This document shows positions 1 through 64,000 of a DNA stretch of 64,000 bases, one piece after another; position 1 is the first letter of the stretch, and each line of letters starts with the position of its first letter. The DNA comes from Candidatus Saccharicenans sp. GTDB taxonomy: Bacteria; Acidobacteriota; Aminicenantia; Aminicenantales; Saccharicenantaceae. The position numbers and the translations under genes were made by a program. The notes under the pieces are model-generated. The model ran no database searches, was not told the origin of the DNA, and saw nothing but the letters and a program-made list of their open reading frames with translations. The stretch spans positions 12,060 to 76,059 of the forward strand of contig JBASPX010000049.1 of the NCBI GenBank assembly GCA_049659625.1. Direction: 5' to 3'.

Positions 1-1063
1 CGGCTGCCCGGAAAAAAGGCGGCCAGGGCCTGACCGCCCCCGCATGTTTCGGGTAGATGGACACCCCGTAATAATCGACGCTGTCGTTCATCTTGCGGTC
101 GTCCGGCGTCCCGTCCCAGGATGGACGGCTGAACAGACCTGGAATGGCCGAATGGCTGGTCACCACCGATTCGGGGAAAACTTCCTTTATCGCTCTGGCT
201 TTGAGCGCCAGGTCTTCGGCCAGCTTGTCCGAGATGTACTCCTGCCAGTCCACATAATCGGTATAGGTCAGAATTGTTCCGAAGCGGGGAGGCTCAACCT
301 CCTGAAAATCCCGGTAGGTGCGGTGCCATGCTTCGTTGAGATTATCAATCGACTGATACTTTTTCTTCAGCCAGTCTCGAAAACGGGCCTGACTCGAAGG
401 ACAGTAGCAGAACATGAGATACCTGAGGTCGCCAAGGTGATAAACCTCCGACCAGTTGATGATGTGCGGCTCACTCCACAGGTCCCATCCGTAGAAAGCT
501 GGTTTCCCCTTAACCGCCCGGGCAGCTTCTCTGAAAAAGTTCAGCACTTTTTCCCGGACGCCAGGATGGTCGAAACAGAAACCTGGAGAAGACTGAGAAT
601 GAACCCTGAGGTCGTTGGAAGCGACAAAAGCTGAATCCGGGTATTTCTTCCCGACCCACTCCGGCGCGGAGTCGATGTAGACCTGACAGATAACTTTCAG
701 CCCGACTTCAGCCGCCAGGTCGGTCAGAAGCTGCAGGCTGGAGAAATCGTACTTTCCCTCCTCCTTTTCGTTGTAGGCCCACTCAACCCAGCAACGCACG
801 GTGTTAAAGCCGAGTTTTTTGATCTGTTCCAGGTCCTTCTTCCATTCTGAGCGGGAAGAAGCGGTCACCGCTTCTATCATCGGCGCTCTGACCTTTCCGC
901 CGGTATACCAGACAGCCACCGGTAAAAAATTTTCGGGCGAGGACATTCTGCTGAATTTTTCCTGACCCGCTCCACCAGAACTGGATCTGACCTGAAGCAC
1001 GAGGGCAAAGTGAATCAAAGGCAGGAGAAGAAGAATTCTTTTAAACTCGTGTTTAATTTTCAT
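1..1063 (-). CDS. Secreted glycoside hydrolase, GH42-like beta-galactosidase (N-terminal part; C-terminus runs off the left edge)
   Basis: Absent from the ORF track because it is open at the window edge. My translation of the minus strand from ATG 1063..1061 (GAGAGGTGGGT just upstream) gives MKIKHEFKRILLLLPLIHFALVLQ (signal peptide). It continues ...FNTVRCWVEWAYNEKEEGKYDF...PEWVGKKYPD...WDLWSEPH...CYCPSSQARFRDWLKKKYQSIDNLNEAWHRTY, a GH42-type TIM-barrel pattern. The + ORF 44..634 is its antisense shadow. Confidence 0.65.
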   Translation of the reverse strand, partial: MKIKHEFKRILLLLPLIHFALVLQVRSSSGGAGQEKFSRMSSPENFLPVAVWYTGGKVRAPMIEAVTASSRSEWKKDLEQIKKLGFNTVRCWVEWAYNEKEEGKYDFSSLQLLTDLAAEVGLKVICQVYIDSAPEWVGKKYPDSAFVASNDLRVHSQSSPGFCFDHPGVREKVLNFFREAARAVKGKPAFYGWDLWSEPHIINWSEVYHLGDLRYLMFCYCPSSQARFRDWLKKKYQSIDNLNEAWHRTYRDFQEVEPPRFGTILTYTDYVDWQEYISDKLAEDLALKARAIKEVFPESVVTSHSAIPGLFSRPSWDGTPDDRKMNDSVDYYGVSIYPKHAGAVRPWPPFFRAA

Positions 1064-1361
1064 ACCCACCTCTCTTTTTAATCCGTCGTTTTTTTTGTTA
1101 TGTATGAATATTATCGACAATTGAGAAATTTTTTTCACCTTTTTGAATTCCGGGCGAGACTATTTTTGCTCGTTGATAACCAATCCATCATTCCGCGCAC
1201 TTATACTGCGAACTGCTCTTAGCTACCGAAGCGCAAGGCCACCGAGCGCCGCCAGCAGGCACAGGATTAAGGCCGATGAACGAAAAACTTATCTGGAGAA
1301 ATATTTCAGGACTGGTTCAGGATGAAAAAGCAAATCTTTTGAAATCCGTCGTCCGAAAGGA

Positions 1362-2525
1362 TTATTTAACAGTCTGACCGCGGAAGGTTCTGGCAACTGT
1401 CTGCAGAAGTTCCGGACGCCCCCGGTGATAATCGGCCGTTATTTCCCAGATGATGACGCCGGCCGCGCCTTTCTCCAGCACATAGCGACATTTCCGGAAA
1501 ACCGAGCGAATGTCGTCAAAAGAAATCAGCATATCCCGGCCGGGACTCAGAAGAAAAGGAACCTGGCTGCAGAAATCCCAGTTGTATTTCCAGCCGGAAG
1601 CCAGCAGTTTCTGTATGTCTGAATAATTGTAAGACTGGCTTTCGGTAAAACGACTGTAGAGTTTTCCGGTGTTGAAAGATCGGCCAAAGAATGCAATTCC
1701 CAGAAGAAGTTTCTCAAGAGGAATCTCTCTTATGATGGCATAGGTGAAACTGTCGTCGAAAGAACCGCAGGGGTCGTTCTGACAGGTGTAAAGGGGTGAG
1801 TTGTGACCGGAATGGTCACTCCAGGGACCATGATAATCATAGGTCATAAAGGAAATGTAATCAAAATAAGGATGAAGTTCTTCAAAATTTATCCATCTTC
1901 CCCAGTAAGGACCAGAAGGAGCGGCCACAGTCAGAAGGCGCGGCGGGGCCATCGCTTTGAGAGCGGTTGAAAGCTCTCGAACGAGGGCTGAAAAATTCCG
2001 ACTTTCCTCTTCGCTGGAGACAAACTCCCAGTCGAGATCCACCCCGTCATAACCATGGGTATTACAGAAATCCACCAGCTGCGATATGAAGCGGCTTCGC
2101 TTCTCCGGAGAGGCGGCCATCGCGGGAAAACCGCTGCAATTTCCCCAGCCGCCGAGACTCAAAAGAACTTTAACGGAATACCGGTGAGCTTCCGAAATGA
2201 GTTCGGGATAAAGAAAATCGCTGTAAAAAGCCAGATGGCCCTCGCTGTCCGGCCAGGCGAAGGCATGCGCTAAATGGGTCAGGCTGGAAAAATCGATCAG
2301 GGTGTGATTGAATTCGGATTTTTTCCACCCCGGGTAATAGCCGATGATCACCCTGGAAATGGGCGAACTTTTAACGGCAGTTTTTTCCTTCCGGACAAAT
2401 TCCCGTCCGAGCTGCTGGCTGCTGGCCTGGACCAGAAAAACTGTCAGCAGAAGAAGACATACCGGGATAAAAAGAAAAGAAAACTGATTTTTGATCCTGA
2501 TGACGATTCTGTCTGACTTCATCAT
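1362..2525 (-). CDS. GH18 family glycosyl hydrolase (chitinase-like), signal-anchored
   Basis: 387-aa ORF with the GH18 catalytic motif DxxDxDxE as YDGVDLDWEF. N-terminal hydrophobic segment FSFLFIPVCLLLLTVFLVQA. Confidence 0.8.
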   Translation of the reverse strand: MMKSDRIVIRIKNQFSFLFIPVCLLLLTVFLVQASSQQLGREFVRKEKTAVKSSPISRVIIGYYPGWKKSEFNHTLIDFSSLTHLAHAFAWPDSEGHLAFYSDFLYPELISEAHRYSVKVLLSLGGWGNCSGFPAMAASPEKRSRFISQLVDFCNTHGYDGVDLDWEFVSSEEESRNFSALVRELSTALKAMAPPRLLTVAAPSGPYWGRWINFEELHPYFDYISFMTYDYHGPWSDHSGHNSPLYTCQNDPCGSFDDSFTYAIIREIPLEKLLLGIAFFGRSFNTGKLYSRFTESQSYNYSDIQKLLASGWKYNWDFCSQVPFLLSPGRDMLISFDDIRSVFRKCRYVLEKGAAGVIIWEITADYHRGRPELLQTVARTFRGQTVK

Positions 2526-2694
2526 GCCGTTAACCTCTCCTGAGATTCAGTCGTCTCAGCTTACGGGAGTTTCTCGCCTTTTTTATTTTTATTTTTTCAC
2601 TGTATTTTTTTACAGAAACAGAAGCATGTCCAGCCAGATTCTCTTGCCTCGAATAGATGGCCGGGCTGAAGATTTATCTCCGGATCGAAATAAA

Positions 2695-3918
2695 TCAGGC
2701 CAGCAGGATTTTCAATTCATCCAGGCGACGGGCAATGTTCACCCCGCGGACGCATTTTGCCTGACACTGCTGGCAATCGGCGCAGAGCTTGAGGCTTCTT
2801 TCAGGTTCGAGCCCGTCAAGAGCCTCACGCGCCTGGTAGAAATTGCCATAGCTGGCGGCGTACATATGCGCCCTGAGCACAGCCGGTATGTCCACTCCCT
2901 TCGGGCAGGTTTGCAGGCACTGTCCGCAGGCCCGGCAGACGGCAGCCATCTGCCGCTTTACCAGCCGGTCTTCCAGAAATTTTTTCTCCTCCTCCGTGTA
3001 TTCCAGATCGCTGGCCACCGGAATATCAGTATTCAGCTGCTCGAAAGTGGTAAATCCGGGAACGGCCGTGGCCATAAACTCATGGCGGAGAACCCATTTG
3101 AGCAGGGCGCTGTGAATGATCGGTCCTTCGTAAAAACGCCTCATTTCGGGTGGAACGGATTCCCGGTACCAGGCCTGCTGGCACTGGGTTTTCATGGCCA
3201 CCAGCCCTATGCCCTGAGCCGCCGCCTGTTTAAGTGTCTCCAGATACTCAGCATAGTCATAGAGTGAATAATTGAGCGTGGTCAGTATGACATCGTAAAC
3301 TTTAACTTCCATGGCCGCCCTGATCACTTCATTCATATTCTGATGGGTGCTGAAACCTATAAACCTGACCTTCTTCTGTTCTTTAAGGGCAAGCAGCGAT
3401 TCTATCAGGGCCGGATTCTTCACCCAGTCAGGGTCGGAGACATCATGGGAATAGAGGATGTCCACGTAATCTGTCTGCAGGCGGCGAAGACTTTCTTCCA
3501 GCATCCGGCGGTGAATTTCTTTCATTTCATTGAGCGGAAGATTGCGCTGCTGGGGCCGGAGGAGAATTTTGGTGGCGATCACCACTCTGTCCCTGGCTTT
3601 GAGCTCTTTCACCAGCACCTGACCGACCATTTCTTCGTTTCGTCCTCGCTGGTACACATAAGCGGTATCAAAATGCCGGATGCCCAGTTCGTAAGCTCGC
3701 CGCACCAGTTCAGGATTGTCGGCGTTCATCACTCCCATCGAAACTATCGGGACCCTCAAGCCAGTGCGGCCAATAGTTCTGAGTATCAGCCCACTCTCTC
3801 TTTCAAGATTTTCTGAAGCTTCCCGGGCAGAGGAAGACCGGCTGAAAGATAAAATACCGGCGATTGTCCAGCCGGCTGTTTCCAGGAATTTTCTTCTATT
3901 TAAGACATTTCTGGCCAT
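2695..3918 (-). CDS. Aldo/keto reductase with C-terminal 2x[4Fe-4S]-type Cys motifs and a Tat leader
   Basis: 407 aa. N-terminus NRRKFLETAGWTIAGILSF (twin-arginine motif). AKR core (GIRHFDTAYVYQRGRNEEMVG, VDILYSHD). C-terminus CRACGQCLQTCP and CADCQQCQAKC ferredoxin-like clusters. Confidence 0.8.
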   Translation of the reverse strand: MARNVLNRRKFLETAGWTIAGILSFSRSSSAREASENLERESGLILRTIGRTGLRVPIVSMGVMNADNPELVRRAYELGIRHFDTAYVYQRGRNEEMVGQVLVKELKARDRVVIATKILLRPQQRNLPLNEMKEIHRRMLEESLRRLQTDYVDILYSHDVSDPDWVKNPALIESLLALKEQKKVRFIGFSTHQNMNEVIRAAMEVKVYDVILTTLNYSLYDYAEYLETLKQAAAQGIGLVAMKTQCQQAWYRESVPPEMRRFYEGPIIHSALLKWVLRHEFMATAVPGFTTFEQLNTDIPVASDLEYTEEEKKFLEDRLVKRQMAAVCRACGQCLQTCPKGVDIPAVLRAHMYAASYGNFYQAREALDGLEPERSLKLCADCQQCQAKCVRGVNIARRLDELKILLA

Positions 3919-4020
3919 CAGAATTTTCTCCTGATTGATTTCCGGTTCTAAATTTTTATATCCTTTATTAGAGAATCGGTCAAGAAAATTGTGCCCGGCA
4001 AACTTTCCATCATCAGGATT

Positions 4021-4266
4021 TCATAATCCCAGCCAGTAGAAGAGCTGAAGAAAAACTGGCATACTCACAATTGAGGTCAGCGCGCTGGCTACGAATAGTT
4101 GATTTACAAAAGCTCGATTCCCTCCTGCCCTCCCGACCATAACCGGCACGATGGTCAGAGGCGGAACAGCCAACTGCAAAATTATAATAAGAGATAATGG
4201 CTGGCTGATTCCCGAAAACTTCAGGACCAGCAGGCCGATAGCCGGAAAAAGAAAGTTTTTAATCAA
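4021..4266 (-). CDS. AEC family transporter, C-terminal fragment (81 aa) of the same split gene
   Basis: IKNFLFPAIGLLVLKF...VPVMVGRAGGN... is a hydrophobic C-terminal portion. It becomes contiguous with 4278..4952 if one base is added to the homopolymer at 4291..4296. Confidence 0.6.
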   Translation of the reverse strand: MIKNFLFPAIGLLVLKFSGISQPLSLIIILQLAVPPLTIVPVMVGRAGGNRAFVNQLFVASALTSIVSMPVFLQLFYWLGL

Positions 4267-4277
4267 AATGAATTTAA

Positions 4278-4952
4278 TTATATGGCCGGGAAAAAACGTC
4301 CGGTTTCAGTCAGATCCAGATATATATTGCCCCCCAGAATCAGAAAAATAAGCGGAGTGGAAAGAGAACCTATAGCCATAAAGGTATTTTTCATAAAAAC
4401 CGGCAGATAAACATCAAGCGAGGTTAGCTTGAGTACGATGGCCAGAAGTGTAGCCAGAAAAACCGGGGAGATAATTCTCCGCCAGCTGGCTTTCTGTTTC
4501 ACCCGGAGAACAGCGGGAATTACCAGGAAGAAAAAGCTCGGATAGAACATCATGAAAATCAAAAGTATGGCCACTTCCCCGGAATCAGACCCGAACAGGC
4601 CGGACATCAGTGCCAGCGGGAAAAATATTCCGTTCTGGAAAAACAGAGAAAGAAAGAACTCTTTATTTCCCCTGACAATAAAGGTGGAAACCAGAGAAAG
4701 TAAAAAAAGAAAAGCTGTCAGTATCATCCACCATAGAGGATACAGGTACCACCGTTCAAAAGCAGCCGGATCAAAATTCTTGATGATCAGGCTGAAGGTA
4801 AAAAAGGGTAGAGCCAGGTCTATACCCAGAAAAGAAAGGAATTTTAGAATGCTTTCCTTATCCTGGACCTTCCCCCGAAAAATCAGAAAACCGACGATCG
4901 ATATCCCCAGCTGGGCAGCCACCACTTCAAAGGCTCGCCCAAAGATATCCAT
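4278..4952 (-). CDS. AEC (auxin efflux carrier) family transporter, N-terminal 224 aa of a frameshift-split gene
   Basis: Polytopic membrane ORF whose size and topology fit the AEC/permease family. It ends ...ETGRFFPAI* right after a T6 run on the coding strand. The continuation lies in another frame (4021..4266). Confidence 0.65.
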   Translation of the reverse strand: MDIFGRAFEVVAAQLGISIVGFLIFRGKVQDKESILKFLSFLGIDLALPFFTFSLIIKNFDPAAFERWYLYPLWWMILTAFLFLLSLVSTFIVRGNKEFFLSLFFQNGIFFPLALMSGLFGSDSGEVAILLIFMMFYPSFFFLVIPAVLRVKQKASWRRIISPVFLATLLAIVLKLTSLDVYLPVFMKNTFMAIGSLSTPLIFLILGGNIYLDLTETGRFFPAI

Positions 4953-5138
4953 AAAAGCCTCCCCAACTCAGTTCCAGGCTTATTTAAAGATAAATTAACT
5001 TATGACCGGTAATCTGGCAATCGTTTTCCAAAATTTTGGCCGGAATTAAAGAAAATAATTTGTTACCTGCTCGCTTCAATTTGCCAAAGGGCCAGAAAGA
5101 TATTAGAATGAAATCGAACTTTCAAGAGAATAATCAGG

Positions 5139-5876
5139 ATGAGCATCATGCATCACCATATCAATATTAAAAAACATCTGATCAACTTTCTGTTTCTTTC
5201 CCTTACTATTTCATTTTTTTCACTTCAACTCACAGGACAGCAGAAATCCACCCCGCGACCAGGCGAAGAGAGGATCCAAAGAGCCATAGAAGTGCTGAAG
5301 GATCTGGCAGGTCTGAAAGAAGAAGGCATCCCGGTGAGATTGCTGGAAAAAGCTGAAGGACTGGCCATCTTCCCGGGTGTGGTGAAGGCAGCCTGGGGCC
5401 TTGGCGGTCAGTATGGCAGGGGCATTGTGCTGATTAAAAGGCCTGACGGTCAGTGGAGCAATCCATTATTTATTGATCTGATTGGTGGAAGTCTCGGCTG
5501 GCAGATCGGGGTTCAAAAAGCTGACCTGGTGCTGGTGTTTAAGAACAGAAAGGGAGTGGAAAACATCGCCTCCAACAAAATTACCCTTGGTGCCGACATG
5601 AGTGTTGCCGCCGGTCCCGTCGGCCGGAGCGCTGAAGCCAGTACCGACCTGGAGATGGAGGCGGAAATCTACTCTTATTCCAGGAGCAAAGGCCTTTTTG
5701 CCGGAATTTCCATAAAAGGTAGTACACTCCGCGTTAATAAGGAAGCTAACAGTGCTTTTTATGGCTCCAGTCTGGAACCTTCGAAAATTCTCCACGAGAA
5801 CCTCAGGACCCCTGTCATTGTTATCCGCCTTCATCAGACAATAGATGAGCTGACCGGAAAACTGAAAAGATATTAA
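5139..5876 (+). CDS. SYLF (Ysc84/DUF500) lipid-binding domain protein with signal peptide
   Basis: 245 aa. LAIFPGVVKAAWGLGGQYGRGIVL, DLVLVF, GADMSVAAGPVGR and YSYSRSKGLFAGISIKGSTL match the SYLF domain pattern. Confidence 0.7.
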   Translation: MSIMHHHINIKKHLINFLFLSLTISFFSLQLTGQQKSTPRPGEERIQRAIEVLKDLAGLKEEGIPVRLLEKAEGLAIFPGVVKAAWGLGGQYGRGIVLIKRPDGQWSNPLFIDLIGGSLGWQIGVQKADLVLVFKNRKGVENIASNKITLGADMSVAAGPVGRSAEASTDLEMEAEIYSYSRSKGLFAGISIKGSTLRVNKEANSAFYGSSLEPSKILHENLRTPVIVIRLHQTIDELTGKLKRY

Positions 5877-6070
5877 AAAAAGAGTTCTTGGCAGGCGTCT
5901 TGGCAAATCCATTCCAGGCACTCAGGCAACAGGGTATTATCTAAATCTATCTCCACAGGAATCTGATTGACCGGGAAAGAAAAATCCCTGCATTTCAACT
6001 CTCCGGCTGCAGGAGAAGTTTTTACGGTCACCGCGCACCGGGCGCCTCAACATCAGGGATATTAAGGAGT

Positions 6071-6916
6071 TTATAGTTTTAGCAAACTGATTGAACCGTT
6101 AGTGGTCCTCAGTTCAATCCGGGGACCCTGTCCGCTACCCATTTTTCCTTCCAGCCTTCTCCGTTTCAACTGCCCTTCGACCATAACTGGAAATTCAACC
6201 CTGATGCTGCCGTTGGTGGTTGCGGCACTGAAATAGCCATCGGGCTGAGCCTTCACTCTGATCACAATGCTACCATTAGTGGTGCGGGCTTCAAGGTCGT
6301 CAGACACCTCATCCAGTTCCAGCTCGATGCTGCCGTTTGTCGTTCTCAGATTGCATTTACCTCTGATCTGTTTTAGCTCTATATTCCCGTTGGTGGTCAC
6401 GGCTTCCAGCCATTCAGTCCGGAAACTTCCCGAGATACTGCCGTTGGTCGTGCGCAAACTGGCCCTGGCAAATTTACCATTAAGTAACAGGCGGCCGTTT
6501 ACAGTCCTTATCAGCTCAAGAGCCATGTTTTCAGGTACGGTTATTTCATAATCAACCTTAACCTGAAGGTTCCTTTTTTCATGAATGGTTTCAACCAGCA
6601 CCGACTTTTCTCCACTGATGACTTCAATTCTTACTTTATCCAAATCTTCCTTTCTCCAGCGAGCGTATTTGGTGGCATTTATGGTCACCTCCATCACCGG
6701 TGAGCTGAAGATGGTAACTGATCCGTTGATGTTTGATATAGAAAAAGACCCGGGTTCTTTAACAGCTATGGTCTGAGTGAACCGTTCCTCATATTTATAG
6801 GTGGCATCGATATATCCAGCACAGGCAGAAGTTAAAGCCACCACCAGACAAATTATCATGACGAGCATGAAGAATCCGAATCTGACAGAAACACTGTCCA
6901 ATCTGGAATATTTCAT
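6071..6916 (-). CDS. DUF4097-type beta-helical repeat protein (putative adhesin), N-terminal membrane anchor
   Basis: 281 aa with about 8 copies of a (R/A/V)TTNGSI-x repeat (RTTNGSISGSF, VTTNGNIELKQ, RTTNGSIELEL, RTTNGSIVIRV, ATTNGSIRVEF, RTTNGSISLLK). Confidence 0.7.
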   Translation of the reverse strand: MKYSRLDSVSVRFGFFMLVMIICLVVALTSACAGYIDATYKYEERFTQTIAVKEPGSFSISNINGSVTIFSSPVMEVTINATKYARWRKEDLDKVRIEVISGEKSVLVETIHEKRNLQVKVDYEITVPENMALELIRTVNGRLLLNGKFARASLRTTNGSISGSFRTEWLEAVTTNGNIELKQIRGKCNLRTTNGSIELELDEVSDDLEARTTNGSIVIRVKAQPDGYFSAATTNGSIRVEFPVMVEGQLKRRRLEGKMGSGQGPRIELRTTNGSISLLKL

Positions 6917-7270
6917 CTTGCCTCCCTCGCACAGAATTTTTATCCTAAATTAAACCAGACCTAACCTGCATACATAAAAGACGAAATTTATTAGGCTATG
7001 GTTCCGTTCTGATAATTATTTCTGAAAATAGTCTTCTGGTTAATTTTATTTGAATGAACCATGTGCTGTTTCTTTCCGTTTAAGATTAAAGGAGCCCTGA
7101 TTAAGGCCGGGTCAGAGCCGGCAGTCTGAATCTACCGGCCACTGAATTACTAATTGAAGGAGAAGAGAGAATTGACCCGGAAGAAAAATAACCTTTTCCA
7201 TCATCAAAATTGATTTAACTGAGGGTTTTCAATATTCTATGGAAGAAAACCTTCGACTCTGGAGGAAATC

Positions 7271-9418
7271 ATGAAAAAATTCTCATTTATACTCAGCCTG
7301 ATTTTATGTTTGTCCTTTCTGAATTCCGTATCTTCTTTCGCCATTCCGGTTCAAAAAGAAGACCCGGTCCAGAAAATTACCGGGCACTGGGAAGGAGCCA
7401 TTGAGCTGCCGGGGATGAAACTGGAAATCCAGGTGGATTTTAAGCTGTCAGCAGAAAAAAAGCTCGAAGGCACGATATCGATCCCGATGCAAAAGGCCAG
7501 AGACCTACCTCTCTCTGACCTCAGGCTTGAGGACAGCGAAATCAGTTTTGCTATTTCGGGCGTGCCGGGAAACCCGGTTTTCAAGGGAAAACTGGATGAA
7601 GGCGGAAAAAAGATCTCCGGCACTTTCAGTCAGTCCGGACAGAGCTTCCCCTTTACTCTGAATCAGGGAGATGATCCGGTAGCCCGCGCCAGAAAAGCCC
7701 TCGAGGGTACCGATGAAATCATCAACAAAGCCCTGGCCGATTTAAAGGTCCCCGGTCTGGCCCTGGCGGTTATCAAAGATAAAGAAATCATCCTGCTCAA
7801 AGGATACGGTTATCGCGACCTGGAAAACAGGCTGCCGATGACTCCGGACACCCTCCTGGCCATCGGCTCGGCCAGTAAAGCCTTCACCACCTTCGCTCTC
7901 GCCCGTCTGGTGGATGAAGGGAAAATGAGCTGGGATAAACCGGTGCGAACCTACATCCCCTGGTTCCGGCTTTCCGACTCGCTGATCACCGAGAGAATAA
8001 CCCCGCGCGACCTGGTTACTCATCGCTCGGGGCTTCCCCGTCATGACCTGGTCTGGTACAACAATTACCAGATAAGCCGGGAAGAGCTCGTCCAACGTCT
8101 GGCCCATCTTCAATTCACGGCCGACCTGCGAGAAAAATTCCAGTACAACAACCTCATGTATCTCACCGCCGGCTATCTTCTGGAAATACTGACCGGGAAG
8201 ACCTGGGAACAGGCGATAAGAGAACTGGTTTTCGAACCGCTCCAGATGAAAAGGTCAAACTTTTCGGTGCTGGATTCTCAGAAAGACCAGGATTTTGCTC
8301 AGCCCTACGCTTACCGCCAGAAGAAAATGGAAAAAATCCCGTTTCGCATCATAACCAACATGGGACCGGCCGGTTCCATCAATTCCTCTGTGCGGGAAAT
8401 GAGCAACTGGGTGCTGGTCCACCTGAACGAGGGAAAATTTGACCAGAAACAGTTGCTTAACCCGGCAACGATGGAAGACCTTCATCTTCCCTACATGCCA
8501 ATAGCCCAGACACCACCGACTGTTCACCTGAGCCCGGCCAGCTACGCGCTCGGCTGGTTTGTTGACCATTACCGAGGTCACCAGAGAGTTTATCACGGTG
8601 GAAATATCGACGGTTTTTCGGCACTGGTCAGCATGCTCCCGAAGGATGGTTTCGGGTTTGTGGTTCTTACTAATCGTAACGGGACACCTCTGCCCGAACT
8701 CCTCGTCCGGACTCTCACTGACAGGCTCCTCGGACTGGAAGCGGTCGACTGGATCGGTGAGGCCGCTCGCAACATGGCTAAGGGCGAAGAACTGGAAGCT
8801 CAGGCGGAGCAGAAGGCGCAAACTCGCCGGGTTAAGGGCACCCGCCCGGCTCACCCGCTTGAAGAGTATGCCGGCACTTATTTTCATCCGGGTTATGGAG
8901 AGCTGAAAGTTATGCTCAAAGATAAAAAGCTTTCATTTATCTACAATGGCATCACCACACCGCTCGAACACTGGCATTATGAAACCTTTAACGGCCTTCG
9001 CGGGGACGATCCCACGTTTGAAAACATGAAGATCACCTTTGAAACAGATGCCAGCGGAATGGTGGCGGCGCTGTCAGCGCCGTTCGAGCCGGCGGCCGAC
9101 CCGATCAGATTCCAGAAAAAACCGGACGAGAAATTTTACGACCCGGGCTTCCTTAAAAAATTTGTCGGCAAATACAGCCTTATGGAACAGGTAATCTCTG
9201 TGGATCTTAAAGGTGAGGTGCTGACCCTGACCGTGCCCGGTCAACCGGTTTACGAACTGGTTCCGGTGCCGGGCGACGAGTTCACCCTGAAACAGGTTTC
9301 CGTCGTCAGAATAAAATTTATCGTCGACCAGAAAGGTGAAGCGGTCGCTCTGGAAGTTTCGCAGCCCGACGGTGTGTTCGAATACAAACGACTGCCAGAA
9401 TCAACCGGGAAAAAATAG
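7271..9418 (+). CDS. Serine hydrolase of the beta-lactamase/transpeptidase superfamily (class C-like) with extra N- and C-terminal domains
   Basis: 715 aa, signal peptide, SxxK (GSASKAFT), YxN (YNNLMY), HGG (VYHGGNIDGF). SD GGAGGAAATC precedes the ATG. Confidence 0.85.
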   Translation: MKKFSFILSLILCLSFLNSVSSFAIPVQKEDPVQKITGHWEGAIELPGMKLEIQVDFKLSAEKKLEGTISIPMQKARDLPLSDLRLEDSEISFAISGVPGNPVFKGKLDEGGKKISGTFSQSGQSFPFTLNQGDDPVARARKALEGTDEIINKALADLKVPGLALAVIKDKEIILLKGYGYRDLENRLPMTPDTLLAIGSASKAFTTFALARLVDEGKMSWDKPVRTYIPWFRLSDSLITERITPRDLVTHRSGLPRHDLVWYNNYQISREELVQRLAHLQFTADLREKFQYNNLMYLTAGYLLEILTGKTWEQAIRELVFEPLQMKRSNFSVLDSQKDQDFAQPYAYRQKKMEKIPFRIITNMGPAGSINSSVREMSNWVLVHLNEGKFDQKQLLNPATMEDLHLPYMPIAQTPPTVHLSPASYALGWFVDHYRGHQRVYHGGNIDGFSALVSMLPKDGFGFVVLTNRNGTPLPELLVRTLTDRLLGLEAVDWIGEAARNMAKGEELEAQAEQKAQTRRVKGTRPAHPLEEYAGTYFHPGYGELKVMLKDKKLSFIYNGITTPLEHWHYETFNGLRGDDPTFENMKITFETDASGMVAALSAPFEPAADPIRFQKKPDEKFYDPGFLKKFVGKYSLMEQVISVDLKGEVLTLTVPGQPVYELVPVPGDEFTLKQVSVVRIKFIVDQKGEAVALEVSQPDGVFEYKRLPESTGKK

Positions 9419-9449
9419 AAATCAACAGAATCTGCGGAATTTCAGCCTG

Positions 9450-11969
9450 TCAACCGGTGGCTGATTTGATCAGAGCCACAACTTCCTCCGGTGTCTTTGC
9501 CTGGCGCAGCGCTTCCCGGAATTCTTCATGTATCAGCTTCCGGGAAAGCTTTGGAAGCAACTGAAGCTTCGGACGCACTTTATCCCCGGAAGGTATGGCC
9601 AGGCAGATGACCAGGTCCACCGGCTGTCCTTCCCTGGAGAGCCAGTCAATCGGATGTTGAAGTCTCATAACTCCGATGCTCGGGGTTCTGACCGTGGCTG
9701 ATTGACAGTGCGGTATGGCCAGTCCGAACCCGATCTCGGTGGCTATGTCCAGTTCTCTTTTCCAGAGAGCCTGTTCAAAAACCGCCCGGCTGGCGACACG
9801 TCCGGACTGTTCAAAAACAATCGCCAGCTTCTGAATGACCTCAACCTTCGACCGGCAGTCAGCTCCGAGACTGACCAACCCGGGCTCGATGAGTTCCGGC
9901 AGGAATTGCTCCTGATAAAAATCCTCCAGAAGCTTTTCGTTTTCTTCAGCCGTGGCTGATTCCATTGCCCTTTCCACCAGTTTCTGACAATCTGACTGTT
10001 TCAGCCGGTTCAAAACCGATTTTACCTCGGGGATAAAAGCCGAACTCATGCTCAGCTCATCAAAACCAAGGCCGACAAAAACTGGGGTCAGGCGCGCATC
10101 TCCGGCCAGTTCGCCACACAGCCCGACCCAGCGGCCGTGAGCATGAGCGCTATCTATGGCCATCTTAAGAAGCCTCAGAAAGGCCGGATTTAGCGGTTGA
10201 TGGAAATACTTAACCTGCGGGTTGCCGCGGTCGGCAGCAAAAAAGTACTGAACCAGGTCGTTCGAACCAACGCTGAAGAAATCAACCTCCCGGGCAAACT
10301 TATCCGCCAGCAGAGCCACTGAGGGTATTTCCAGCATAATGCCGATTTCCAGCGCCGGGTTAAAGATCTGTCCTTCACTTTCAAGTTCCGCAGCAAATTT
10401 TTTAACCTGTTCCTTGAGCCAGATGACTTCTTCCACCAGAGCCACCATCGGAAACATCAGCCGCAGATTTCCGAAAGCCGCTGCCCTCAGGATGGCTCGC
10501 ACCTGGCTTCGGAATAAATCATAATATTCTTTATAAATCCTTATCCCGCGGTATCCGAGAAAAGGGTTGGGTTCTTCTGGCAGCTTAACTGAAGGAATTG
10601 GTTTGTCACCTCCGATGTCAAAGGTGCGGATGATGATCGGTTTTCCTTCAGCCTCTTCAGCCACTTTTCTGTAAAGAACAAACTGATCTTCTTCAGCCGG
10701 AAGTGTGGTCTTTCCGTACAGCAGAAGCTCCGTCCTGAATATTCCGACTGCCTCAGCCCCCTCATCCCAGGCTTTTTTCAGCTCTTCCGGATGCCCGATG
10801 TTAGCGGCAATCTCAATCTTCTTCCCATCGGCGGTAACGCCCGGCAGAGAAGCTTTTTTCTGGCGGATCTGCTGAAGAGCCCTCTCAGCTTCAACTTCTC
10901 TACGGTAATAATTTTGAGTTTCTTCGCCCGGAGAAACCACCACCACTCCCCGGTTTCCGTCAATTATTACTTCTTCTCCTGCGCTGATAAGCCGACCGGC
11001 TTCGCCCACGCCGGTTACAGCTGGAATTCCCCGTCCCCGGGCCATGATCAGAGTATGAGAGGTCTGGCCGGCCTTTTCCAGAACAAGCCCCAGAAGTTGA
11101 CCCGGCCGATAGCTGAGAAATTCAGAGGGCAGCAGGTCCTCCGCCACCAGTATAAATTGTTCCGACCATTCAGAGGGTTCCCCGGACTTTATTCTTACAC
11201 CCATTTTCTCCAGCAACCTCAACGCCAGATCCTGCAGATCGGCCACCCTTTCTCTTATTAACTGGGTTCTGGTCTGAAGGAGCTGCTGGCTGAATTCTTC
11301 CACCGCCCGAACAACGGCGGTCTCGGCCACCGCATTTTCCTTTCTTATCAGCTCTTCCACCCGGCTGAGGAGGGCCGCATCTGAAGAAAGAGAAAGATGG
11401 GCTTTGAGAATATTTTTCTCCGCTCCTTCTTTCTCGCTGATTTCTTTCTGCAGTTCCACCCGCAAATCTTCAAGCGCTCTCTTTAATCTGGAAACTTCTT
11501 CTCCGGGCTCCCCGGCTTTCTCCTCCCGGTCGGAAATCAATTCGGTCAGAGCCGGCTTCCGGCGAGCGTAAATTACCTTCCCCGCGGCTATGCCCGGTGA
11601 GGACGGGTGCCCGACGAAAAAGACTTCTTTTTGAAGCCGCAGGATTTCAGGAATGATGGCCTCTCCTCCCGGCTCCACCCGCAGAGCTTTTTCTTCCCTT
11701 ACTGGCAACTCTTCAAGCAGGAACGACTGAAATTCCGCTGCAAACTCTTTTTCTCCGCGACCTTTAACCACCACCCGGCAGAGGTCTCCCTGGCGCGTGT
11801 CGGTCGTCAGCAGGGAAATGGCGCTTCGACCTTCAGCCCTTTTCCCGGTTCTCAGGTTCTCCCACACTATTTCTCCAGGAAAACTCTCACACTTCTCCTG
11901 GATGAAGCTGGCCGGGCGGGCGTGAAGTCCCAGCGGCAGAGGAAATTCAAAGGTGAATTCAACCGCCAA
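9450..11969 (-). CDS. PTS multiphosphoryl transfer protein HPr-EnzymeI-EIIA(fructose/Ntr type), similar in architecture to E. coli PtsA/FrwA
   Basis: 839 aa. HPr motif GLHARPAS at the N-terminus. EI signatures GQTSHTLIMARGRGIPAV, FFSVGSNDLVQY and GLCGELAGD. C-terminal EIIA type-2 with GLAIPHC. Confidence 0.85.
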   Translation of the reverse strand: MAVEFTFEFPLPLGLHARPASFIQEKCESFPGEIVWENLRTGKRAEGRSAISLLTTDTRQGDLCRVVVKGRGEKEFAAEFQSFLLEELPVREEKALRVEPGGEAIIPEILRLQKEVFFVGHPSSPGIAAGKVIYARRKPALTELISDREEKAGEPGEEVSRLKRALEDLRVELQKEISEKEGAEKNILKAHLSLSSDAALLSRVEELIRKENAVAETAVVRAVEEFSQQLLQTRTQLIRERVADLQDLALRLLEKMGVRIKSGEPSEWSEQFILVAEDLLPSEFLSYRPGQLLGLVLEKAGQTSHTLIMARGRGIPAVTGVGEAGRLISAGEEVIIDGNRGVVVVSPGEETQNYYRREVEAERALQQIRQKKASLPGVTADGKKIEIAANIGHPEELKKAWDEGAEAVGIFRTELLLYGKTTLPAEEDQFVLYRKVAEEAEGKPIIIRTFDIGGDKPIPSVKLPEEPNPFLGYRGIRIYKEYYDLFRSQVRAILRAAAFGNLRLMFPMVALVEEVIWLKEQVKKFAAELESEGQIFNPALEIGIMLEIPSVALLADKFAREVDFFSVGSNDLVQYFFAADRGNPQVKYFHQPLNPAFLRLLKMAIDSAHAHGRWVGLCGELAGDARLTPVFVGLGFDELSMSSAFIPEVKSVLNRLKQSDCQKLVERAMESATAEENEKLLEDFYQEQFLPELIEPGLVSLGADCRSKVEVIQKLAIVFEQSGRVASRAVFEQALWKRELDIATEIGFGLAIPHCQSATVRTPSIGVMRLQHPIDWLSREGQPVDLVICLAIPSGDKVRPKLQLLPKLSRKLIHEEFREALRQAKTPEEVVALIKSATG

Positions 11970-12270
11970 TTTCTTCCCTTATTTTCTGAAGTATTCCGTC
12001 AGCGTTTTTAATCGCTTCCTGAACGGAAAACTCGAAGATTTTCTTACCCTCAAACCTTTCAGGTTTTTGAACGGTGATGCCGACAGCAAAAATAACGGCG
12101 TCTGCCTGGTTGATCTCTTCCTGCTCCAGCTCGTTTTCTATGCCCATTGCACCCTGAGTTTCCACTTTAATCGAATAACCCATCTTCTTCGCCGCTCGCT
12201 CCAGCTGTTCGGCTGCCATGTAGGTATGAGCGATTCCTGTGGGACAGGCAGTTACAGCCACCAGTTTCAT
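11959..12270 (-). CDS. PTS fructose-type EIIB component
   Basis: 103 aa starting MKLVAVTACPTGIAHTYMAAE (active-site Cys motif of fructose-family IIB). Confidence 0.85.
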   Translation of the reverse strand: MKLVAVTACPTGIAHTYMAAEQLERAAKKMGYSIKVETQGAMGIENELEQEEINQADAVIFAVGITVQKPERFEGKKIFEFSVQEAIKNADGILQKIREEIGG

Positions 12271-12379
12271 CAGAACCTCCGGATAACAGATTTTTAAGGG
12301 ATTATTTTATCACTTCTCGGCCGGTTGAAAATATCCCCGGAAAACTTTCAGGGATGGAAAACTGAATGAAAGGTCGGAC

Positions 12380-13411
12380 TCAGGCCTTCGAAAATTCTTC
12401 TTTTTTCCTGCTTCTGGCCCGGATTATGTTCATCACCAGAGCCACAAACAGCGTCCCGGCGATTATGGAAACGACATACATAAATCTGTTGTCGACCACG
12501 GGCAGGACGATCGGCCCCCCGTGGGGAGCATGGTCGCCCACACCGCTCAGCATGGCAATCACCGAACCGACGCTGGACCCGGCCATGATCACCGGGATAA
12601 CCCGGAAGGGGTCAGCCGCGGCGAAAGGAATGGCTCCTTCGGTAATTCCTATGGCCCCCATGGCCAGAGCGGCCATGCCCGCATCTCTCTCCTGTTCGCT
12701 CCAGAGCTTCCTGTTAAGAAGAGTGGCCAGACCCAGCCCCAGGGGCGGTATGCAGATGGCTGAGGCGCAGGCCCCCATGATGTAATAATTGCCCTGTTGA
12801 ATCATGGCTGCGCCGAAAAAGAAAGCTACCTTGTTGACCGGCCCGCCCATATCGAAGGCGATCATCGAACCCAGTATAATTGCCAGGATAATTTTGTTGC
12901 CTGTCCCCATCACTTCCAGCCAGCGGGTGATGCTCATCATCAGGTCATGAATCGGAGCCCCGATAACTTTATACATGAAAAAGCCTATTATCAGCGAGGA
13001 AATTACCGGATAAACCAGGATGGGCATGACCGGACGGATATAAGGGGGAACCTTTATTTTTTTAAGATAAAAAACCAGAAAACCGGCGAGAAGACCGGAA
13101 ATAAGACCGCCCAGAAAACCGGCTCCTACCTGATTGGCTATGTATCCGCCGACAAACCCGGGAACCAGGCCGGGACGGTCGGCTATGCCGAAGGCGATAT
13201 AGCCGGAAAGAACCGGAATCAGCAGTGAAAATGCCGCCACCCCGATGTCGTTAATCAGCTTGAGAAAAGGTGCCCGGCTGAAATCTGGCCCCTGGGCGGT
13301 CATCGGAGCAAAGGCGATCGATATGGCAATTAAAATTCCGCCCGAAGCCACAAAGGGAATGGCATAAGAAACACCCGACAGAAGATATTGCTTGAATTTA
13401 CTTACTTTCAT
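12380..13411 (-). CDS. PTS fructose-type EIIC permease
   Basis: Polytopic ORF with FDMGGPVNKVAFFFG and ITEGAIPFAAADP. I prefer ATG at 13411 (SD GAAGGA 5 nt upstream). The track's TTG at 13441 overlaps a TATAAT -10 box. Confidence 0.85.
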   Translation of the reverse strand: MKVSKFKQYLLSGVSYAIPFVASGGILIAISIAFAPMTAQGPDFSRAPFLKLINDIGVAAFSLLIPVLSGYIAFGIADRPGLVPGFVGGYIANQVGAGFLGGLISGLLAGFLVFYLKKIKVPPYIRPVMPILVYPVISSLIIGFFMYKVIGAPIHDLMMSITRWLEVMGTGNKIILAIILGSMIAFDMGGPVNKVAFFFGAAMIQQGNYYIMGACASAICIPPLGLGLATLLNRKLWSEQERDAGMAALAMGAIGITEGAIPFAAADPFRVIPVIMAGSSVGSVIAMLSGVGDHAPHGGPIVLPVVDNRFMYVVSIIAGTLFVALVMNIIRARSRKKEEFSKA

Positions 13412-13440
13412 CTTATCCTTCTCATACTGGATTTCTGTCA

Positions 13441-13469
13441 ATTATAAAAAAAGGGGGCGGTATTTACAA
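13441..13469 (-). promoter_or_regulatory. Sigma-70-type promoter of the PTS operon (TTGTAA-17 nt-TATAAT)
   Basis: Minus strand reads attgTAAataccgcccccttttttTATAAT. The -35 TTGTAA is at 13464..13469 and the -10 TATAAT at 13441..13446, about 30 nt upstream of the ATG at 13411. Confidence 0.45.
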
Positions 13470-13691
13470 TCGGACAGCAGGAACGCTTATCTATCGAAGG
13501 CTGAGATGACCTGGTAGCGGGAAAGGTTTCCGGCAGCCAGCCTTCCTCGCTTTTTTCCGCACCATCGTCCGTCTACAACCGTTTATTCCTGGAGCCGGGG
13601 TAAATAATAAAAGATTCGCTTAAATCCTAACTGATGACCGCAAGCCACGGTAAGAGATTATCCATTTCCTGAAAATAACCTGAAAATAAAT

Positions 13692-13726
13692 AAAAACCCC
13701 CGGCGGCTCAAAGGTCCGGCCGGAGG
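13692..13726 (-). terminator. Rho-independent terminator downstream of tonB
   Basis: Minus strand CCTCCGGC-(14 nt)-GCCGGGGG forms an 8-bp GC-rich stem with one G-U pair, followed by TTTTTAT. It lies 20 nt after the tonB stop. Confidence 0.55.
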
Positions 13727-13746
13727 CAAAAACCAAGAGACTGGAT

Positions 13747-14619
13747 TTATTTCTGCAGCTTGAAGACGACCGTTACGGTGAAAGTCACAGAGCGCGGACG
13801 TCCGTTGATGATCATTGGCTCATACACCCACTGCTTCACGGCTTCAATGGCCGCTTCGTCCAGGAAAGGTTCAGAGCGAAGCACCCGGACGCTCTGGACC
13901 CGCCCGAAGATATCGGTGGTAGCTTCGATTATCACGATGCCCTCTTTTCTGATCTGCCGGGCGATTTCAGGATAGACAGGGTCTACCCGGCGAATAAGAC
14001 GGGGCGGCTTGATTTCACCGATGGCCCGAACGGGCTCTTCTTCTTTTTCCACCGGGAGGTTGATTAACCTTTCCAGTTCCTTGCTGAACACCAGCTGTTC
14101 TCCCTCGTATTCAATACCCCAGGGAACGCCAAAGCCGGAGCCGTAACTGCCAGGGCCTTCTTCCGGAATTTCTTCTGGAATATCGACCGGAGCGACCAGC
14201 ACCCCGGGAGCCACGGCCGGTTGCTGTTTAATCGGCGTTCTTTTTCCGGCGACTTTCCCGCTGCCCTTTGGTGGTGGAGGCGGAGGAGCGGGAGGCGGCA
14301 CCGGAGCCAGAAAGGCGCTGTAGACCTGAACCGGCGGCAGGTTCCCCGGATTCATCAAAGGCACCCCGATTAAAAGCGCCCCGGCCAGAAGATGGATAAA
14401 AACCGACAGCGGCATAGCCAGGAGGATCAGCCTGAAATTTTTCCGGGCGATAAAAAAAGAGTTGCCAAAAATCCCGGGCAGGCGAACTTTTTGCTGCTCA
14501 TCTTCTCCCGCTACCCATAGCTCTCCAGCCTGGGCGGCGGTTCTGGCCGCCGGCTTTTCCTTAAAATCCTTATTTCCCCTGAGCCTTTTCCCCTTGAGGA
14601 TGGCCATAATCTTTTTCAT
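13747..14619 (-). CDS. tonB: TonB family energy transducer
   Basis: 290 aa. N-terminal TM (ILLAMPLSVFIHLLAGALLIGV), proline-rich spacer PVPPPAPPPPPPKG, and a C-terminal TonB_C-like domain (PVYPEIARQIRKEGIVIIEATTDIFGRV...VKQWVYEP). Confidence 0.8.
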   Translation of the reverse strand: MKKIMAILKGKRLRGNKDFKEKPAARTAAQAGELWVAGEDEQQKVRLPGIFGNSFFIARKNFRLILLAMPLSVFIHLLAGALLIGVPLMNPGNLPPVQVYSAFLAPVPPPAPPPPPPKGSGKVAGKRTPIKQQPAVAPGVLVAPVDIPEEIPEEGPGSYGSGFGVPWGIEYEGEQLVFSKELERLINLPVEKEEEPVRAIGEIKPPRLIRRVDPVYPEIARQIRKEGIVIIEATTDIFGRVQSVRVLRSEPFLDEAAIEAVKQWVYEPMIINGRPRSVTFTVTVVFKLQK

Positions 14620-14976
14620 CGCTCACCCCCTGTTCCCACCCGGATAACAGCAACTTCTGTGCCAGCTTCTAAAACAGAAGGCCGGGAGATGAGAACTGCT
14701 TTTCTAAGATAACGAGAAGATTATCAGCTCCCCCTCAAATCTTCTATTCAGAACGGATTTATACAAAATTTTTTTTAACAAAAATTAAATAATTTTACAT
14801 AAACCGTCTAATCAAAAAATTGCCTCTTACCTACGGCAGGCGGCAATCGTCCTCCCTTACAAGGAAAGGGCAGAAAATGGAATCTCAAAAAGTCCGGCTC
14901 GCCCGATTTTCTGCCAGAAAATTATTTTTTATGCCCTCTTTCAGTATTAAATTTTTTTAATGGCCCGATCTTCTTA

Positions 14977-15019
14977 TTGCCAGCTCGACCGAATTGTGCT
15001 AAATTCTGAAAAATTTCAG
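14977..15019 (+). promoter_or_regulatory. Candidate carAB promoter (TTGCCA-17 nt-TGcTAAATT) followed by a CTGAAA-aa-TTTCAG palindrome
   Basis: -35 TTGCCA at 14977..14982, 17-nt spacer, extended -10 tgcTAAATT ending at 15005. An inverted repeat ctgaaaaatttcag sits at 15006..15019, about 24 nt before the carA GTG. Confidence 0.45.
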
Positions 15020-15042
15020 GAGGTTGAAGCACGAAGTACGGA

Positions 15043-16107
15043 GTGCTGGTCCTCAGGGACGGAACCGTCTTTGAGGGCAGAGGATTTGGAGCATGCGGTC
15101 GCACCTGGGGGGAAGTCGTTTTTAATACCGGGATGGTCGGGTATGTCGAAGCCCTGACCGACCCTTCTTACCACGGGCAGATTCTGGTCCAGTCCTTTCC
15201 GCTAATCGGTAACTATGGCGTCAATCCTGAAGATTTTGAATCAGAGCGCCCGCAGGTTAAGGGGTACGTGGTTTCAGATTACACAGAATATCCCTCGCAT
15301 CATTCTTCACGGAAAAGCCTGCGTCGCTGGCTCGAAGAACACCGCATCCCCGGGCTTTACGATATCGACACCAGAGCACTGGTTAAAAGGCTGCGGCATT
15401 ACGGTGTTATTCCCGGTCTTTTAGTGGTCTCAGAAAAACCAGTAAGAATCAAACCGCTGATAAAAGAAGCCAGAAGTTTGCCGGACCCGAACGCTCAAAA
15501 CCTGGTAGCTGAAGTCTCCACGCGCGATATCCACATATACAATCCCGAAGGCCGGAAAAGGGTGGTGCTCATTGACTGCGGTGTTAAGCGGGGGATCATT
15601 CGCAGCTTAATCTCCCGGGGGGTTTCGGTCGTCAGGGTGCCGGATGACTACCCGCCAGAAAAGATTCTGGAGTTCAACCCCGATGGTCTGGTCATTTCCA
15701 ACGGACCTGGCGATCCCGCACAATGCCGGGCGGTTCCGAACGTTATCGCTCTTCTGAAGCAAGACCTGCCGATACTGGGTATCTGCCTCGGCCATCAGAT
15801 TTTAGCCTTAGCCGCCGGCGCCAGGACCTTCAAGCTGAAATTTGGCCATCGATCCCAGAACCAGCCCTGTCTGGAAGAAGGAACCCGACGCTGTTACCTC
15901 ACCAGCCAGAATCACGGTTATGCCGTCGATGCCAGCACGCTTCCTTCTGACTGGTCAATCTGGTTTACAAACGCCAACGACGAAACGAATGAAGGAGTGA
16001 GGCATAAAAAGAGACCCATCCTTGGAGTTCAGTTTCACCCGGAAGCTTGCCCGGGACCGACCGACACCGATTTTATCTTCGACCTCTTTCTGGAGCAGCT
16101 CCGATGA
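15043..16107 (+). CDS. carA: Carbamoyl-phosphate synthase small (glutaminase) subunit
   Basis: 354 aa. LVLRDGTVFEGRGFGA N-terminus, catalytic PILGICLGHQ and VQFHPEA. The stop overlaps the carB ATG (ATGA). Confidence 0.95.
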   Translation: MLVLRDGTVFEGRGFGACGRTWGEVVFNTGMVGYVEALTDPSYHGQILVQSFPLIGNYGVNPEDFESERPQVKGYVVSDYTEYPSHHSSRKSLRRWLEEHRIPGLYDIDTRALVKRLRHYGVIPGLLVVSEKPVRIKPLIKEARSLPDPNAQNLVAEVSTRDIHIYNPEGRKRVVLIDCGVKRGIIRSLISRGVSVVRVPDDYPPEKILEFNPDGLVISNGPGDPAQCRAVPNVIALLKQDLPILGICLGHQILALAAGARTFKLKFGHRSQNQPCLEEGTRRCYLTSQNHGYAVDASTLPSDWSIWFTNANDETNEGVRHKKRPILGVQFHPEACPGPTDTDFIFDLFLEQLR

Positions 16108-19100
16108 AGAAAATAAAAAAAGTTCTTCTTCTCGGTAGCGGAGCCATAAAAATCGGCGAAGCCGGTGAGTTCGATTATTCCGGAAGTCAGGCGATAAAAG
16201 CCCTGAAAGAAGAAGGACTGGAGGTGGTCCTGGTCAACCCCAACATCGCCACCATTCAGACCTCCGAATTCCTGGCCGATAAAATTTATTTCCTCCCGGT
16301 CGAACCTTATTTTGTGGAAAAAATCATCGAAAAAGAAAACCCCGGGGCGATGATGATTTCTTTCGGCGGACAGACCGCCCTCAACTGCGGGCTCGCTCTG
16401 TGGAAAAAAGGTGTTCTGGACAAACATAGAATAGAAGTGCTCGGCACCAGCCTGGAATCGGTGGAAATTACCGAAGACCGCGGTCTGTTCAACCGAACTC
16501 TGATGGAAGCCGAGCTGAAAGTTCCTCGCGGACTCGCGGTGGAATCAGTTGAGGATGGGCTGAGAGCAGCTGAAGAGATCGGCTTTCCGGTAATGCTCCG
16601 CTCAGCTTTTGCTCTCGGGGGTAAGGGCAGTTTCCTCTGTTACAGAAAAGACGAACTTGAAGAGAAATTGCGGGTAGCTCTCTCCGAAACCCGCCAGGTT
16701 CTGGTCGAAGAATACCTCGAAGGCTGGAAGGAAATAGAATATGAGATCATTCGCGACCGGGCGGATAACTGCCTGGCCATCTGCAACATGGAAAATATCG
16801 ACCCGATGGGCATCCATACCGGCGAAAGCATCGTGGTCGCGCCATCTCAGACTTTAACCAACTCCGAATACCACCGCCTCAGGGAAATAGCTTTCCGGGC
16901 ACTCAGAAAATTGAACATCATCGGGGAATGCAACATTCAGTACGCTCTGAATCCGGAGAACGGCGACTACCGGATCATCGAAATAAACGCCCGTCTGTCT
17001 CGCTCCTCGGCTCTGGCCTCCAAAGCCACCGGATATCCCTTGGCCTTGATGGCCGCTAAATTAATGCTCGGTCATACTCTACCGGAGCTCAAAAATCCCG
17101 TCACCCGCGCCACCACTGCCTGCTCTGAGCCAGCTCTCGATTATGTCACGGTGAAGATACCGCGCTGGGACCTGAAAAAGTTCGCCCGCGTCTCCCGCAA
17201 GATCGGTTCGGAGATGAAATCCGTGGGCGAAGTCATGGCCATCGGCCGGAATTTTGAAGAGGCTCTGCAGAAAGCCCTGCGGATGCTCCAGATCGGGATG
17301 TACGGTTTTGTCGGCAACGAAAATTATTCTTTCAAAAACCTGGAAAAAGAACTATCGAATCCCACCGACGAAAGAATCTTCGGTATCGCCGAAGCTTTCA
17401 GGAAAGGCTGGTCAGTGGAAAAAGTTGCCAGTCTGACCAGAATTGACCCCTGGTTCCTGCACAGAATGAAAGACCTGGTGGAAATGGAAAAAAGGCTCCG
17501 CGGCTATTCTCTGAAGTCGATTCCGGATGAACTCCTGCTGGAAGCCAAGAAAAAGGGATTTTCAGACAAACAGATAGCTATTTTTACCTCAAGCAATGAA
17601 GCTGAGGTCAGGGAAAGACGTCGCCAGCTTAAAATCAGCCCTTCGGTCAAGCAGATCGACACGCTGGCTGCCGAATATCCGGCAAAAACAAATTATCTCT
17701 ACCTGACTTACAACGGACGGGAGGATGATGTGCGCTTCCGTCCATCCCGGAAAAAAATCATGGTGCTCGGCTCCGGACCGTACAGCATCGGCTCTTCTGT
17801 CGAGTTTGACTGGTGCGCCGTTAACACCGTGCGGGTTCTGCGCCAGCTAGGGTATCAGACGCTCATGGTGAATTACAATCCGGAAACCGTCTCCACCGAT
17901 TACGACATGTGCGACCGCCTGTACTTCGATGAACTCAGCTTCGAGCGAGTGCTGGACATATATGAAAAAGAAAAGCCGGCCGGGATCATAATCTCCATGG
18001 GCGGCCAGGTGCCCAACAACTTAGCCTTAAAACTTCATCAGGCCGGAGCGCGAGTCCTGGGCACCTCTCCGGAGAGCATCGACCGGGCGGAAGACCGCCA
18101 CAAATTTTCCCGCTTGCTGGATGAGCTGGGAATAGACCAGCCACCGTGGAAAGAAGCCACCAGCCTGGAGGAAGCCCGAAAATTCTGCGAACGAGTGGGC
18201 TATCCGGTCATCATCAGGCCTTCCTATGTGCTCAGCGGAGCCGCCATGAGCCTGGTGTTTGAAGAAAAGTCTCTGGAGACATACCTTAAAAAAGCATCTC
18301 TGATTTCTCCAGAGCATCCGGTGGTTATTTCCAAATTTATCACCGGGGCCAAAGAAATAGAGCTGGAAGCGGTGGCCAGCCGCGGTAAAATCGTAGCCTC
18401 GGCCATCATCGAACACATCGAGAATGCCGGTGTGCATTCCGGCGACGCCACCATGGTCCTGCCGCCTCAGAAGCTTTACCTTGAAACCATCCGGCGCGTT
18501 CGTCTGATCGGCGAAAAAATTGCCCGTGCGCTTAAAATAACCGGCCCGTTTAACCTGCAGCTTCTGGCCAGAGAGAACGAACTTAAAGTCATAGAATGCA
18601 ACCTCAGAGCATCACGCTCTCTTCCTTTCGTCTCGAAAGTTTCGCGGATTCCCTTCATCGAACTGGCGGTCAGAGCCATGCTTGGACTTCCTGTAAGTAA
18701 CAGCCGCTCGATATTTGAATTGAACCACGTCGGAGTTAAAGCCCCGCAGTTTTCTTTCTCCAGGTTGAAAGGAGCTGACCCGCGACTCGGCGTGGAAATG
18801 GCTTCTACCGGCGAGGTGGCCTGCCTGGGCGACGACCTTAACGAAGCACTTCTCAAAGCCATGCTGGCTGCCGGCTACAGGCTTCCGGAAAAATCGATTC
18901 TGTTGAGTCTCGGTGGTGAAAAAAACAAACAGAAATTTTTAGAAGCAGCCCGAATGTTAGAGAAAAACGGAATTAAAATTTACGCCACCGAAGGAACTTC
19001 CAGATTCTTAAAGCGCCACCGGATAGAAAACTTCAAACTTTTCAAGATACACGAAAAACGACAGCCCAATCTGCGGGATTACCTTCTGGAAAAAAGGTTG

Positions 19101-19109
19101 ATTTTGTGA
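16104..19109 (+). CDS. carB: Carbamoyl-phosphate synthase large subunit (first ~1001 aa; reading frame broken near the 3' end)
   Basis: Starts MKKIKKVLLLGSGAIKIGEAGEFDYSG at ATG 16104. The track ORF from 16047 is an upstream extension overlapping carA. Two ATP-grasp halves (IIEINARLSRSSALASKATGYPLA; VIECNLRASRSLPFVSK). Ends prematurely ...LLEKRLIL* after an A6 run. Confidence 0.95.
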   Translation: MKKIKKVLLLGSGAIKIGEAGEFDYSGSQAIKALKEEGLEVVLVNPNIATIQTSEFLADKIYFLPVEPYFVEKIIEKENPGAMMISFGGQTALNCGLALWKKGVLDKHRIEVLGTSLESVEITEDRGLFNRTLMEAELKVPRGLAVESVEDGLRAAEEIGFPVMLRSAFALGGKGSFLCYRKDELEEKLRVALSETRQVLVEEYLEGWKEIEYEIIRDRADNCLAICNMENIDPMGIHTGESIVVAPSQTLTNSEYHRLREIAFRALRKLNIIGECNIQYALNPENGDYRIIEINARLSRSSALASKATGYPLALMAAKLMLGHTLPELKNPVTRATTACSEPALDYVTVKIPRWDLKKFARVSRKIGSEMKSVGEVMAIGRNFEEALQKALRMLQIGMYGFVGNENYSFKNLEKELSNPTDERIFGIAEAFRKGWSVEKVASLTRIDPWFLHRMKDLVEMEKRLRGYSLKSIPDELLLEAKKKGFSDKQIAIFTSSNEAEVRERRRQLKISPSVKQIDTLAAEYPAKTNYLYLTYNGREDDVRFRPSRKKIMVLGSGPYSIGSSVEFDWCAVNTVRVLRQLGYQTLMVNYNPETVSTDYDMCDRLYFDELSFERVLDIYEKEKPAGIIISMGGQVPNNLALKLHQAGARVLGTSPESIDRAEDRHKFSRLLDELGIDQPPWKEATSLEEARKFCERVGYPVIIRPSYVLSGAAMSLVFEEKSLETYLKKASLISPEHPVVISKFITGAKEIELEAVASRGKIVASAIIEHIENAGVHSGDATMVLPPQKLYLETIRRVRLIGEKIARALKITGPFNLQLLARENELKVIECNLRASRSLPFVSKVSRIPFIELAVRAMLGLPVSNSRSIFELNHVGVKAPQFSFSRLKGADPRLGVEMASTGEVACLGDDLNEALLKAMLAAGYRLPEKSILLSLGGEKNKQKFLEAARMLEKNGIKIYATEGTSRFLKRHRIENFKLFKIHEKRQPNLRDYLLEKRLIL

Positions 19110-19291
19110 TTTCCGTTCCCGACCCGGGAAAACCGGCAGCCTTTGACTCCGATTATCGGATGAGGAGGCTGGCAGTGGACCTGGGTATCCCGGTCATCAC
19201 TAACCTGCAGTTAGCCGAGTCTCTGGTGAATGCTTTTGCCTCGAGAAAAATTGAAAGTCTCAAGATAAAATCCTGGGATGAATACGAGTGA
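19106..19291 (+). CDS. carB: C-terminal (MGS-like domain) fragment of carB in the +1-shifted frame
   Basis: ISVPDPGKPAAFDSDYRMRRLAVDLGIPVITNLQLAESLVNAF is the normal CarB C-terminus. Adding one A to 19090..19095 fuses it in frame to 16104..19109. Confidence 0.85.
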   Translation: MISVPDPGKPAAFDSDYRMRRLAVDLGIPVITNLQLAESLVNAFASRKIESLKIKSWDEYE

Positions 19292-19604
19292 TATCTCGAA
19301 AAATCACCAGCCTTTATTTTCCTGAAGTATTGTTACCTAAATTTACTGCCCCGTGTCTTTTCCTGTATTTTTTTATTAACAGGAGCAATTAATATATCGT
19401 TTGCTTCATAACCGGTTTTTCAATAAGAACCACTTCTAAAAAATCCAATCTTGACTTTTATTACTAAAAAAATAAACAGAAGGGTTTTTTCAGGAGGGCA
19501 AAAAGGGAAATTTTCATCTACCTCTTCAATTCATTTTCAGGCACCAGCTGGTAATTTTGGACCGCCCGCCAGAAAACAACCCTCATTAATAGAAGGAGTC
19601 ATCA

Positions 19605-22600
19605 ATGTCTGACCTGAAATCCCGTAAGCCAGAGGAAAAGGGTAAGACTCAAAAAACAGGTCCCATCTCCAGAAGAAAATTCCTTTCTTACGCCGGAATC
19701 CTTGGAACCGCACCGATAATCGGCCAGCTGCAGCAGATTCAGAAAAAGGTTCTTCCACAAAAACAGATAGTTCTGCCCCAGGCCGGTCTTTTGCTCAAAG
19801 CCTTCAGACCTGACGACCTGCTGCTTCTTGACTTTGAATTCCTGAACCTTAAACTGATCAACCTGCCGCGTCCACACCTGGTGCGGGAAAACCCGTCGCT
19901 TCCAGCCTACCTTATCGTACACCTTCCCCCTCAGAGCATTGCTGAAGAAGTTTTTTATGAGGCCAGCACTCCGGCTGAATCAGAAACGCCGAAGCCACCG
20001 CCTGTTTTCACCAGAATTTCCGGAGGAAGCCGGCTGGCTTTTTTAATACCCGACGAGATCAAAGAAATTCCCCTGACCCTGGAATCTCTTCTGGCCTGGC
20101 ATCTGTACCAGCCGAGCCTGGTGCCGGTGGCTCAAATTTTCCCCGAGCCGGGACCGAAAACAACTCCGGTCACTCAACTCTCAAAGAGTCGGCCATCTAC
20201 CGCTACCCGCTCACTCCTCACAAATACAGGTCCATCGACTCAGACTCTCTATTTGAAACGGAGTCGGCTCGCCCAGACGCAGGTTGGCACCTCTCTGAGA
20301 GCTTCTCTTAAACCTTCACCGCCGGAGAAACATCAGACCGCCATCGAATTTCCCTACCGGCTGATACTATCGCCCAACCCATACAATGTCTGGCTTCATT
20401 CCGCCGGCAAAGTCTCCACTGCTGGCTGGACTGAACTCTGGCACACCAGACTGGCCGCCCTGAATCCTGACGGCACGGTCAGCGAATCAGAAAGTCCCTA
20501 TCTGGCGGTCAGAGCGGTTTGGTCGCCTGACGTTGACCTGAATAATTTGTCCGGTCCGCCTAAGGAATCAAAACCGCGTCTGTCTTTGAGCCCGAATGAC
20601 CGACATCAGATTGTCCACCTCAGCAGCAATTTCACTCTTAAAAATCCTGACCAGAGTTTCTATGACCCCAGACCGGTTAAAGTCAACAGAATGATGCTCA
20701 GCTCTCTGGGAGCCTGGTTTGATTCTGCCGGCCACTGGAATCCAATGTCTCCTCTGTCGGTTACCACCTGGCAACATTTAGCCACCATTGGACGCGACCA
20801 TTTTGTCAGGGTGGTGTACAAGGGCTATCTTCTGCCGTTCGGACACCGGGCAGCTCTGGTGAAAGAGGTGGAAAGAAAATTTTATAAGTCTAAAGATGGA
20901 CAGAATATAGCTTACCTCTTCCAGAAAGAATACCTGATAATTCGCGATCCCGACAGGATTTTCCCCGCGCCCTTCCAGCCAAATGAAGGTCGGGATCTGC
21001 CTTTTAAGATGGTGAGAATAACCAGTAAAAAGACGCCACCGCTGGACGATCCGGAGAAAACGCCAGTCCTGCCCGACTCCGGGAGAGGCGCTTTCTGGCC
21101 AAAGGTTGGCGGAAAAGATTTTGAATTTCATGTGGTAGCCGTCGACCATGGTGGCCAGGAAATAGAGTTCCGCCTCCCGATGATTTTTATCGATAATGAA
21201 TACGCTTTCAACATCAATAAAATAAAACAGATTACCGGCACCTATAACTCAAAAGTATCGACCTCTCTGGAAAAAAGAAGACCGGCTCTGATGGGTCAGA
21301 GCATTACCTTTGCCCCGGAAAAAAGTAAAGGAGACACCGCTTTCGAAACCTATTACCTGACCTGGAAGTTGGTCGAAGCCGGACCGGGTTCCTCCAGCGA
21401 TGCCTTCCAGCTTCAGGATCAGCCAATGTGCTTCCCGGCACTCGAAGAAGCTGAAATTTCCATACCGGCGCTAAAAAACCTGGTCGGGTTTGAAACCACA
21501 AAGGTTCAATATGTCGAAGCCTACCTAAAAAACGGCTTTTCCTTTGCCGCTAACAAAGGCGAACTTCTTTTCCAGATTCGCTCGCTTCCCCGGGTGAATT
21601 TCGGGTCAGGCGGCAAGGCTGATAAAGCTGGCGGCATTGCCACCCCCAGCTTTTCCGTAGGAGGGCTTTCCAGAACGCTGGGTCCTGTAGGCACGCCGGA
21701 TGTAGACAAAGCGGTCGAAAAAATAATAGATGAGCTCAAGGAAGAACTGGCTTCGCAGCTGCCCGACCCGGAAGAGCTGGAAAAGGTGATCAGGGAGACG
21801 ATCGAAAATGAACTTCGGGAATATCTCCAGGGAATCCTGAACGACCTGCAGGCAGTAGCAAAAAAATTAAAAGACGAGCTTCAGAAAAAGTTTGGACTTG
21901 AAATTAAAGATGAACGCTTAAAAAACATTTTAAACAGCGCTGGCGAAGAACTGAAAAGCGCTTTCAACGAGGCCCTGAACGATATTATCAAGGGCACCTT
22001 CTCCCCCGAAAAATTTTTCAGCAAAGAAGCAAAAATTCTCGGTGGAATTCTGCTTAAAGATATCATCGACGAGGTGAATGATTTCACCGGTTCTGCCGAC
22101 AAAGATAAGGCGCTGAAGATTAAAAACGAGCAGGTTTACGAAAGCGACGGTAAAACTCCAGCCGGTATCAAGACCTTACTCAAATGGACACCTTCTGTCC
22201 ACGACTTTCTGATATTCATTGCCAGCCGCGACGGCGCCAGGTCTAAACTCACGCTCGATGCTGAAGCTATAACCTATTTCAACGGCAAAGAAGCCACATA
22301 CAAGGTCAAAGGCGAGCTGACTGATTTTACCCTGGACCTGATAAAAGGGATAAGCACTTTCATTCTGGTTAAATTCTCAAAATTCACCTTCATCTCCGAA
22401 AAGAGCAAAAAAACTAAAGTCGACCCGAAGATCGCTTCCATTGAATTTCGCGGGCCTTTAAAATTCATCAAAGAACTGCTGGATAAAATCCCGCTGCCCG
22501 GCGGCTTCAGCGGTAACGGCGGTTTCGGCGGACAACCGATAATCAAGGTGGACGCAGCCGGCGCGAAAATGGGTTATGTCCTGGCCATACCTGACGTGGC

Positions 22601-23165
22601 TTTCGGTGTTTTCACCCTGCAGAACCTGAAGTTCAGCGGAGAAATCCAGCTGCCGTTCGCTGGCGACCCGGTTTCTCTCAGGTTTGCCTTTAACGAAAAG
22701 AATAATCCCTTCCTGGTCACTGTTTCCATGTTTGGCGGTGGCGGCTTCTTCGCCATCGTGCTCCAGCCGCACGGAATAAAGCTGATAGAAGGGGCTCTGG
22801 AATTTGGCGGCAGTTTTGCCATGAACCTCGGTGTGGCCAGCGGCGGGGTCACCCTGATGGCCGGAATCTATTTCAAATACGAAGACGATGCCCTGACCCT
22901 CACCGGCTATGTCCGCTGCACCGGCGAGCTGGAGGTGCTGGGACTTATCAGCATCTCGGCTGAATTCTATCTCTCCCTGACCTATGAAGAAGCTGGCAAT
23001 CGGGTCTGGGGTCAGGCTTCTCTGACGGTAAAAGTCAAAGTCATCTTTTTCAGCACAAAAGTCACACTGAAAGTCGAACGCGAGTTCGGACATTCGCCCG
23101 CGCCGCTTTTCTGCGACCTGATGGAAGAGAAAGACTGGCTGGCTTACTGTGAAGCCTTTGCTTGA
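19605..23165 (+). CDS. Giant hypothetical protein 1 (1186 aa): Tat-type leader, central coiled coil, Gly-rich amphipathic-beta C-terminal module; no recognisable family
   Basis: Uninterrupted 3.56-kb ORF with SD AGGAG at 19594..19598 six nt before the ATG. SRRKFLS lies at aa 22-28. I can find no Walker A, HExxH, RHS/YD or tandem Ig-like repeats by eye. Confidence 0.85.
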   Translation: MSDLKSRKPEEKGKTQKTGPISRRKFLSYAGILGTAPIIGQLQQIQKKVLPQKQIVLPQAGLLLKAFRPDDLLLLDFEFLNLKLINLPRPHLVRENPSLPAYLIVHLPPQSIAEEVFYEASTPAESETPKPPPVFTRISGGSRLAFLIPDEIKEIPLTLESLLAWHLYQPSLVPVAQIFPEPGPKTTPVTQLSKSRPSTATRSLLTNTGPSTQTLYLKRSRLAQTQVGTSLRASLKPSPPEKHQTAIEFPYRLILSPNPYNVWLHSAGKVSTAGWTELWHTRLAALNPDGTVSESESPYLAVRAVWSPDVDLNNLSGPPKESKPRLSLSPNDRHQIVHLSSNFTLKNPDQSFYDPRPVKVNRMMLSSLGAWFDSAGHWNPMSPLSVTTWQHLATIGRDHFVRVVYKGYLLPFGHRAALVKEVERKFYKSKDGQNIAYLFQKEYLIIRDPDRIFPAPFQPNEGRDLPFKMVRITSKKTPPLDDPEKTPVLPDSGRGAFWPKVGGKDFEFHVVAVDHGGQEIEFRLPMIFIDNEYAFNINKIKQITGTYNSKVSTSLEKRRPALMGQSITFAPEKSKGDTAFETYYLTWKLVEAGPGSSSDAFQLQDQPMCFPALEEAEISIPALKNLVGFETTKVQYVEAYLKNGFSFAANKGELLFQIRSLPRVNFGSGGKADKAGGIATPSFSVGGLSRTLGPVGTPDVDKAVEKIIDELKEELASQLPDPEELEKVIRETIENELREYLQGILNDLQAVAKKLKDELQKKFGLEIKDERLKNILNSAGEELKSAFNEALNDIIKGTFSPEKFFSKEAKILGGILLKDIIDEVNDFTGSADKDKALKIKNEQVYESDGKTPAGIKTLLKWTPSVHDFLIFIASRDGARSKLTLDAEAITYFNGKEATYKVKGELTDFTLDLIKGISTFILVKFSKFTFISEKSKKTKVDPKIASIEFRGPLKFIKELLDKIPLPGGFSGNGGFGGQPIIKVDAAGAKMGYVLAIPDVAFGVFTLQNLKFSGEIQLPFAGDPVSLRFAFNEKNNPFLVTVSMFGGGGFFAIVLQPHGIKLIEGALEFGGSFAMNLGVASGGVTLMAGIYFKYEDDALTLTGYVRCTGELEVLGLISISAEFYLSLTYEEAGNRVWGQASLTVKVKVIFFSTKVTLKVEREFGHSPAPLFCDLMEEKDWLAYCEAFA

Positions 23166-23179
23166 AAGGGAGGACCACA

Positions 23180-26100
23180 ATGGCAAGGTCAACCATAATG
23201 TGGACTTTGTGTCCGGATGGGGTAAAGGACGGGAAACTGCGGTTTTCAGCCGCAGTCTCCATACGTCTGGAAGATGAAACCGGCGGGAAAACGCCCGGCC
23301 TCCACCTGTTTCCGGAAATTCTCAACTGGCCGGAAACGGTGAAATCCATCAACTTCGGCCTGCTGTATGAAAGGAAAACATCCCCCGAACCGCTCGAAGT
23401 GAAGCGACTCTCCCCCGACCCCGAGCTCGAACTCTGGCAGGCCATTTTCAGACCCGAAGCTCCGGTTTTCAATTTCAAGATGGCCGACCTGAGCAAGAAT
23501 CTGGTGGTATCCTATCCTGTCAGGAACGTCCTCACCTTCGTCGCTTCCCAGTACCTGAACGTGGCTTCCGAGTCGCCGGAAGAACCCCCGCCGATAGAAA
23601 AAGTCTTCCATACCGAAGGCCTGGCTCAAATCAGGCTTAAGCCGATCACCGAACCGAGGTTTGCCCGGACGGTTCAGCTGAGAACCACCACCCAGGTTAT
23701 GGCTCAGGCCGTCAGGCGGGAAGCTGAAAGCCAGAAATTCAGAGCGGTTCAGGTCTCGCCGCTCCCGCAGCCGCCAAAAGATTTCTTCCTGCTCAGAGAT
23801 TTCCACCGCCCGAAGAATAGAATTACCTTCGACCCGAAAACGAAACAGCCAATCGTCAGAAAAGTGCCCATCTCCAGACCGGAAATAGATTTCCATCAGG
23901 CTCTGGCTTTCCTCACCAACTATCCGGCCCTGATGAGACTCCTTGGGCTGGCCCTGGACTTTGAAGTCGACATTCCACCGGATTTTCCGGCGAACGGCTG
24001 GATAAAAATTGTGCCCGGCGACCGCAACGACCAGTGCCCGCGGACCGCTTACAATTTCGACCCGGCCCGCGGTGTGTTTGAAGCCGCAGCCAGAAAGAGG
24101 CCGCCGGAAATTGTCGGAGGATTCTTGAACCTGTCGGATGAGGAGCAGTACGACCTGGTCCAGCTGGATGTGGACTCCGTCGCGCTGAAGACAGCGGAAC
24201 TGGCCGATACGGCCGAGACCAGAACCAGAGCTGAACTTCCGGCTCTGCGCTCGAGCGGACTCGGTGTTGTTCGCCACGAGCAGGGAAAAAACATAGCTGA
24301 AGTTCTGGTCCGGGCGGTTGAGCTCAACAACGATTTCGTCCGAAAGAAAGAAATCACCCTATACGCCGAAGACCTGATTCAGGGTTACCGGGTAGACGTC
24401 TGGGACGAGAAAACAAGAACCTGGCACTCTCTCTGCCAGCGAATCGGAACTTATAAATTCCTCCGGATCGACCGTGAGCTGACACTGGAAGATGAAGGTT
24501 TTATCTCTCCGACCGTCACCCAATCGGCCGATGAATCATCGGACGATATCTTCGCTCATGAAGCGCTTTTTCACTGGGATGGCTGGAGCCTGGTAGCGCC
24601 GCGGCCCGGAAAAACAATCGACCCGAACGACAGCCCGCAATCGATCGAAAACAAAGCGATGACCGATTTCCTGCTGGAAACGAGATTCAAGCCAAAACCC
24701 GGTTCATTGCCGAGATTGCGGTACGGAGTCGGCTACAGGTTGAGAGCCAGGGCGGTGGACCTTGCCGGCAATTCCCAGCCTCTGGAGAATCCCGACGACA
24801 GTTGCGCCATCCCGCCTCCTTCAAAACCTCCCTTTGTTTTCTCCAGGTTCGACCCGGTGCCTTCCCCGCTGGTGATACTCCGGGAGGCGCCCAAAAGTGG
24901 CGAAGACGTCGACCACGTGGTGATTAAAAGCTACAACGACTCCCCGGCGAAAGATGCCGTTCCCACCGATCAGGTAGCTGACCGTCATCTTGCTCCGCCG
25001 AAAATCTCCCAGCTCGACTGTGAATTCCATGGTTTATTTGACAGCCCATCCGGTCTGAAGCCTGAAGTCTACTCTCTTATCTGCCAGAGAGACCCGGGTC
25101 AATTCAAAGAGCTGGAACCGGGTGAGCAGTTAGAACTTCCGTATTTTCCTGATCCCTGGGCTCGAGGCGTCTGCATCAGAGGACTTCCCTACGGGTCGCC
25201 TGACCCGATGCTGATCGAATTCTCCGGAGACTGGTCGGATTTTCGTCCTTTCAGAATAAGACTTCAGGAAGGCAGTCAACCGGCTCGCTGGGACGAAGCA
25301 AAACGTCTTCTGACCATCTATCTTAAAAAAGGCGAATCGGTCACCCTTAAACTCAGCTGCTATTTTCCGGAAAGATTTCTGGCAGTTCAGGGTCTGTACC
25401 GCTGGCTGGAGAAACCGGAAAGGATCATTCCTCAGAAAGTTCTAAAGCCGCCTCGCGGATTGCCCGAAGGCCAGATTCAGGTTTTAAGAACCCTTCAGCC
25501 GCCACGGATAGATCTAAACAAACTCAGGACATTATCCATTCAGGGCCGCAACTGGCTGATGACCCCCTTCCGTGAAATAACTCTCATTCATGCCACACTT
25601 CAGCCTGTCGGCACCCCCCGGTCAAGGTTTATGGCGGCCGAAAGACAGCTCGGCCAGACTTCTGCCGTTCTGTTCGGAGAATTTGAAATCCACGGGCCCA
25701 GCACTTCCAAAGCAGAGCTTCTGGCCTCCTGGCAGGAACCTGTGGATTACATCCACGAGTCCGGCCCCAGAACCATTCAGGGAAAAGCTCATGTGCTCGA
25801 ATTCAAAATTGACCCTGGCATGAATCTTCTTACTTTAACACCCGGAGATCAAGCCAGCACACCCTCTAAGTCCGGGCAGTCTCAACTGCAATTCAAGCCT
25901 CCGGTTACCGCCATGGCCCCGGCCAGACGCCAACCGGTTTACCGTCACGAATTTGGAGATACCAAATTCAGACGGGTAAATTACCGCCTGGTCTGCGCCA
26001 CCAGATACATGGAACAATTTCCCGAGGATGAAATCCCGGAGGGAGTTGAATATGCCAGAACGAGCGACCCGGTGGAAGTTAAAGTGTTGAACACAGCACC

Positions 26101-27166
26101 GCCGGCGATTCCAAAAATCGTCTACATTGTTCCTTCCTTCAAATGGGAGAGAAGCAAGAAAGGCACACAGATTTCAAGCCTGAGAAAGACAGCTCTGCGT
26201 ATTTACCTGGAAAGACCGTGGTATTCGTCGGGTGAAGGGGAACTGCTGGCGGTAATCCTGCCGCCCGGAATAACGGTCACACCCAGGAAGGCAGCCGCCA
26301 CCACTGTCAGTTCCGCCTCCACTGCTCAGACTGCCGGCAAAATTCAACCCCAGATTCAGCGAAAGACGATTCCCTCGGCTGTTTCCATCAGCATACCGCC
26401 GGTGGCTGAAAGGTACAAACCTTATGTAACCATGTGGGGAGCAGACCCCATATGGAAGTCTGGACCGGTTGCCCCTCCTGAATATCCCCTGCCCGACGCT
26501 TTCCCCTCGGCTGTGGAAATAATGGGAGAGCTGCCGCTTCTGGAGTTGCCGGAAGATAGAAAATTCATCGCTGTCGGACACAGGGTTGAATACGACGAAG
26601 AGCGTCGCCTGTGGTTCTGTGACCTGGAGCTCGACTCCGGTCAGGCATATTTCCCCTTCATCAGGCTGGCCCTGGCCAGGTTCCAGCCGAATTCGGTGCC
26701 GGGCGCCCATCTTTCCCAGGTGGTGGTGGCCAATTTTGCCCAGATTCTGCCGGAAAGAAACCTCGTGGTTACCTTCAACCCGGCCAATCTAACACAGATA
26801 AACATAATGCTGTCAGGAGTTTCCTACCTTCAGGGATATGGCGGAAGCGGTCCGGGCGAAGTGGAAGTGGCTTTAGAGAGCAAAAAACTGAATCTCCCGG
26901 ATGAACTCGGCTGGGAACCGGTAAAAGAAGCTGTGATTACCCTGAAACCTCAGAGGGACGGAGGAGCCGAGGCTGGCTCGTTCACCTGGCAGGGAACTCT
27001 CAAGATTCCTTCCGGACTTAAACCGCAGGATTATAGAATAACCATCCGCGAATACGAGCTTTTTGACACCGACGAAATCGATAAGACGACCATAACTGTC
27101 GCTGCTGTTCCTAAAAAATATAGAAGATTGGTTTATGCCGAAACCATAAAGCTTGTCGACCTGTAA
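23180..27166 (+). CDS. Giant hypothetical protein 2 (1328 aa): Pro-rich, no signal peptide, no recognisable family; translationally coupled to protein 1
   Basis: ATG 23180 is preceded by GGGAGG (23168..23173) and lies 14 nt after the stop of the upstream gene. The track start at 23162 is a TTG inside the upstream gene's end. The ORF is an uninterrupted 3.99 kb. Confidence 0.85.
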   Translation: MARSTIMWTLCPDGVKDGKLRFSAAVSIRLEDETGGKTPGLHLFPEILNWPETVKSINFGLLYERKTSPEPLEVKRLSPDPELELWQAIFRPEAPVFNFKMADLSKNLVVSYPVRNVLTFVASQYLNVASESPEEPPPIEKVFHTEGLAQIRLKPITEPRFARTVQLRTTTQVMAQAVRREAESQKFRAVQVSPLPQPPKDFFLLRDFHRPKNRITFDPKTKQPIVRKVPISRPEIDFHQALAFLTNYPALMRLLGLALDFEVDIPPDFPANGWIKIVPGDRNDQCPRTAYNFDPARGVFEAAARKRPPEIVGGFLNLSDEEQYDLVQLDVDSVALKTAELADTAETRTRAELPALRSSGLGVVRHEQGKNIAEVLVRAVELNNDFVRKKEITLYAEDLIQGYRVDVWDEKTRTWHSLCQRIGTYKFLRIDRELTLEDEGFISPTVTQSADESSDDIFAHEALFHWDGWSLVAPRPGKTIDPNDSPQSIENKAMTDFLLETRFKPKPGSLPRLRYGVGYRLRARAVDLAGNSQPLENPDDSCAIPPPSKPPFVFSRFDPVPSPLVILREAPKSGEDVDHVVIKSYNDSPAKDAVPTDQVADRHLAPPKISQLDCEFHGLFDSPSGLKPEVYSLICQRDPGQFKELEPGEQLELPYFPDPWARGVCIRGLPYGSPDPMLIEFSGDWSDFRPFRIRLQEGSQPARWDEAKRLLTIYLKKGESVTLKLSCYFPERFLAVQGLYRWLEKPERIIPQKVLKPPRGLPEGQIQVLRTLQPPRIDLNKLRTLSIQGRNWLMTPFREITLIHATLQPVGTPRSRFMAAERQLGQTSAVLFGEFEIHGPSTSKAELLASWQEPVDYIHESGPRTIQGKAHVLEFKIDPGMNLLTLTPGDQASTPSKSGQSQLQFKPPVTAMAPARRQPVYRHEFGDTKFRRVNYRLVCATRYMEQFPEDEIPEGVEYARTSDPVEVKVLNTAPPAIPKIVYIVPSFKWERSKKGTQISSLRKTALRIYLERPWYSSGEGELLAVILPPGITVTPRKAAATTVSSASTAQTAGKIQPQIQRKTIPSAVSISIPPVAERYKPYVTMWGADPIWKSGPVAPPEYPLPDAFPSAVEIMGELPLLELPEDRKFIAVGHRVEYDEERRLWFCDLELDSGQAYFPFIRLALARFQPNSVPGAHLSQVVVANFAQILPERNLVVTFNPANLTQINIMLSGVSYLQGYGGSGPGEVEVALESKKLNLPDELGWEPVKEAVITLKPQRDGGAEAGSFTWQGTLKIPSGLKPQDYRITIREYELFDTDEIDKTTITVAAVPKKYRRLVYAETIKLVDL

Positions 27167-27174
27167 ACCGGATT

Positions 27175-27358
27175 AAAGCTTGAGAGATTCTGTCAGTAAA
27201 GACCTGCAGCCAGAAAAAGCCAGCTCGATGATCTTAAATGCCAGCGCGCAGGGTAAAGTAATTTTTTGCCTTCAGAAGCTTCCGCTTTCAGATTTCATCC
27301 TGAAAATGTCTCTAAAATCCAGTCGCCTGCCCGAACCGTAGAATAACTCTCAAGCTTT
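27175..27358. repeat. 12-bp perfect inverted repeat (AAAGCTTGAGAG ... CTCTCAAGCTTT) bracketing the convergent intergenic spacer
   Basis: Left arm at 27175..27186, 9 nt after the giant gene 2 stop. Right arm at 27347..27358, overlapping the photolyase stop codon. About 160 nt lie between the arms. Confidence 0.5.
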
Positions 27359-28672
27359 ACTGAAATAGACCTGCCTTAATCTGACGAGTGCCGAACGATG
27401 GTCCACGATCGGCTGATGATAACCGGGAAGTTCGAGAGCATGGATCTGGCGGCAGCTGAATTTTTTCAGTTCCGGCAGATATTTTTTTATGTAGCGACAC
27501 TGCGGGTCGTATTTTTCAGCCTGAAGCTGAGGGTTGAAAATCCTTAACGGACGAGGGTCTGCTCCGACGGAAGCCGACCACTGCCAGTTTCCGGTGTTGA
27601 CCACTTCGTCATAATCGAGAAGGTATTTTCTGAAAAGCTTCTCCCCCGTTCTCCAGTCGATCAGCAGATCCTTCGTCAAAAAAGAGGCTACAATCAGCCG
27701 AGCCCGGTTGTGCATCCAGCCTTCCTGTTTCAGCTGGCGTATGGCGGCATCGACCACCGGATAACCTGTCCGGGCTTCTTCGACCGCTCGAATGTCTTCA
27801 TCCCGGTTTAACCACCTGAGACCTCGACGTTTTTCCTGAAATTCAAGGTTTTCGGTCCACGGAAAATGGTGGCGAAGGTGATACCAGAATTCCCTCCAGG
27901 CCAGCTCTTTAACAAACTGGCTGTCGGGGGGAAGCTTCTTTATCGCCTGCCGGAAAATCTGTCGCACCGAAACCAGCCCGAACCTCAGGCCCACCGAAAG
28001 CCGGCTGGTGCCGTCAAGGTCAAGACGATGGCGATCGCGGTCATATCTTTTAAAATCATACTCTTTCAGGCGCTTCAGGGCATAATCAGGCTCCCAGTAT
28101 CGATTCATCTCATACGGCAGCTCTTTTATGGAAACTGAAAGAGTAGGCAGCTTCAACAGCGGCGTTTTCAACCTTTCCGGCAACGTGGCTATCGAGACTT
28201 CCTCAGAACTCAGAGCCCTGAGCCAGAGTCTGAAAAAGGGCGTGTAGACTTTCCGGGCTTCTATTTTTTCCGGCGGGACCAGAAGAGAATCGTTGAAATC
28301 CCTGAAATCAACTCCCTTCTGCCGGCACAGCCTCTCCACTTTCTTCTGTGTTCTCTCCCCGCTCCAGGAATAGCTACGGTTGGTATAAACGGCCGCCGGA
28401 TGAAGTTCTGCTATCAATCTCTCAAAAATCTTTTCCGGGTCGCCGTAAAAGCAATAAAGACGGCTGCCCTTTTCTCGCAGTTTTCGGTCAAGCTCATCCA
28501 GAGAAGCGACCAGAAATCCGGTTCTGCTCTCAGGCCCCTCAAGATGGAGAAGCAATTTGCGGTCAAAAACAAAAACGGGAATTATCTCAGACGCAGCAGC
28601 TGCGGCCGCCTGCAAACCGCGGTTGTCCTCAATCCTCAGATCTCTCTTAAACCAGAAAATTATTCTTCCCAT
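27350..28672 (-). CDS. phr: Deoxyribodipyrimidine photolyase / cryptochrome family protein
   Basis: 440 aa. FWFKRDLRIEDNRGL, TGYPVVDAAIRQLKQEGWMHNRARLIVASFLTKDL, NTGNWQWSAS. Confidence 0.9.
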   Translation of the reverse strand: MGRIIFWFKRDLRIEDNRGLQAAAAAASEIIPVFVFDRKLLLHLEGPESRTGFLVASLDELDRKLREKGSRLYCFYGDPEKIFERLIAELHPAAVYTNRSYSWSGERTQKKVERLCRQKGVDFRDFNDSLLVPPEKIEARKVYTPFFRLWLRALSSEEVSIATLPERLKTPLLKLPTLSVSIKELPYEMNRYWEPDYALKRLKEYDFKRYDRDRHRLDLDGTSRLSVGLRFGLVSVRQIFRQAIKKLPPDSQFVKELAWREFWYHLRHHFPWTENLEFQEKRRGLRWLNRDEDIRAVEEARTGYPVVDAAIRQLKQEGWMHNRARLIVASFLTKDLLIDWRTGEKLFRKYLLDYDEVVNTGNWQWSASVGADPRPLRIFNPQLQAEKYDPQCRYIKKYLPELKKFSCRQIHALELPGYHQPIVDHRSALVRLRQVYFSKA

Positions 28673-29448
28673 CAGTTTTCCTTTTCGCCATCATAATTTC
28701 TGGCGGCTTCAACATACTTTTTGACTCTGACCAGTGTCGCCTGAGCATTTTTTCTGGAAAGCCAGTTCCGGATAAAAGCAGGGACCGGAAAATCTGGTAC
28801 AACATAACTTCCGTAACGAGCCAGCGTCCTCCCTTCCGCGAATTTGTATAATTTCCAGTAACCGAAGAGCTCTCTTAAATCATGCGGTTCCCGCCGGTCA
28901 AGTTCCCACCAGATACTGAATGTTTCCGGTTCGAACCGATGTATGACCGTATAGCTGACTTTCTGACCGAAAATTTTAACCAGGAAAAACATCCGGTTGT
29001 ATCCGTTTCCCTGTTCAATCAGTCTTAATTCTTCTATTTCAGGGATGTATTCTTTCTGCTTTTCCGTGGCTGAAAGAAGTGCCCAGACTTTCTCCCGCGG
29101 CGCCTCAAACATCAGGCCTGCCTGAATCACCGTCCTTCCACCAGAGCTCTCTTCATGGGAAGCAAAAACCAGCACTTCGCCTGAAAGGATTCTTTTGACC
29201 TCTTCCCGGGAAAGATCTTTAAGTCCATCCGGACCGAAATCCGGAACAGGAAAGGCCGGCTTCAACTCCTGTCGAACAGAATTCCCGACCGGCCTCCGGC
29301 TGTTTCCCCCTTCGTTTTTTTCGATCAAGCCATGAGAAGCAGTTATTTCCTTAAGGAAATAACTGTTAAAGGCAAAAAACAGAACCGGAAAAAGGAGCCA
29401 CATCTTTCCGCGCATTTTCCTTACGTTCATCTGAAAACAATAACGCAC
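28672..29448 (-). CDS. Secreted SRPBCC/START-like (cyclase/dehydrase fold) protein, tentative
   Basis: 258 aa with signal peptide MWLLFPVLFFAFNSYF. The pattern KVWALLSATEKQKEYIPEIEE...YTVIHRFEP...LFGYWKLYKF resembles polyketide_cyc2/SRPBCC proteins. The true start is probably an internal Met. Confidence 0.45.
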   Translation of the reverse strand: MRYCFQMNVRKMRGKMWLLFPVLFFAFNSYFLKEITASHGLIEKNEGGNSRRPVGNSVRQELKPAFPVPDFGPDGLKDLSREEVKRILSGEVLVFASHEESSGGRTVIQAGLMFEAPREKVWALLSATEKQKEYIPEIEELRLIEQGNGYNRMFFLVKIFGQKVSYTVIHRFEPETFSIWWELDRREPHDLRELFGYWKLYKFAEGRTLARYGSYVVPDFPVPAFIRNWLSRKNAQATLVRVKKYVEAARNYDGEKEN

Positions 29449-29740
29449 TTTTTATATTTCACCCGATCCACAGCCCGCCTTTCAAGCTTAGAGTAATCCC
29501 TCCCCTTCACTCCGTCAAGCTTCCGGTCGGTCCTTTGAATTACTAAGGTATTTATCATCAATGCCGGGGCCGGCTTCAAATATCTAAACCATTCGAACGT
29601 CCACCTCATCCACCCTGTAAAACTTTGAAAAACAACAGCCGACTCCTGATGACATCTGGCATTCATCCAGCAATTCTCACGCCTGCCTGAGGTCAGGTTA
29701 TTGACCGGTCTGCCCGATTGTGTTTAAATTATCTGGAGCC

Positions 29741-29826
29741 GCCGGGGTGGCGGAATTGGTAGACGCAAGGGACTTAAAATCCCTCGGGGCGTGAGCTCCG
29801 TGCCGGTTCGAGTCCGGCCCTCGGCA
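29741..29826 (+). tRNA. tRNA-Leu (anticodon TAA), long variable arm, CCA not encoded
   Basis: GCCGGGGTGGCGGAATTGGTAGACGCAAGGGACTTAAAATCCC... folds as a cloverleaf. Acceptor GCCGGGG/CCTCGGC with one G-U pair, T-arm GCCGG-TTCGAGT-CCGGC, anticodon loop CTTAAAA. Confidence 0.95.
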
Positions 29827-30084
29827 TTCCTGCCTGATTAACAAACAAATAGCCATTTTCAGGTTATCTCCGAATAGCCAGGGACTGATGGCCGCTTAAA
29901 TCAACTGCCAATCTCAGCTGAAAACACCGGAAAATTATTCCGTCCTGGGTCTGGCAGCCGGGAAAAAGGTCCCCCCGGGTGAGAGATTAAAAGCGGAGTT
30001 TGCGGAAAAGAATTGACCGGCAGACAGCTGCGCCTGATGTTGACACTCCCTTCCAGGAAGACTAATCTGGAAGCGGAGGGGAAA

Positions 30085-30654
30085 ATGAAGCCGGTTGAAG
30101 AACTTAAGGAAGAACATCGCGCGATAAAAACCATCGCCAGGATATTGCTTGAGATTTCGAGACGGCTGGAAGCCGGTGAAAGTCCGGAAATAAAAGACCT
30201 GAATGATATAATTGATTTCCTGAAAGTATTTGCCGAAAGCTGCCATCACCGCAAGGAGGAGAAATTGTTATTCCCGGCACTGGAAAAAGCCGGGATCTCA
30301 CGGGAAGAAGGGCCGGTGGGAGTTATCCTGAAAGACCATGAATGCGGTCGGGGTATGGCCAGAGAAATGGAAGAAGCGCTGGACAGGATGATCAGAGGAG
30401 AAGAGAGGGCTGGATTGAATTTTGCTCGCCAGGCCCGGGCTTATGCTGAACTTCTGATCAATCATATTGAAAAGGAGGACAACGTTCTTTTCCCCCTGGC
30501 GGAAAACCATCTCAGCCAGAAAACACAGACTGACCTTAGAAAAGACTTTAAGAGAGTAGAAAAAGAAACCGCGGGAGCCGGTCTCCACCGGACATTTAAG
30601 CGCCTGCTCGAACGACTGGAAGAAAAATATTTAAGGAGTGAAGGTTCAGCCTGA
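30085..30654 (+). CDS. Hemerythrin (HHE cation-binding) domain protein
   Basis: ATG 30085 with SD GGAGGGG (30075..30081). His/Glu pattern EEHRAIK, CHHRKEEKLLFP, INHIEKEDNVLFP. The track start at 30013 is an upstream extension. Confidence 0.75.
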   Translation: MKPVEELKEEHRAIKTIARILLEISRRLEAGESPEIKDLNDIIDFLKVFAESCHHRKEEKLLFPALEKAGISREEGPVGVILKDHECGRGMAREMEEALDRMIRGEERAGLNFARQARAYAELLINHIEKEDNVLFPLAENHLSQKTQTDLRKDFKRVEKETAGAGLHRTFKRLLERLEEKYLRSEGSA

Positions 30655-30681
30655 GAGAAAATAACCAGGAAAGAGAAAACG

Positions 30682-30924
30682 ATGGATGAAAAAGACATCA
30701 ACCGGATGAGCGATGAGCAACTGAAAGAATTCATCAGGAAATTTTATTCGGAACTCGACCGGGAGTCGGATTGCTCCGTCTGTCCGGTAATTTCCTGTCC
30801 TCGCAGAAGAAAACCGCTTCATGACGAATCTGGAGAAGATTCAGGCGAAATTGAAAAAGAAGAGGATCATAACCGGACGATGACCGACTGTGAACTAAAA
30901 TCCGGCAGAAAAACCGGAAAGTAG
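30682..30924 (+). CDS. Small acidic hypothetical protein with a CxxCxxxxC motif (80 aa), uncertain
   Basis: ORF 27 nt after the hemerythrin gene on the same strand, containing CSVCPVISCP. No family recognised. Confidence 0.3.
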   Translation: MDEKDINRMSDEQLKEFIRKFYSELDRESDCSVCPVISCPRRRKPLHDESGEDSGEIEKEEDHNRTMTDCELKSGRKTGK

Positions 30925-31081
30925 CAAAATCGCGCCGGTGCGCAGGAAAGGCTTTTTTGTTTTCCATAATCATTTTGTGAGAACTACCCGGTCTCTGCCT
31001 GAGAAAAAGCTTAAAGTCCTGCGGTGAAGTCAATTAAAAATTATGTTTATCTAAATCTTTACTGAAAATGAAGAATTATTT

Positions 31082-31507
31082 TCAGGATTCGATAATTTTA
31101 ATCTCCCAGGTCACCGGGATGGCCTTCTTCAGGGTGGCGGTCACCCCGCAATATTTTTCCTGGGAAAGAGATATAGCCTGGCGCAGCTTTTCTTCCGGCA
31201 GATTTTTCCCGGTAAATTCATAAATCAGGTGAACCCGCACAAACTGCCTGGGATGTTCCCCGGTAAGCTCACCTTCCACCAGCAACCTGAATTTTTCCAG
31301 CGGGACCCTCATTTTCTGGAGAATGGAAACCACATCCATCCCGGTGCAACCCGCCAGCGCCACCAGAAGAAGGGGTTTCGGGCGCGGTCCCCGATTCTGT
31401 CCGCCCGCAGAGGCCGGAGTATCCAGGATCAGCGGATGTCCGTCAACGTCCGCCTGAAAAGCCATGCCATCAAGCCAGTCAACGGTTATAAATTCTCTGC
31501 CGGCCAT
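31082..31507 (-). CDS. OsmC/Ohr family peroxiredoxin-like protein
   Basis: 141 aa with the two conserved Cys contexts LVALAGCTGMDV and QEKYCGVTATL. Confidence 0.85.
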   Translation of the reverse strand: MAGREFITVDWLDGMAFQADVDGHPLILDTPASAGGQNRGPRPKPLLLVALAGCTGMDVVSILQKMRVPLEKFRLLVEGELTGEHPRQFVRVHLIYEFTGKNLPEEKLRQAISLSQEKYCGVTATLKKAIPVTWEIKIIES

Positions 31508-31794
31508 AATCTCCTCCTGCCAGTTTCTTTTAAATAGATTTTACTCCCGCCCCGAGAAAACTGAAACACTTTAAAAACACAGGGGAAACGAATCTGTCGT
31601 CAGAATAATAACTTAAAAACACATTGCGACATCGATTAAATTACTGCCCTGCTGATGAAACTTTTCAAAACCCCACCATTAAGTGGATACGCTGTCTTAA
31701 CCCAGCAGTAAAACCGGGGTTGCCTCATCATTCTTATTAAGTTATATTAATCTGCCGGAATGTTCAGAAGAACATCAGAATTCTGGAGGTCAAC

Positions 31795-33285
31795 ATGCGC
31801 CGCCGCCAGACTTTTATCATCGCTCTGATTTTCCTTATTTTGAGTTCAAGCCCACTTCTCCTGCCAGCGGAAAACCAGAAACTCACCTGCTATACGGTTC
31901 TCGTTGGCAAAAAGGCCAGCGCTGACGGCTCGGTGATGGTAGCTCACAACGAAGATGATTATGGAGACATCACGGTCAACGTCAGAAAAATCCGCCCGCG
32001 CAACTACGGAGCTCCGGTCAGGATCAGCCTGGGACATGGCGGATACTATGAAACTGACGGCCGTACCAGCGGCTTTCTGTGGATAGAGGCCACCACTCAG
32101 GAATTTGCCGACAGCTTCGTCAACGAGCACGGTGTGTTGATCACCTCCGACGCCTGCGCCTCCAGAGAAACAGTGGAGGATTACACAGACGGCGGTATCG
32201 GCTACATGCTGAGAAGAATCGTGGCGGAAAAAGCCCGTTCGGCCCGGGAAGCTGTCCAGCTCGCCGGTGAACTAATAGAAAAGTATGGCTACCGGGCTTC
32301 CGGAAGAACTTACTCTATCGCCGATAAAGACGAAGCCTGGATGCTGGCCGTCATCCGCGGCCGCCACTGGTTTGCCCGCAGGGTGCCGGACGATGAGGTG
32401 GCGGTCATCCCCAATTATTACACCATAAGAGAAATAAACCCTGACGACCCGGAAAATTTCCTCGGCAGCCGGGATATAATCGAATATGCAGAAAAAAGGG
32501 GCTGGTACGACCGGCAGAAAGACGGACCGTTTGATTTCAAGAAAGTTTTTTCCCGCCCTGCCAGCCGGGAACCGATTTTTGACGGAAACACCCTGAGAAT
32601 GTGGCGCGGACTGGAAAAGCTGAGTGGCAAAAAATGGGAAATTGGCGGCGACTATCCCTTTTCCTTCAAGCCGGCAAAAAAGGTAACGGTGGAAATGTTA
32701 ATGGAACTGCTCAGGGACCATTACGAGGGAACTGCCTACGATGCCACCGACGGCTACCGATCAGGCAGCCCCAACCGTACAAAATTCCGGACGATCTGCA
32801 CCAGTTCGACCATCAATTCCTTTGTGGCTGTCCTCAACAAGCGTAAACCTGAACCGCTGGCCATCATGCTCTGGCTGGCTTTCGGCAAGCCGGACACGAC
32901 CATATATCTGCCTTTATATTACGGAGTGGAATCCCTACCGCCCGGTGCCGGCTACGGTCCGACCGATCACGATTACGAGATATTCTATCGACAGCACTTT
33001 CAACCTGACTATCTGCTCCCGGTCAGGGACCAGCTCCTTAACACCATGGTGTTGAAATTAGAAAGAAAAGTTGAAGAGAACTACGGGGAGATGATTGAAA
33101 TCATCAGAAAAGAACTCCATCCGCTCGAGCGAGAATTTCTTAAAAGCTGGAAAGCATTCGAACAAAAATTCACTGCCGAGAGTCGAAAAAGTCCGGAAAA
33201 AGCCGCGAATATGCTCCATGGTTATGTCAGCGGCGCCTTCGAGCGAACGGTAAAAACTTACCGCCGCCTTCTGGCCGAACACTGA
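31795..33285 (+). CDS. Peptidase family C69 dipeptidase (N-terminal nucleophile Cys), secreted
   Basis: 496 aa. Signal peptide then CYTVLVGKKASADGSVMVAHNEDD, typical of C69 Ntn-hydrolase dipeptidases. Confidence 0.8.
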   Translation: MRRRQTFIIALIFLILSSSPLLLPAENQKLTCYTVLVGKKASADGSVMVAHNEDDYGDITVNVRKIRPRNYGAPVRISLGHGGYYETDGRTSGFLWIEATTQEFADSFVNEHGVLITSDACASRETVEDYTDGGIGYMLRRIVAEKARSAREAVQLAGELIEKYGYRASGRTYSIADKDEAWMLAVIRGRHWFARRVPDDEVAVIPNYYTIREINPDDPENFLGSRDIIEYAEKRGWYDRQKDGPFDFKKVFSRPASREPIFDGNTLRMWRGLEKLSGKKWEIGGDYPFSFKPAKKVTVEMLMELLRDHYEGTAYDATDGYRSGSPNRTKFRTICTSSTINSFVAVLNKRKPEPLAIMLWLAFGKPDTTIYLPLYYGVESLPPGAGYGPTDHDYEIFYRQHFQPDYLLPVRDQLLNTMVLKLERKVEENYGEMIEIIRKELHPLEREFLKSWKAFEQKFTAESRKSPEKAANMLHGYVSGAFERTVKTYRRLLAEH

Positions 33286-33370
33286 AAAGTTCTGGTTGTG
33301 GAATAAAACAGCCGGAGAGAAAACCGCTACTTCTTCGCAAAAGATTTTCTACATTGTTTTTTTTCGCGCT

Positions 33371-36300
33371 CTATCTCACATAAATTTCATCAAAAAGCAT
33401 CCAGACTTTCTGTCCGGCGTTGCGGAAACCTTCAGGAACAACGCCGGCGCTGGCAGCTTTGAGGCGAACAAACCTGGCCTCCGACCCCCGGAGTGAGACA
33501 TACAGGGATTTAACCCCGGCCGTACCGGGCTTTTCCGGCAAAGGAAATTCCTTTTCGGCCGCTTTTTCAAACTTCCGCCCGTCAACCGACACCTCCACCA
33601 CCACCTTAACCGGCAGGAAAATCCGGGCGTTGTGATTTTCAAAGCAGCTGAGCTCAAGTTCATAGAGGTCAAGTTTGCGGCCGAGATCCAGAACGACCTC
33701 CAGATCGTTTCCTTCATATCCCTGCCAGGCCGGGTCTCTGGCCTCAGCCCGCGCTTTAACCAGATCAACAAGGGTTTTTTCTGCGGCCGCTCCGGGCCTG
33801 GAAGGAGACGGAGCGCTGAAGTAGATAATATCTTTAACCGGATAGGACTGGCTGTAATAAGCCGCGGCCACGGGGCTCGGCTGACGTTTCGGATGAAAAG
33901 CCATCGCTTTGAGAACTGCTGTTCCTTTGATGGTAATCGGTCCTTGATAGACTGGAGATTTCTCCGTCGGCTCGCTGCCGTCGAGCGTGTAGTGAATTTC
34001 CGCTCCCTCCAGCGGCACCGAAATGGTCACGCTGGCTGGTTCTGACGGACTGACATAGGCTTTAGGGGGATTGATCACCGGAGCCGGAACCACCGCCCAT
34101 CTTTCGTAATCAGCCGGGTCCCTCTCCAGAACATCAAAAAGCTGGCTGACCGCCTGGCTGGCATCGTTCTCGTTTCTGGCGACGCTCATGGCGAGAATTT
34201 TGATCTTCGGGTTTGAAGGAAGCGTAACTTCACGCACGCCGGCAGGCAGGTCAAAAGCATACTTGAACACGTAACCATATATGTAAGGCTCATTTCCTTC
34301 TGCTGGATGATGCAGATGGGTGGTGAAGAAAGCCACGTTATCCTGTCTGGTGTATCCTGGAACCACGCCGGTGTAAGTATATTTCTCGCGGTCAAAATCG
34401 ATGCTGGCGGCCGGTCCTTCGGCCCAGGTCCGGTTATCCCACTGGCCGATAAAACCTGACCAGAAAGCCACCGAAATTTCAACCGGCGTCTGACCGATCC
34501 TGAATTCGCCTTTCTGATTTTCTTCCGATGCCGCTGCCAGGATATACAGGCGGTTGTAATCGCCTTCGGGAAGGGTAATAGCCTGTCCCTGGCAGGCTAC
34601 GGCGTTTTTAGCCCCGTCCTCCTTCGGTCCAAGTTCAAATTTTACGCTGTCGACGACGATGGAATCAGGAATCAACTCAGCCGGATAAGTGCGGCGGTCA
34701 GCATCAAAAGAACCGTCCTTTCTGTTATGATCATAACTGAAGATGTCCAGGTTGTAAGGAAGCTTTACCGGAGAAGACGGAGGAAGTTCCAGCCTGGCGG
34801 CCGGTGCCTGAAGTTTCAGAGCAAAAGTCTTAATACCGTACGGATTCAGGTCAAAAATAACGCGGCCATCTTTCACCTGGACCGGACCTATCTCTTCTTC
34901 CACCCCGTTGACTTCCCTTGCTGAAACCACTGGAGCGATGAAGGACAGCGAGACCTTCTTCAGACTCTTTCCGGTCGTTTCCACCAGCCGGATGATCACT
35001 TCATCCGAGTTTTCCGCCTTTTTGACGGCAGAAATTCTGATATTTTCCTCGCTCAAACGGAGAAAAGACAGGCTGCGACCTAACCTGCCCTCATGGGGAA
35101 TCGTCTGAAATGCCAGCAGCGGCTGATTCAGACGCAGCGCCTGCTGAACGGTATTTCCCTGGCGCCAGTCTCCCTGATGCCCGTAAACAGCATACAGAAT
35201 TTCGTGGCGTCCAAAATCCTGGGTGGCCTGCTCTCCGGGCCAGGAACGCACTCCTGGAGTGTAAAGAAGCGTCAGTCTCAGCATATTATCGGACGGTTTG
35301 TCTGAACCGTACTTGCAATCCTCCAGGATGGAGACGCCGTAGCTGCCGCTCTTATCAGTCAGGTCGAACCAGAGGTGTGAAGGCACTTCAAACTTTTTCG
35401 GGTCGTTATTACCGCGCTGCACCGTCCCGAGACCCCAGCTGTAAGTGGCCAGCGGGTTGGAAACGGTCAGGGGAAAGGCTGCTTTCAGGGAAGATTCTCT
35501 CGTCGCCCAGTCTATCTGGTTGTAAAATTCAACCCGGTCTCCGGCACTCCCGGCCGCCAGTCTGACCACCTGAACAAACCGGGAACCCCGGGTTTCCCTC
35601 TCTATCTCCACCGCCACTCTGGCTGGCCCGTTCTCCACCACCCTGATTTTTGCCGGGCCTGATACATAGCCGGACGGAGGCTTCATCCGATCTTCCCAGT
35701 CCATATTCCAGGCCGGCCACTGCTGCGGCTTTTCGTAATGAAACGACAGCCGGGCAGCCGAAGCCAGAATCTCCCGGCCAGCTTTTTTATCGTAAATGCT
35801 GGAGACATCGCCATCCCTGTTAATCTTCACCACATACCGGCTGTTTTCCACCACTTCCGGACTGACTTTAAGTCCGGTGTTAAGACGGCAGGGCTCAGGC
35901 GACGGTCTCAGGTCATAAACGGCAAAACCCACCGAAGGAACTTTCGCCAGAAAAACAAATTTTATTTTCTGGCCTTTTCTCTCGATAACCTGAGAGGGAA
36001 CTTCCATTCCATCAGGGCCAAAAATCCTTATGAATTCGGCAGAGACGGGAAGCGTAATTTCGGCTTCGACCGCATCCTCCCGATCAAAGGTCAGCGGGTT
36101 ATAGACAACCAGCGGGAGGCCGCTTACCCTCGTATCCAGCATTCTGATAACCGCTCCGGCTACATCTTTGAGCACGCTGCTGAACAGGTTGGCTGCCAGC
36201 ACCTCATCGTTCCAGGAAAATTCGTAAGCTCTGGGAATGCTCGTACCGGGGAGAATATCATGAAACTGAGCGCCGAGAACCAGGCGCCAGGCCTCATTGA

Positions 36301-37387
36301 TTTTTTCCCGGTTGTAGACAGCCCCGCCGAGCCAGTCAGCCAGCACCGCAGCCGCTTCCGCCGAATATCCGAGAAACTCATTCTTGCGATTCCAGCGCTT
36401 CATCGCGGCCTGGGAAGTGATGGACCCGGCCGAATGATTGGTCAGCAAAAATTCTCCCGTGTAAGAAGGCAACTTCTTTTTCTGAGCTTCATTCAGACTG
36501 TTGAAAAATTCATCCGCCTTAGCCGAGACCACTTTCAGGTCGGCCTGCTGGCTGCTCTGAATGCTCAGCTCGAGATTCCTGACGGAATTTTCGTCAGGTG
36601 CTCCACCGACATCACCAGTTCCAAAGTACATATAATCGGCAAAAACTCCGTATTTCTGTCCGTTTTCGTTTACTCTGAGCCTCCAGGTCTGGTTCTGAGT
36701 AAGGTCTCCGGTAATCTTTCCGGTGTAATCCCCCGGGTTGAGCGCCGCAGCCACATACTGACCGTCAGGACCGTACCAGACTCCGATGTTGAAGGGAATG
36801 CCAACAGCCGACCCCCAGCTGAGCTTCTGGGTGGAAAAGCCCTTCAAACCGCAGTGAGCCAGGATCGAGGGCAGAGAGGCCGGGAACCCGAAGCAATCGG
36901 GTAACATGTACTCCTTGCTGCTGAAACCGAATTCCTTCTTAAAAAACTCCGTGCCGTAAAGTATCTGCCTGATTATAGATTCAAAAGAAGGAGCCATCAC
37001 GTCGTTTTCTTCCATCGAAGAACCGGACGGAAACCAGCGTCCGGCTGCCACGTATTTTTTTACCAATTGATACTGTTCCGGATAATATTCCTTCATCATC
37101 AGGTAACGATTGGCGCCGCTGAAGTTAAACACATAATTCGGATACTTCTCAAAAAGGGCAAAATTGTCCACCATGGTGTTCCAGATGTATTCTTTTATCG
37201 TCTTCTGATAATCCCACCGCCACTGGGTATCGAGATGAGCGTAACCAACCGTGAACAATACTTTTTCCCGGCTCATGTCGTATTTACTCTGGGAAAAACC
37301 GATTCCGTTTAAAAGGATCAACCAGCCTGAAATTAAAACAACCGAAAAAATCATCATCTTTTTAACTGAAAGGAATCTCTGAATCAT
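33371..37387 (-). CDS. GH38 alpha-mannosidase with C-terminal chitobiase/Fn3-associated and F5/8 type C (discoidin)-like domains
   Basis: GYAHLDTQWRWDY and YMLPDCFGFPASLPSILAHCG (GH38 core). C-terminus has EIHYTLDGSEPTEKSPVYQGPITIKGTAVLKAMAF followed by a discoidin-like tail. I prefer ATG 37387 (SD GAGGAG) over the track start 37426. Confidence 0.85.
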   Translation of the reverse strand: MIQRFLSVKKMMIFSVVLISGWLILLNGIGFSQSKYDMSREKVLFTVGYAHLDTQWRWDYQKTIKEYIWNTMVDNFALFEKYPNYVFNFSGANRYLMMKEYYPEQYQLVKKYVAAGRWFPSGSSMEENDVMAPSFESIIRQILYGTEFFKKEFGFSSKEYMLPDCFGFPASLPSILAHCGLKGFSTQKLSWGSAVGIPFNIGVWYGPDGQYVAAALNPGDYTGKITGDLTQNQTWRLRVNENGQKYGVFADYMYFGTGDVGGAPDENSVRNLELSIQSSQQADLKVVSAKADEFFNSLNEAQKKKLPSYTGEFLLTNHSAGSITSQAAMKRWNRKNEFLGYSAEAAAVLADWLGGAVYNREKINEAWRLVLGAQFHDILPGTSIPRAYEFSWNDEVLAANLFSSVLKDVAGAVIRMLDTRVSGLPLVVYNPLTFDREDAVEAEITLPVSAEFIRIFGPDGMEVPSQVIERKGQKIKFVFLAKVPSVGFAVYDLRPSPEPCRLNTGLKVSPEVVENSRYVVKINRDGDVSSIYDKKAGREILASAARLSFHYEKPQQWPAWNMDWEDRMKPPSGYVSGPAKIRVVENGPARVAVEIERETRGSRFVQVVRLAAGSAGDRVEFYNQIDWATRESSLKAAFPLTVSNPLATYSWGLGTVQRGNNDPKKFEVPSHLWFDLTDKSGSYGVSILEDCKYGSDKPSDNMLRLTLLYTPGVRSWPGEQATQDFGRHEILYAVYGHQGDWRQGNTVQQALRLNQPLLAFQTIPHEGRLGRSLSFLRLSEENIRISAVKKAENSDEVIIRLVETTGKSLKKVSLSFIAPVVSAREVNGVEEEIGPVQVKDGRVIFDLNPYGIKTFALKLQAPAARLELPPSSPVKLPYNLDIFSYDHNRKDGSFDADRRTYPAELIPDSIVVDSVKFELGPKEDGAKNAVACQGQAITLPEGDYNRLYILAAASEENQKGEFRIGQTPVEISVAFWSGFIGQWDNRTWAEGPAASIDFDREKYTYTGVVPGYTRQDNVAFFTTHLHHPAEGNEPYIYGYVFKYAFDLPAGVREVTLPSNPKIKILAMSVARNENDASQAVSQLFDVLERDPADYERWAVVPAPVINPPKAYVSPSEPASVTISVPLEGAEIHYTLDGSEPTEKSPVYQGPITIKGTAVLKAMAFHPKRQPSPVAAAYYSQSYPVKDIIYFSAPSPSRPGAAAEKTLVDLVKARAEARDPAWQGYEGNDLEVVLDLGRKLDLYELELSCFENHNARIFLPVKVVVEVSVDGRKFEKAAEKEFPLPEKPGTAGVKSLYVSLRGSEARFVRLKAASAGVVPEGFRNAGQKVWMLFDEIYVR

Positions 37388-37575
37388 GGCTTTGCTCCTC
37401 TCTTTATTATCGATATGAACAAACAAAAATTAATCTTTTTACCATAAAAGTGTCAATCGACCGCAGACGAAAAACGCGCCACCAGACCGAACAAATCGGC
37501 ACGGTCTTACAGACATTGTCTTACACAGAAACAAAACTTTGAAAACTGAAAAAGTTTTTTGAGTTCAGATTTTTT

Positions 37576-38889
37576 TCAGTCGTAATATTCCAGTCCGAGA
37601 TGCGTGATCAGCTCTTCGCCTTTCATGTAGCGCAGGGTGTTTTTAAGCTTCATCAGCTGGATGAAAAGGTCATGTTCCGGATAGAGCTCGGGAGCGCACA
37701 TCGGAGATTTGAAATAAAAGCTCAGCCATTCCTGAATTCCGCGGAAACCGGCTCGCTGGGCCAGGTCGATGAAAAGAACCAGGTCGAGCACCACCGGCGC
37801 TGCCAGAATGCTGTCACGGCAGAGGAAGTTTATCTTGATCTGCATCGGATAACCGAGCCAGCCGAAAATGTCGATGTTATCCCAGCTTTCCTTATTGTCT
37901 CCGCGCGGCGGATAGTAATTGATGCGAACTTTATGATAGTAATTTCCGTAAAGCTCCGGATAGAGCTCGGGTTGGAGGATGTACTCAAGAACGCTCAGCT
38001 TGCTCTCTTCTTTAGTCTTAAAAGATTCAGGATCATCCAGCACCTCGCCATCCCTGTTACCCAGAATATTCGTGGAGAACCAGCCGTTCAGACCAAGCAA
38101 CCGGGCTTTCAGACCGGGAGCGATGATGGTTTTCATCAGGGTCTGGCCGGTTTTGAAGTCCTTTCCGGCAATCGGCACATTATTGGCTTTAGCCAGTTCC
38201 ACCATCGCCGGGATATCAACTGTTAAGTTGGGCGCGCCGTTGACAAAAGGAACTCCCGATTTTATGGCGGCATAAGCATAGATCATGCTCGGAGCTATAG
38301 CCGGATGGTTTTCCTTCATAGCCTTTTCCAGAGCCTCGACTGATTGATGCACCGGATCAGGCTTTAAATAAACTTCTGTGCTGGCACACCAGATCATCAC
38401 CAGCCGCTTCAGGGAATTTTCTTCCTTGAATTTTCTGATATCTTCCATCAGCTGAAAGGCCAGGTCGTATTTCGTGGCTCCGGACTTTTTGTTTGGCCCA
38501 TCGAGTTTTTTTACATAATTTTTATCGAACACCGCCGGAAGCGGCTTTATCTTTTCCATCTCTTCCCTGATGGGCTCCAGATGCTCTTTTCTAAGAACCC
38601 CGGCCTTAAGGGCAGCTTCGTAGGCGTTATCGGGGAAAATATCCCAGCCGGTAAACACCAGGTCATCCAGCTCGGCCAGCTCCACAAAATCTTTTATCCT
38701 GGGAACGCGTTTTTCCGTCCTTTTCCCGAGCCTGATCGTCCCCATCTGGGTAAGAGAACCGAAGGGGCGACCGAGACCTTTCCTCACCAGAAGAACACCG
38801 GCAATGAAGGTAGTAGCCACTGCCCCCAGTCCGGGTATCATCACCCCGAGCTTGCCTTCGGGCTTTTTAATATCAATTTTCTTTTCCAT
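37576..38889 (-). CDS. ino1: myo-Inositol-1-phosphate (inositol-3-phosphate) synthase
   Basis: 437 aa. Rossmann-type GLGAVATTFIAG, NGAPN, STNILGNRDG, SILAAPVVLDLV. Confidence 0.9.
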   Translation of the reverse strand: MEKKIDIKKPEGKLGVMIPGLGAVATTFIAGVLLVRKGLGRPFGSLTQMGTIRLGKRTEKRVPRIKDFVELAELDDLVFTGWDIFPDNAYEAALKAGVLRKEHLEPIREEMEKIKPLPAVFDKNYVKKLDGPNKKSGATKYDLAFQLMEDIRKFKEENSLKRLVMIWCASTEVYLKPDPVHQSVEALEKAMKENHPAIAPSMIYAYAAIKSGVPFVNGAPNLTVDIPAMVELAKANNVPIAGKDFKTGQTLMKTIIAPGLKARLLGLNGWFSTNILGNRDGEVLDDPESFKTKEESKLSVLEYILQPELYPELYGNYYHKVRINYYPPRGDNKESWDNIDIFGWLGYPMQIKINFLCRDSILAAPVVLDLVLFIDLAQRAGFRGIQEWLSFYFKSPMCAPELYPEHDLFIQLMKLKNTLRYMKGEELITHLGLEYYD

Positions 38890-39134
38890 CTTTAACTCCT
38901 TTCAACAAACGCTTTAATAAATGTTATAAGCATCTTCATGCCATTGTGTTTTTAAGGTTATCACATTGATTTCTCCGGTTCAAGAAAAGCATTTTTTCAA
39001 GGCTCTCCAGATTGCTGACTGATAATTCCAGAAATTAAAATTTACGCATTCCTGTTCATTGAGAGTTTCAACCATGTAACCACCAGCCGGATGCGGTAAA
39101 CTCAGTTTAGCCTCCAGGAGGCCAGTTTCCTTAT

Positions 39135-39163
39135 TTGATTTATTCCAGGGAAAAAATTATAAT
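39135..39163 (+). promoter_or_regulatory. Near-consensus sigma-70 promoter TTGATT-17 nt-TATAAT abutting the start codon of the CDP-alcohol phosphatidyltransferase gene
   Basis: -35 at 39135..39140 and -10 at 39158..39163. Only 9 nt separate the -10 from ATG 39173, and there is no SD. Confidence 0.5.
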
Positions 39164-39172
39164 TTTCGGGCA

Positions 39173-39814
39173 ATGGTGAATTATGAAAACAGAGGATTCC
39201 GCTTACTGCCGAAAAAATTAATCATTTTCGTTCTGGAAATTTTCAACCGTTTTTCCCTCCTGCTGGTGAAATTTAAGCTCCATCCAAATCTCCTCAGTTT
39301 TCTGGGACTGGTTGCGGGCCTTATGGTTGGTCTATTTTTTGCCCTCGGGAACTGGGGTGTGGCGCTGGTGTTTCTGCTGCTCTGTGGAATTCTGGACATT
39401 CTCGACGGCAAGGTTGCCAGTAACAGCAACCGCCGCTCAATTTTTGGAGCGGTCCTTGACTCCAGTCTCGACCGTTATTCAGAATTTGCCATCTATTTAG
39501 GGCTGGGTTTTTATTTCCGCCATCACTGGATCCTCTGGGTGCTGGCTCTGGCTTTCCTCGGCTCCACCATGGTCAGCTACACCAAAGCCAGAGCTGAAAG
39601 TCTCGGAATAAATTGCCAGCTGGGAATCATGCAACGAGCCGAAAGAATGGTGCTTCTTATTCTCGGTACTCTCCTGACGCTGATTATCGGCCACAGGGAA
39701 GCGGTGATGGTCGTCGTCATCATCTTCCTGGCGGCTGTTTCCAACCTGACAGCCATTCAGAGAATTCTCCACGTCTACCATACTGAAAAAAAGAAACAAA
39801 CCTCCACCGAATGA
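39173..39814 (+). CDS. CDP-alcohol phosphatidyltransferase, phosphatidylinositol-phosphate synthase-like
   Basis: 213 aa, polytopic. The motif DILDGKVASNSNRRSIFGAVLDSSLDRYSE has D1xxD4G5xxA8(R9->S)x8G18xxxD22xxxD26 spacing. FGAVLDxxxDRxSE resembles actinobacterial/archaeal PIP/AIP synthases. Confidence 0.8.
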   Translation: MVNYENRGFRLLPKKLIIFVLEIFNRFSLLLVKFKLHPNLLSFLGLVAGLMVGLFFALGNWGVALVFLLLCGILDILDGKVASNSNRRSIFGAVLDSSLDRYSEFAIYLGLGFYFRHHWILWVLALAFLGSTMVSYTKARAESLGINCQLGIMQRAERMVLLILGTLLTLIIGHREAVMVVVIIFLAAVSNLTAIQRILHVYHTEKKKQTSTE

Positions 39815-39843
39815 ACCATTCCAGCTGAATTATTATATGGAGA

Positions 39844-41175
39844 TTATTTCCTGGAGGTCTTTTTCCCCGAAGCCTTGAGTTCGGCCTTTCTCTTCTTTAC
39901 CCATCCCGGCTTCTGAACCTGCCGGGCACGGGCGATGGCCAGCGCTCCAGGTTTGACGTTCTCGGTAATGGTGGAACCGGCAGCTACGTAAGCCCCCCGC
40001 CCCACCCTGACCGGAGCCACAAGCTCTGTGCCCGAGCCGATGAAAGCCTCTCGTCCGATAAAAGTTTTATGCTTGCGCATCCCGTCATAATTGCAGGTTA
40101 TGGTGCCTGCTCCGACGTTAACCTCATCCTCCACCCTGGCATCTCCCAGATAACTCAGATGCATGGCTTTCGACCGGCGACCGAACAGGGTCTTTTTCAT
40201 TTCCACAAAATTTCCCACCCGACTTCCGCGCCGCAATCTGGTCTCAGGCCGCAGACGGGAAAAGGGGCCAACCTGGACTTCATCTTCGATTGTGCTTTCT
40301 TCCATCACCGTCGCTCCGAAAACCTTAACCCTGTGGCCGATTCTGCTGTTAATTATGTGGCAGTGGGGATAGATTAAACAGTCTCGTCCGATTCGACTTT
40401 TACCTTCAACCACCACCCAGGGATAGATGACCGTGCCCCTGCCCACTTTGACTTCAGGATCGATCCAGACCGCGCCGGGGTCCAGGAAAAAAACTCCGCC
40501 TTTCTCAAGTTCAGCGATTTTCAGGTTTCTAAAATGAGCGGCCAGTCTGGCAAAATCTCCCGGAGTGCTTATCTGAAGAAAACTATGGCGGTCGGTTTCT
40601 TCCATCCAGTAAAAACCGAGTTTTCTTTCCTCAGACCAGGCTGCTTCCACCAGCCCTACCACATCGAGCTCCCATCCCGGCTTAAAAGGACGCGCCCGCC
40701 TCAGCCATTTCTGGCCGGCGCTGGCCTTGATCACGGCCAGACCCGGATAGACAAAATAATCTTCTCCGGACCCACCGTTTTCAGGCGCCAGTTTTTCTCC
40801 TGTGAGCGTCAGGTCATTTCCCGATTTCCGGTGGAATTTAAGAACCTTCCTGATCAGGTCTGGCTGAAGAGGAAAAAATTCTCGCGTCATTATGATCAAA
40901 TCACTGGTCGCCGGCCTCCTGCTGACTTTTTCCATCAAGACGGCCACCGGAGCGCCAAGAAGTTCTTCGGGGATTATCTTTATTTTCTTATCTTTAATAC
41001 GCTTTCCCTCCGCTTTCCCGACAGCAGCCAGAACTATCAACTCCGGTCTGAAATTCAGCCAGAAGCCAACCAGATAATCATTTACAGCGGCGGGGGAGAG
41101 AAGCGAAGGCAGTCTGTCGTTCTGTAAACCCGACCCGTCCAGGCCTGCAGCCAGAATCAGAAGCTTATTTGTCAT
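39844..41175 (-). CDS. GlmU-like protein: conserved LbH acetyltransferase domain, divergent N-terminal nucleotidyltransferase domain
   Basis: C-terminus HLSYLGDARVEDEVNVGAGTITCNYDGMRKHKTFIGREAFIGSGTELVAPVRVG is classic GlmU. The N-terminus LILAAGLDGSGLQNDRLPSLL lacks the GxGTR(M/L) signature. The ATGA overlaps the upstream TPR gene. Confidence 0.7.
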   Translation of the reverse strand: MTNKLLILAAGLDGSGLQNDRLPSLLSPAAVNDYLVGFWLNFRPELIVLAAVGKAEGKRIKDKKIKIIPEELLGAPVAVLMEKVSRRPATSDLIIMTREFFPLQPDLIRKVLKFHRKSGNDLTLTGEKLAPENGGSGEDYFVYPGLAVIKASAGQKWLRRARPFKPGWELDVVGLVEAAWSEERKLGFYWMEETDRHSFLQISTPGDFARLAAHFRNLKIAELEKGGVFFLDPGAVWIDPEVKVGRGTVIYPWVVVEGKSRIGRDCLIYPHCHIINSRIGHRVKVFGATVMEESTIEDEVQVGPFSRLRPETRLRRGSRVGNFVEMKKTLFGRRSKAMHLSYLGDARVEDEVNVGAGTITCNYDGMRKHKTFIGREAFIGSGTELVAPVRVGRGAYVAAGSTITENVKPGALAIARARQVQKPGWVKKRKAELKASGKKTSRK

Positions 41176-41690
41176 GAAAAGGTTACCAGAACCTTAAACC
41201 TTTTATCTCCCCAGATCGGCTCAAAATCGGATTCATTCTGAGCCATGATGGCCAGGGATCTGTCTTTTTGAATCGCTTTTTTCAGGGCTTCCAGAGCTTC
41301 ATCCACCTGGCCGCTCTGGACGTAAGCTATAGCCATCAAATAATAAACTTTTGCTTCCTCTTTTTTCAGCTCGAGAGCTTTCTCCAGAAGCTTTAAGGCC
41401 CCCTGATAATCACCCTGGTTGATTCTCATCTGACCATAAAAAAGGTAATCTTCTATCGTCCTGGGTGAGATTGATTCCCTTTTCTGCCCCCTTTCACATA
41501 TGGTAATATAAACACGAGCCCTGTCAACCAGTTCATATTCCTGAGGATAGCTTTCCAGCAATTCCTTAAAACGGGCAAGTGCAGTCTCATGATTGCCCTT
41601 GCGGAATTCTTTTATAGCCTGACCGTAGAGGGCCAGCGCTTTCTGATAATCATCTTTTCTTCTGGCTTCACTCACTGCTATCTCCTGCAC
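41172..41690 (-). CDS. TPR repeat protein
   Basis: 172 aa of tandem TPR-like helices (ALALYGQAIKEFRKGNHETALARFKELLE; YYLMAIAYVQSGQVDEALEALKKAIQ). The start is uncertain: a GTG six codons downstream has a better SD (AGGAG). Confidence 0.65.
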   Translation of the reverse strand: MQEIAVSEARRKDDYQKALALYGQAIKEFRKGNHETALARFKELLESYPQEYELVDRARVYITICERGQKRESISPRTIEDYLFYGQMRINQGDYQGALKLLEKALELKKEEAKVYYLMAIAYVQSGQVDEALEALKKAIQKDRSLAIMAQNESDFEPIWGDKRFKVLVTFS

Positions 41691-41968
41691 ATTCTAACTT
41701 AAGTTTTTGCTATTTTACAACATAGATAGCCGTTAATCAAGCAAACCGGAAAAGCCCGGGTCTCTGTCCCTGAGAAAACCAGGAGCTGCCACCCGATCCC
41801 CTCTCCGTTCGTCTCAAACCACTCCCCGGGTTAGGTTTAATGCGGAGACAACCTCCGTCGAGGCTTGCTTTTAGCTTTCATCCACAAAAAATAAACCCGC
41901 CCCCGCAAGAGGCCGCAAACTTTCCGGCACAGGGTGGCAAAACCCGGAATTTATGCTAAAATTGGTAT

Positions 41969-42712
41969 GTGAAGGCGCTTCTTACGGAAATACTGGCAAA
42001 GCTTTATCAGAAAGAAATCACTCCTGAGGAAGCGCTGGAAAAGCTCTCTCACTTCCCCTACCAGGACCTGGGTTTTGCCAAGGTGGACCATTCCCGCGAA
42101 CTGCGTAAGGGAGCTCCGGAAGTCATCTTCGGTAAGGGGAAAACCCCCGAACAGATCTTAAAAATCGCTTCAGCCATTCTTAAAAAAGGCAGTAATCTAC
42201 TGATTACCCGGCTTTCTCCCGAAGTTTACAAAAAAATAAAACCCAGGCTGAAAAAAGGCGACTACCATCCTCTGGCAAGGTGTCTGACTGTTATTAATTC
42301 CAGACCGGCAAAAGGACGGGGACGGATAGCTGTAATCTCAGCCGGAACCTCCGACATTCCTGTGGCCGAAGAAGCAGCACTTACGGCCGAATTTTTTGGC
42401 AATTCAGTCGATCGCATTTACGACGTCGGAGTCGCCGGTTTACACCGATTGCTCGGGCATTACGAAACAATAAGAGAAGCCAGGGTCCTGGTGGTGGTCG
42501 CCGGAATGGAAGGGGCGTTGCCCAGTGTCGTGGCCGGACTCTTCCGGGCACCGGTAATCGCCGTCCCTACCAGCGTCGGCTACGGAGCAAACTTCCAGGG
42601 ATTATCAGCCCTTCTGGCGATGCTAAATTCATGTCCCGGCGGTGTGGCCGTGGTGAACATAGATAACGGTTTCGGCGCGGGATATCTGGCCAGTTTGATA
42701 AATCATCTATGA
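41969..42712 (+). CDS. larB: LarB (PurE-like, nickel-pincer cofactor biosynthesis carboxylase/hydrolase)
   Basis: 247 aa. GRIAVISAGTSDIPVAEEAALTAEFFG, VVVAGMEGALPSVVAGL, VIAVPTSVGYG. GTG start. Confidence 0.8.
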   Translation: MKALLTEILAKLYQKEITPEEALEKLSHFPYQDLGFAKVDHSRELRKGAPEVIFGKGKTPEQILKIASAILKKGSNLLITRLSPEVYKKIKPRLKKGDYHPLARCLTVINSRPAKGRGRIAVISAGTSDIPVAEEAALTAEFFGNSVDRIYDVGVAGLHRLLGHYETIREARVLVVVAGMEGALPSVVAGLFRAPVIAVPTSVGYGANFQGLSALLAMLNSCPGGVAVVNIDNGFGAGYLASLINHL

Positions 42713-42812
42713 CTTTACTGATGGAAAAAACCAAATTTTCTCCGGCGGGTTGCTTGACAACTGGCGGGGGCAAACCTATTTTATATGAGTCAAACCAATC
42801 CTGAATAGCCTG

Positions 42813-44534
42813 ATGGAGATAATCGAAAAAATCAGGGCAGCCGCTTCAATTGTCGAAATCGCTTCTCAGTACACCACCCTGAAAAAGCGGGGCAGAAAGT
42901 GGGTGGGACTGTGCCCCTTCCATTCTGAAAAAGACCCTTCCTTTACTGTGGACGAAGAAAAGCAGCTCTTCCATTGTTTTGGCTGCGGCATAGGAGGCGA
43001 CCTGTTTTCTCTGGTGATGGAAAAAGAAAATCTGACCTTCCCGGAAGCCGTGCGATTTCTGGCAGAAAAATACAGGATTCCCCTGCCGGAACCCCGTCTT
43101 TCTGCCAGAGAATCCAGGCTGGAAGAAAAGATTTTCGAAATAAACGAAAAAGCTCTGAATTACTTCCGGGATAACCTGCTCAAGACTGCCGAAGGAAAGA
43201 AAGCTCTCGAATATCTCAAATCTCGCGGGTTCAGCGAAGAGACTATAAAAAAATTAAAGCTCGGGTATGCCCTTAATTCCTGGGACGACCTTTTCCAGAA
43301 ATTCAAACAAACCTACAGTCCGGGACTTCTGGAAAAAGCCGGGCTGATAATCCCCGGACAGAAAACCGGGGAATATCGGGACCGCTTCCGCGGCCGGATA
43401 ATATTTCCGATATTCGCCCTCACCGGCCGACCGGTGGCTTTCGGCGGCAGAACGATTTTTGACGCCCAGCCAAAATACCTTAATTCTCCGGAAACCCAGA
43501 GTTTCACCAAGGGAAACATCCTGTACGGGCTTAATTTCACCCGTGACGAAATCAAAAAAGCTGGCGAGATGATCCTGGTCGAAGGCTATGCCGACTTTGC
43601 CGCTCTCTTCCAGGCAGGGATACAGAACGTGGCCGCCTCGATGGGGACGAGTCTCACCCCTCAGCAGGCCGCCCAGATAATACGCTACGCCCCCAGGGTT
43701 ATCATTAATTATGATGGGGATGAAGCCGGCCTGAATGCCGCTCAGCGAGCGATTCCCATCTGCCTGGAAAAAGGGCTCCAGGTAAGAATTCTGGTGCTGC
43801 CGGAAAAACTCGACCCGGATGCCTTCCTGAAAAAGTACGGACCCGAGAAATATCTCAGCCTGGTCAGAAAATCACCAGACTGGTTCCGCTTTCTTGCCCA
43901 CCGGTATTCCAGCGGGGTCAATCTAAATCTTCCAGAAGAGAAAAGCCGGGTGGTCCGGCTTCTGGCGCAGGAAGTCCTGCGTATTCCCGATCCGATTGTG
44001 CGCAACGATTATTTGAAAAAAACCGCAGAGCATTTTCGGGTGGATGAGACCACCCTGAGGCAGATGGTGGAAGAGAAGAGCTCGCCGGCGGCCGGCCGTG
44101 AGGAAGAAAAGGAATTGTTCCTGCCGGCTGAGAAACGACTGCTTCAGCTTCTTTTCAACCAGCCGGAGATAGCCAGCCTGATACTTAACGAAATAGATAT
44201 CGCCTGTTTCCAGGGGCTGGCCAGTGAGCCGGTCTTAAAATACATAACAGAATGCTTCAAGAAAGGAGAAGCCTGGAGCCTGAGTCAGTTCCAGGAAACA
44301 GCCGGGAGCAGGCTGGTCGGTCAGCTCTGCCGGATTCTTCAGGAAGACATTCCGGACGGTTCGATCGGGGAAGCTCTTGACTGTCTTAATACTCTGAAGA
44401 AAAGCAGCCTTCAGAAAAAACTTCAGGAAATTCAGAAGGAAATTGCCCGGGCTGAGAAAAAAGGCGATCAGGAAAGGCTGGTGAGTCTTCTCCGCCAGAA
44501 ACATGAAATCACACTACAGATTTTGACGATATAG
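42813..44534 (+). CDS. dnaG: DNA primase
   Basis: 573 aa. CHC2 zinc finger CPFHSEKDPSFTV...FHCFGCGIGGD and Toprim LVEGYADF...NYDGDEAG. Confidence 0.95.
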   Translation: MEIIEKIRAAASIVEIASQYTTLKKRGRKWVGLCPFHSEKDPSFTVDEEKQLFHCFGCGIGGDLFSLVMEKENLTFPEAVRFLAEKYRIPLPEPRLSARESRLEEKIFEINEKALNYFRDNLLKTAEGKKALEYLKSRGFSEETIKKLKLGYALNSWDDLFQKFKQTYSPGLLEKAGLIIPGQKTGEYRDRFRGRIIFPIFALTGRPVAFGGRTIFDAQPKYLNSPETQSFTKGNILYGLNFTRDEIKKAGEMILVEGYADFAALFQAGIQNVAASMGTSLTPQQAAQIIRYAPRVIINYDGDEAGLNAAQRAIPICLEKGLQVRILVLPEKLDPDAFLKKYGPEKYLSLVRKSPDWFRFLAHRYSSGVNLNLPEEKSRVVRLLAQEVLRIPDPIVRNDYLKKTAEHFRVDETTLRQMVEEKSSPAAGREEEKELFLPAEKRLLQLLFNQPEIASLILNEIDIACFQGLASEPVLKYITECFKKGEAWSLSQFQETAGSRLVGQLCRILQEDIPDGSIGEALDCLNTLKKSSLQKKLQEIQKEIARAEKKGDQERLVSLLRQKHEITLQILTI

Positions 44535-44576
44535 AAATGAATCATAAACTAGAAAAAAACCCGAAGGAGGCTTCCA

Positions 44577-46247
44577 GTGTCTGACGACGAAAAATACTAC
44601 AGCGACGAAATCCTCAGGCTAATTTCCAAAGGAAAACGGCAGGGTTTTCTCTCCTGGGAAGAAATCGACCAGACCCTGGGAGAAGAATTCGGGGCGGGAG
44701 AGGAAATAGACGATTTCCTCAACTCCATGGGCAGTTTCGGGATCAAAATTCTTGATTCCCCCCAGCGCGATTTAATTACTGTTTCGCCCGGGAAAACTGA
44801 GGTTTGCACCCGGGGGCTCGAAAGAACCACCGACCCGGTAAAACTTTATCTCCGGGAAATGGGGAACATTCCTCTGCTTACCCGTGAAGGTGAGATCGCT
44901 CTGGCCAGAGAAATTGAAAGGGGAGAAAAAACTATCATCAAAGCCCTGTCCAAGACCAGACTGGTGATCAACAACCTGCTGGAAATAGAGAAAAAGATTA
45001 AAGAAAATCCGGACTGCCTGCAGGAGTATTTTGATTTCAACGATGAAGAGGTGGCTGAGGAGAAGATCTTCGAAAAACAGCAGGAGGTTCTGGGGCAGAT
45101 CAAAGAAATAAAGGAGCTGGTCAGAAAACTGGAAGCCCTTCCCGCCAGAAAAAAATTTAACATATCGCGCGGCCGGCTGATAATCAAAATAAGCCAGCTT
45201 ATTCGCTCCCTCAACCTGCAGCCCGGCATGCGGGAAATGGTCATAGAGCAGATGAAGGATAAGCTGCGGGAAATCAACGAACTCGAATATCGCCGGGATG
45301 AACTTAAACAACTGCTCGAACGCCGACAGCCGGAGAAAAAGAAGAAAACTTCTTCCCGGAAGAAAGCTCCGGTGCGTTCCCCTCGTGAAAGAAAAGCGAT
45401 CGAGGAAGAAATCAGAAGGATCAACCGGGAGATCGGGAAGATAGAAAAAGAAATCGGTCTCGACTCACAGTCGCTGAAAAAAGCTGTTCGTAACATAATG
45501 ATGGGTAAAAGCATCAGCGAACAGGCGAAAAAGCAGCTGGTCGAAGCCAACCTGCGGCTGGTGGTGTCGATAGCGAAAAAGTACAGCAACCGGGGACTGC
45601 AGTTCCTGGACCTCATCCAGGAAGGAAACATGGGGCTGATGAAGGCCGTGGATAAATTTGAATACCGGCGCGGCTACAAGTTTTCCACCTATGCCACCTG
45701 GTGGATAAGGCAGGCCATCACCAGAGCCATTGCCGACCAGGCGCGAACAATCAGAATACCGGTTCATATGATAGAAACCATCAACAAGCTGGTCCGGGTG
45801 TCACGCCAGCTGGTACAGGAGCTCGGTCGGGAACCCACCTGTGAGGAAATAGCCAGGAAGATGGACATGCCGGTGAGCAAAGTGAGGAAAATCATAAAAG
45901 TAGCTCAGGAACCTATCTCCCTGGAAACCCCGGTCGGAGAGGAAGAAGACAGCCATCTGGGAGATTTCATCGAAGACAAGGTGATGCCCTCTCCTCCAGA
46001 TCAGGTCATGCATCAAAGCCTGAGAGAACATATTGAAGAAGCTCTAAAAACTCTCACCGAGCGGGAAGCCAGAGTGCTGAAAATGCGATTCGGGCTTGGA
46101 GACGGAAACAAGCACACCTTAGAGGAAGTCGGCCAGCAGTTCCGGGTTACTCGAGAAAGAATTCGCCAGATAGAAGCCAAGGCTCTGCGCAAGCTGAAGC
46201 ATCCAACCCGTTCAAAGAAACTGCGGTCGTTCACCAACAGCTTTTGA
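44577..46247 (+). CDS. rpoD: RNA polymerase primary sigma factor
   Basis: 556 aa, GTG start with SD AAGGAGG. Region 2 [32 protein letters not shown]. Region 4.2 [27 protein letters not shown]. Confidence 0.95.
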
Positions 46248-46313
46248 CCGGCCTGGAGCGCCGGGCTCCGGTTGATTGACTAACCGCTGATTATCTGGTA
46301 TAAAAACAAAAAA

Positions 46314-46388
46314 GGGCCTATAGCTCAGCGGCAGAGCTACCGGCTCATAACCGGCAGGTCCCAGGTTCGAATCCTGGTAGGCCCACCA
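46314..46388 (+). tRNA. tRNA with CAT anticodon (elongator Met or lysidine-modified Ile2), CCA encoded
   Basis: GGGCCTATAGCTCAGCGGCAGAGCTACCGGCTCATAACCGGCAGGTCCCAGGTTCGAATCCTGGTAGGCCCACCA folds as a clean cloverleaf. It is not an initiator, because pair 1-72 is G-C and the anticodon stem has no GGG/CCC. Confidence 0.9.
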
Positions 46389-46418
46389 GAAAAGCAATTT
46401 GATCGATAGAGAATTAAA

Positions 46419-47171
46419 GTGGACGGAGTCGATGCTGAATTTGAAAAATTAATCCAGCTCCAGGAGCTGGATAACGCCCTCAGGCAAAATACTGTCGAAC
46501 TATCTGACATCCCCCGCCTTATACAGGAACTGGAAAGGAAGATGCAGGCTGATTCCGAGCAGGTGGTGCGGGCTAAGGAAAAGCTAACCCAGAACCAGAA
46601 GAAGAGAAGAGAACTCGAAGCCGAGGTCAAAGATTTAAAAGCCCAGGTTTCCAAGTTTAAGAAACAGCTGAACGAAGTAAAGAACAACAAAGAATACACT
46701 GCCCTGCTAAAGGAAATTCAGGAAGCCCAGGATAAAATTGACCGGCTGGAAGAGGAAATCATCAAAGAACTTCTGGCCGCTGACGAGATTGAAGAAGAAA
46801 TACGACAGGCTACCCTCAATCAGAAAAATGAAGAACAGCACCTGCGCCAGGAAATCGAGGCTCTGCAGCAGAGAAAGCTGCGACTGGAGCAGGAAAAGAG
46901 CCTTCTTCTGAAGCAGAAGGAAGAGCTCCTGCCGACCATCCCCCGCGAGCAATTGCAACTATATCTCAGCATCGCCAGGAAAAGAGGCGGAATTGCCATT
47001 TCCCGGGTAACCGACGAGTTCTGTTCGATGTGTCAGGTGAGAATCAGACCCCAGATGCTGAACGAAATTCGCGACCGCTCAAAAATCCACCTGTGCGAAA
47101 GCTGTGGACGTATTCTGTACTTCGATCACTCAGAAGAATCAGCCGGCGAAACGGAAGACTCCTCACGGTAA
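46419..47171 (+). CDS. Coiled-coil protein with C-terminal C4 zinc ribbon (COG1579-type)
   Basis: 250 aa, long heptad-rich region, C-terminal CSMCQVRIRPQ...LCESCGRILY. Confidence 0.75.
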   Translation: MDGVDAEFEKLIQLQELDNALRQNTVELSDIPRLIQELERKMQADSEQVVRAKEKLTQNQKKRRELEAEVKDLKAQVSKFKKQLNEVKNNKEYTALLKEIQEAQDKIDRLEEEIIKELLAADEIEEEIRQATLNQKNEEQHLRQEIEALQQRKLRLEQEKSLLLKQKEELLPTIPREQLQLYLSIARKRGGIAISRVTDEFCSMCQVRIRPQMLNEIRDRSKIHLCESCGRILYFDHSEESAGETEDSSR

Positions 47172-48814
47172 AGACTTTCAATAAGTTCCCGGTAACGATT
47201 TTCCACCGTAGCTCTTCTTACTTTCAGGGTCGGAGTAATTTCTCCTTTCTCAATTTCCAGATCCCGGTCAAGCAGAGCTATCTTCTTTATTTTTTCGTAG
47301 GAAGCCAGGTTGCCAGTCAGCCGGTCGATTTCAGCCTGAACAAAGGCCACTATCTCGGGATTCCTAACAAGCTCCTGCCGGCTGGAGAAACTGATTCCCC
47401 GGCTGCGGGCAAGTTCCTCCAGCTTTTCGAAATTAGGCACCACCAGAGCGGAAATAAACCGCCTTCTGTCTCCTATAACCACTACCGTGCTTATGTAAGG
47501 TGATGTTTTCAGGAGGTTTTCAATCGGCTGAGGAGCCACATTTTTACCTCCGGAGGTAACGATCAGGTCTTTCTTTCGATCGTTTATAACTAGGAAACCG
47601 TCTTCATCAAGGTAGCCGATGTCGCCCGTATGGAACCAGCCACCTTCAAAAGCCTCGCGGGTAGCTTCTTCCTTTTTATAATAACCCTTCATCACATTCG
47701 GACCGCGGGCCAGAATTTCGCCATCAGGAGCGATTTTAATCTCCACCTCCGGAATCGGAGGCCCTACCGTTCCGAACTTAAGGGCGCCGGGACGATTAAC
47801 CGCCAGCACCGGCGCTGTTTCGGTTAAGCCATATCCCTCATAGATGACCAGGCCAAGGGCGTAGAAAAACTCGGCTATGTCTTTAGCCAGAGGAGCCCCT
47901 CCGGAAATGAAGAATCGCACCCTGCCACCGGTTCTTTCTATTATTTTGCTGAAAACCAGCCGGTGCGCGATCTTCCGCTTGAATCTTAGAATGGCTGGAA
48001 TCTTCTCACCGGCCAGGTCTTTCTGTGCGTATTTTCTTCCAATTTTGAGCGCCCAGAAAAAAATCTTCTTTTTCAGGGTCGAGCTGCTCAGAACGTTATC
48101 CATCACCCTGGCATATATCTTTTCAAAAACCCGGGGAACGCTGACCATGATGTGCGGTCTGACCTCGAGCAGATTCTGAGCCACTGTATCCACGCTCTCG
48201 GCAAAAGCCACCGTGGCACCGGCATACAGATAGGAAAACATAACCATGCGTTCGAGAACGTGCGAGAGCGGAAGGAATGACAGGACCGTATCCCGGTATG
48301 AAATATCAAACATGGCCACGCAGGTTTTCACGTTCGAAATGAAGTTGTGATGGGTGAGGATGACGCCTTTGGGTTCGCCGGTCGTCCCCGATGTGTAAAT
48401 GAGAGAGGCTTCGTCTTCCGGTTTTACCCCTTCAGCCAGCTCCCGGAAAAGTCCAGGCCTTTCGGCCTCAACCTGGCGACCTGTCTCCAGCAGGCGGTCA
48501 AAATTTAAGTAACCTGGAATCTCCCCTTCCTCGAAAGTGATATAGTGACGCACCTGAGTCAGGTTAGGCCTTATGCTTTCAATCTTCGCCCGCTGTTCCG
48601 CACTGGAGACGACCACCACCATTGCATCCGAATCTCTGATTATGTACTCCGCCTGAGGAGCCGTGAGAGAAGTGTAAATCGGAACTGTCAACCCGCCCTG
48701 ACAGATGGTGGCAAAATCCGTCATCACCCATTCGGGCCGGTTCTCCGAAAGGATGATTAACTTATCCCCTTTCCTGAAGCCAAGTTGATGCAGGGCAAGC
48801 GCCAGATGAACCAC
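47126..48814 (-). CDS. Long-chain acyl-CoA synthetase (AMP-forming), main part of a frameshift-split gene
   Basis: AMP-binding motif YTSGTTGEPKGVILTHHNF, plus GYGLTETAP and TGDIGYLDEDGFLVINDRKKDLI. It begins at an internal GTG directly after a homopolymer. Confidence 0.85.
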   Translation of the reverse strand: MVHLALALHQLGFRKGDKLIILSENRPEWVMTDFATICQGGLTVPIYTSLTAPQAEYIIRDSDAMVVVVSSAEQRAKIESIRPNLTQVRHYITFEEGEIPGYLNFDRLLETGRQVEAERPGLFRELAEGVKPEDEASLIYTSGTTGEPKGVILTHHNFISNVKTCVAMFDISYRDTVLSFLPLSHVLERMVMFSYLYAGATVAFAESVDTVAQNLLEVRPHIMVSVPRVFEKIYARVMDNVLSSSTLKKKIFFWALKIGRKYAQKDLAGEKIPAILRFKRKIAHRLVFSKIIERTGGRVRFFISGGAPLAKDIAEFFYALGLVIYEGYGLTETAPVLAVNRPGALKFGTVGPPIPEVEIKIAPDGEILARGPNVMKGYYKKEEATREAFEGGWFHTGDIGYLDEDGFLVINDRKKDLIVTSGGKNVAPQPIENLLKTSPYISTVVVIGDRRRFISALVVPNFEKLEELARSRGISFSSRQELVRNPEIVAFVQAEIDRLTGNLASYEKIKKIALLDRDLEIEKGEITPTLKVRRATVENRYRELIESLYREESSVSPADSSE

Positions 48815-48936
48815 TTTTTTTCAAACTCTTCTGTTGAAATCGGCACATACTTACCCTCTTTTTTGTAAAGCATCAGGTCAGGCTTCCGGTAAGAGCTGAC
48901 GGTGTTCAAAAAAAGCTGCGCTAAGGTTTCAACCAT
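48757..48936 (-). CDS. N-terminal fragment of the same acyl-CoA synthetase (other frame)
   Basis: MVETLAQLFLNTVSSYRKPDLMLYKKEGKYVPISTEEFEKK is a typical ligase N-terminus. ATG 48936 has SD GAGGAGGG. Adding one A to the A7 run (48815..48821) yields ...EEFEKKVVHLALALHQLGF. Confidence 0.7.
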   Translation of the reverse strand: MVETLAQLFLNTVSSYRKPDLMLYKKEGKYVPISTEEFEKKWFIWRLPCINLASGKGIS

Positions 48937-49017
48937 TCCTGCCCTCCTCAGAAAAATCAGGTAGATTTTAAGAAATAGCCCGCTTAAAATCAAACAGTAA
49001 ATTAAAGGGGGGCTGAC

Positions 49018-51645
49018 TCAGTCTTCCCTGACCTTGGCGATGGAGCAGACCCGGTCGTTATCCTCAAGCTGAATCAACCTGACTCCCTGAGTGGCCCGGC
49101 TGAGCGGTCTGATGTCGGTCGTCCTGATCCGGATGACCTTTCCGCTCACCGTGATGATCAGCAGGTCATCTTCATTAACACCGACCATGGCTAAAGCCGG
49201 GCCGATCTTGTCAGTAATTCTGAGGTTAATGACCCCCTGACCGCCCCGGCTATGGACAGGATAATCCTCGAGCGGTGTTTTCTTCCCGTAGCCCTTTTCG
49301 GATACGGTAAAGATATATTTGTCTTCCGGGCCGACAACGATCATGCTGATAACGCGGTCTTTCGGCTTCAGAGTAATCGCTTTTACGCCCGCTGCCTGAC
49401 GTCCCATCGGCCTGACCTGATTCTCCCTGAACCTGAGGGCCTTGCCCATCCTGGTGCCGATGATGATGTCATTCTTCCCGCTGGTCAGAGCGGCGGCAAA
49501 CAGCTGGGTGTTTGGCTTGAGATTCATGGCGATGATTCCGCCCCGCCGCACATTCTTAAACTCGCTCAACCTGGTTTTCTTTATCAGGCCGCTGTCGCTC
49601 ATGATGACCACATACTGATCATCACGGAATTCTTTCACCGCCAGAATGGACTGTACTTTCTCATCCGGCTGCATTTCCAGCAGGTTGGCGATCGATTTTC
49701 CCCTTCCTGACGGGCCGGCCTCGGGAACATCCAGAGCCTTCAGCCAGTACATCCGGCCCCTATTGGTGAAAACCAGAAGATAGGAATGGGTCGAACCGAT
49801 AAACAGGTTCTCGACCACATCTTCCGCCTTCATCTCTATGCCCTTGCGTCCTTTGCCACCCCGGCTCTGGTAGCGGTAAACGCTGAGCGGTGTGCGCTTG
49901 ATATAGCCGGACCTGGTGAAGACAATGGCCACATCTTCTTCCTTAATCAAGTCTTCGGCTTTGATTTCGGTGATGACCTCGTCCCTGATTTCGGTACGTC
50001 TTTCATCCTGGTATTCTTCTTTAATCTGTTTCAGTTCCTCCTTGATTATCTGAAGGACCATTTCCGGATTATTCATAATAAGCTTCAGTTTCTTGATCAG
50101 GGCCAGCAGATCCCGGTGTTCCTGAACGATCTTCTGCCTTTCCAGCCCGGTCAATCTCTGAAGTTGCATTTCCAGAATGGCCTGCGCCTGGATGGCCGTA
50201 AGCTTGAACTTGCTCATCAGGCCGTTTTTAGCTTCTTCCACTGTTTTGGATGCTCTGATCAGAGCGATTACCGCATCCAGGTAATCAAGAGCTATCAGCA
50301 AACCCTCCAGCACATGCGCCCGGTGTTCGGCTTTTTTCAGGTCGTGCCTCGTCCGGCGGAAGATGACTTCCCGGCGGTGGGCGATGAAGTGGTTCATCAT
50401 GTCCAGCAGGTTCAGGAGTTTTGGTTGCTTGTCAACTATGGCCAGCATGATGATGCCGAATGATGTCTGAAGCGCTGTATGCTTGTACAGGTTGTTCAGG
50501 ATGATTTCCGGAAGCTCGCCTTTTTTGACCTCTATTACCACCCGGATGCCCTCGCGGCTGGACTCATCTCGGATATCGGCAATACCTTCTATTTTCTTGT
50601 TGTTCACCAGATCGGCGATATTTTCCAGCAACCGGGCTTTGTTCACACCATAAGGAATCTCCACTATAACGATTCTGTCCCTTTCTCCCTTATCACCACG
50701 CTCGATGATCGTCTTGGCCCTGAGATGGATAACGCCCTTGCCTTCCTGATAGGCCTGACGGATAGCCTGACGGTTAAAGACATAGCCACCGGTAGGAAAA
50801 TCCGGACCTGGAATGAATTTCATAATTTCGTCCAGAGAGGCCTGGGGATGGTCGATCAGATAAATCAGGCCATCGCAAACTTCTCCCAGATTGTGCGGGG
50901 GAATGTTGGTGGCCATGCCCACGGCTATGCCGGAAGCTCCGTTCACCAGCAGGTTGGGAAATTTCGCCGGCAGCACCTCCGGCATCAACAAACTTTCGTC
51001 GTAATTGGGAACGAAGTCAACGGTATCTTTCTCTATATCCGCCAGCAACTCTTCCGCCAGCCGGGTCATCCGGACTTCGGTATAACGCATGGCGGCCGGC
51101 GGGTCGCCATCTATAGACCCGAAATTACCCTGGCCGTCCACCAGCGGATAGCGGAGGCTGAAATCCTGAGCCATCCGGACCAGCGCGTCGTAAACGGCCA
51201 TGTCGCCGTGCGGATGGTACTTACCGATGACGTCACCCACTATCCTGGCCGATTTCTTATATGGCTTGTTGTGGGTGGTACCGGTTTCCCACATGGCGTA
51301 CAGCACACGTCTCTGAACCGGTTTAAGACCGTCCTTGATATCCGGGATGGCCCGCCCGATAATCACGCTCAGAGCATAATCCAGGTAGGACTTTTTCATC
51401 TCCTCTTCCAGGCTGACCACAGAAACGCTCTGAGCCACAGGCATCAGCTGGGTGGTTTTTTCCTTGGCGGGTTTACGGGTTTCAGCCTGATTTTCTTCAG
51501 GTCTGGAGGAAGGTTTTTCGGGCACAACCTGCTTCTTTTCAAGTTTTTCTTCTTTCGCCCTTTTAATTTCCTTTTCCTGTTCCTTAGCTTTTTCTTTTTT
51601 TACCTGACTCTTTTCCTTTTTTTCTTTTTTCCCTTTTCCAGCCAT
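49018..51645 (-). CDS. gyrA: DNA gyrase subunit A with a ~67-aa Lys/Glu-rich N-terminal extension
   Basis: 875 aa. [39 protein letters not shown], active-site [11 protein letters not shown]-terminal beta-pinwheel repeats. Starts 34 nt after the gyrB stop with SD-like GGAAAGG. Confidence 0.95.
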
Positions 51646-51679
51646 CAGGCAAACCTTTCCTGGATATTATCAAGCTGCC

Positions 51680-54097
<2,418 letters not shown>

Positions 54098-54206
54098 TTA
54101 CAGGATGAAGATTTACCGCATAACCCTGATGTCATTTTCAGGGTTAATTATAGCTTAATTCACTCTAAAAGTAAAGAAAAAATTTGCCTTAAAGGCACTC
54201 CGGCAC

Positions 54207-54229
54207 TGATTATAAATTGTTTATAATCA
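54207..54229. promoter_or_regulatory. Perfect 10-3-10 palindrome TGATTATAAA-ttg-TTTATAATCA in the gyrB / GTPase divergent intergenic region (candidate operator)
   Basis: Read directly from the sequence. It lies about 130 nt upstream of the gyrB ATG (54076) and about 155 nt upstream of the + strand GTPase gene. Confidence 0.4.
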
Positions 54230-54384
54230 ATAAGATATAAAAATTCCGCATTCTTCCCCGGGACAGACTGCCCTTCTCGGACAAAACCTCGTTTATTTTA
54301 CCATCAGAAAAGAGAAGGTTGTCACAGTTTCAGCTTAAAATTTGACTTATTCTGGGTTAGAATATTGACTGGCCGGAGGAAAAA

Positions 54385-55374
54385 ATGCCTGCGAACCTTC
54401 CGCCCGAATATTACGAGGTGGAAAAGACCCTGCGCCAGGCGCGAAGCCCGGAAGAAAAAATCGCCATAATGGAAAAGCTCCTCTCGATCATCCCCCGGCA
54501 TAAAGGCACCGAGAAGCTGGTAGCCCTCTACCGTTCGAAAATAGCCAAACTGAAGGAAGAAATCGAAAGGCGACCGGCCGCCAGGAAGGTTCAGCTTTTC
54601 AGAATCGAAAAATCAGGAGCCGGTCAGGTAATCGTCATAGGACCTCCTAATTCAGGAAAATCATCCCTTATCCGGGCACTGACCGGGGTCGAGGTGGAAG
54701 TGGCTGATTTTCCCTTTACCACCAGAATCGCCGCTCCGTACATGATGCCCTTCGAAAACATTAAAATTCAACTTATCGACACCCCGCCGATCACCGTCGA
54801 TTTTCTGGAATCCTGGCTGGTGGAGATGATCAAGATGGCCGAAGCTGTCCTTCTGGTTCTGGACGCCAGCAGTCCTGATTCGTCATCCGGGCTGGAGGTA
54901 ATATTGAACCGGCTGAAAGAGAGAAAAGTTGAACTGGTGCCGGAAAACGTTTCCATACCGCCAGACAGATTTCCTTTTTTGAAAAGGTCACTGCTGGTGC
55001 TGAACAAAATCGACCTGAGAGAAGCTTCTGAACTACAGGAAGAACTGGAGATTCTCTTCAACCAGCTTCCGGAAAAAATTGCCGTTTCCTCCCTGAACGG
55101 AGCCGGAATAGAAGAACTGAGGCTAAAGATTTTCCATCTTCTCCAGATTGTCAGAGTTTACAGCAAGGCGCCCGGCAAGAAACCCGACCTGGAATCCCCG
55201 TTCATCCTGAAAAAAGGCAGCACCATTCTCGACCTGGCCCGGGTGATTCACAAGGATTTCGCCGAAAAACTCAATTACGCCCGTGTCTGGAACAAACAGG
55301 GGACGATCTCCGGTCTGCGGGTAACGCGGGACTATGTGCTCCAGGATGAAGACACGGTGGAGCTGCACATCTAA
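54385..55374 (+). CDS. DRG/Rbg-like (COG1163-type) GTPase with C-terminal TGS domain
   Basis: 329 aa. G1 GPPNSGKS, G2 region FPFTT, G4 NKID. TGS-like C-terminus VYSKAPGKKPD...PFILKKGSTILDLARVIHKDF...VELH. N-terminal helical region with HKGTEKLVALYRSKIAKLKEE, as in DRG proteins. Confidence 0.8.
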   Translation: MPANLPPEYYEVEKTLRQARSPEEKIAIMEKLLSIIPRHKGTEKLVALYRSKIAKLKEEIERRPAARKVQLFRIEKSGAGQVIVIGPPNSGKSSLIRALTGVEVEVADFPFTTRIAAPYMMPFENIKIQLIDTPPITVDFLESWLVEMIKMAEAVLLVLDASSPDSSSGLEVILNRLKERKVELVPENVSIPPDRFPFLKRSLLVLNKIDLREASELQEELEILFNQLPEKIAVSSLNGAGIEELRLKIFHLLQIVRVYSKAPGKKPDLESPFILKKGSTILDLARVIHKDFAEKLNYARVWNKQGTISGLRVTRDYVLQDEDTVELHI

Positions 55375-55506
55375 CCCCGGCCGGAGTTTCCTGCAATCAG
55401 AAACAGCTGATGGATGCGTTTAATAAGCTCAATTTCTTGAAAAACTCTGTGGCCTGAGCTCCAGAGCGTCACCTTACCGCTTGCTGGCGAAAATACCAGC
55501 CATGCC

Positions 55507-57051
55507 TCACTTTAATTTTTCAGCCGGGAGGTTCGCCAGCTCCATCAACGCTAAGAACATCAGCCGGGTCATATCCTCAAGAATTTCCGGATTTATCAGG
55601 TTAATATTGTCGCGAGTGTTATGGTAAGTCGGATAAGGAACAACCAGCCCGGAAGTGGAAAAGGAAAGCGTGGGCACATTCACGTCCATAAAACGGGCGG
55701 CATCAAGCCTGGGGCGGGTCAGGTTAGCCCAGAAATTTGTACCCATCTCCCGATGTATGTAAGTTGAGTTAGTCTTCTCAAAGGGAGCATACAACCAGGG
55801 AAAGTTCCTGCCTGCCAGAGCAAAAATCCTTTCTCCCGTGCCGACCCCATCCATATTGATAAAGGCTACAGTTTTCTCAAGAGGGAAAACCGGGTTCCGC
55901 ACATAATATTCAGAGCCCTTCACCCCCTGTTCCTCCGCCCCGAAAAAGGCCAGCAGTATGGTTCTCTTCGGCTTCACCTCGCATTTCTTAATGGCTTCAG
56001 CCAGACCCAGCATCACAGCCACAGCAGAAGCATTATCGTTGGCTCCGGGCATCAGATCAGGAAAGAGTCCCAGATGGTCAAGATGGCCGCCGACGATGAT
56101 TATTTCATCTTTCAGGTCCGGGTTAGAACCGGTGATTTTTCCCAGAACGTTATAACCAATTCCTTCCGGATGATGCTCGGTCTTATTCCTGATGGTAAAT
56201 ATTTTCCCGGTGGCGAAAGATTGGGGCTTAAGGCCGGTTCTTATCTTTTCGACTGTTTCCTGATAAGTTCTTCCGGTGCCAGCAAAGATATCATCAACCA
56301 CAGTCCGACCCACATGGCTGTAAACGAACCCTTTGATGAAATCATTGTTCGGATTGCAGATCGGGCCGTAATAATAAAGCATTCCTTTAGCCCCGTGGGC
56401 GGCAGCATTCTGCAACTTGTACTGGTGGAATGAATACGGTCTCCATTTTTTGAAGGTCTCCGGATCCTTCTCCGGGCTCAGCGGCACCTCATTCTCCATC
56501 AGGACAATTTTTCCCCTGACATCAACCCCCTTATAATCATCATACCCGAGCTCGGGAGCGGTGATGCCATAACCGACGTAAACCACTTCAGCCGTGACCT
56601 CACCAGAATCAGAAGTGCCTCCCGGAAAATATTCATCCTCATACCGATAATACTTTTTTACGACAGCCGCGAGGCGGGAACCAGCCTTACCCACAGTCAG
56701 GTGCATCGAAACCTCTCCCCTGTCGAGAATCAGAGTGTATGGATTGGGAAAAGCCTGAAGATAACTTCCATGGTCACCGGCCGGTTCCACTCCCCATTCT
56801 TTCAGTCTTGAGATCACCCAGTCTGCGGCCAGGTTATATCCGGGTGTTCCGGTCAGGCGTCCGGCATATTTTTCTGAGGTCAACTCGCGCACGTATTCAA
56901 TCAGCGTGTTGCTGGATATTTTATGGAAAACACGAAGGAGCTTCTGGCTTTCTTCCGTCTGAGCCGTCTGTGCTGAAAGCGGAAGACAGACTGACAGGAT
57001 TAAAATAACGGAAAAAAGCGCAGCCGCCAGTCTTTTCAGTCTGATTTTCAT
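55507..57051 (-). CDS. M28 family metallo-aminopeptidase with PA domain, secreted
   Basis: 514 aa, signal peptide. Zinc-ligand contexts GGHLDHLG, GANDNASAVAV, FGAEEQG, INMDGVG. Confidence 0.8.
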   Translation of the reverse strand: MKIRLKRLAAALFSVILILSVCLPLSAQTAQTEESQKLLRVFHKISSNTLIEYVRELTSEKYAGRLTGTPGYNLAADWVISRLKEWGVEPAGDHGSYLQAFPNPYTLILDRGEVSMHLTVGKAGSRLAAVVKKYYRYEDEYFPGGTSDSGEVTAEVVYVGYGITAPELGYDDYKGVDVRGKIVLMENEVPLSPEKDPETFKKWRPYSFHQYKLQNAAAHGAKGMLYYYGPICNPNNDFIKGFVYSHVGRTVVDDIFAGTGRTYQETVEKIRTGLKPQSFATGKIFTIRNKTEHHPEGIGYNVLGKITGSNPDLKDEIIIVGGHLDHLGLFPDLMPGANDNASAVAVMLGLAEAIKKCEVKPKRTILLAFFGAEEQGVKGSEYYVRNPVFPLEKTVAFINMDGVGTGERIFALAGRNFPWLYAPFEKTNSTYIHREMGTNFWANLTRPRLDAARFMDVNVPTLSFSTSGLVVPYPTYHNTRDNINLINPEILEDMTRLMFLALMELANLPAEKLK

Positions 57052-57172
57052 CTTATCCTCCTGGTTATCCGGAATCAGATTAATAAGTTTAACTCACGAT
57101 AAATTCAAATCAAAGAAAATTTTCATTCCTGAATGTCAGCAGCTCAATTTTTTCAGATGGACGGGAACAACC

Positions 57173-58009
57173 TTAAATTCTTAGAGAAAGCCCTCCACGG
57201 AAAAGGAACCCATCAAAGAACCCGGCATCAAGCACGAGATTGAGAGACCTGCTCAGCCTGGCTCTTAAACCGAGATTCATCTGGAATACAGGCAGGAACT
57301 TCAGCGGAAAATCCTTGCCCTCAGCCAGACGCTCATCCCGGATCTGTCTCAGGGTTTTAGTTTCAGAATCAGAATATTGCTCGGTCGAGCTATCGGGCAG
57401 GGTAAGCGTTCCCTGGTATTCATACCGGTAACTGGCATCAAAAAAGCTCTTCGAAGTGGATATGCCAGCACCGATGGTAAAATAGGGCGAGATAAATTTT
57501 GAAGGGAGAAATTCCCAGCGCATGTTCAGGTGAAAGCTCAAAGGTTTGATGATAAATTCGCCGCTGGCCTGACCATTAAAGGTGGCCGGAAGACCGGTGG
57601 ATGTATCGGTCATCTCCAGTCGAGCAGAAACTTCAGGGAACGAAACCTTCATGGTGCTCTGCTCGATAGCCAGCCCCAGGCTGAAAGCCCCGCCTCTTCC
57701 GCCAGGATAAAATCTCAACTCTATGCCCGCATTGTGTCCGGGTGCGTCAAAGCGAACCTGTTGATTGTAACCGCTCTCGACGAATTCCGGATGTTCTTCC
57801 TGGATTTTTTCCACAAACCGATCTTTTAAATCATTCTCCAGAGCATCGCTGACCATATTTTCTACCAGTCCGCGAATGAGGTTGAGGGTCCAGCGCGAAT
57901 AATGAACGTTTATCTCGATATGGCCATCCGCCCGGAGCAACGGCGACAGTAAAAGAAACAGGGTCAGTCCGAATAACCATCCTGAGGCTTTTCTTGAGTT
58001 TTTTATCAT
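57173..58009 (-). CDS. Hypothetical secreted/outer-membrane-like protein
   Basis: I prefer ATG 58009 (SD GAAGGAGG), giving MIKNSRKASGWLFGLTLFLLLSPLLRADG (signal peptide). It is rich in beta-strand-like alternating segments. No family recognised. Confidence 0.5.
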   Translation of the reverse strand: MIKNSRKASGWLFGLTLFLLLSPLLRADGHIEINVHYSRWTLNLIRGLVENMVSDALENDLKDRFVEKIQEEHPEFVESGYNQQVRFDAPGHNAGIELRFYPGGRGGAFSLGLAIEQSTMKVSFPEVSARLEMTDTSTGLPATFNGQASGEFIIKPLSFHLNMRWEFLPSKFISPYFTIGAGISTSKSFFDASYRYEYQGTLTLPDSSTEQYSDSETKTLRQIRDERLAEGKDFPLKFLPVFQMNLGLRARLSRSLNLVLDAGFFDGFLFRGGLSLRI

Positions 58010-58348
58010 ATGGGTTTGCCTCCTTCTTTTTTTTATTCTATTCCAGATTGATAAGCTCAAGTCAAGCTCCGAACAGCAGCAGGACAGATTTTCCTTCTTC
58101 CCATGCGGCAAGATGAAAGGTCCGGAAAGGAGCAGCATCTTTTATGTATCATCTCACCATCCGGCTCAAACATTAATAAATCCAGTTAAGGCGGGGGTCA
58201 GAAAATAAATTATATGCCTGAAAAAGCCGGCTCCGCCCGCCTGACCGGCGGTGCCATTAATAGATAAACCGGGCACGGGCCTTGACTGATTTTATTTGAT
58301 TATCAAATCCACATCTGGTATTGTAGTTGTCTGTTCTGGAGGTTAATT

Positions 58349-58921
58349 ATGAATAAAAATTTACTGATTTTTCTTAGCTTTCTCCTGATCGTTTCCGTCG
58401 GCACGATGTCAGCTGCCAATCCCCGGGTTCTGATGAAAACCAGCAAGGGCGACATTGTCATCGAGTTGTTTCCAGACAGAGCCCCCATAACAGTTAAAAA
58501 TTTCCTGACTTACGTGGACGAGAAATTCTACGACGGGACCATCTTTCATCGGGTGATAAAGGGGTTCATGATTCAGGGCGGCGGACTTACTCCTGACATG
58601 ATGACGAAAAAACCCACGCACCCGCCGATCAAGAATGAAGCTAATAACGGTCTGAAAAATTTGCGGGGTACGATCGCCATGGCCAGAACGGCAGAAATCG
58701 ACAGCGCCACCTGCCAGTTCTTCATAAACCTGGTGGACAATCCTTTCCTGGACCATGTTCCCGGCGACCCCAACAAATTCGGATATGCGGTTTTCGGGAA
58801 AGTGGTTCAGGGGATGGAAGTGGTGGAGGCCATAGCTGAAGTGCCCACCAGGGTCCGCGGCATCCACCGCGATGTGCCGGTCGAGCCTGTTATCATAATC
58901 TCGGTGACCAGAATCCAGTAA
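58349..58921 (+). CDS. ppiA: Cyclophilin-type peptidyl-prolyl cis-trans isomerase with signal peptide
   Basis: 190 aa. [43 protein letters not shown]. Confidence 0.9.
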
Positions 58922-58978
58922 TTATCTAAAGCAATTTGCTGCCAGCGAAATAGCTGACAGTCAGAATAAAGGCCTCTG

Positions 58979-59197
58979 ATGGTATTTGCCCTTATTCATC
59001 TAGCTCTTTTTCTGGGAATCATTGCCTTTTCCATCTATGACCTCATAAAGGGAAATTTTCTCCGGGGCTTAATCTGGCTGTCCTTTATAATCGCCTACTA
59101 CTTTATTGTTCTCCATCCGGCTGTTAAAAAAGAAATAAAACGAAGGAAAAACAAAACGCCAGCAGCTGGTTCCAGACCGGGAAAACCTAAGAAATGA
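58979..59197 (+). CDS. Small two-TM membrane protein with basic tail (72 aa), hypothetical
   Basis: Two hydrophobic helices (FALIHLALFLGIIAFSIY; LIWLSFIIAYYFIVL) followed by KKEIKRRKNK. No family recognised. Confidence 0.4.
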   Translation: MVFALIHLALFLGIIAFSIYDLIKGNFLRGLIWLSFIIAYYFIVLHPAVKKEIKRRKNKTPAAGSRPGKPKK

Positions 59198-59286
59198 ACG
59201 AGCTTAACGATTTATCAGGCTGCGCTTCTGGCTTTTGATATAATCGAAAATTGAAAATTTAATTTTTAATTAAAGGATTTATTGCC

Positions 59287-60765
59287 ATGAAAAAAAACTT
59301 ATCTTTGCTGGCAGTCTCTTTAATCCTGCTGATGTCCATCGCTTCCTGGATTCAGGCTGCGGAAATTCCTCCACGCCTGAAAAAGGCGGTGGAAAGCATC
59401 GACCCGCTGCTGGCCTACCGGCTGACCGGAACGATGGCCTCTGAAGAATTTGCCGGTCGTCTTACCGGACATGAAGGTTATACCAGAGCGGCCAGATGGG
59501 CGGCTTCGAAATTCAAAGAGTGGGGGCTGAAACCGCTCGATTCGAAAAACGGGTATCTTCAGCCCTATCCTTCTCCTTACACTGTAGTCGATAAAGCTTC
59601 GATGACCCTGCATCTTCCCGGAAAGCCTGATAGCGAAGGGAAACTGCAGTATGAAAAAGTCGAACTTAAACCGGAAAAAGATTTTCTTCCTCTTCTTTAT
59701 GCGGACAGTGGAGAGCACACGGCCGGGCTGGTTTTTGCCGGCTGGGGAATTTCCGCACCCGAACTAAACTATGACGACTATGCCGGGATTGAGGTGAAAG
59801 GCAAATTTATCCTGTGTTTCAGGGGGACTCCGGACCCGACCAGAAGGGAATTTCAACACCACGATGAACACCGCACAAGAATGCGAGTGGCCAGAGAACG
59901 CGGAGCCCTTGGCCTGATCTACATTTATCCCGAGGCTCAGGCTAACCCCAACGGAGACTGGCAACCTGGATTCATGCCGGGCATGATCACCGAAAAAACG
60001 GCCGACCTGATCTTCAAAGAAATCAACTCCACCACCGGCGAATTGAAAAAAGCTCTTCAGACTTACAGGAGACCCATATCCTTCGAATTGAAGTCACGTC
60101 TCTCTTATTCGGTCAGTTCCAGACATTTTCCCGATGGCATCGGCTACAACATAGCGGGCTGGGTTAAGGGATCCGACCCGATATTAAAAAAAGAATTGAT
60201 TGTGGTCGGAGGTCATTTCGACCACTGCGGTCAACATCTCGGTCTGCTTTTCCCCGGGGCGGACGACAACGCCAGCGGTTCAGCCGTGGTTATGGTCCTG
60301 GCCAGAGCTTTTGCCTCGCTTAACCCGAAGCCAAAAAGGTCGATTATGTTTGTCCTGTTCGGCGGCGAAGAACTTGGCCTTCAGGGTTCAACCTACTTTG
60401 TGGAGCACCTGCCGGCCGGTTTTGAAAAAGTGACCGCTATGTTTAATTTCGATATGGAAGGTGAAGGGGATGGAGCCTGGTGCGGAGTAAGCGCGGAACC
60501 AGCCTGTCTGAAGGAAGCCATTGAAAGAGCGAATCAGGAAATAAACATTATCAGGGGATTTGGAGTCATCAGATCAGTAGGGGTCAGGGGGTCAGACTTT
60601 GCGCCTTTCTTTCTTAAGGGCATTCCCTGTGCCAGTTTTGGTTCAAACGGCCCGCATCTCGCCTACCACGGAACTGGAGATACCATCTACCGGATCAACC
60701 CGGAAATCATGGGCAGTATCGCTAAGGTGGCTTTTCTCTCGATTTATTTTCTGGCCCAGAAATAA
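59287..60765 (+). CDS. M28 family metallo-aminopeptidase with PA domain, secreted (paralogue of 55507..57051)
   Basis: 492 aa, signal peptide. GGHFDHCG, GADDNASGSAVV, FGGEELG, FNFDMEG. The N-terminal region EFAGRLTGHEGYTRAARWAASKFKEWGLKP parallels KYAGRLTGTPGYNLAADWVISRLKEWGVEP in the other copy. Confidence 0.8.
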   Translation: MKKNLSLLAVSLILLMSIASWIQAAEIPPRLKKAVESIDPLLAYRLTGTMASEEFAGRLTGHEGYTRAARWAASKFKEWGLKPLDSKNGYLQPYPSPYTVVDKASMTLHLPGKPDSEGKLQYEKVELKPEKDFLPLLYADSGEHTAGLVFAGWGISAPELNYDDYAGIEVKGKFILCFRGTPDPTRREFQHHDEHRTRMRVARERGALGLIYIYPEAQANPNGDWQPGFMPGMITEKTADLIFKEINSTTGELKKALQTYRRPISFELKSRLSYSVSSRHFPDGIGYNIAGWVKGSDPILKKELIVVGGHFDHCGQHLGLLFPGADDNASGSAVVMVLARAFASLNPKPKRSIMFVLFGGEELGLQGSTYFVEHLPAGFEKVTAMFNFDMEGEGDGAWCGVSAEPACLKEAIERANQEINIIRGFGVIRSVGVRGSDFAPFFLKGIPCASFGSNGPHLAYHGTGDTIYRINPEIMGSIAKVAFLSIYFLAQK

Positions 60766-60796
60766 TTATAATTAAGGAAGGAGAAAGCAAAGAAGA

Positions 60797-61438
60797 ATGA
60801 AAGTAGCAAAAGAAGGAATTATTTTTTACCTTCCTTCGCTGGCGCTTTTTGTTTTAACCCTGCTACCGGGATGGTGGCTGGCTTCGCTCTTTTTCCTTCT
60901 TCTTTCGCTGGCCTTCCTGTTTTTCTTCCGCGATCCTGAAAGACAGCCGCCGCCGGGAGAGCACCTGGTACTGTCGCCAGCTGACGGTAAGGTTATCAAA
61001 ATCGAGGATTATTCCAGTCACCCGGATATGCCTGGAAATGGAAAAGTCGTAAGCATTTTCCTGTCGCTGCTCGATGTTCACTTTACCCGCTCCCCGGTAA
61101 CGGCCGAGGTAAAAAAAGTGGATTATCATCCCGGAAAATTCTTCCCGGCTTACAGAGACGAGGCCAGCAGCGAAAATGAATCAAACAGCATTTTGCTGCA
61201 CTCGACCAGAGGTCCGCTGTTCATGAAACAGATGGTCGGGGTGGCGGCCAGAAGGATAAAATGCTACGTTCAGCCCGGAGATAGAGTAACCGCCGGTCAG
61301 AAAATCGGACTGATGTATTTTGGCTCTCGCGTCGACCTTTACCTTCCTCCGGATGTAGAACTTAAAATCGCCCCGAACGAGAAAGTTAAAGGCGGGCTGA
61401 CGATCATAGGAGCATGGAAAAATGAAAGTCAGAATTAA
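60797..61438 (+). CDS. psd: Phosphatidylserine decarboxylase (short, archaeal/Gram-positive-like type)
   Basis: 213 aa with an N-terminal TM pair. The self-cleavage context is MYFGSRVDLYLP. Confidence 0.85.
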   Translation: MKVAKEGIIFYLPSLALFVLTLLPGWWLASLFFLLLSLAFLFFFRDPERQPPPGEHLVLSPADGKVIKIEDYSSHPDMPGNGKVVSIFLSLLDVHFTRSPVTAEVKKVDYHPGKFFPAYRDEASSENESNSILLHSTRGPLFMKQMVGVAARRIKCYVQPGDRVTAGQKIGLMYFGSRVDLYLPPDVELKIAPNEKVKGGLTIIGAWKNESQN

Positions 61439-62210
61439 AAAGCCGGCTCCCCGCCTTTTCTTTCTTCCGAGCGTTTTCACCCTGACCAACGTATTCTTCG
61501 GCTTTCTTAGCCTGACCTCAACCTTTTACGGACGTTACCGCTGGGCAGCCCTCTGGATCATCATGGCAGCCGTTCTGGACGGGCTGGATGGTCTGGTGGC
61601 CCGGGCGACGAAAACCAGCTCGGATTTCGGAATTCAGCTGGATTCTCTGGCCGACGCCATTTCGTTTGCCGCTGCCGGTGGGATCCTTACCTATTTCTGG
61701 GCACTCAAGATTCTCGGACCGGCCGGTGTGTTTTTCAGCTTTCTGTTTGTGGTCGGCGGACTTCTGCGGCTTGCCCGTTACAACGTCAGAACCAAAAGCC
61801 TGCCCGACCGCAGATTCTACCAGGGGCTGACCGTCCCTTCAGCCGCCATCTTCATGGCCTCGCTGGCCATTTTTCACCCGGAACCTATCTATGACCACCT
61901 GACCGCCGTTTATCTGGCCGGTCTGACTTTAATGGTAAGCTTGCTGATGGTCAGCACCCTGCGGTATCGGAATTTTGTGACGATACTCATTAACCGCCCG
62001 GTCGATATGAAAACCGGGCTGCTGCTGGCGGTAATTTTAACCGGGATCATCTTTCGGCCGAGGTATTCAATTCTGATCCTGACCACTCTGAACCTGATCA
62101 ACGGGCCGATCGATTTTCTTGTGCAAAAATTGAAGAGAAAAAAGCCGCTGCCTCATCAGAGCGAAAAACAGAAACCGACGGAAAACCCGGAATCCAAGAC
62201 CGGAGAATGA
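61422..62210 (+). CDS. pssA: CDP-diacylglycerol--serine O-phosphatidyltransferase
   Basis: 262 aa. CDP-alcohol motif LDGLDGLVARATKTSSDFGIQLDSLADAISF. Overlaps psd by 17 nt. Confidence 0.85.
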   Translation: MKVRIKKPAPRLFFLPSVFTLTNVFFGFLSLTSTFYGRYRWAALWIIMAAVLDGLDGLVARATKTSSDFGIQLDSLADAISFAAAGGILTYFWALKILGPAGVFFSFLFVVGGLLRLARYNVRTKSLPDRRFYQGLTVPSAAIFMASLAIFHPEPIYDHLTAVYLAGLTLMVSLLMVSTLRYRNFVTILINRPVDMKTGLLLAVILTGIIFRPRYSILILTTLNLINGPIDFLVQKLKRKKPLPHQSEKQKPTENPESKTGE

Positions 62211-62222
62211 CCTGGCTGACCG

Positions 62223-63482
62223 ATGATATTCAAAAAGAGAAGCAAAAAGAAAAGGATCGTTTTATCGTTTGCTTTTCTTCTGCTGCTGGCTTTAACTTTC
62301 TGGCTGCTTTTCGTTAACAGAGAAGCTGAACAACCAGCTGACATCCACGAAAATTCTAACGTTGTGAACGGAGCAGACATACCGATTCCTTCAGTTACAG
62401 AAATTGCCATACCGCCAGGCAGGACTATCACCGATTTACTAGCTCCCTGCGGAATTTCTCCGGCGAAAATCATAGAAATAAGAGAAGCCGTCAGGCCGGT
62501 TTACGACCTGGCTAAAATTCCGGCCGGTCAGAAAATAAGACTTTACACCCTGGAAGAAACTCCGCTTTCTTTTGAGCTTGATCTGGATGCTGAACGCTAC
62601 CTTGAGGTAGACCTGAAATCCAGCCCGCCGCAGGCCAGCATCAAAACTCGACCGATCACCAGACAGCTGGTTCTGGTGGAAGGCATTATTAAAGACTCTC
62701 TTATTTCTGCCGTTAATCAGGCCGGGGAACAGGATGTTCTTGCTCTGATGATCGCCGATATATTCGGCTGGGTAATCGATTTTTACATCGACCTCAGACA
62801 GAACGACAGTTTCAGGGTGCTGGTCGAGAAAAAATTTATCGACGGACAATTCAGCAGTTACGGTCCTATTCTGGCGGCCTGTTTTATCAACCGGGGTCAG
62901 GTGTATGAAGCCTACAGGTATGAACTCCCCGGCAGCGGAAAGGCTGATTACTTTGACCGGAATGGCGGTTCTTTAAGAAAAGAATTTCTGAAATCCCCGC
63001 TGAAGTACGCCAGGATAACCTCGCGTTTCAGCAGCCGCCGGCTTCACCCGATAAGAAAAATTTACCGCCCTCACTATGGAGTCGATTATGCCGCTCCGAT
63101 TGGCACTCCAGTGCAGGCCACAGCTGACGGAGTGGTCACACGGGCCGGCTGGAATGGAGCCGCCGGACTGATGGTAAGAATAAAACACCGGAATGGTTAC
63201 GAGAGCATGTACCTTCACCTGAAATCTCTGGCTCCAGGGATAAAAACCGGCGCGAGGGTTTCCGGAGGTCAGGTTATAGGATATGTAGGCTCAAGCGGAG
63301 AATCCACCGGACCGCACCTGGACTACCGTCTTCTGTATCAAGGCAGATACGTCAATCCGCTCAGCTGGAAATTTCAACCGGCTGAGCCGGTGCCTTCAGC
63401 CTATCTGCCGGATTTTCAGAATAAAATAAAAACTTACCGCCAGCTTCTTTCTTTCCCGGTACGATTTTACAGCTTCTTTTGA
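62223..63482 (+). CDS. M23 family metallopeptidase (peptidoglycan endopeptidase-like)
   Basis: 419 aa with N-terminal TM. HYGVDYAAPIGTPV and GSSGESTGPHLDYR. Confidence 0.85.
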   Translation: MIFKKRSKKKRIVLSFAFLLLLALTFWLLFVNREAEQPADIHENSNVVNGADIPIPSVTEIAIPPGRTITDLLAPCGISPAKIIEIREAVRPVYDLAKIPAGQKIRLYTLEETPLSFELDLDAERYLEVDLKSSPPQASIKTRPITRQLVLVEGIIKDSLISAVNQAGEQDVLALMIADIFGWVIDFYIDLRQNDSFRVLVEKKFIDGQFSSYGPILAACFINRGQVYEAYRYELPGSGKADYFDRNGGSLRKEFLKSPLKYARITSRFSSRRLHPIRKIYRPHYGVDYAAPIGTPVQATADGVVTRAGWNGAAGLMVRIKHRNGYESMYLHLKSLAPGIKTGARVSGGQVIGYVGSSGESTGPHLDYRLLYQGRYVNPLSWKFQPAEPVPSAYLPDFQNKIKTYRQLLSFPVRFYSFF

Positions 63483-63538
63483 CTTCAGACCGTTAATTTC
63501 AATAAAATAGCCAAGAGGGGTAAATCAAGGAGGCAACC

Positions 63539-64000
63539 ATGAAACTCACTATAAGTGTTTTAAAAGCGGACATCGGCAGCATCGGAGGCCATCTTAAACC
63601 GAGCCGGGCCGTGTTTGAAGAAGTGAAAAATTTTGTGGCGGCCAGAAGCAAGGGATTGCTTATCGACTACTATATCAGTTCAACCGGTGATGACATCGCC
63701 ATTCTCTGCACCCACACCCTGGGCACAGGCAACGCGAAGATACATCAGTTAGCCTGGGAAGCCTTTCAGGCCGGAACCGCTGTGGCTAAAAAAACTGGCC
63801 TTTACGGAGCCGGGCAGGACCTGCTGAAGGACGCTTTTTCCGGCAACGTCCGGGGGCTCGGACCCGCAGTGGCCGAAATGGAAATCGAAGAAAGAGAAAA
63901 TGAGCCTTTCATTTTCTTCGCGGCAGACAAAACCGACCCCGGCGCTTACAACCTGCCTTTCTATTTAGCTTTCGCCGACCCGATGTATTGCTCCGGTCTG
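63539..64000 (+). CDS. fbp: Fructose-1,6-bisphosphate aldolase/phosphatase (class V FBPase), 5' part; continues beyond the window
   Basis: MKLTISVLKADIGSIGGH..., GLYGAGQDLLKDAFSGNVRGLGPAVAEMEIEE and DKTDPGAYNLPFYLAFADP match the archaeal-type bifunctional enzyme. SD AAGGAGG. Confidence 0.9.
   Translation, partial: MKLTISVLKADIGSIGGHLKPSRAVFEEVKNFVAARSKGLLIDYYISSTGDDIAILCTHTLGTGNAKIHQLAWEAFQAGTAVAKKTGLYGAGQDLLKDAFSGNVRGLGPAVAEMEIEERENEPFIFFAADKTDPGAYNLPFYLAFADPMYCSGL

Follow-up and report, generated by a model that had tools for sequence, protein, structure and literature searches.

Two adjacent genes for proteins of 1186 and 1328 residues, referred to as P1 and P2, lie between housekeeping genes in a Candidatus Saccharicenans genome (contig JBASPX010000049.1), and the question arises what they encode and where in the cell their products act. 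Within the 64,000-nucleotide stretch of DNA that was analysed (the window), re-reading the sequence returned the two co-directional open reading frames with the coordinates, stop, ribosome-binding site and starts of the original prediction (Table 1). The stop codon TGA of P1 occupies positions 23163-23165 and is separated from the ATG of P2 by 14 nt; an alternative TTG start at 23162 would lengthen P2 to 1334 residues, but relatives use the ATG instead. As had been proposed, the neighbours are carA and carB upstream and genes for a photolyase and an SRPBCC-type protein downstream, the composition of the pair (GC 0.49-0.55) is like that of its flanks (0.45-0.54 in the whole window), and neither an integrase nor a transposase is found near the pair within the window. 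The concern that the reading frames might be assembly chimeras is dispelled by copies with 93-99% identity in independent assemblies (P0121 and L016), which establish that the genes are real. Both are under purifying selection, with dN/dS values of 0.06-0.21 (0.09-0.21 for P1 and 0.06-0.16 for P2).

The label 'ORFan', under which the genes had been introduced, turned out to be wrong: relatives of P1 number 4611 at the level of 50%-identity clusters and occur in at least 583 of 185,579 species and in more than 10 phyla, among them monoderm (Bacillus, Streptomyces) as well as diderm bacteria, and the pair resides on plasmids in the Bacillus cereus group, Streptomyces and rhizobia. Of 87 loci, 81 have a P2 gene after P1 in the same orientation; the remaining six are all located at a contig end, where the DNA stops within ~830 nt past the P1 match. 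Wherever the DNA reaches far enough, the pairing of P1 and P2 in one orientation is obligate, and the window has the same gene order as the 80 further loci where both could be located. Distances between loci computed for P1 correlate with those computed for P2 (r = 0.97 for 65 loci; 0.65 for distant pairs). The genes around the pair differ from phylum to phylum; in Aminicenantes it is stably syntenic on the chromosome, with carB adjoining in 15 loci and the photolyase gene in 12. We define the module by (i) an N-core with the motifs ELWHTRL and GRDHYVRVVYKGYLFPFGHRA, (ii) a C-domain with FGGGGFF...GVASGGV...YCxAFA, and (iii) P2 directly downstream on the same strand; none of these motifs is missing from the window proteins, though minor substitutions occur.

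Table 1. Positions of the features of the P1-P2 locus in the window
Feature	Position	Strand	Remarks
Shine-Dalgarno-like AGGAG for P1	19594..19598	+	6 nt 5' of P1 ATG; read from sequence
P1 gene	19605..23165	+	ATG start, 1186 aa, 131.5 kDa; translation and relatives
P1 leader, residues 1-59	19605..19781	+	Tat-like SRRKFL, then mildly hydrophobic stretch SYAGILGTAPIIG
SRRKFL motif, P1 residues 22-27	19668-19685	+	regular-expression check
P1 conserved beta-rich N-core, residues 60-697	19782..21695	+	motifs ELWHTRL and GRDHFVRVVYKGYLLPFGHRA; pLDDT mostly >90
P1 helical insert, residues 698-797	21696..21995	+	helices over 700-795 in the AF2 model; variable linker
P1 C-terminal beta domain, residues 798-1186	21996..23162	+	conserved; long antiparallel strands, tight turns
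Beta hairpin FLVTVSMF-GGGG-FFAIVLQ, P1 residues 1036-1054	22710..22766	+	near-invariant tetraglycine turn
P2 ribosome-binding site GGGAGG	23168..23173	+	inside the 14-nt P1-P2 spacer; read from sequence
P2 gene	23180..27166	+	ATG start, 1328 aa, 149.6 kDa; translation and relatives
P2 disordered linker, residues 891-916	25850..25927	+	pLDDT <50
P2 disordered low-complexity linker, residues 1034-1071	26279..26392	+	pLDDT <50

Sequence and profile searches of Pfam, NCBIfam, PADLOC, PHROGs and the PDB yielded nothing significant, in agreement with the claim that no known family is represented. Regular expressions likewise reproduced the reported absence from P1 and P2 of Walker A, HExxH, LPXTG, lipobox and YD-repeat motifs, and matched neither a CxEQ thioester nor a GxSxG motif. 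AlphaFold models (pLDDT 83 and 86) have no convincing Foldseek match (TM ≤0.33); for the P1 C-domain only porins, LptD and MTP are matched, and weakly (TM ≤0.29), and such matches, although they hint at contact with membranes or lipids, do not establish its fold. The module is widespread and strictly paired in hundreds of bacterial species, and no described family matches it.

The N-core of P1, in which ELWHTRL and GRDHFVRVVYKGYLLPFGHRA fall on invariant columns of the family alignment and serve as signature motifs, can be aligned over all sampled phyla. The coiled coil predicted for P1 corresponds to helices in the AF2 model but is not a family feature, since alignment with close relatives identifies it as a lineage-specific insertion of ~76 residues; across 243 homologs the linker measures 10 residues in the median and reaches its maximum, 101 residues, in the window copy, and the matches falling in this insert are coiled-coil-type noise only. 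The proposed Gly-rich beta module is present (12.6% Gly in residues 976-1165). Within the C-domain, the GGGG hairpin ranks first in both hydrophobicity and conservation, and in the strands between residues 1078 and 1161 a hydrophobic face (Kyte-Doolittle +1.8 to +3.1) alternates with a polar one (-1.1 to -2.7). The family shares a near-invariant C-terminal tail, W..YC.AFA, and the window protein ends in a helix with ...YCEAFA.

P2 is, as expected from the original prediction, rich in Pro (9.7%) and devoid of a signal peptide, its N-terminus not being hydrophobic; the family consensus MxxQTIxWTALPNG belongs to a hairpin that is modelled with confidence, without a hydrophobic leader, and a signal peptide is never present on P2. 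The architecture is mixed beta-sandwich and helical, and the part beyond residue ~1013 is separable, as the homolog P0224 stops at the equivalent of residue 1013. Domains found on P2 relatives comprise Laminin_G_3, repeated ASH/Ig-like, Big_3_5, fn3 and pAdhesive_15. The top Foldseek matches of P2 are alpha-2-macroglobulin/TEP proteins, which likewise have ~1300-1500 residues arranged mostly as strings of beta-sandwich domains. This assignment was rejected: TM values are ≤0.09 at probabilities of 0.2-0.7, the thioester motif is missing, and A2M Pfam domains do not recur in 33 P2 homologs (a single bMG3 match, E = 0.27).

Of the Tat-type leader proposed for P1, the SRRKFL motif stands, and most relatives have Tat-like leaders; the window copy, however, scores 13.7 bits (E = 0.064) against TIGR01409, below the curated cut-off of 16.7 bits. 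It has no match to Pfam TAT_signal and no AxA cleavage site, and is disordered in the AF2 model except for a helix at residues 23-33. Hallmarks of Tat export signals are the N-terminal motif S/T-R-R-x-F-L-K, an h-region of mild hydrophobicity and detection by curated models (TIGR01409 / PF10518). Across the family, [ST]RRx-hydrophobic followed by a hydrophobic stretch is present in 56 of 78 P1-like reading frames, seven of eight N-termini scored match TIGR01409 TAT_signal either exclusively or among their leading hits, and three of the eight exceed the cut-off (23.8, 18.2 and 17.7 bits). The relative from S. meliloti possesses a textbook Tat signal (TRRDFL...ALA-AE), and in many relatives the leader is unusual in being bipartite, 'RLNLxxLR' at residues 4-12 being followed by RR at residue ~40. 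Since the RR leader is absent in relatives from Bacillus, Streptomyces, other Actinomycetota and Cupriavidus, Tat targeting appears not to be intrinsic to the core function.

Around 20 loci (Kapaibacterium, Ignavibacteria, Chlorobiota, Balneolales and alphaproteobacterial MAGs) contain two extra genes. Judged by reading the sequences, both products have N-terminal signal peptides; one resembles an outer-membrane beta-barrel, and in the other a beta domain precedes variable RCC1 or propeller modules. Downstream of the pair at locus L003 lie four genes for small proteins that are paralogous to each other and begin with signal-peptide-like sequences. The pair of B. thuringiensis adjoins a Gabija-like OLD-family ATPase and UvrD helicase, a DEAD/ResIII helicase and an integrase, and that of B. 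tropicus lies among HNH endonuclease, helicase and HD-domain genes; the neighbours in these two Bacillus loci resemble a defence island, an observation that counts against export.

An exported or envelope-associated location, as put forward by the original prediction, is nevertheless the one best supported, because the family has Tat-like leaders, P2 relatives bear extracellular-type domains, and accessory genes encode products of secreted or outer-membrane type, even though the leader in the window is itself sub-threshold. We thus tentatively favor, with a probability of roughly 0.4, that the pair constitutes an exported envelope or surface heterocomplex, that is, a self-contained, ancient and horizontally mobile module acting outside the cytoplasm. 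P1 and P2 would then be made from one transcript at ~1:1, as suggested by the short spacer and P2's own ribosome-binding site. The twin-arginine-type leader would take P1 to the cytoplasmic membrane, and P2, having no signal peptide, would bind P1 in the cytoplasm and cross as a 'hitchhiker'; for such a putative stable complex, strict adjacency and correlated divergence of the two genes speak indirectly. Through its Gly-rich amphipathic C-domain, in which the GGGG hairpin is very hydrophobic, P1 might contact a membrane or lipid surface, and P2 could be the outward-facing binding subunit, carrying Ig-like, fn3, lectin-like or adhesive add-ons in other lineages. We infer the P1-P2 complex, its Tat dependence, the engagement of a membrane and the role, which may be in surface structure or adhesion or else in membrane attack.

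Membrane attack would be the task of a secreted two-component toxin, P2 binding a receptor and P1 inserting Gly-rich hydrophobic beta hairpins into the target membrane. We consider this unlikely. It is true that the GGGG hairpin and the long amphipathic strands are like membrane-inserting elements, that the only high-probability Foldseek matches of P1 are beta-barrel porins, that the pair is plasmid-borne in the B. cereus group, Streptomyces and rhizobia, and that P2 relatives bear variable binding modules. However, the turns between all long strands are tight and the porin TM values just 0.2-0.29, no homology to toxin families is found in Pfam, NCBIfam or the PDB, and there is neither a variable toxin tip nor an adjoining immunity-like gene; the C-terminus of P1 is near-invariant across phyla, and a syntenic chromosomal locus under strong purifying selection, as in Aminicenantes, is a pattern unusual for toxins. 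Like Tc (ABC) and binary pore-forming toxins, the pair has very large, presumably co-transcribed subunits; it is often plasmid-borne in Bacillus and Streptomyces, and a hydrophobic element of P1 might insert into membranes. Tc complexes are recognized by TcA (VRP1, neuraminidase-like, TcB-binding) or TcB/TcC (SpvB, RHS/YD cocoon) domains. This candidate was rejected, with no TcA, TcB or RHS domains in Pfam and NCBIfam searches, no YD repeats, and no sequence, profile or fold match in the PDB; unlike Tc toxins, P1 and P2 have no variable toxic tip. A lipid-handling or envelope-biogenesis machine comparable to large lipid-transfer proteins and AsmA/LptD-type proteins, with lipids bound or shuttled by the amphipathic sheets and helices of P1, seems improbable. 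The long C-domain strands do present one hydrophobic face, and the coarse beta / helical / amphipathic-beta layout of P1 recalls such proteins, as do weak Foldseek matches to microsomal triglyceride transfer protein, ApoB100, LptD and TULIP-like P47; yet these matches have TM <0.15 and probabilities ≤0.25, sequence homology is lacking, and the helical part of P1 is a lineage-specific insert. Apolipoprotein-family matches recur in helical inserts beside the C-domain of many relatives (Apolipoprotein A1/A4/E in 9 of 52 members, best E = 1.3e-7; ApoLp-III in 9 of 52; E = 0.019 for an apolipoprotein-type match of the window P1), but they fall in variable lineage-specific inserts and are typical of compositional coiled-coil matches. 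A patchy, in many hosts plasmid-borne distribution (at least 583 of 185,579 species) that includes monoderm bacteria fits core envelope biogenesis poorly.

Little credence can be given, either, to a system that works in the cytoplasm, such as a hitherto undescribed defence against phages or plasmids, with the RR segment as a structural or membrane-tethering motif. The B. thuringiensis and B. tropicus neighbours, the versions without a leader and the patchy, horizontally mobile distribution would agree with it, whereas nuclease, ATPase and other effector motifs are absent, P2 relatives carry extracellular-type domains, accessory genes are of secreted or outer-membrane type, and inheritance in Aminicenantes is vertical, syntenic and highly conserved. 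A known anti-phage defence system was rejected, as PADLOC-DB v2 gives no significant model match: for P1 nothing above coiled-coil noise (LeoA, E = 0.0015, residues 704-816), and for P2 nothing at all. Already close to refuted is a domesticated phage tail or host-recognition remnant in which P2 would be akin to a tip-attachment (J-like) protein or tail fibre. Ig-like, fn3 and lectin-like decoration, common on phage tail proteins, is seen on P2 relatives, and P1 has weak BFVD matches to models of tail fibre and host specificity protein J, but with TM ≤0.12; neither protein has a tblastn match in 50,697 phage genomes, the 2.9 million IMG/VR viral contigs contain no relative of the pair, PHROGs give no significant match (E ≥0.17), and the conserved neighbourhoods contain no tail or other phage genes. 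On the same evidence, assignment as a phage tail or contractile injection component was rejected.

When compared with proteins of type V secretion, which comprises autotransporters and two-partner secretion, P1 displays a similar order of leader, beta-rich 'passenger-like' domain, linker (helical here) and long-strand C-domain, and the latter draws weak porin- and autotransporter-type Foldseek matches; on the other hand, the leader is Tat-like rather than Sec-type and all turns are tight. Autotransporters are characterized by a Sec signal, a C-terminal outer-membrane barrel of 12 or 16 strands and a terminal aromatic beta-signal, and are restricted to diderms; Bacillus and Streptomyces have no outer membrane. 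P1 was rejected as an autotransporter: it ends in a helix without an aromatic beta-signal, has relatives in Bacillus and Streptomyces and porin matches of TM ≤0.29 only, and Pfam Autotransporter and POTRA are absent from the window proteins, the former also from 52 homolog C-domains.

For the favored exported heterocomplex, a parallel is provided by the Tat 'hitchhiker' heterodimers, such as E. coli hydrogenase-2 HybO/HybC and DmsA/DmsB (Rodrigue et al. 1999, cited in PMC6708511). The pair would share with them (i) adjacent co-transcribed genes, (ii) a twin-arginine-type leader on one partner only, and (iii) a partner without leader that is still expected outside the cytoplasm. In contrast to those enzymes, P1 and P2 have no cofactor-binding domains and no homology to them, the leader is absent in monoderm P1 relatives and bipartite in many others, and the predicted cargo, with a combined mass of ~281 kDa for P1 and P2 and at least 330 kDa in rhizobia (331 kDa), exceeds the upper size of ~150 kDa reported for Tat cargo in the same source (PMC6708511), as do long relatives. 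The module may far exceed any known Tat cargo in size.

P1 and P2 are real genes, and the pair they form is the unit that recurs in other bacteria. The coordinates of both ORFs, compiled in the table, agreed exactly with the original prediction on recheck; the GC content of the pair resembles that of the remainder of the window, as had been stated there, and mobility genes were not found near the pair, in line with the view that it is not an obvious mobile island. Copies 93-99% identical were identified in independent assemblies, which rules out an assembly chimera, and dN/dS for the pair is 0.06-0.21 when compared with two relatives. Promoter and terminator scans across the region performed no better than on shuffled sequence, and no meaningful tandem repeats were detected there. 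The pair is preceded by carA and carB and followed by genes for a photolyase and an SRPBCC-type protein. The carB gene itself is seemingly frameshifted next to an A6 run, with the last ∼55-65 residues of its MGS-like C-terminus encoded in another frame; this most likely represents an assembly or sequencing error, but could be real.

Coordinates of the features in the window (nucleotides), in P1 (residues) and in loci of relatives (nucleotides of the respective locus)
Feature	Position	Strand	Remarks
carB	16047-19291		ORF stop at 19109
carB, apparent frameshift	19090-19140		other frame runs to TGA 19289-19291
AGGAG			6 nt upstream of P1 start
P1 gene	19605-23165	+	ATG start, 1186 aa, 131.5 kDa
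P1 stop	23163-23165
GGGAGG box	23168-23173		inside 14-nt P1-P2 spacer
P2 gene	23180-27166	+	ATG start, 1328 aa, 149.6 kDa
GH38 alpha-mannosidase	33371-37426	-	1351 aa
P1 leader	residues 1-59		disordered, short helix over RR motif (AlphaFold2)
P1 SRRKFL motif	residues 22-27		regex
P1 N-core	residues 60-697		beta-rich, pLDDT mostly >90
P1 four helices	residues 700-795		AlphaFold2
P1 C-domain	residues 838-1161		long antiparallel strands (up to 19 residues), tight turns
P1 terminal helix	after C-domain		AlphaFold2
Giant P1, locus L092	5371-14529		S. meliloti pC
Giant P1, locus L093	5875-14994		A. vitis plasmid
B. thuringiensis locus L001	3378-7165, 19913-24179		defence-island-like context of the pair
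Accessory genes, locus L030	17740-21740
Accessory genes, locus L038	17712-21725
Tandem paralogues, locus L003	19089-22262		four genes, 188-295 aa

Co-occurrence of the two genes in a fixed order, which the original prediction had named as a check, is borne out by 81 of 87 loci, where a P2 homologue follows P1 on the same strand; in six of the 87 the DNA ends within ∼830 nt after the P1 match. The gap between the aligned P1 and P2 regions is usually 10-60 nt, and a few Streptomyces loci have gaps of up to ∼1 kb. The pairwise distances between loci in P1 and in P2 are strongly correlated (r = 0.97 for 65 loci; 0.65 among distant pairs). Flanking genes change between phyla. Synteny is preserved within the Aminicenantes, where the pair sits between carAB and the photolyase gene (carB adjacent in 15 loci, photolyase in 12); together with the varying flanks elsewhere, this indicates that the module is vertically inherited in this lineage and patchy, often plasmid-borne, in others. 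In S. meliloti pC it adjoins virB11 and a T4SS coupling-protein gene. In B. thuringiensis (L001) it lies beside a Gabija-like OLD-family ATPase and UvrD helicase, with a DEAD/ResIII helicase and an integrase also among the neighbours, and on a B. tropicus plasmid (L090) it is surrounded by genes for HNH endonuclease, helicase and HD-domain proteins; such a defence-island-like context was seen in Bacillus and not in other phyla.

The designation of the pair as 'ORFan' was wrong. A word-indexed search retrieved >1200 proteins with P1 and >200 with P2, and exhaustive phmmer comparison with 1.84 billion representatives of clusters at 50% identity yielded 4611 P1 relatives at E ≤ 1e-3, 2403 of them at E ≤ 1e-30. 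When a single genome was scanned for each species, P1 relatives turned up in at least 583 species from >10 phyla: Aminicenantes and other Acidobacteriota; Kapaibacterium, Ignavibacteria and Chlorobiota lineages; Balneolales and Rhodothermales; Gemmatimonadota; the Verrucomicrobiota-type genera Opitutus, Horticoccus and Didemnitutus; Alpha- and Betaproteobacteria; Myxococcales; and Actinomycetota including several Streptomyces. Further copies are known from plasmid records, namely those of Bacillus cereus-group megaplasmids, Rhizobium, Diaphorobacter, Cupriavidus metallidurans CH34 and Streptomyces linear plasmids. Among the matches listed, the closest relatives of P1 and P2 are labelled Candidatus Saccharicenans, so that the window most likely derives from this lineage, and every annotated copy is called a 'hypothetical protein'.

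The proposal that the system is undescribed, on the other hand, holds against every library searched. Pfam, NCBIfam, PADLOC and PHROGs returned no match for the window P2 and only coiled-coil noise for P1 (residues 687-826). Profile searches were extended to six long P1 homologues, four rhizobial giants, 52 C-domains and 33 P2 homologues: Pfam gave no match in twelve further relatives and giants, and the C-domains and P2 homologues, scanned singly, gave no recurrent match in the conserved parts, the hits otherwise being coiled-coil noise and add-on Ig, lectin and adhesive domains. The PDB was empty by sequence and by profile, hhalign showed that P1 and P2 share no relationship, and no description of the family was found in the literature. 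Regular expressions confirmed the claimed absence of Walker A, HExxH, LPXTG, lipobox and YD motifs from both proteins, which likewise lack CxEQ and GxSxG. No model in Pfam or NCBIfam and no solved structure currently covers the P1 superfamily, and since no known kind could be assigned, we consider the novelty of the module to be high. No relative of P1 or P2 was present in 50,697 phage genomes and none of P1 in IMG/VR viral contigs, so that a phage origin was rejected; a phage-tail remnant is essentially excluded.

AlphaFold2 models, computed from alignments of 78 and 80 sequences, reached pLDDT 82.8 and pTM 0.72 for P1, and pLDDT 86.4 and pTM 0.72 for residues 1-1200 of P2. In Foldseek searches of the PDB, P1 matched only porins, LptD, MTP and SlpA (E ∼3e-4, TM ≤ 0.29), with equally weak matches in BFVD, and P2 matched TEP1/A2M, integrin and arrestin-type multi-sandwich proteins (TM ≤ 0.33; ≤ 0.2 among the 40 best-ranked). 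With whole chains as the queries against PDB and BFVD, these were rejected as fold assignments: TM did not exceed 0.33, and the likeness is of a generic long-strand or multi-sandwich type. Gly makes up 12.6% of the P1 C-domain; the last strands of this domain are hydrophobic on one face and polar on the other, and its most conserved element is a very hydrophobic hairpin, FLVTVSMF-GGGG-FFAIVL. The idea of the 'coiled coil' as a functional hallmark was dropped, since it turned out to be a ∼76-aa insertion specific to the lineage of the window; the linker in which it resides comprises ∼10 aa in most of 243 homologues, and the window copy (101 aa) is the longest among them. At the same site, P1 versions of 3039-3052 aa (331 kDa) on rhizobial conjugative plasmids, which are followed by P2-like genes, carry a helical insert of ∼900 aa.

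In 56 of 78 P1-like ORFs, a hydrophobic stretch comes directly after a [ST]RRx-hydrophobic motif, and the Tat model TIGR01409 was the only match or one of the leading ones in seven of eight N-termini tested, above cut-off in three; the leader of the window P1 scores 13.7 bits versus a cut-off of 16.7, and the rhizobial giants possess a canonical Tat signal. Long P1 relatives (1400-1800 aa; e.g., proteins P0068, P0074, P0092 and P0100, loci L030-L075) share a bipartite leader, with 'M..RLNLxxLR' at residues 4-12 and, at a fixed distance, a Tat-like '[ST]RRxxxG' around residues 38-41, ahead of an N-terminal domain of 400-590 aa. The window P1 has neither this domain nor the RLNLxxLR motif, which might be a chaperone-binding site. 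The RR leader is absent from relatives in Bacillus, Streptomyces, other Actinomycetota and Cupriavidus, and the leaderless monoderm versions suggest that Tat targeting is supplementary to the core function. P2 never carries a signal peptide and starts with a confidently folded hairpin. Its relatives nevertheless contain typical extracellular modules, namely Laminin_G_3, repeated ASH/Ig-like, Big_3_5, fn3 and ice-binding-like adhesive domains.

The function we infer for P1/P2 is that of an extracytoplasmic heterocomplex, the most parsimonious reading, to which we assign a probability of roughly 0.4. In diderm bacteria P1 would be targeted to the Tat pathway and take P2 along as a hitchhiker, the leaderless partner of a leader-bearing subunit; the P1 C-domain may contact a membrane or lipid surface, and P2 may present binding surfaces. 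Size is the main difficulty, with ∼281 kDa for P1 and P2 together, and 331 kDa for the S. meliloti P1 relative alone, versus an upper size of ∼150 kDa for Tat cargo (PMC6708511). Either the P1 leader serves as a signal anchor, or P1/P2 would be record Tat substrates. It is tempting, if rather a long shot, to speculate further that the pair constitutes a new kind of envelope or surface machine, the subunits of which are Tat-exported fully folded as a ∼280 kDa complex by hitchhiking, and that it defines a superfamily of ∼4600 clusters in >10 phyla without structural or functional precedent. A binary membrane-active toxin appears still less likely, and a machine for lipid handling, or a cytoplasmic defence-like system, improbable; the last draws on the Gabija-like and nuclease/helicase neighbours in two Bacillus loci.

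If the extracytoplasmic complex were indeed exported folded at ∼280 kDa, and P1 alone at >330 kDa in rhizobia, the accepted limit for Tat cargo would be about doubled. The long-standing question of the maximum size of folded cargo would become directly testable with members that combine textbook Tat signals with masses of 130-330 kDa and a partner of ∼150 kDa devoid of a signal peptide. A very large 'dark' superfamily, with carriers that include culturable Bacillus, Streptomyces, Rhizobium and Cupriavidus, would gain a location and a working hypothesis, and the diderm (Tat-like leader and N-terminal extension) and leaderless monoderm versions would represent a natural experiment on the delivery of one machine in different cell envelopes. 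Should membrane attack or adhesion prove to be the function, there would also be applied interest in the plasmid copies, whose hosts are associated with insects, plants and soil.

In ∼20 loci (Kapaibacterium, Ignavibacteria, Chlorobiota, Balneolales and alphaproteobacterial MAGs; L030 and L038 as well as L049, L050, L053, L058, L060, L065, L068, L070 and L074) two further Pfam-poor genes accompany the pair, either downstream or divergently upstream. Both products show N-terminal signal peptides when their sequences are read: one (∼650 aa, with an aromatic last residue) combines a coiled coil with an outer-membrane beta-barrel-like region, and the other, of secreted type, carries variable RCC1/propeller modules after a conserved 'QPPPNQLRxADLW' beta domain. 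In a 4.4-Mb genome (L003), the four tandem paralogues directly downstream of the pair encode small, Cys-containing proteins with signal-peptide-like N-termini and without a Pfam match. Within the window, the GH38 alpha-mannosidase, which has chitobiase/Fn3-associated C-terminal domains, is unrelated to P1/P2 and consistent with a saccharolytic lifestyle.
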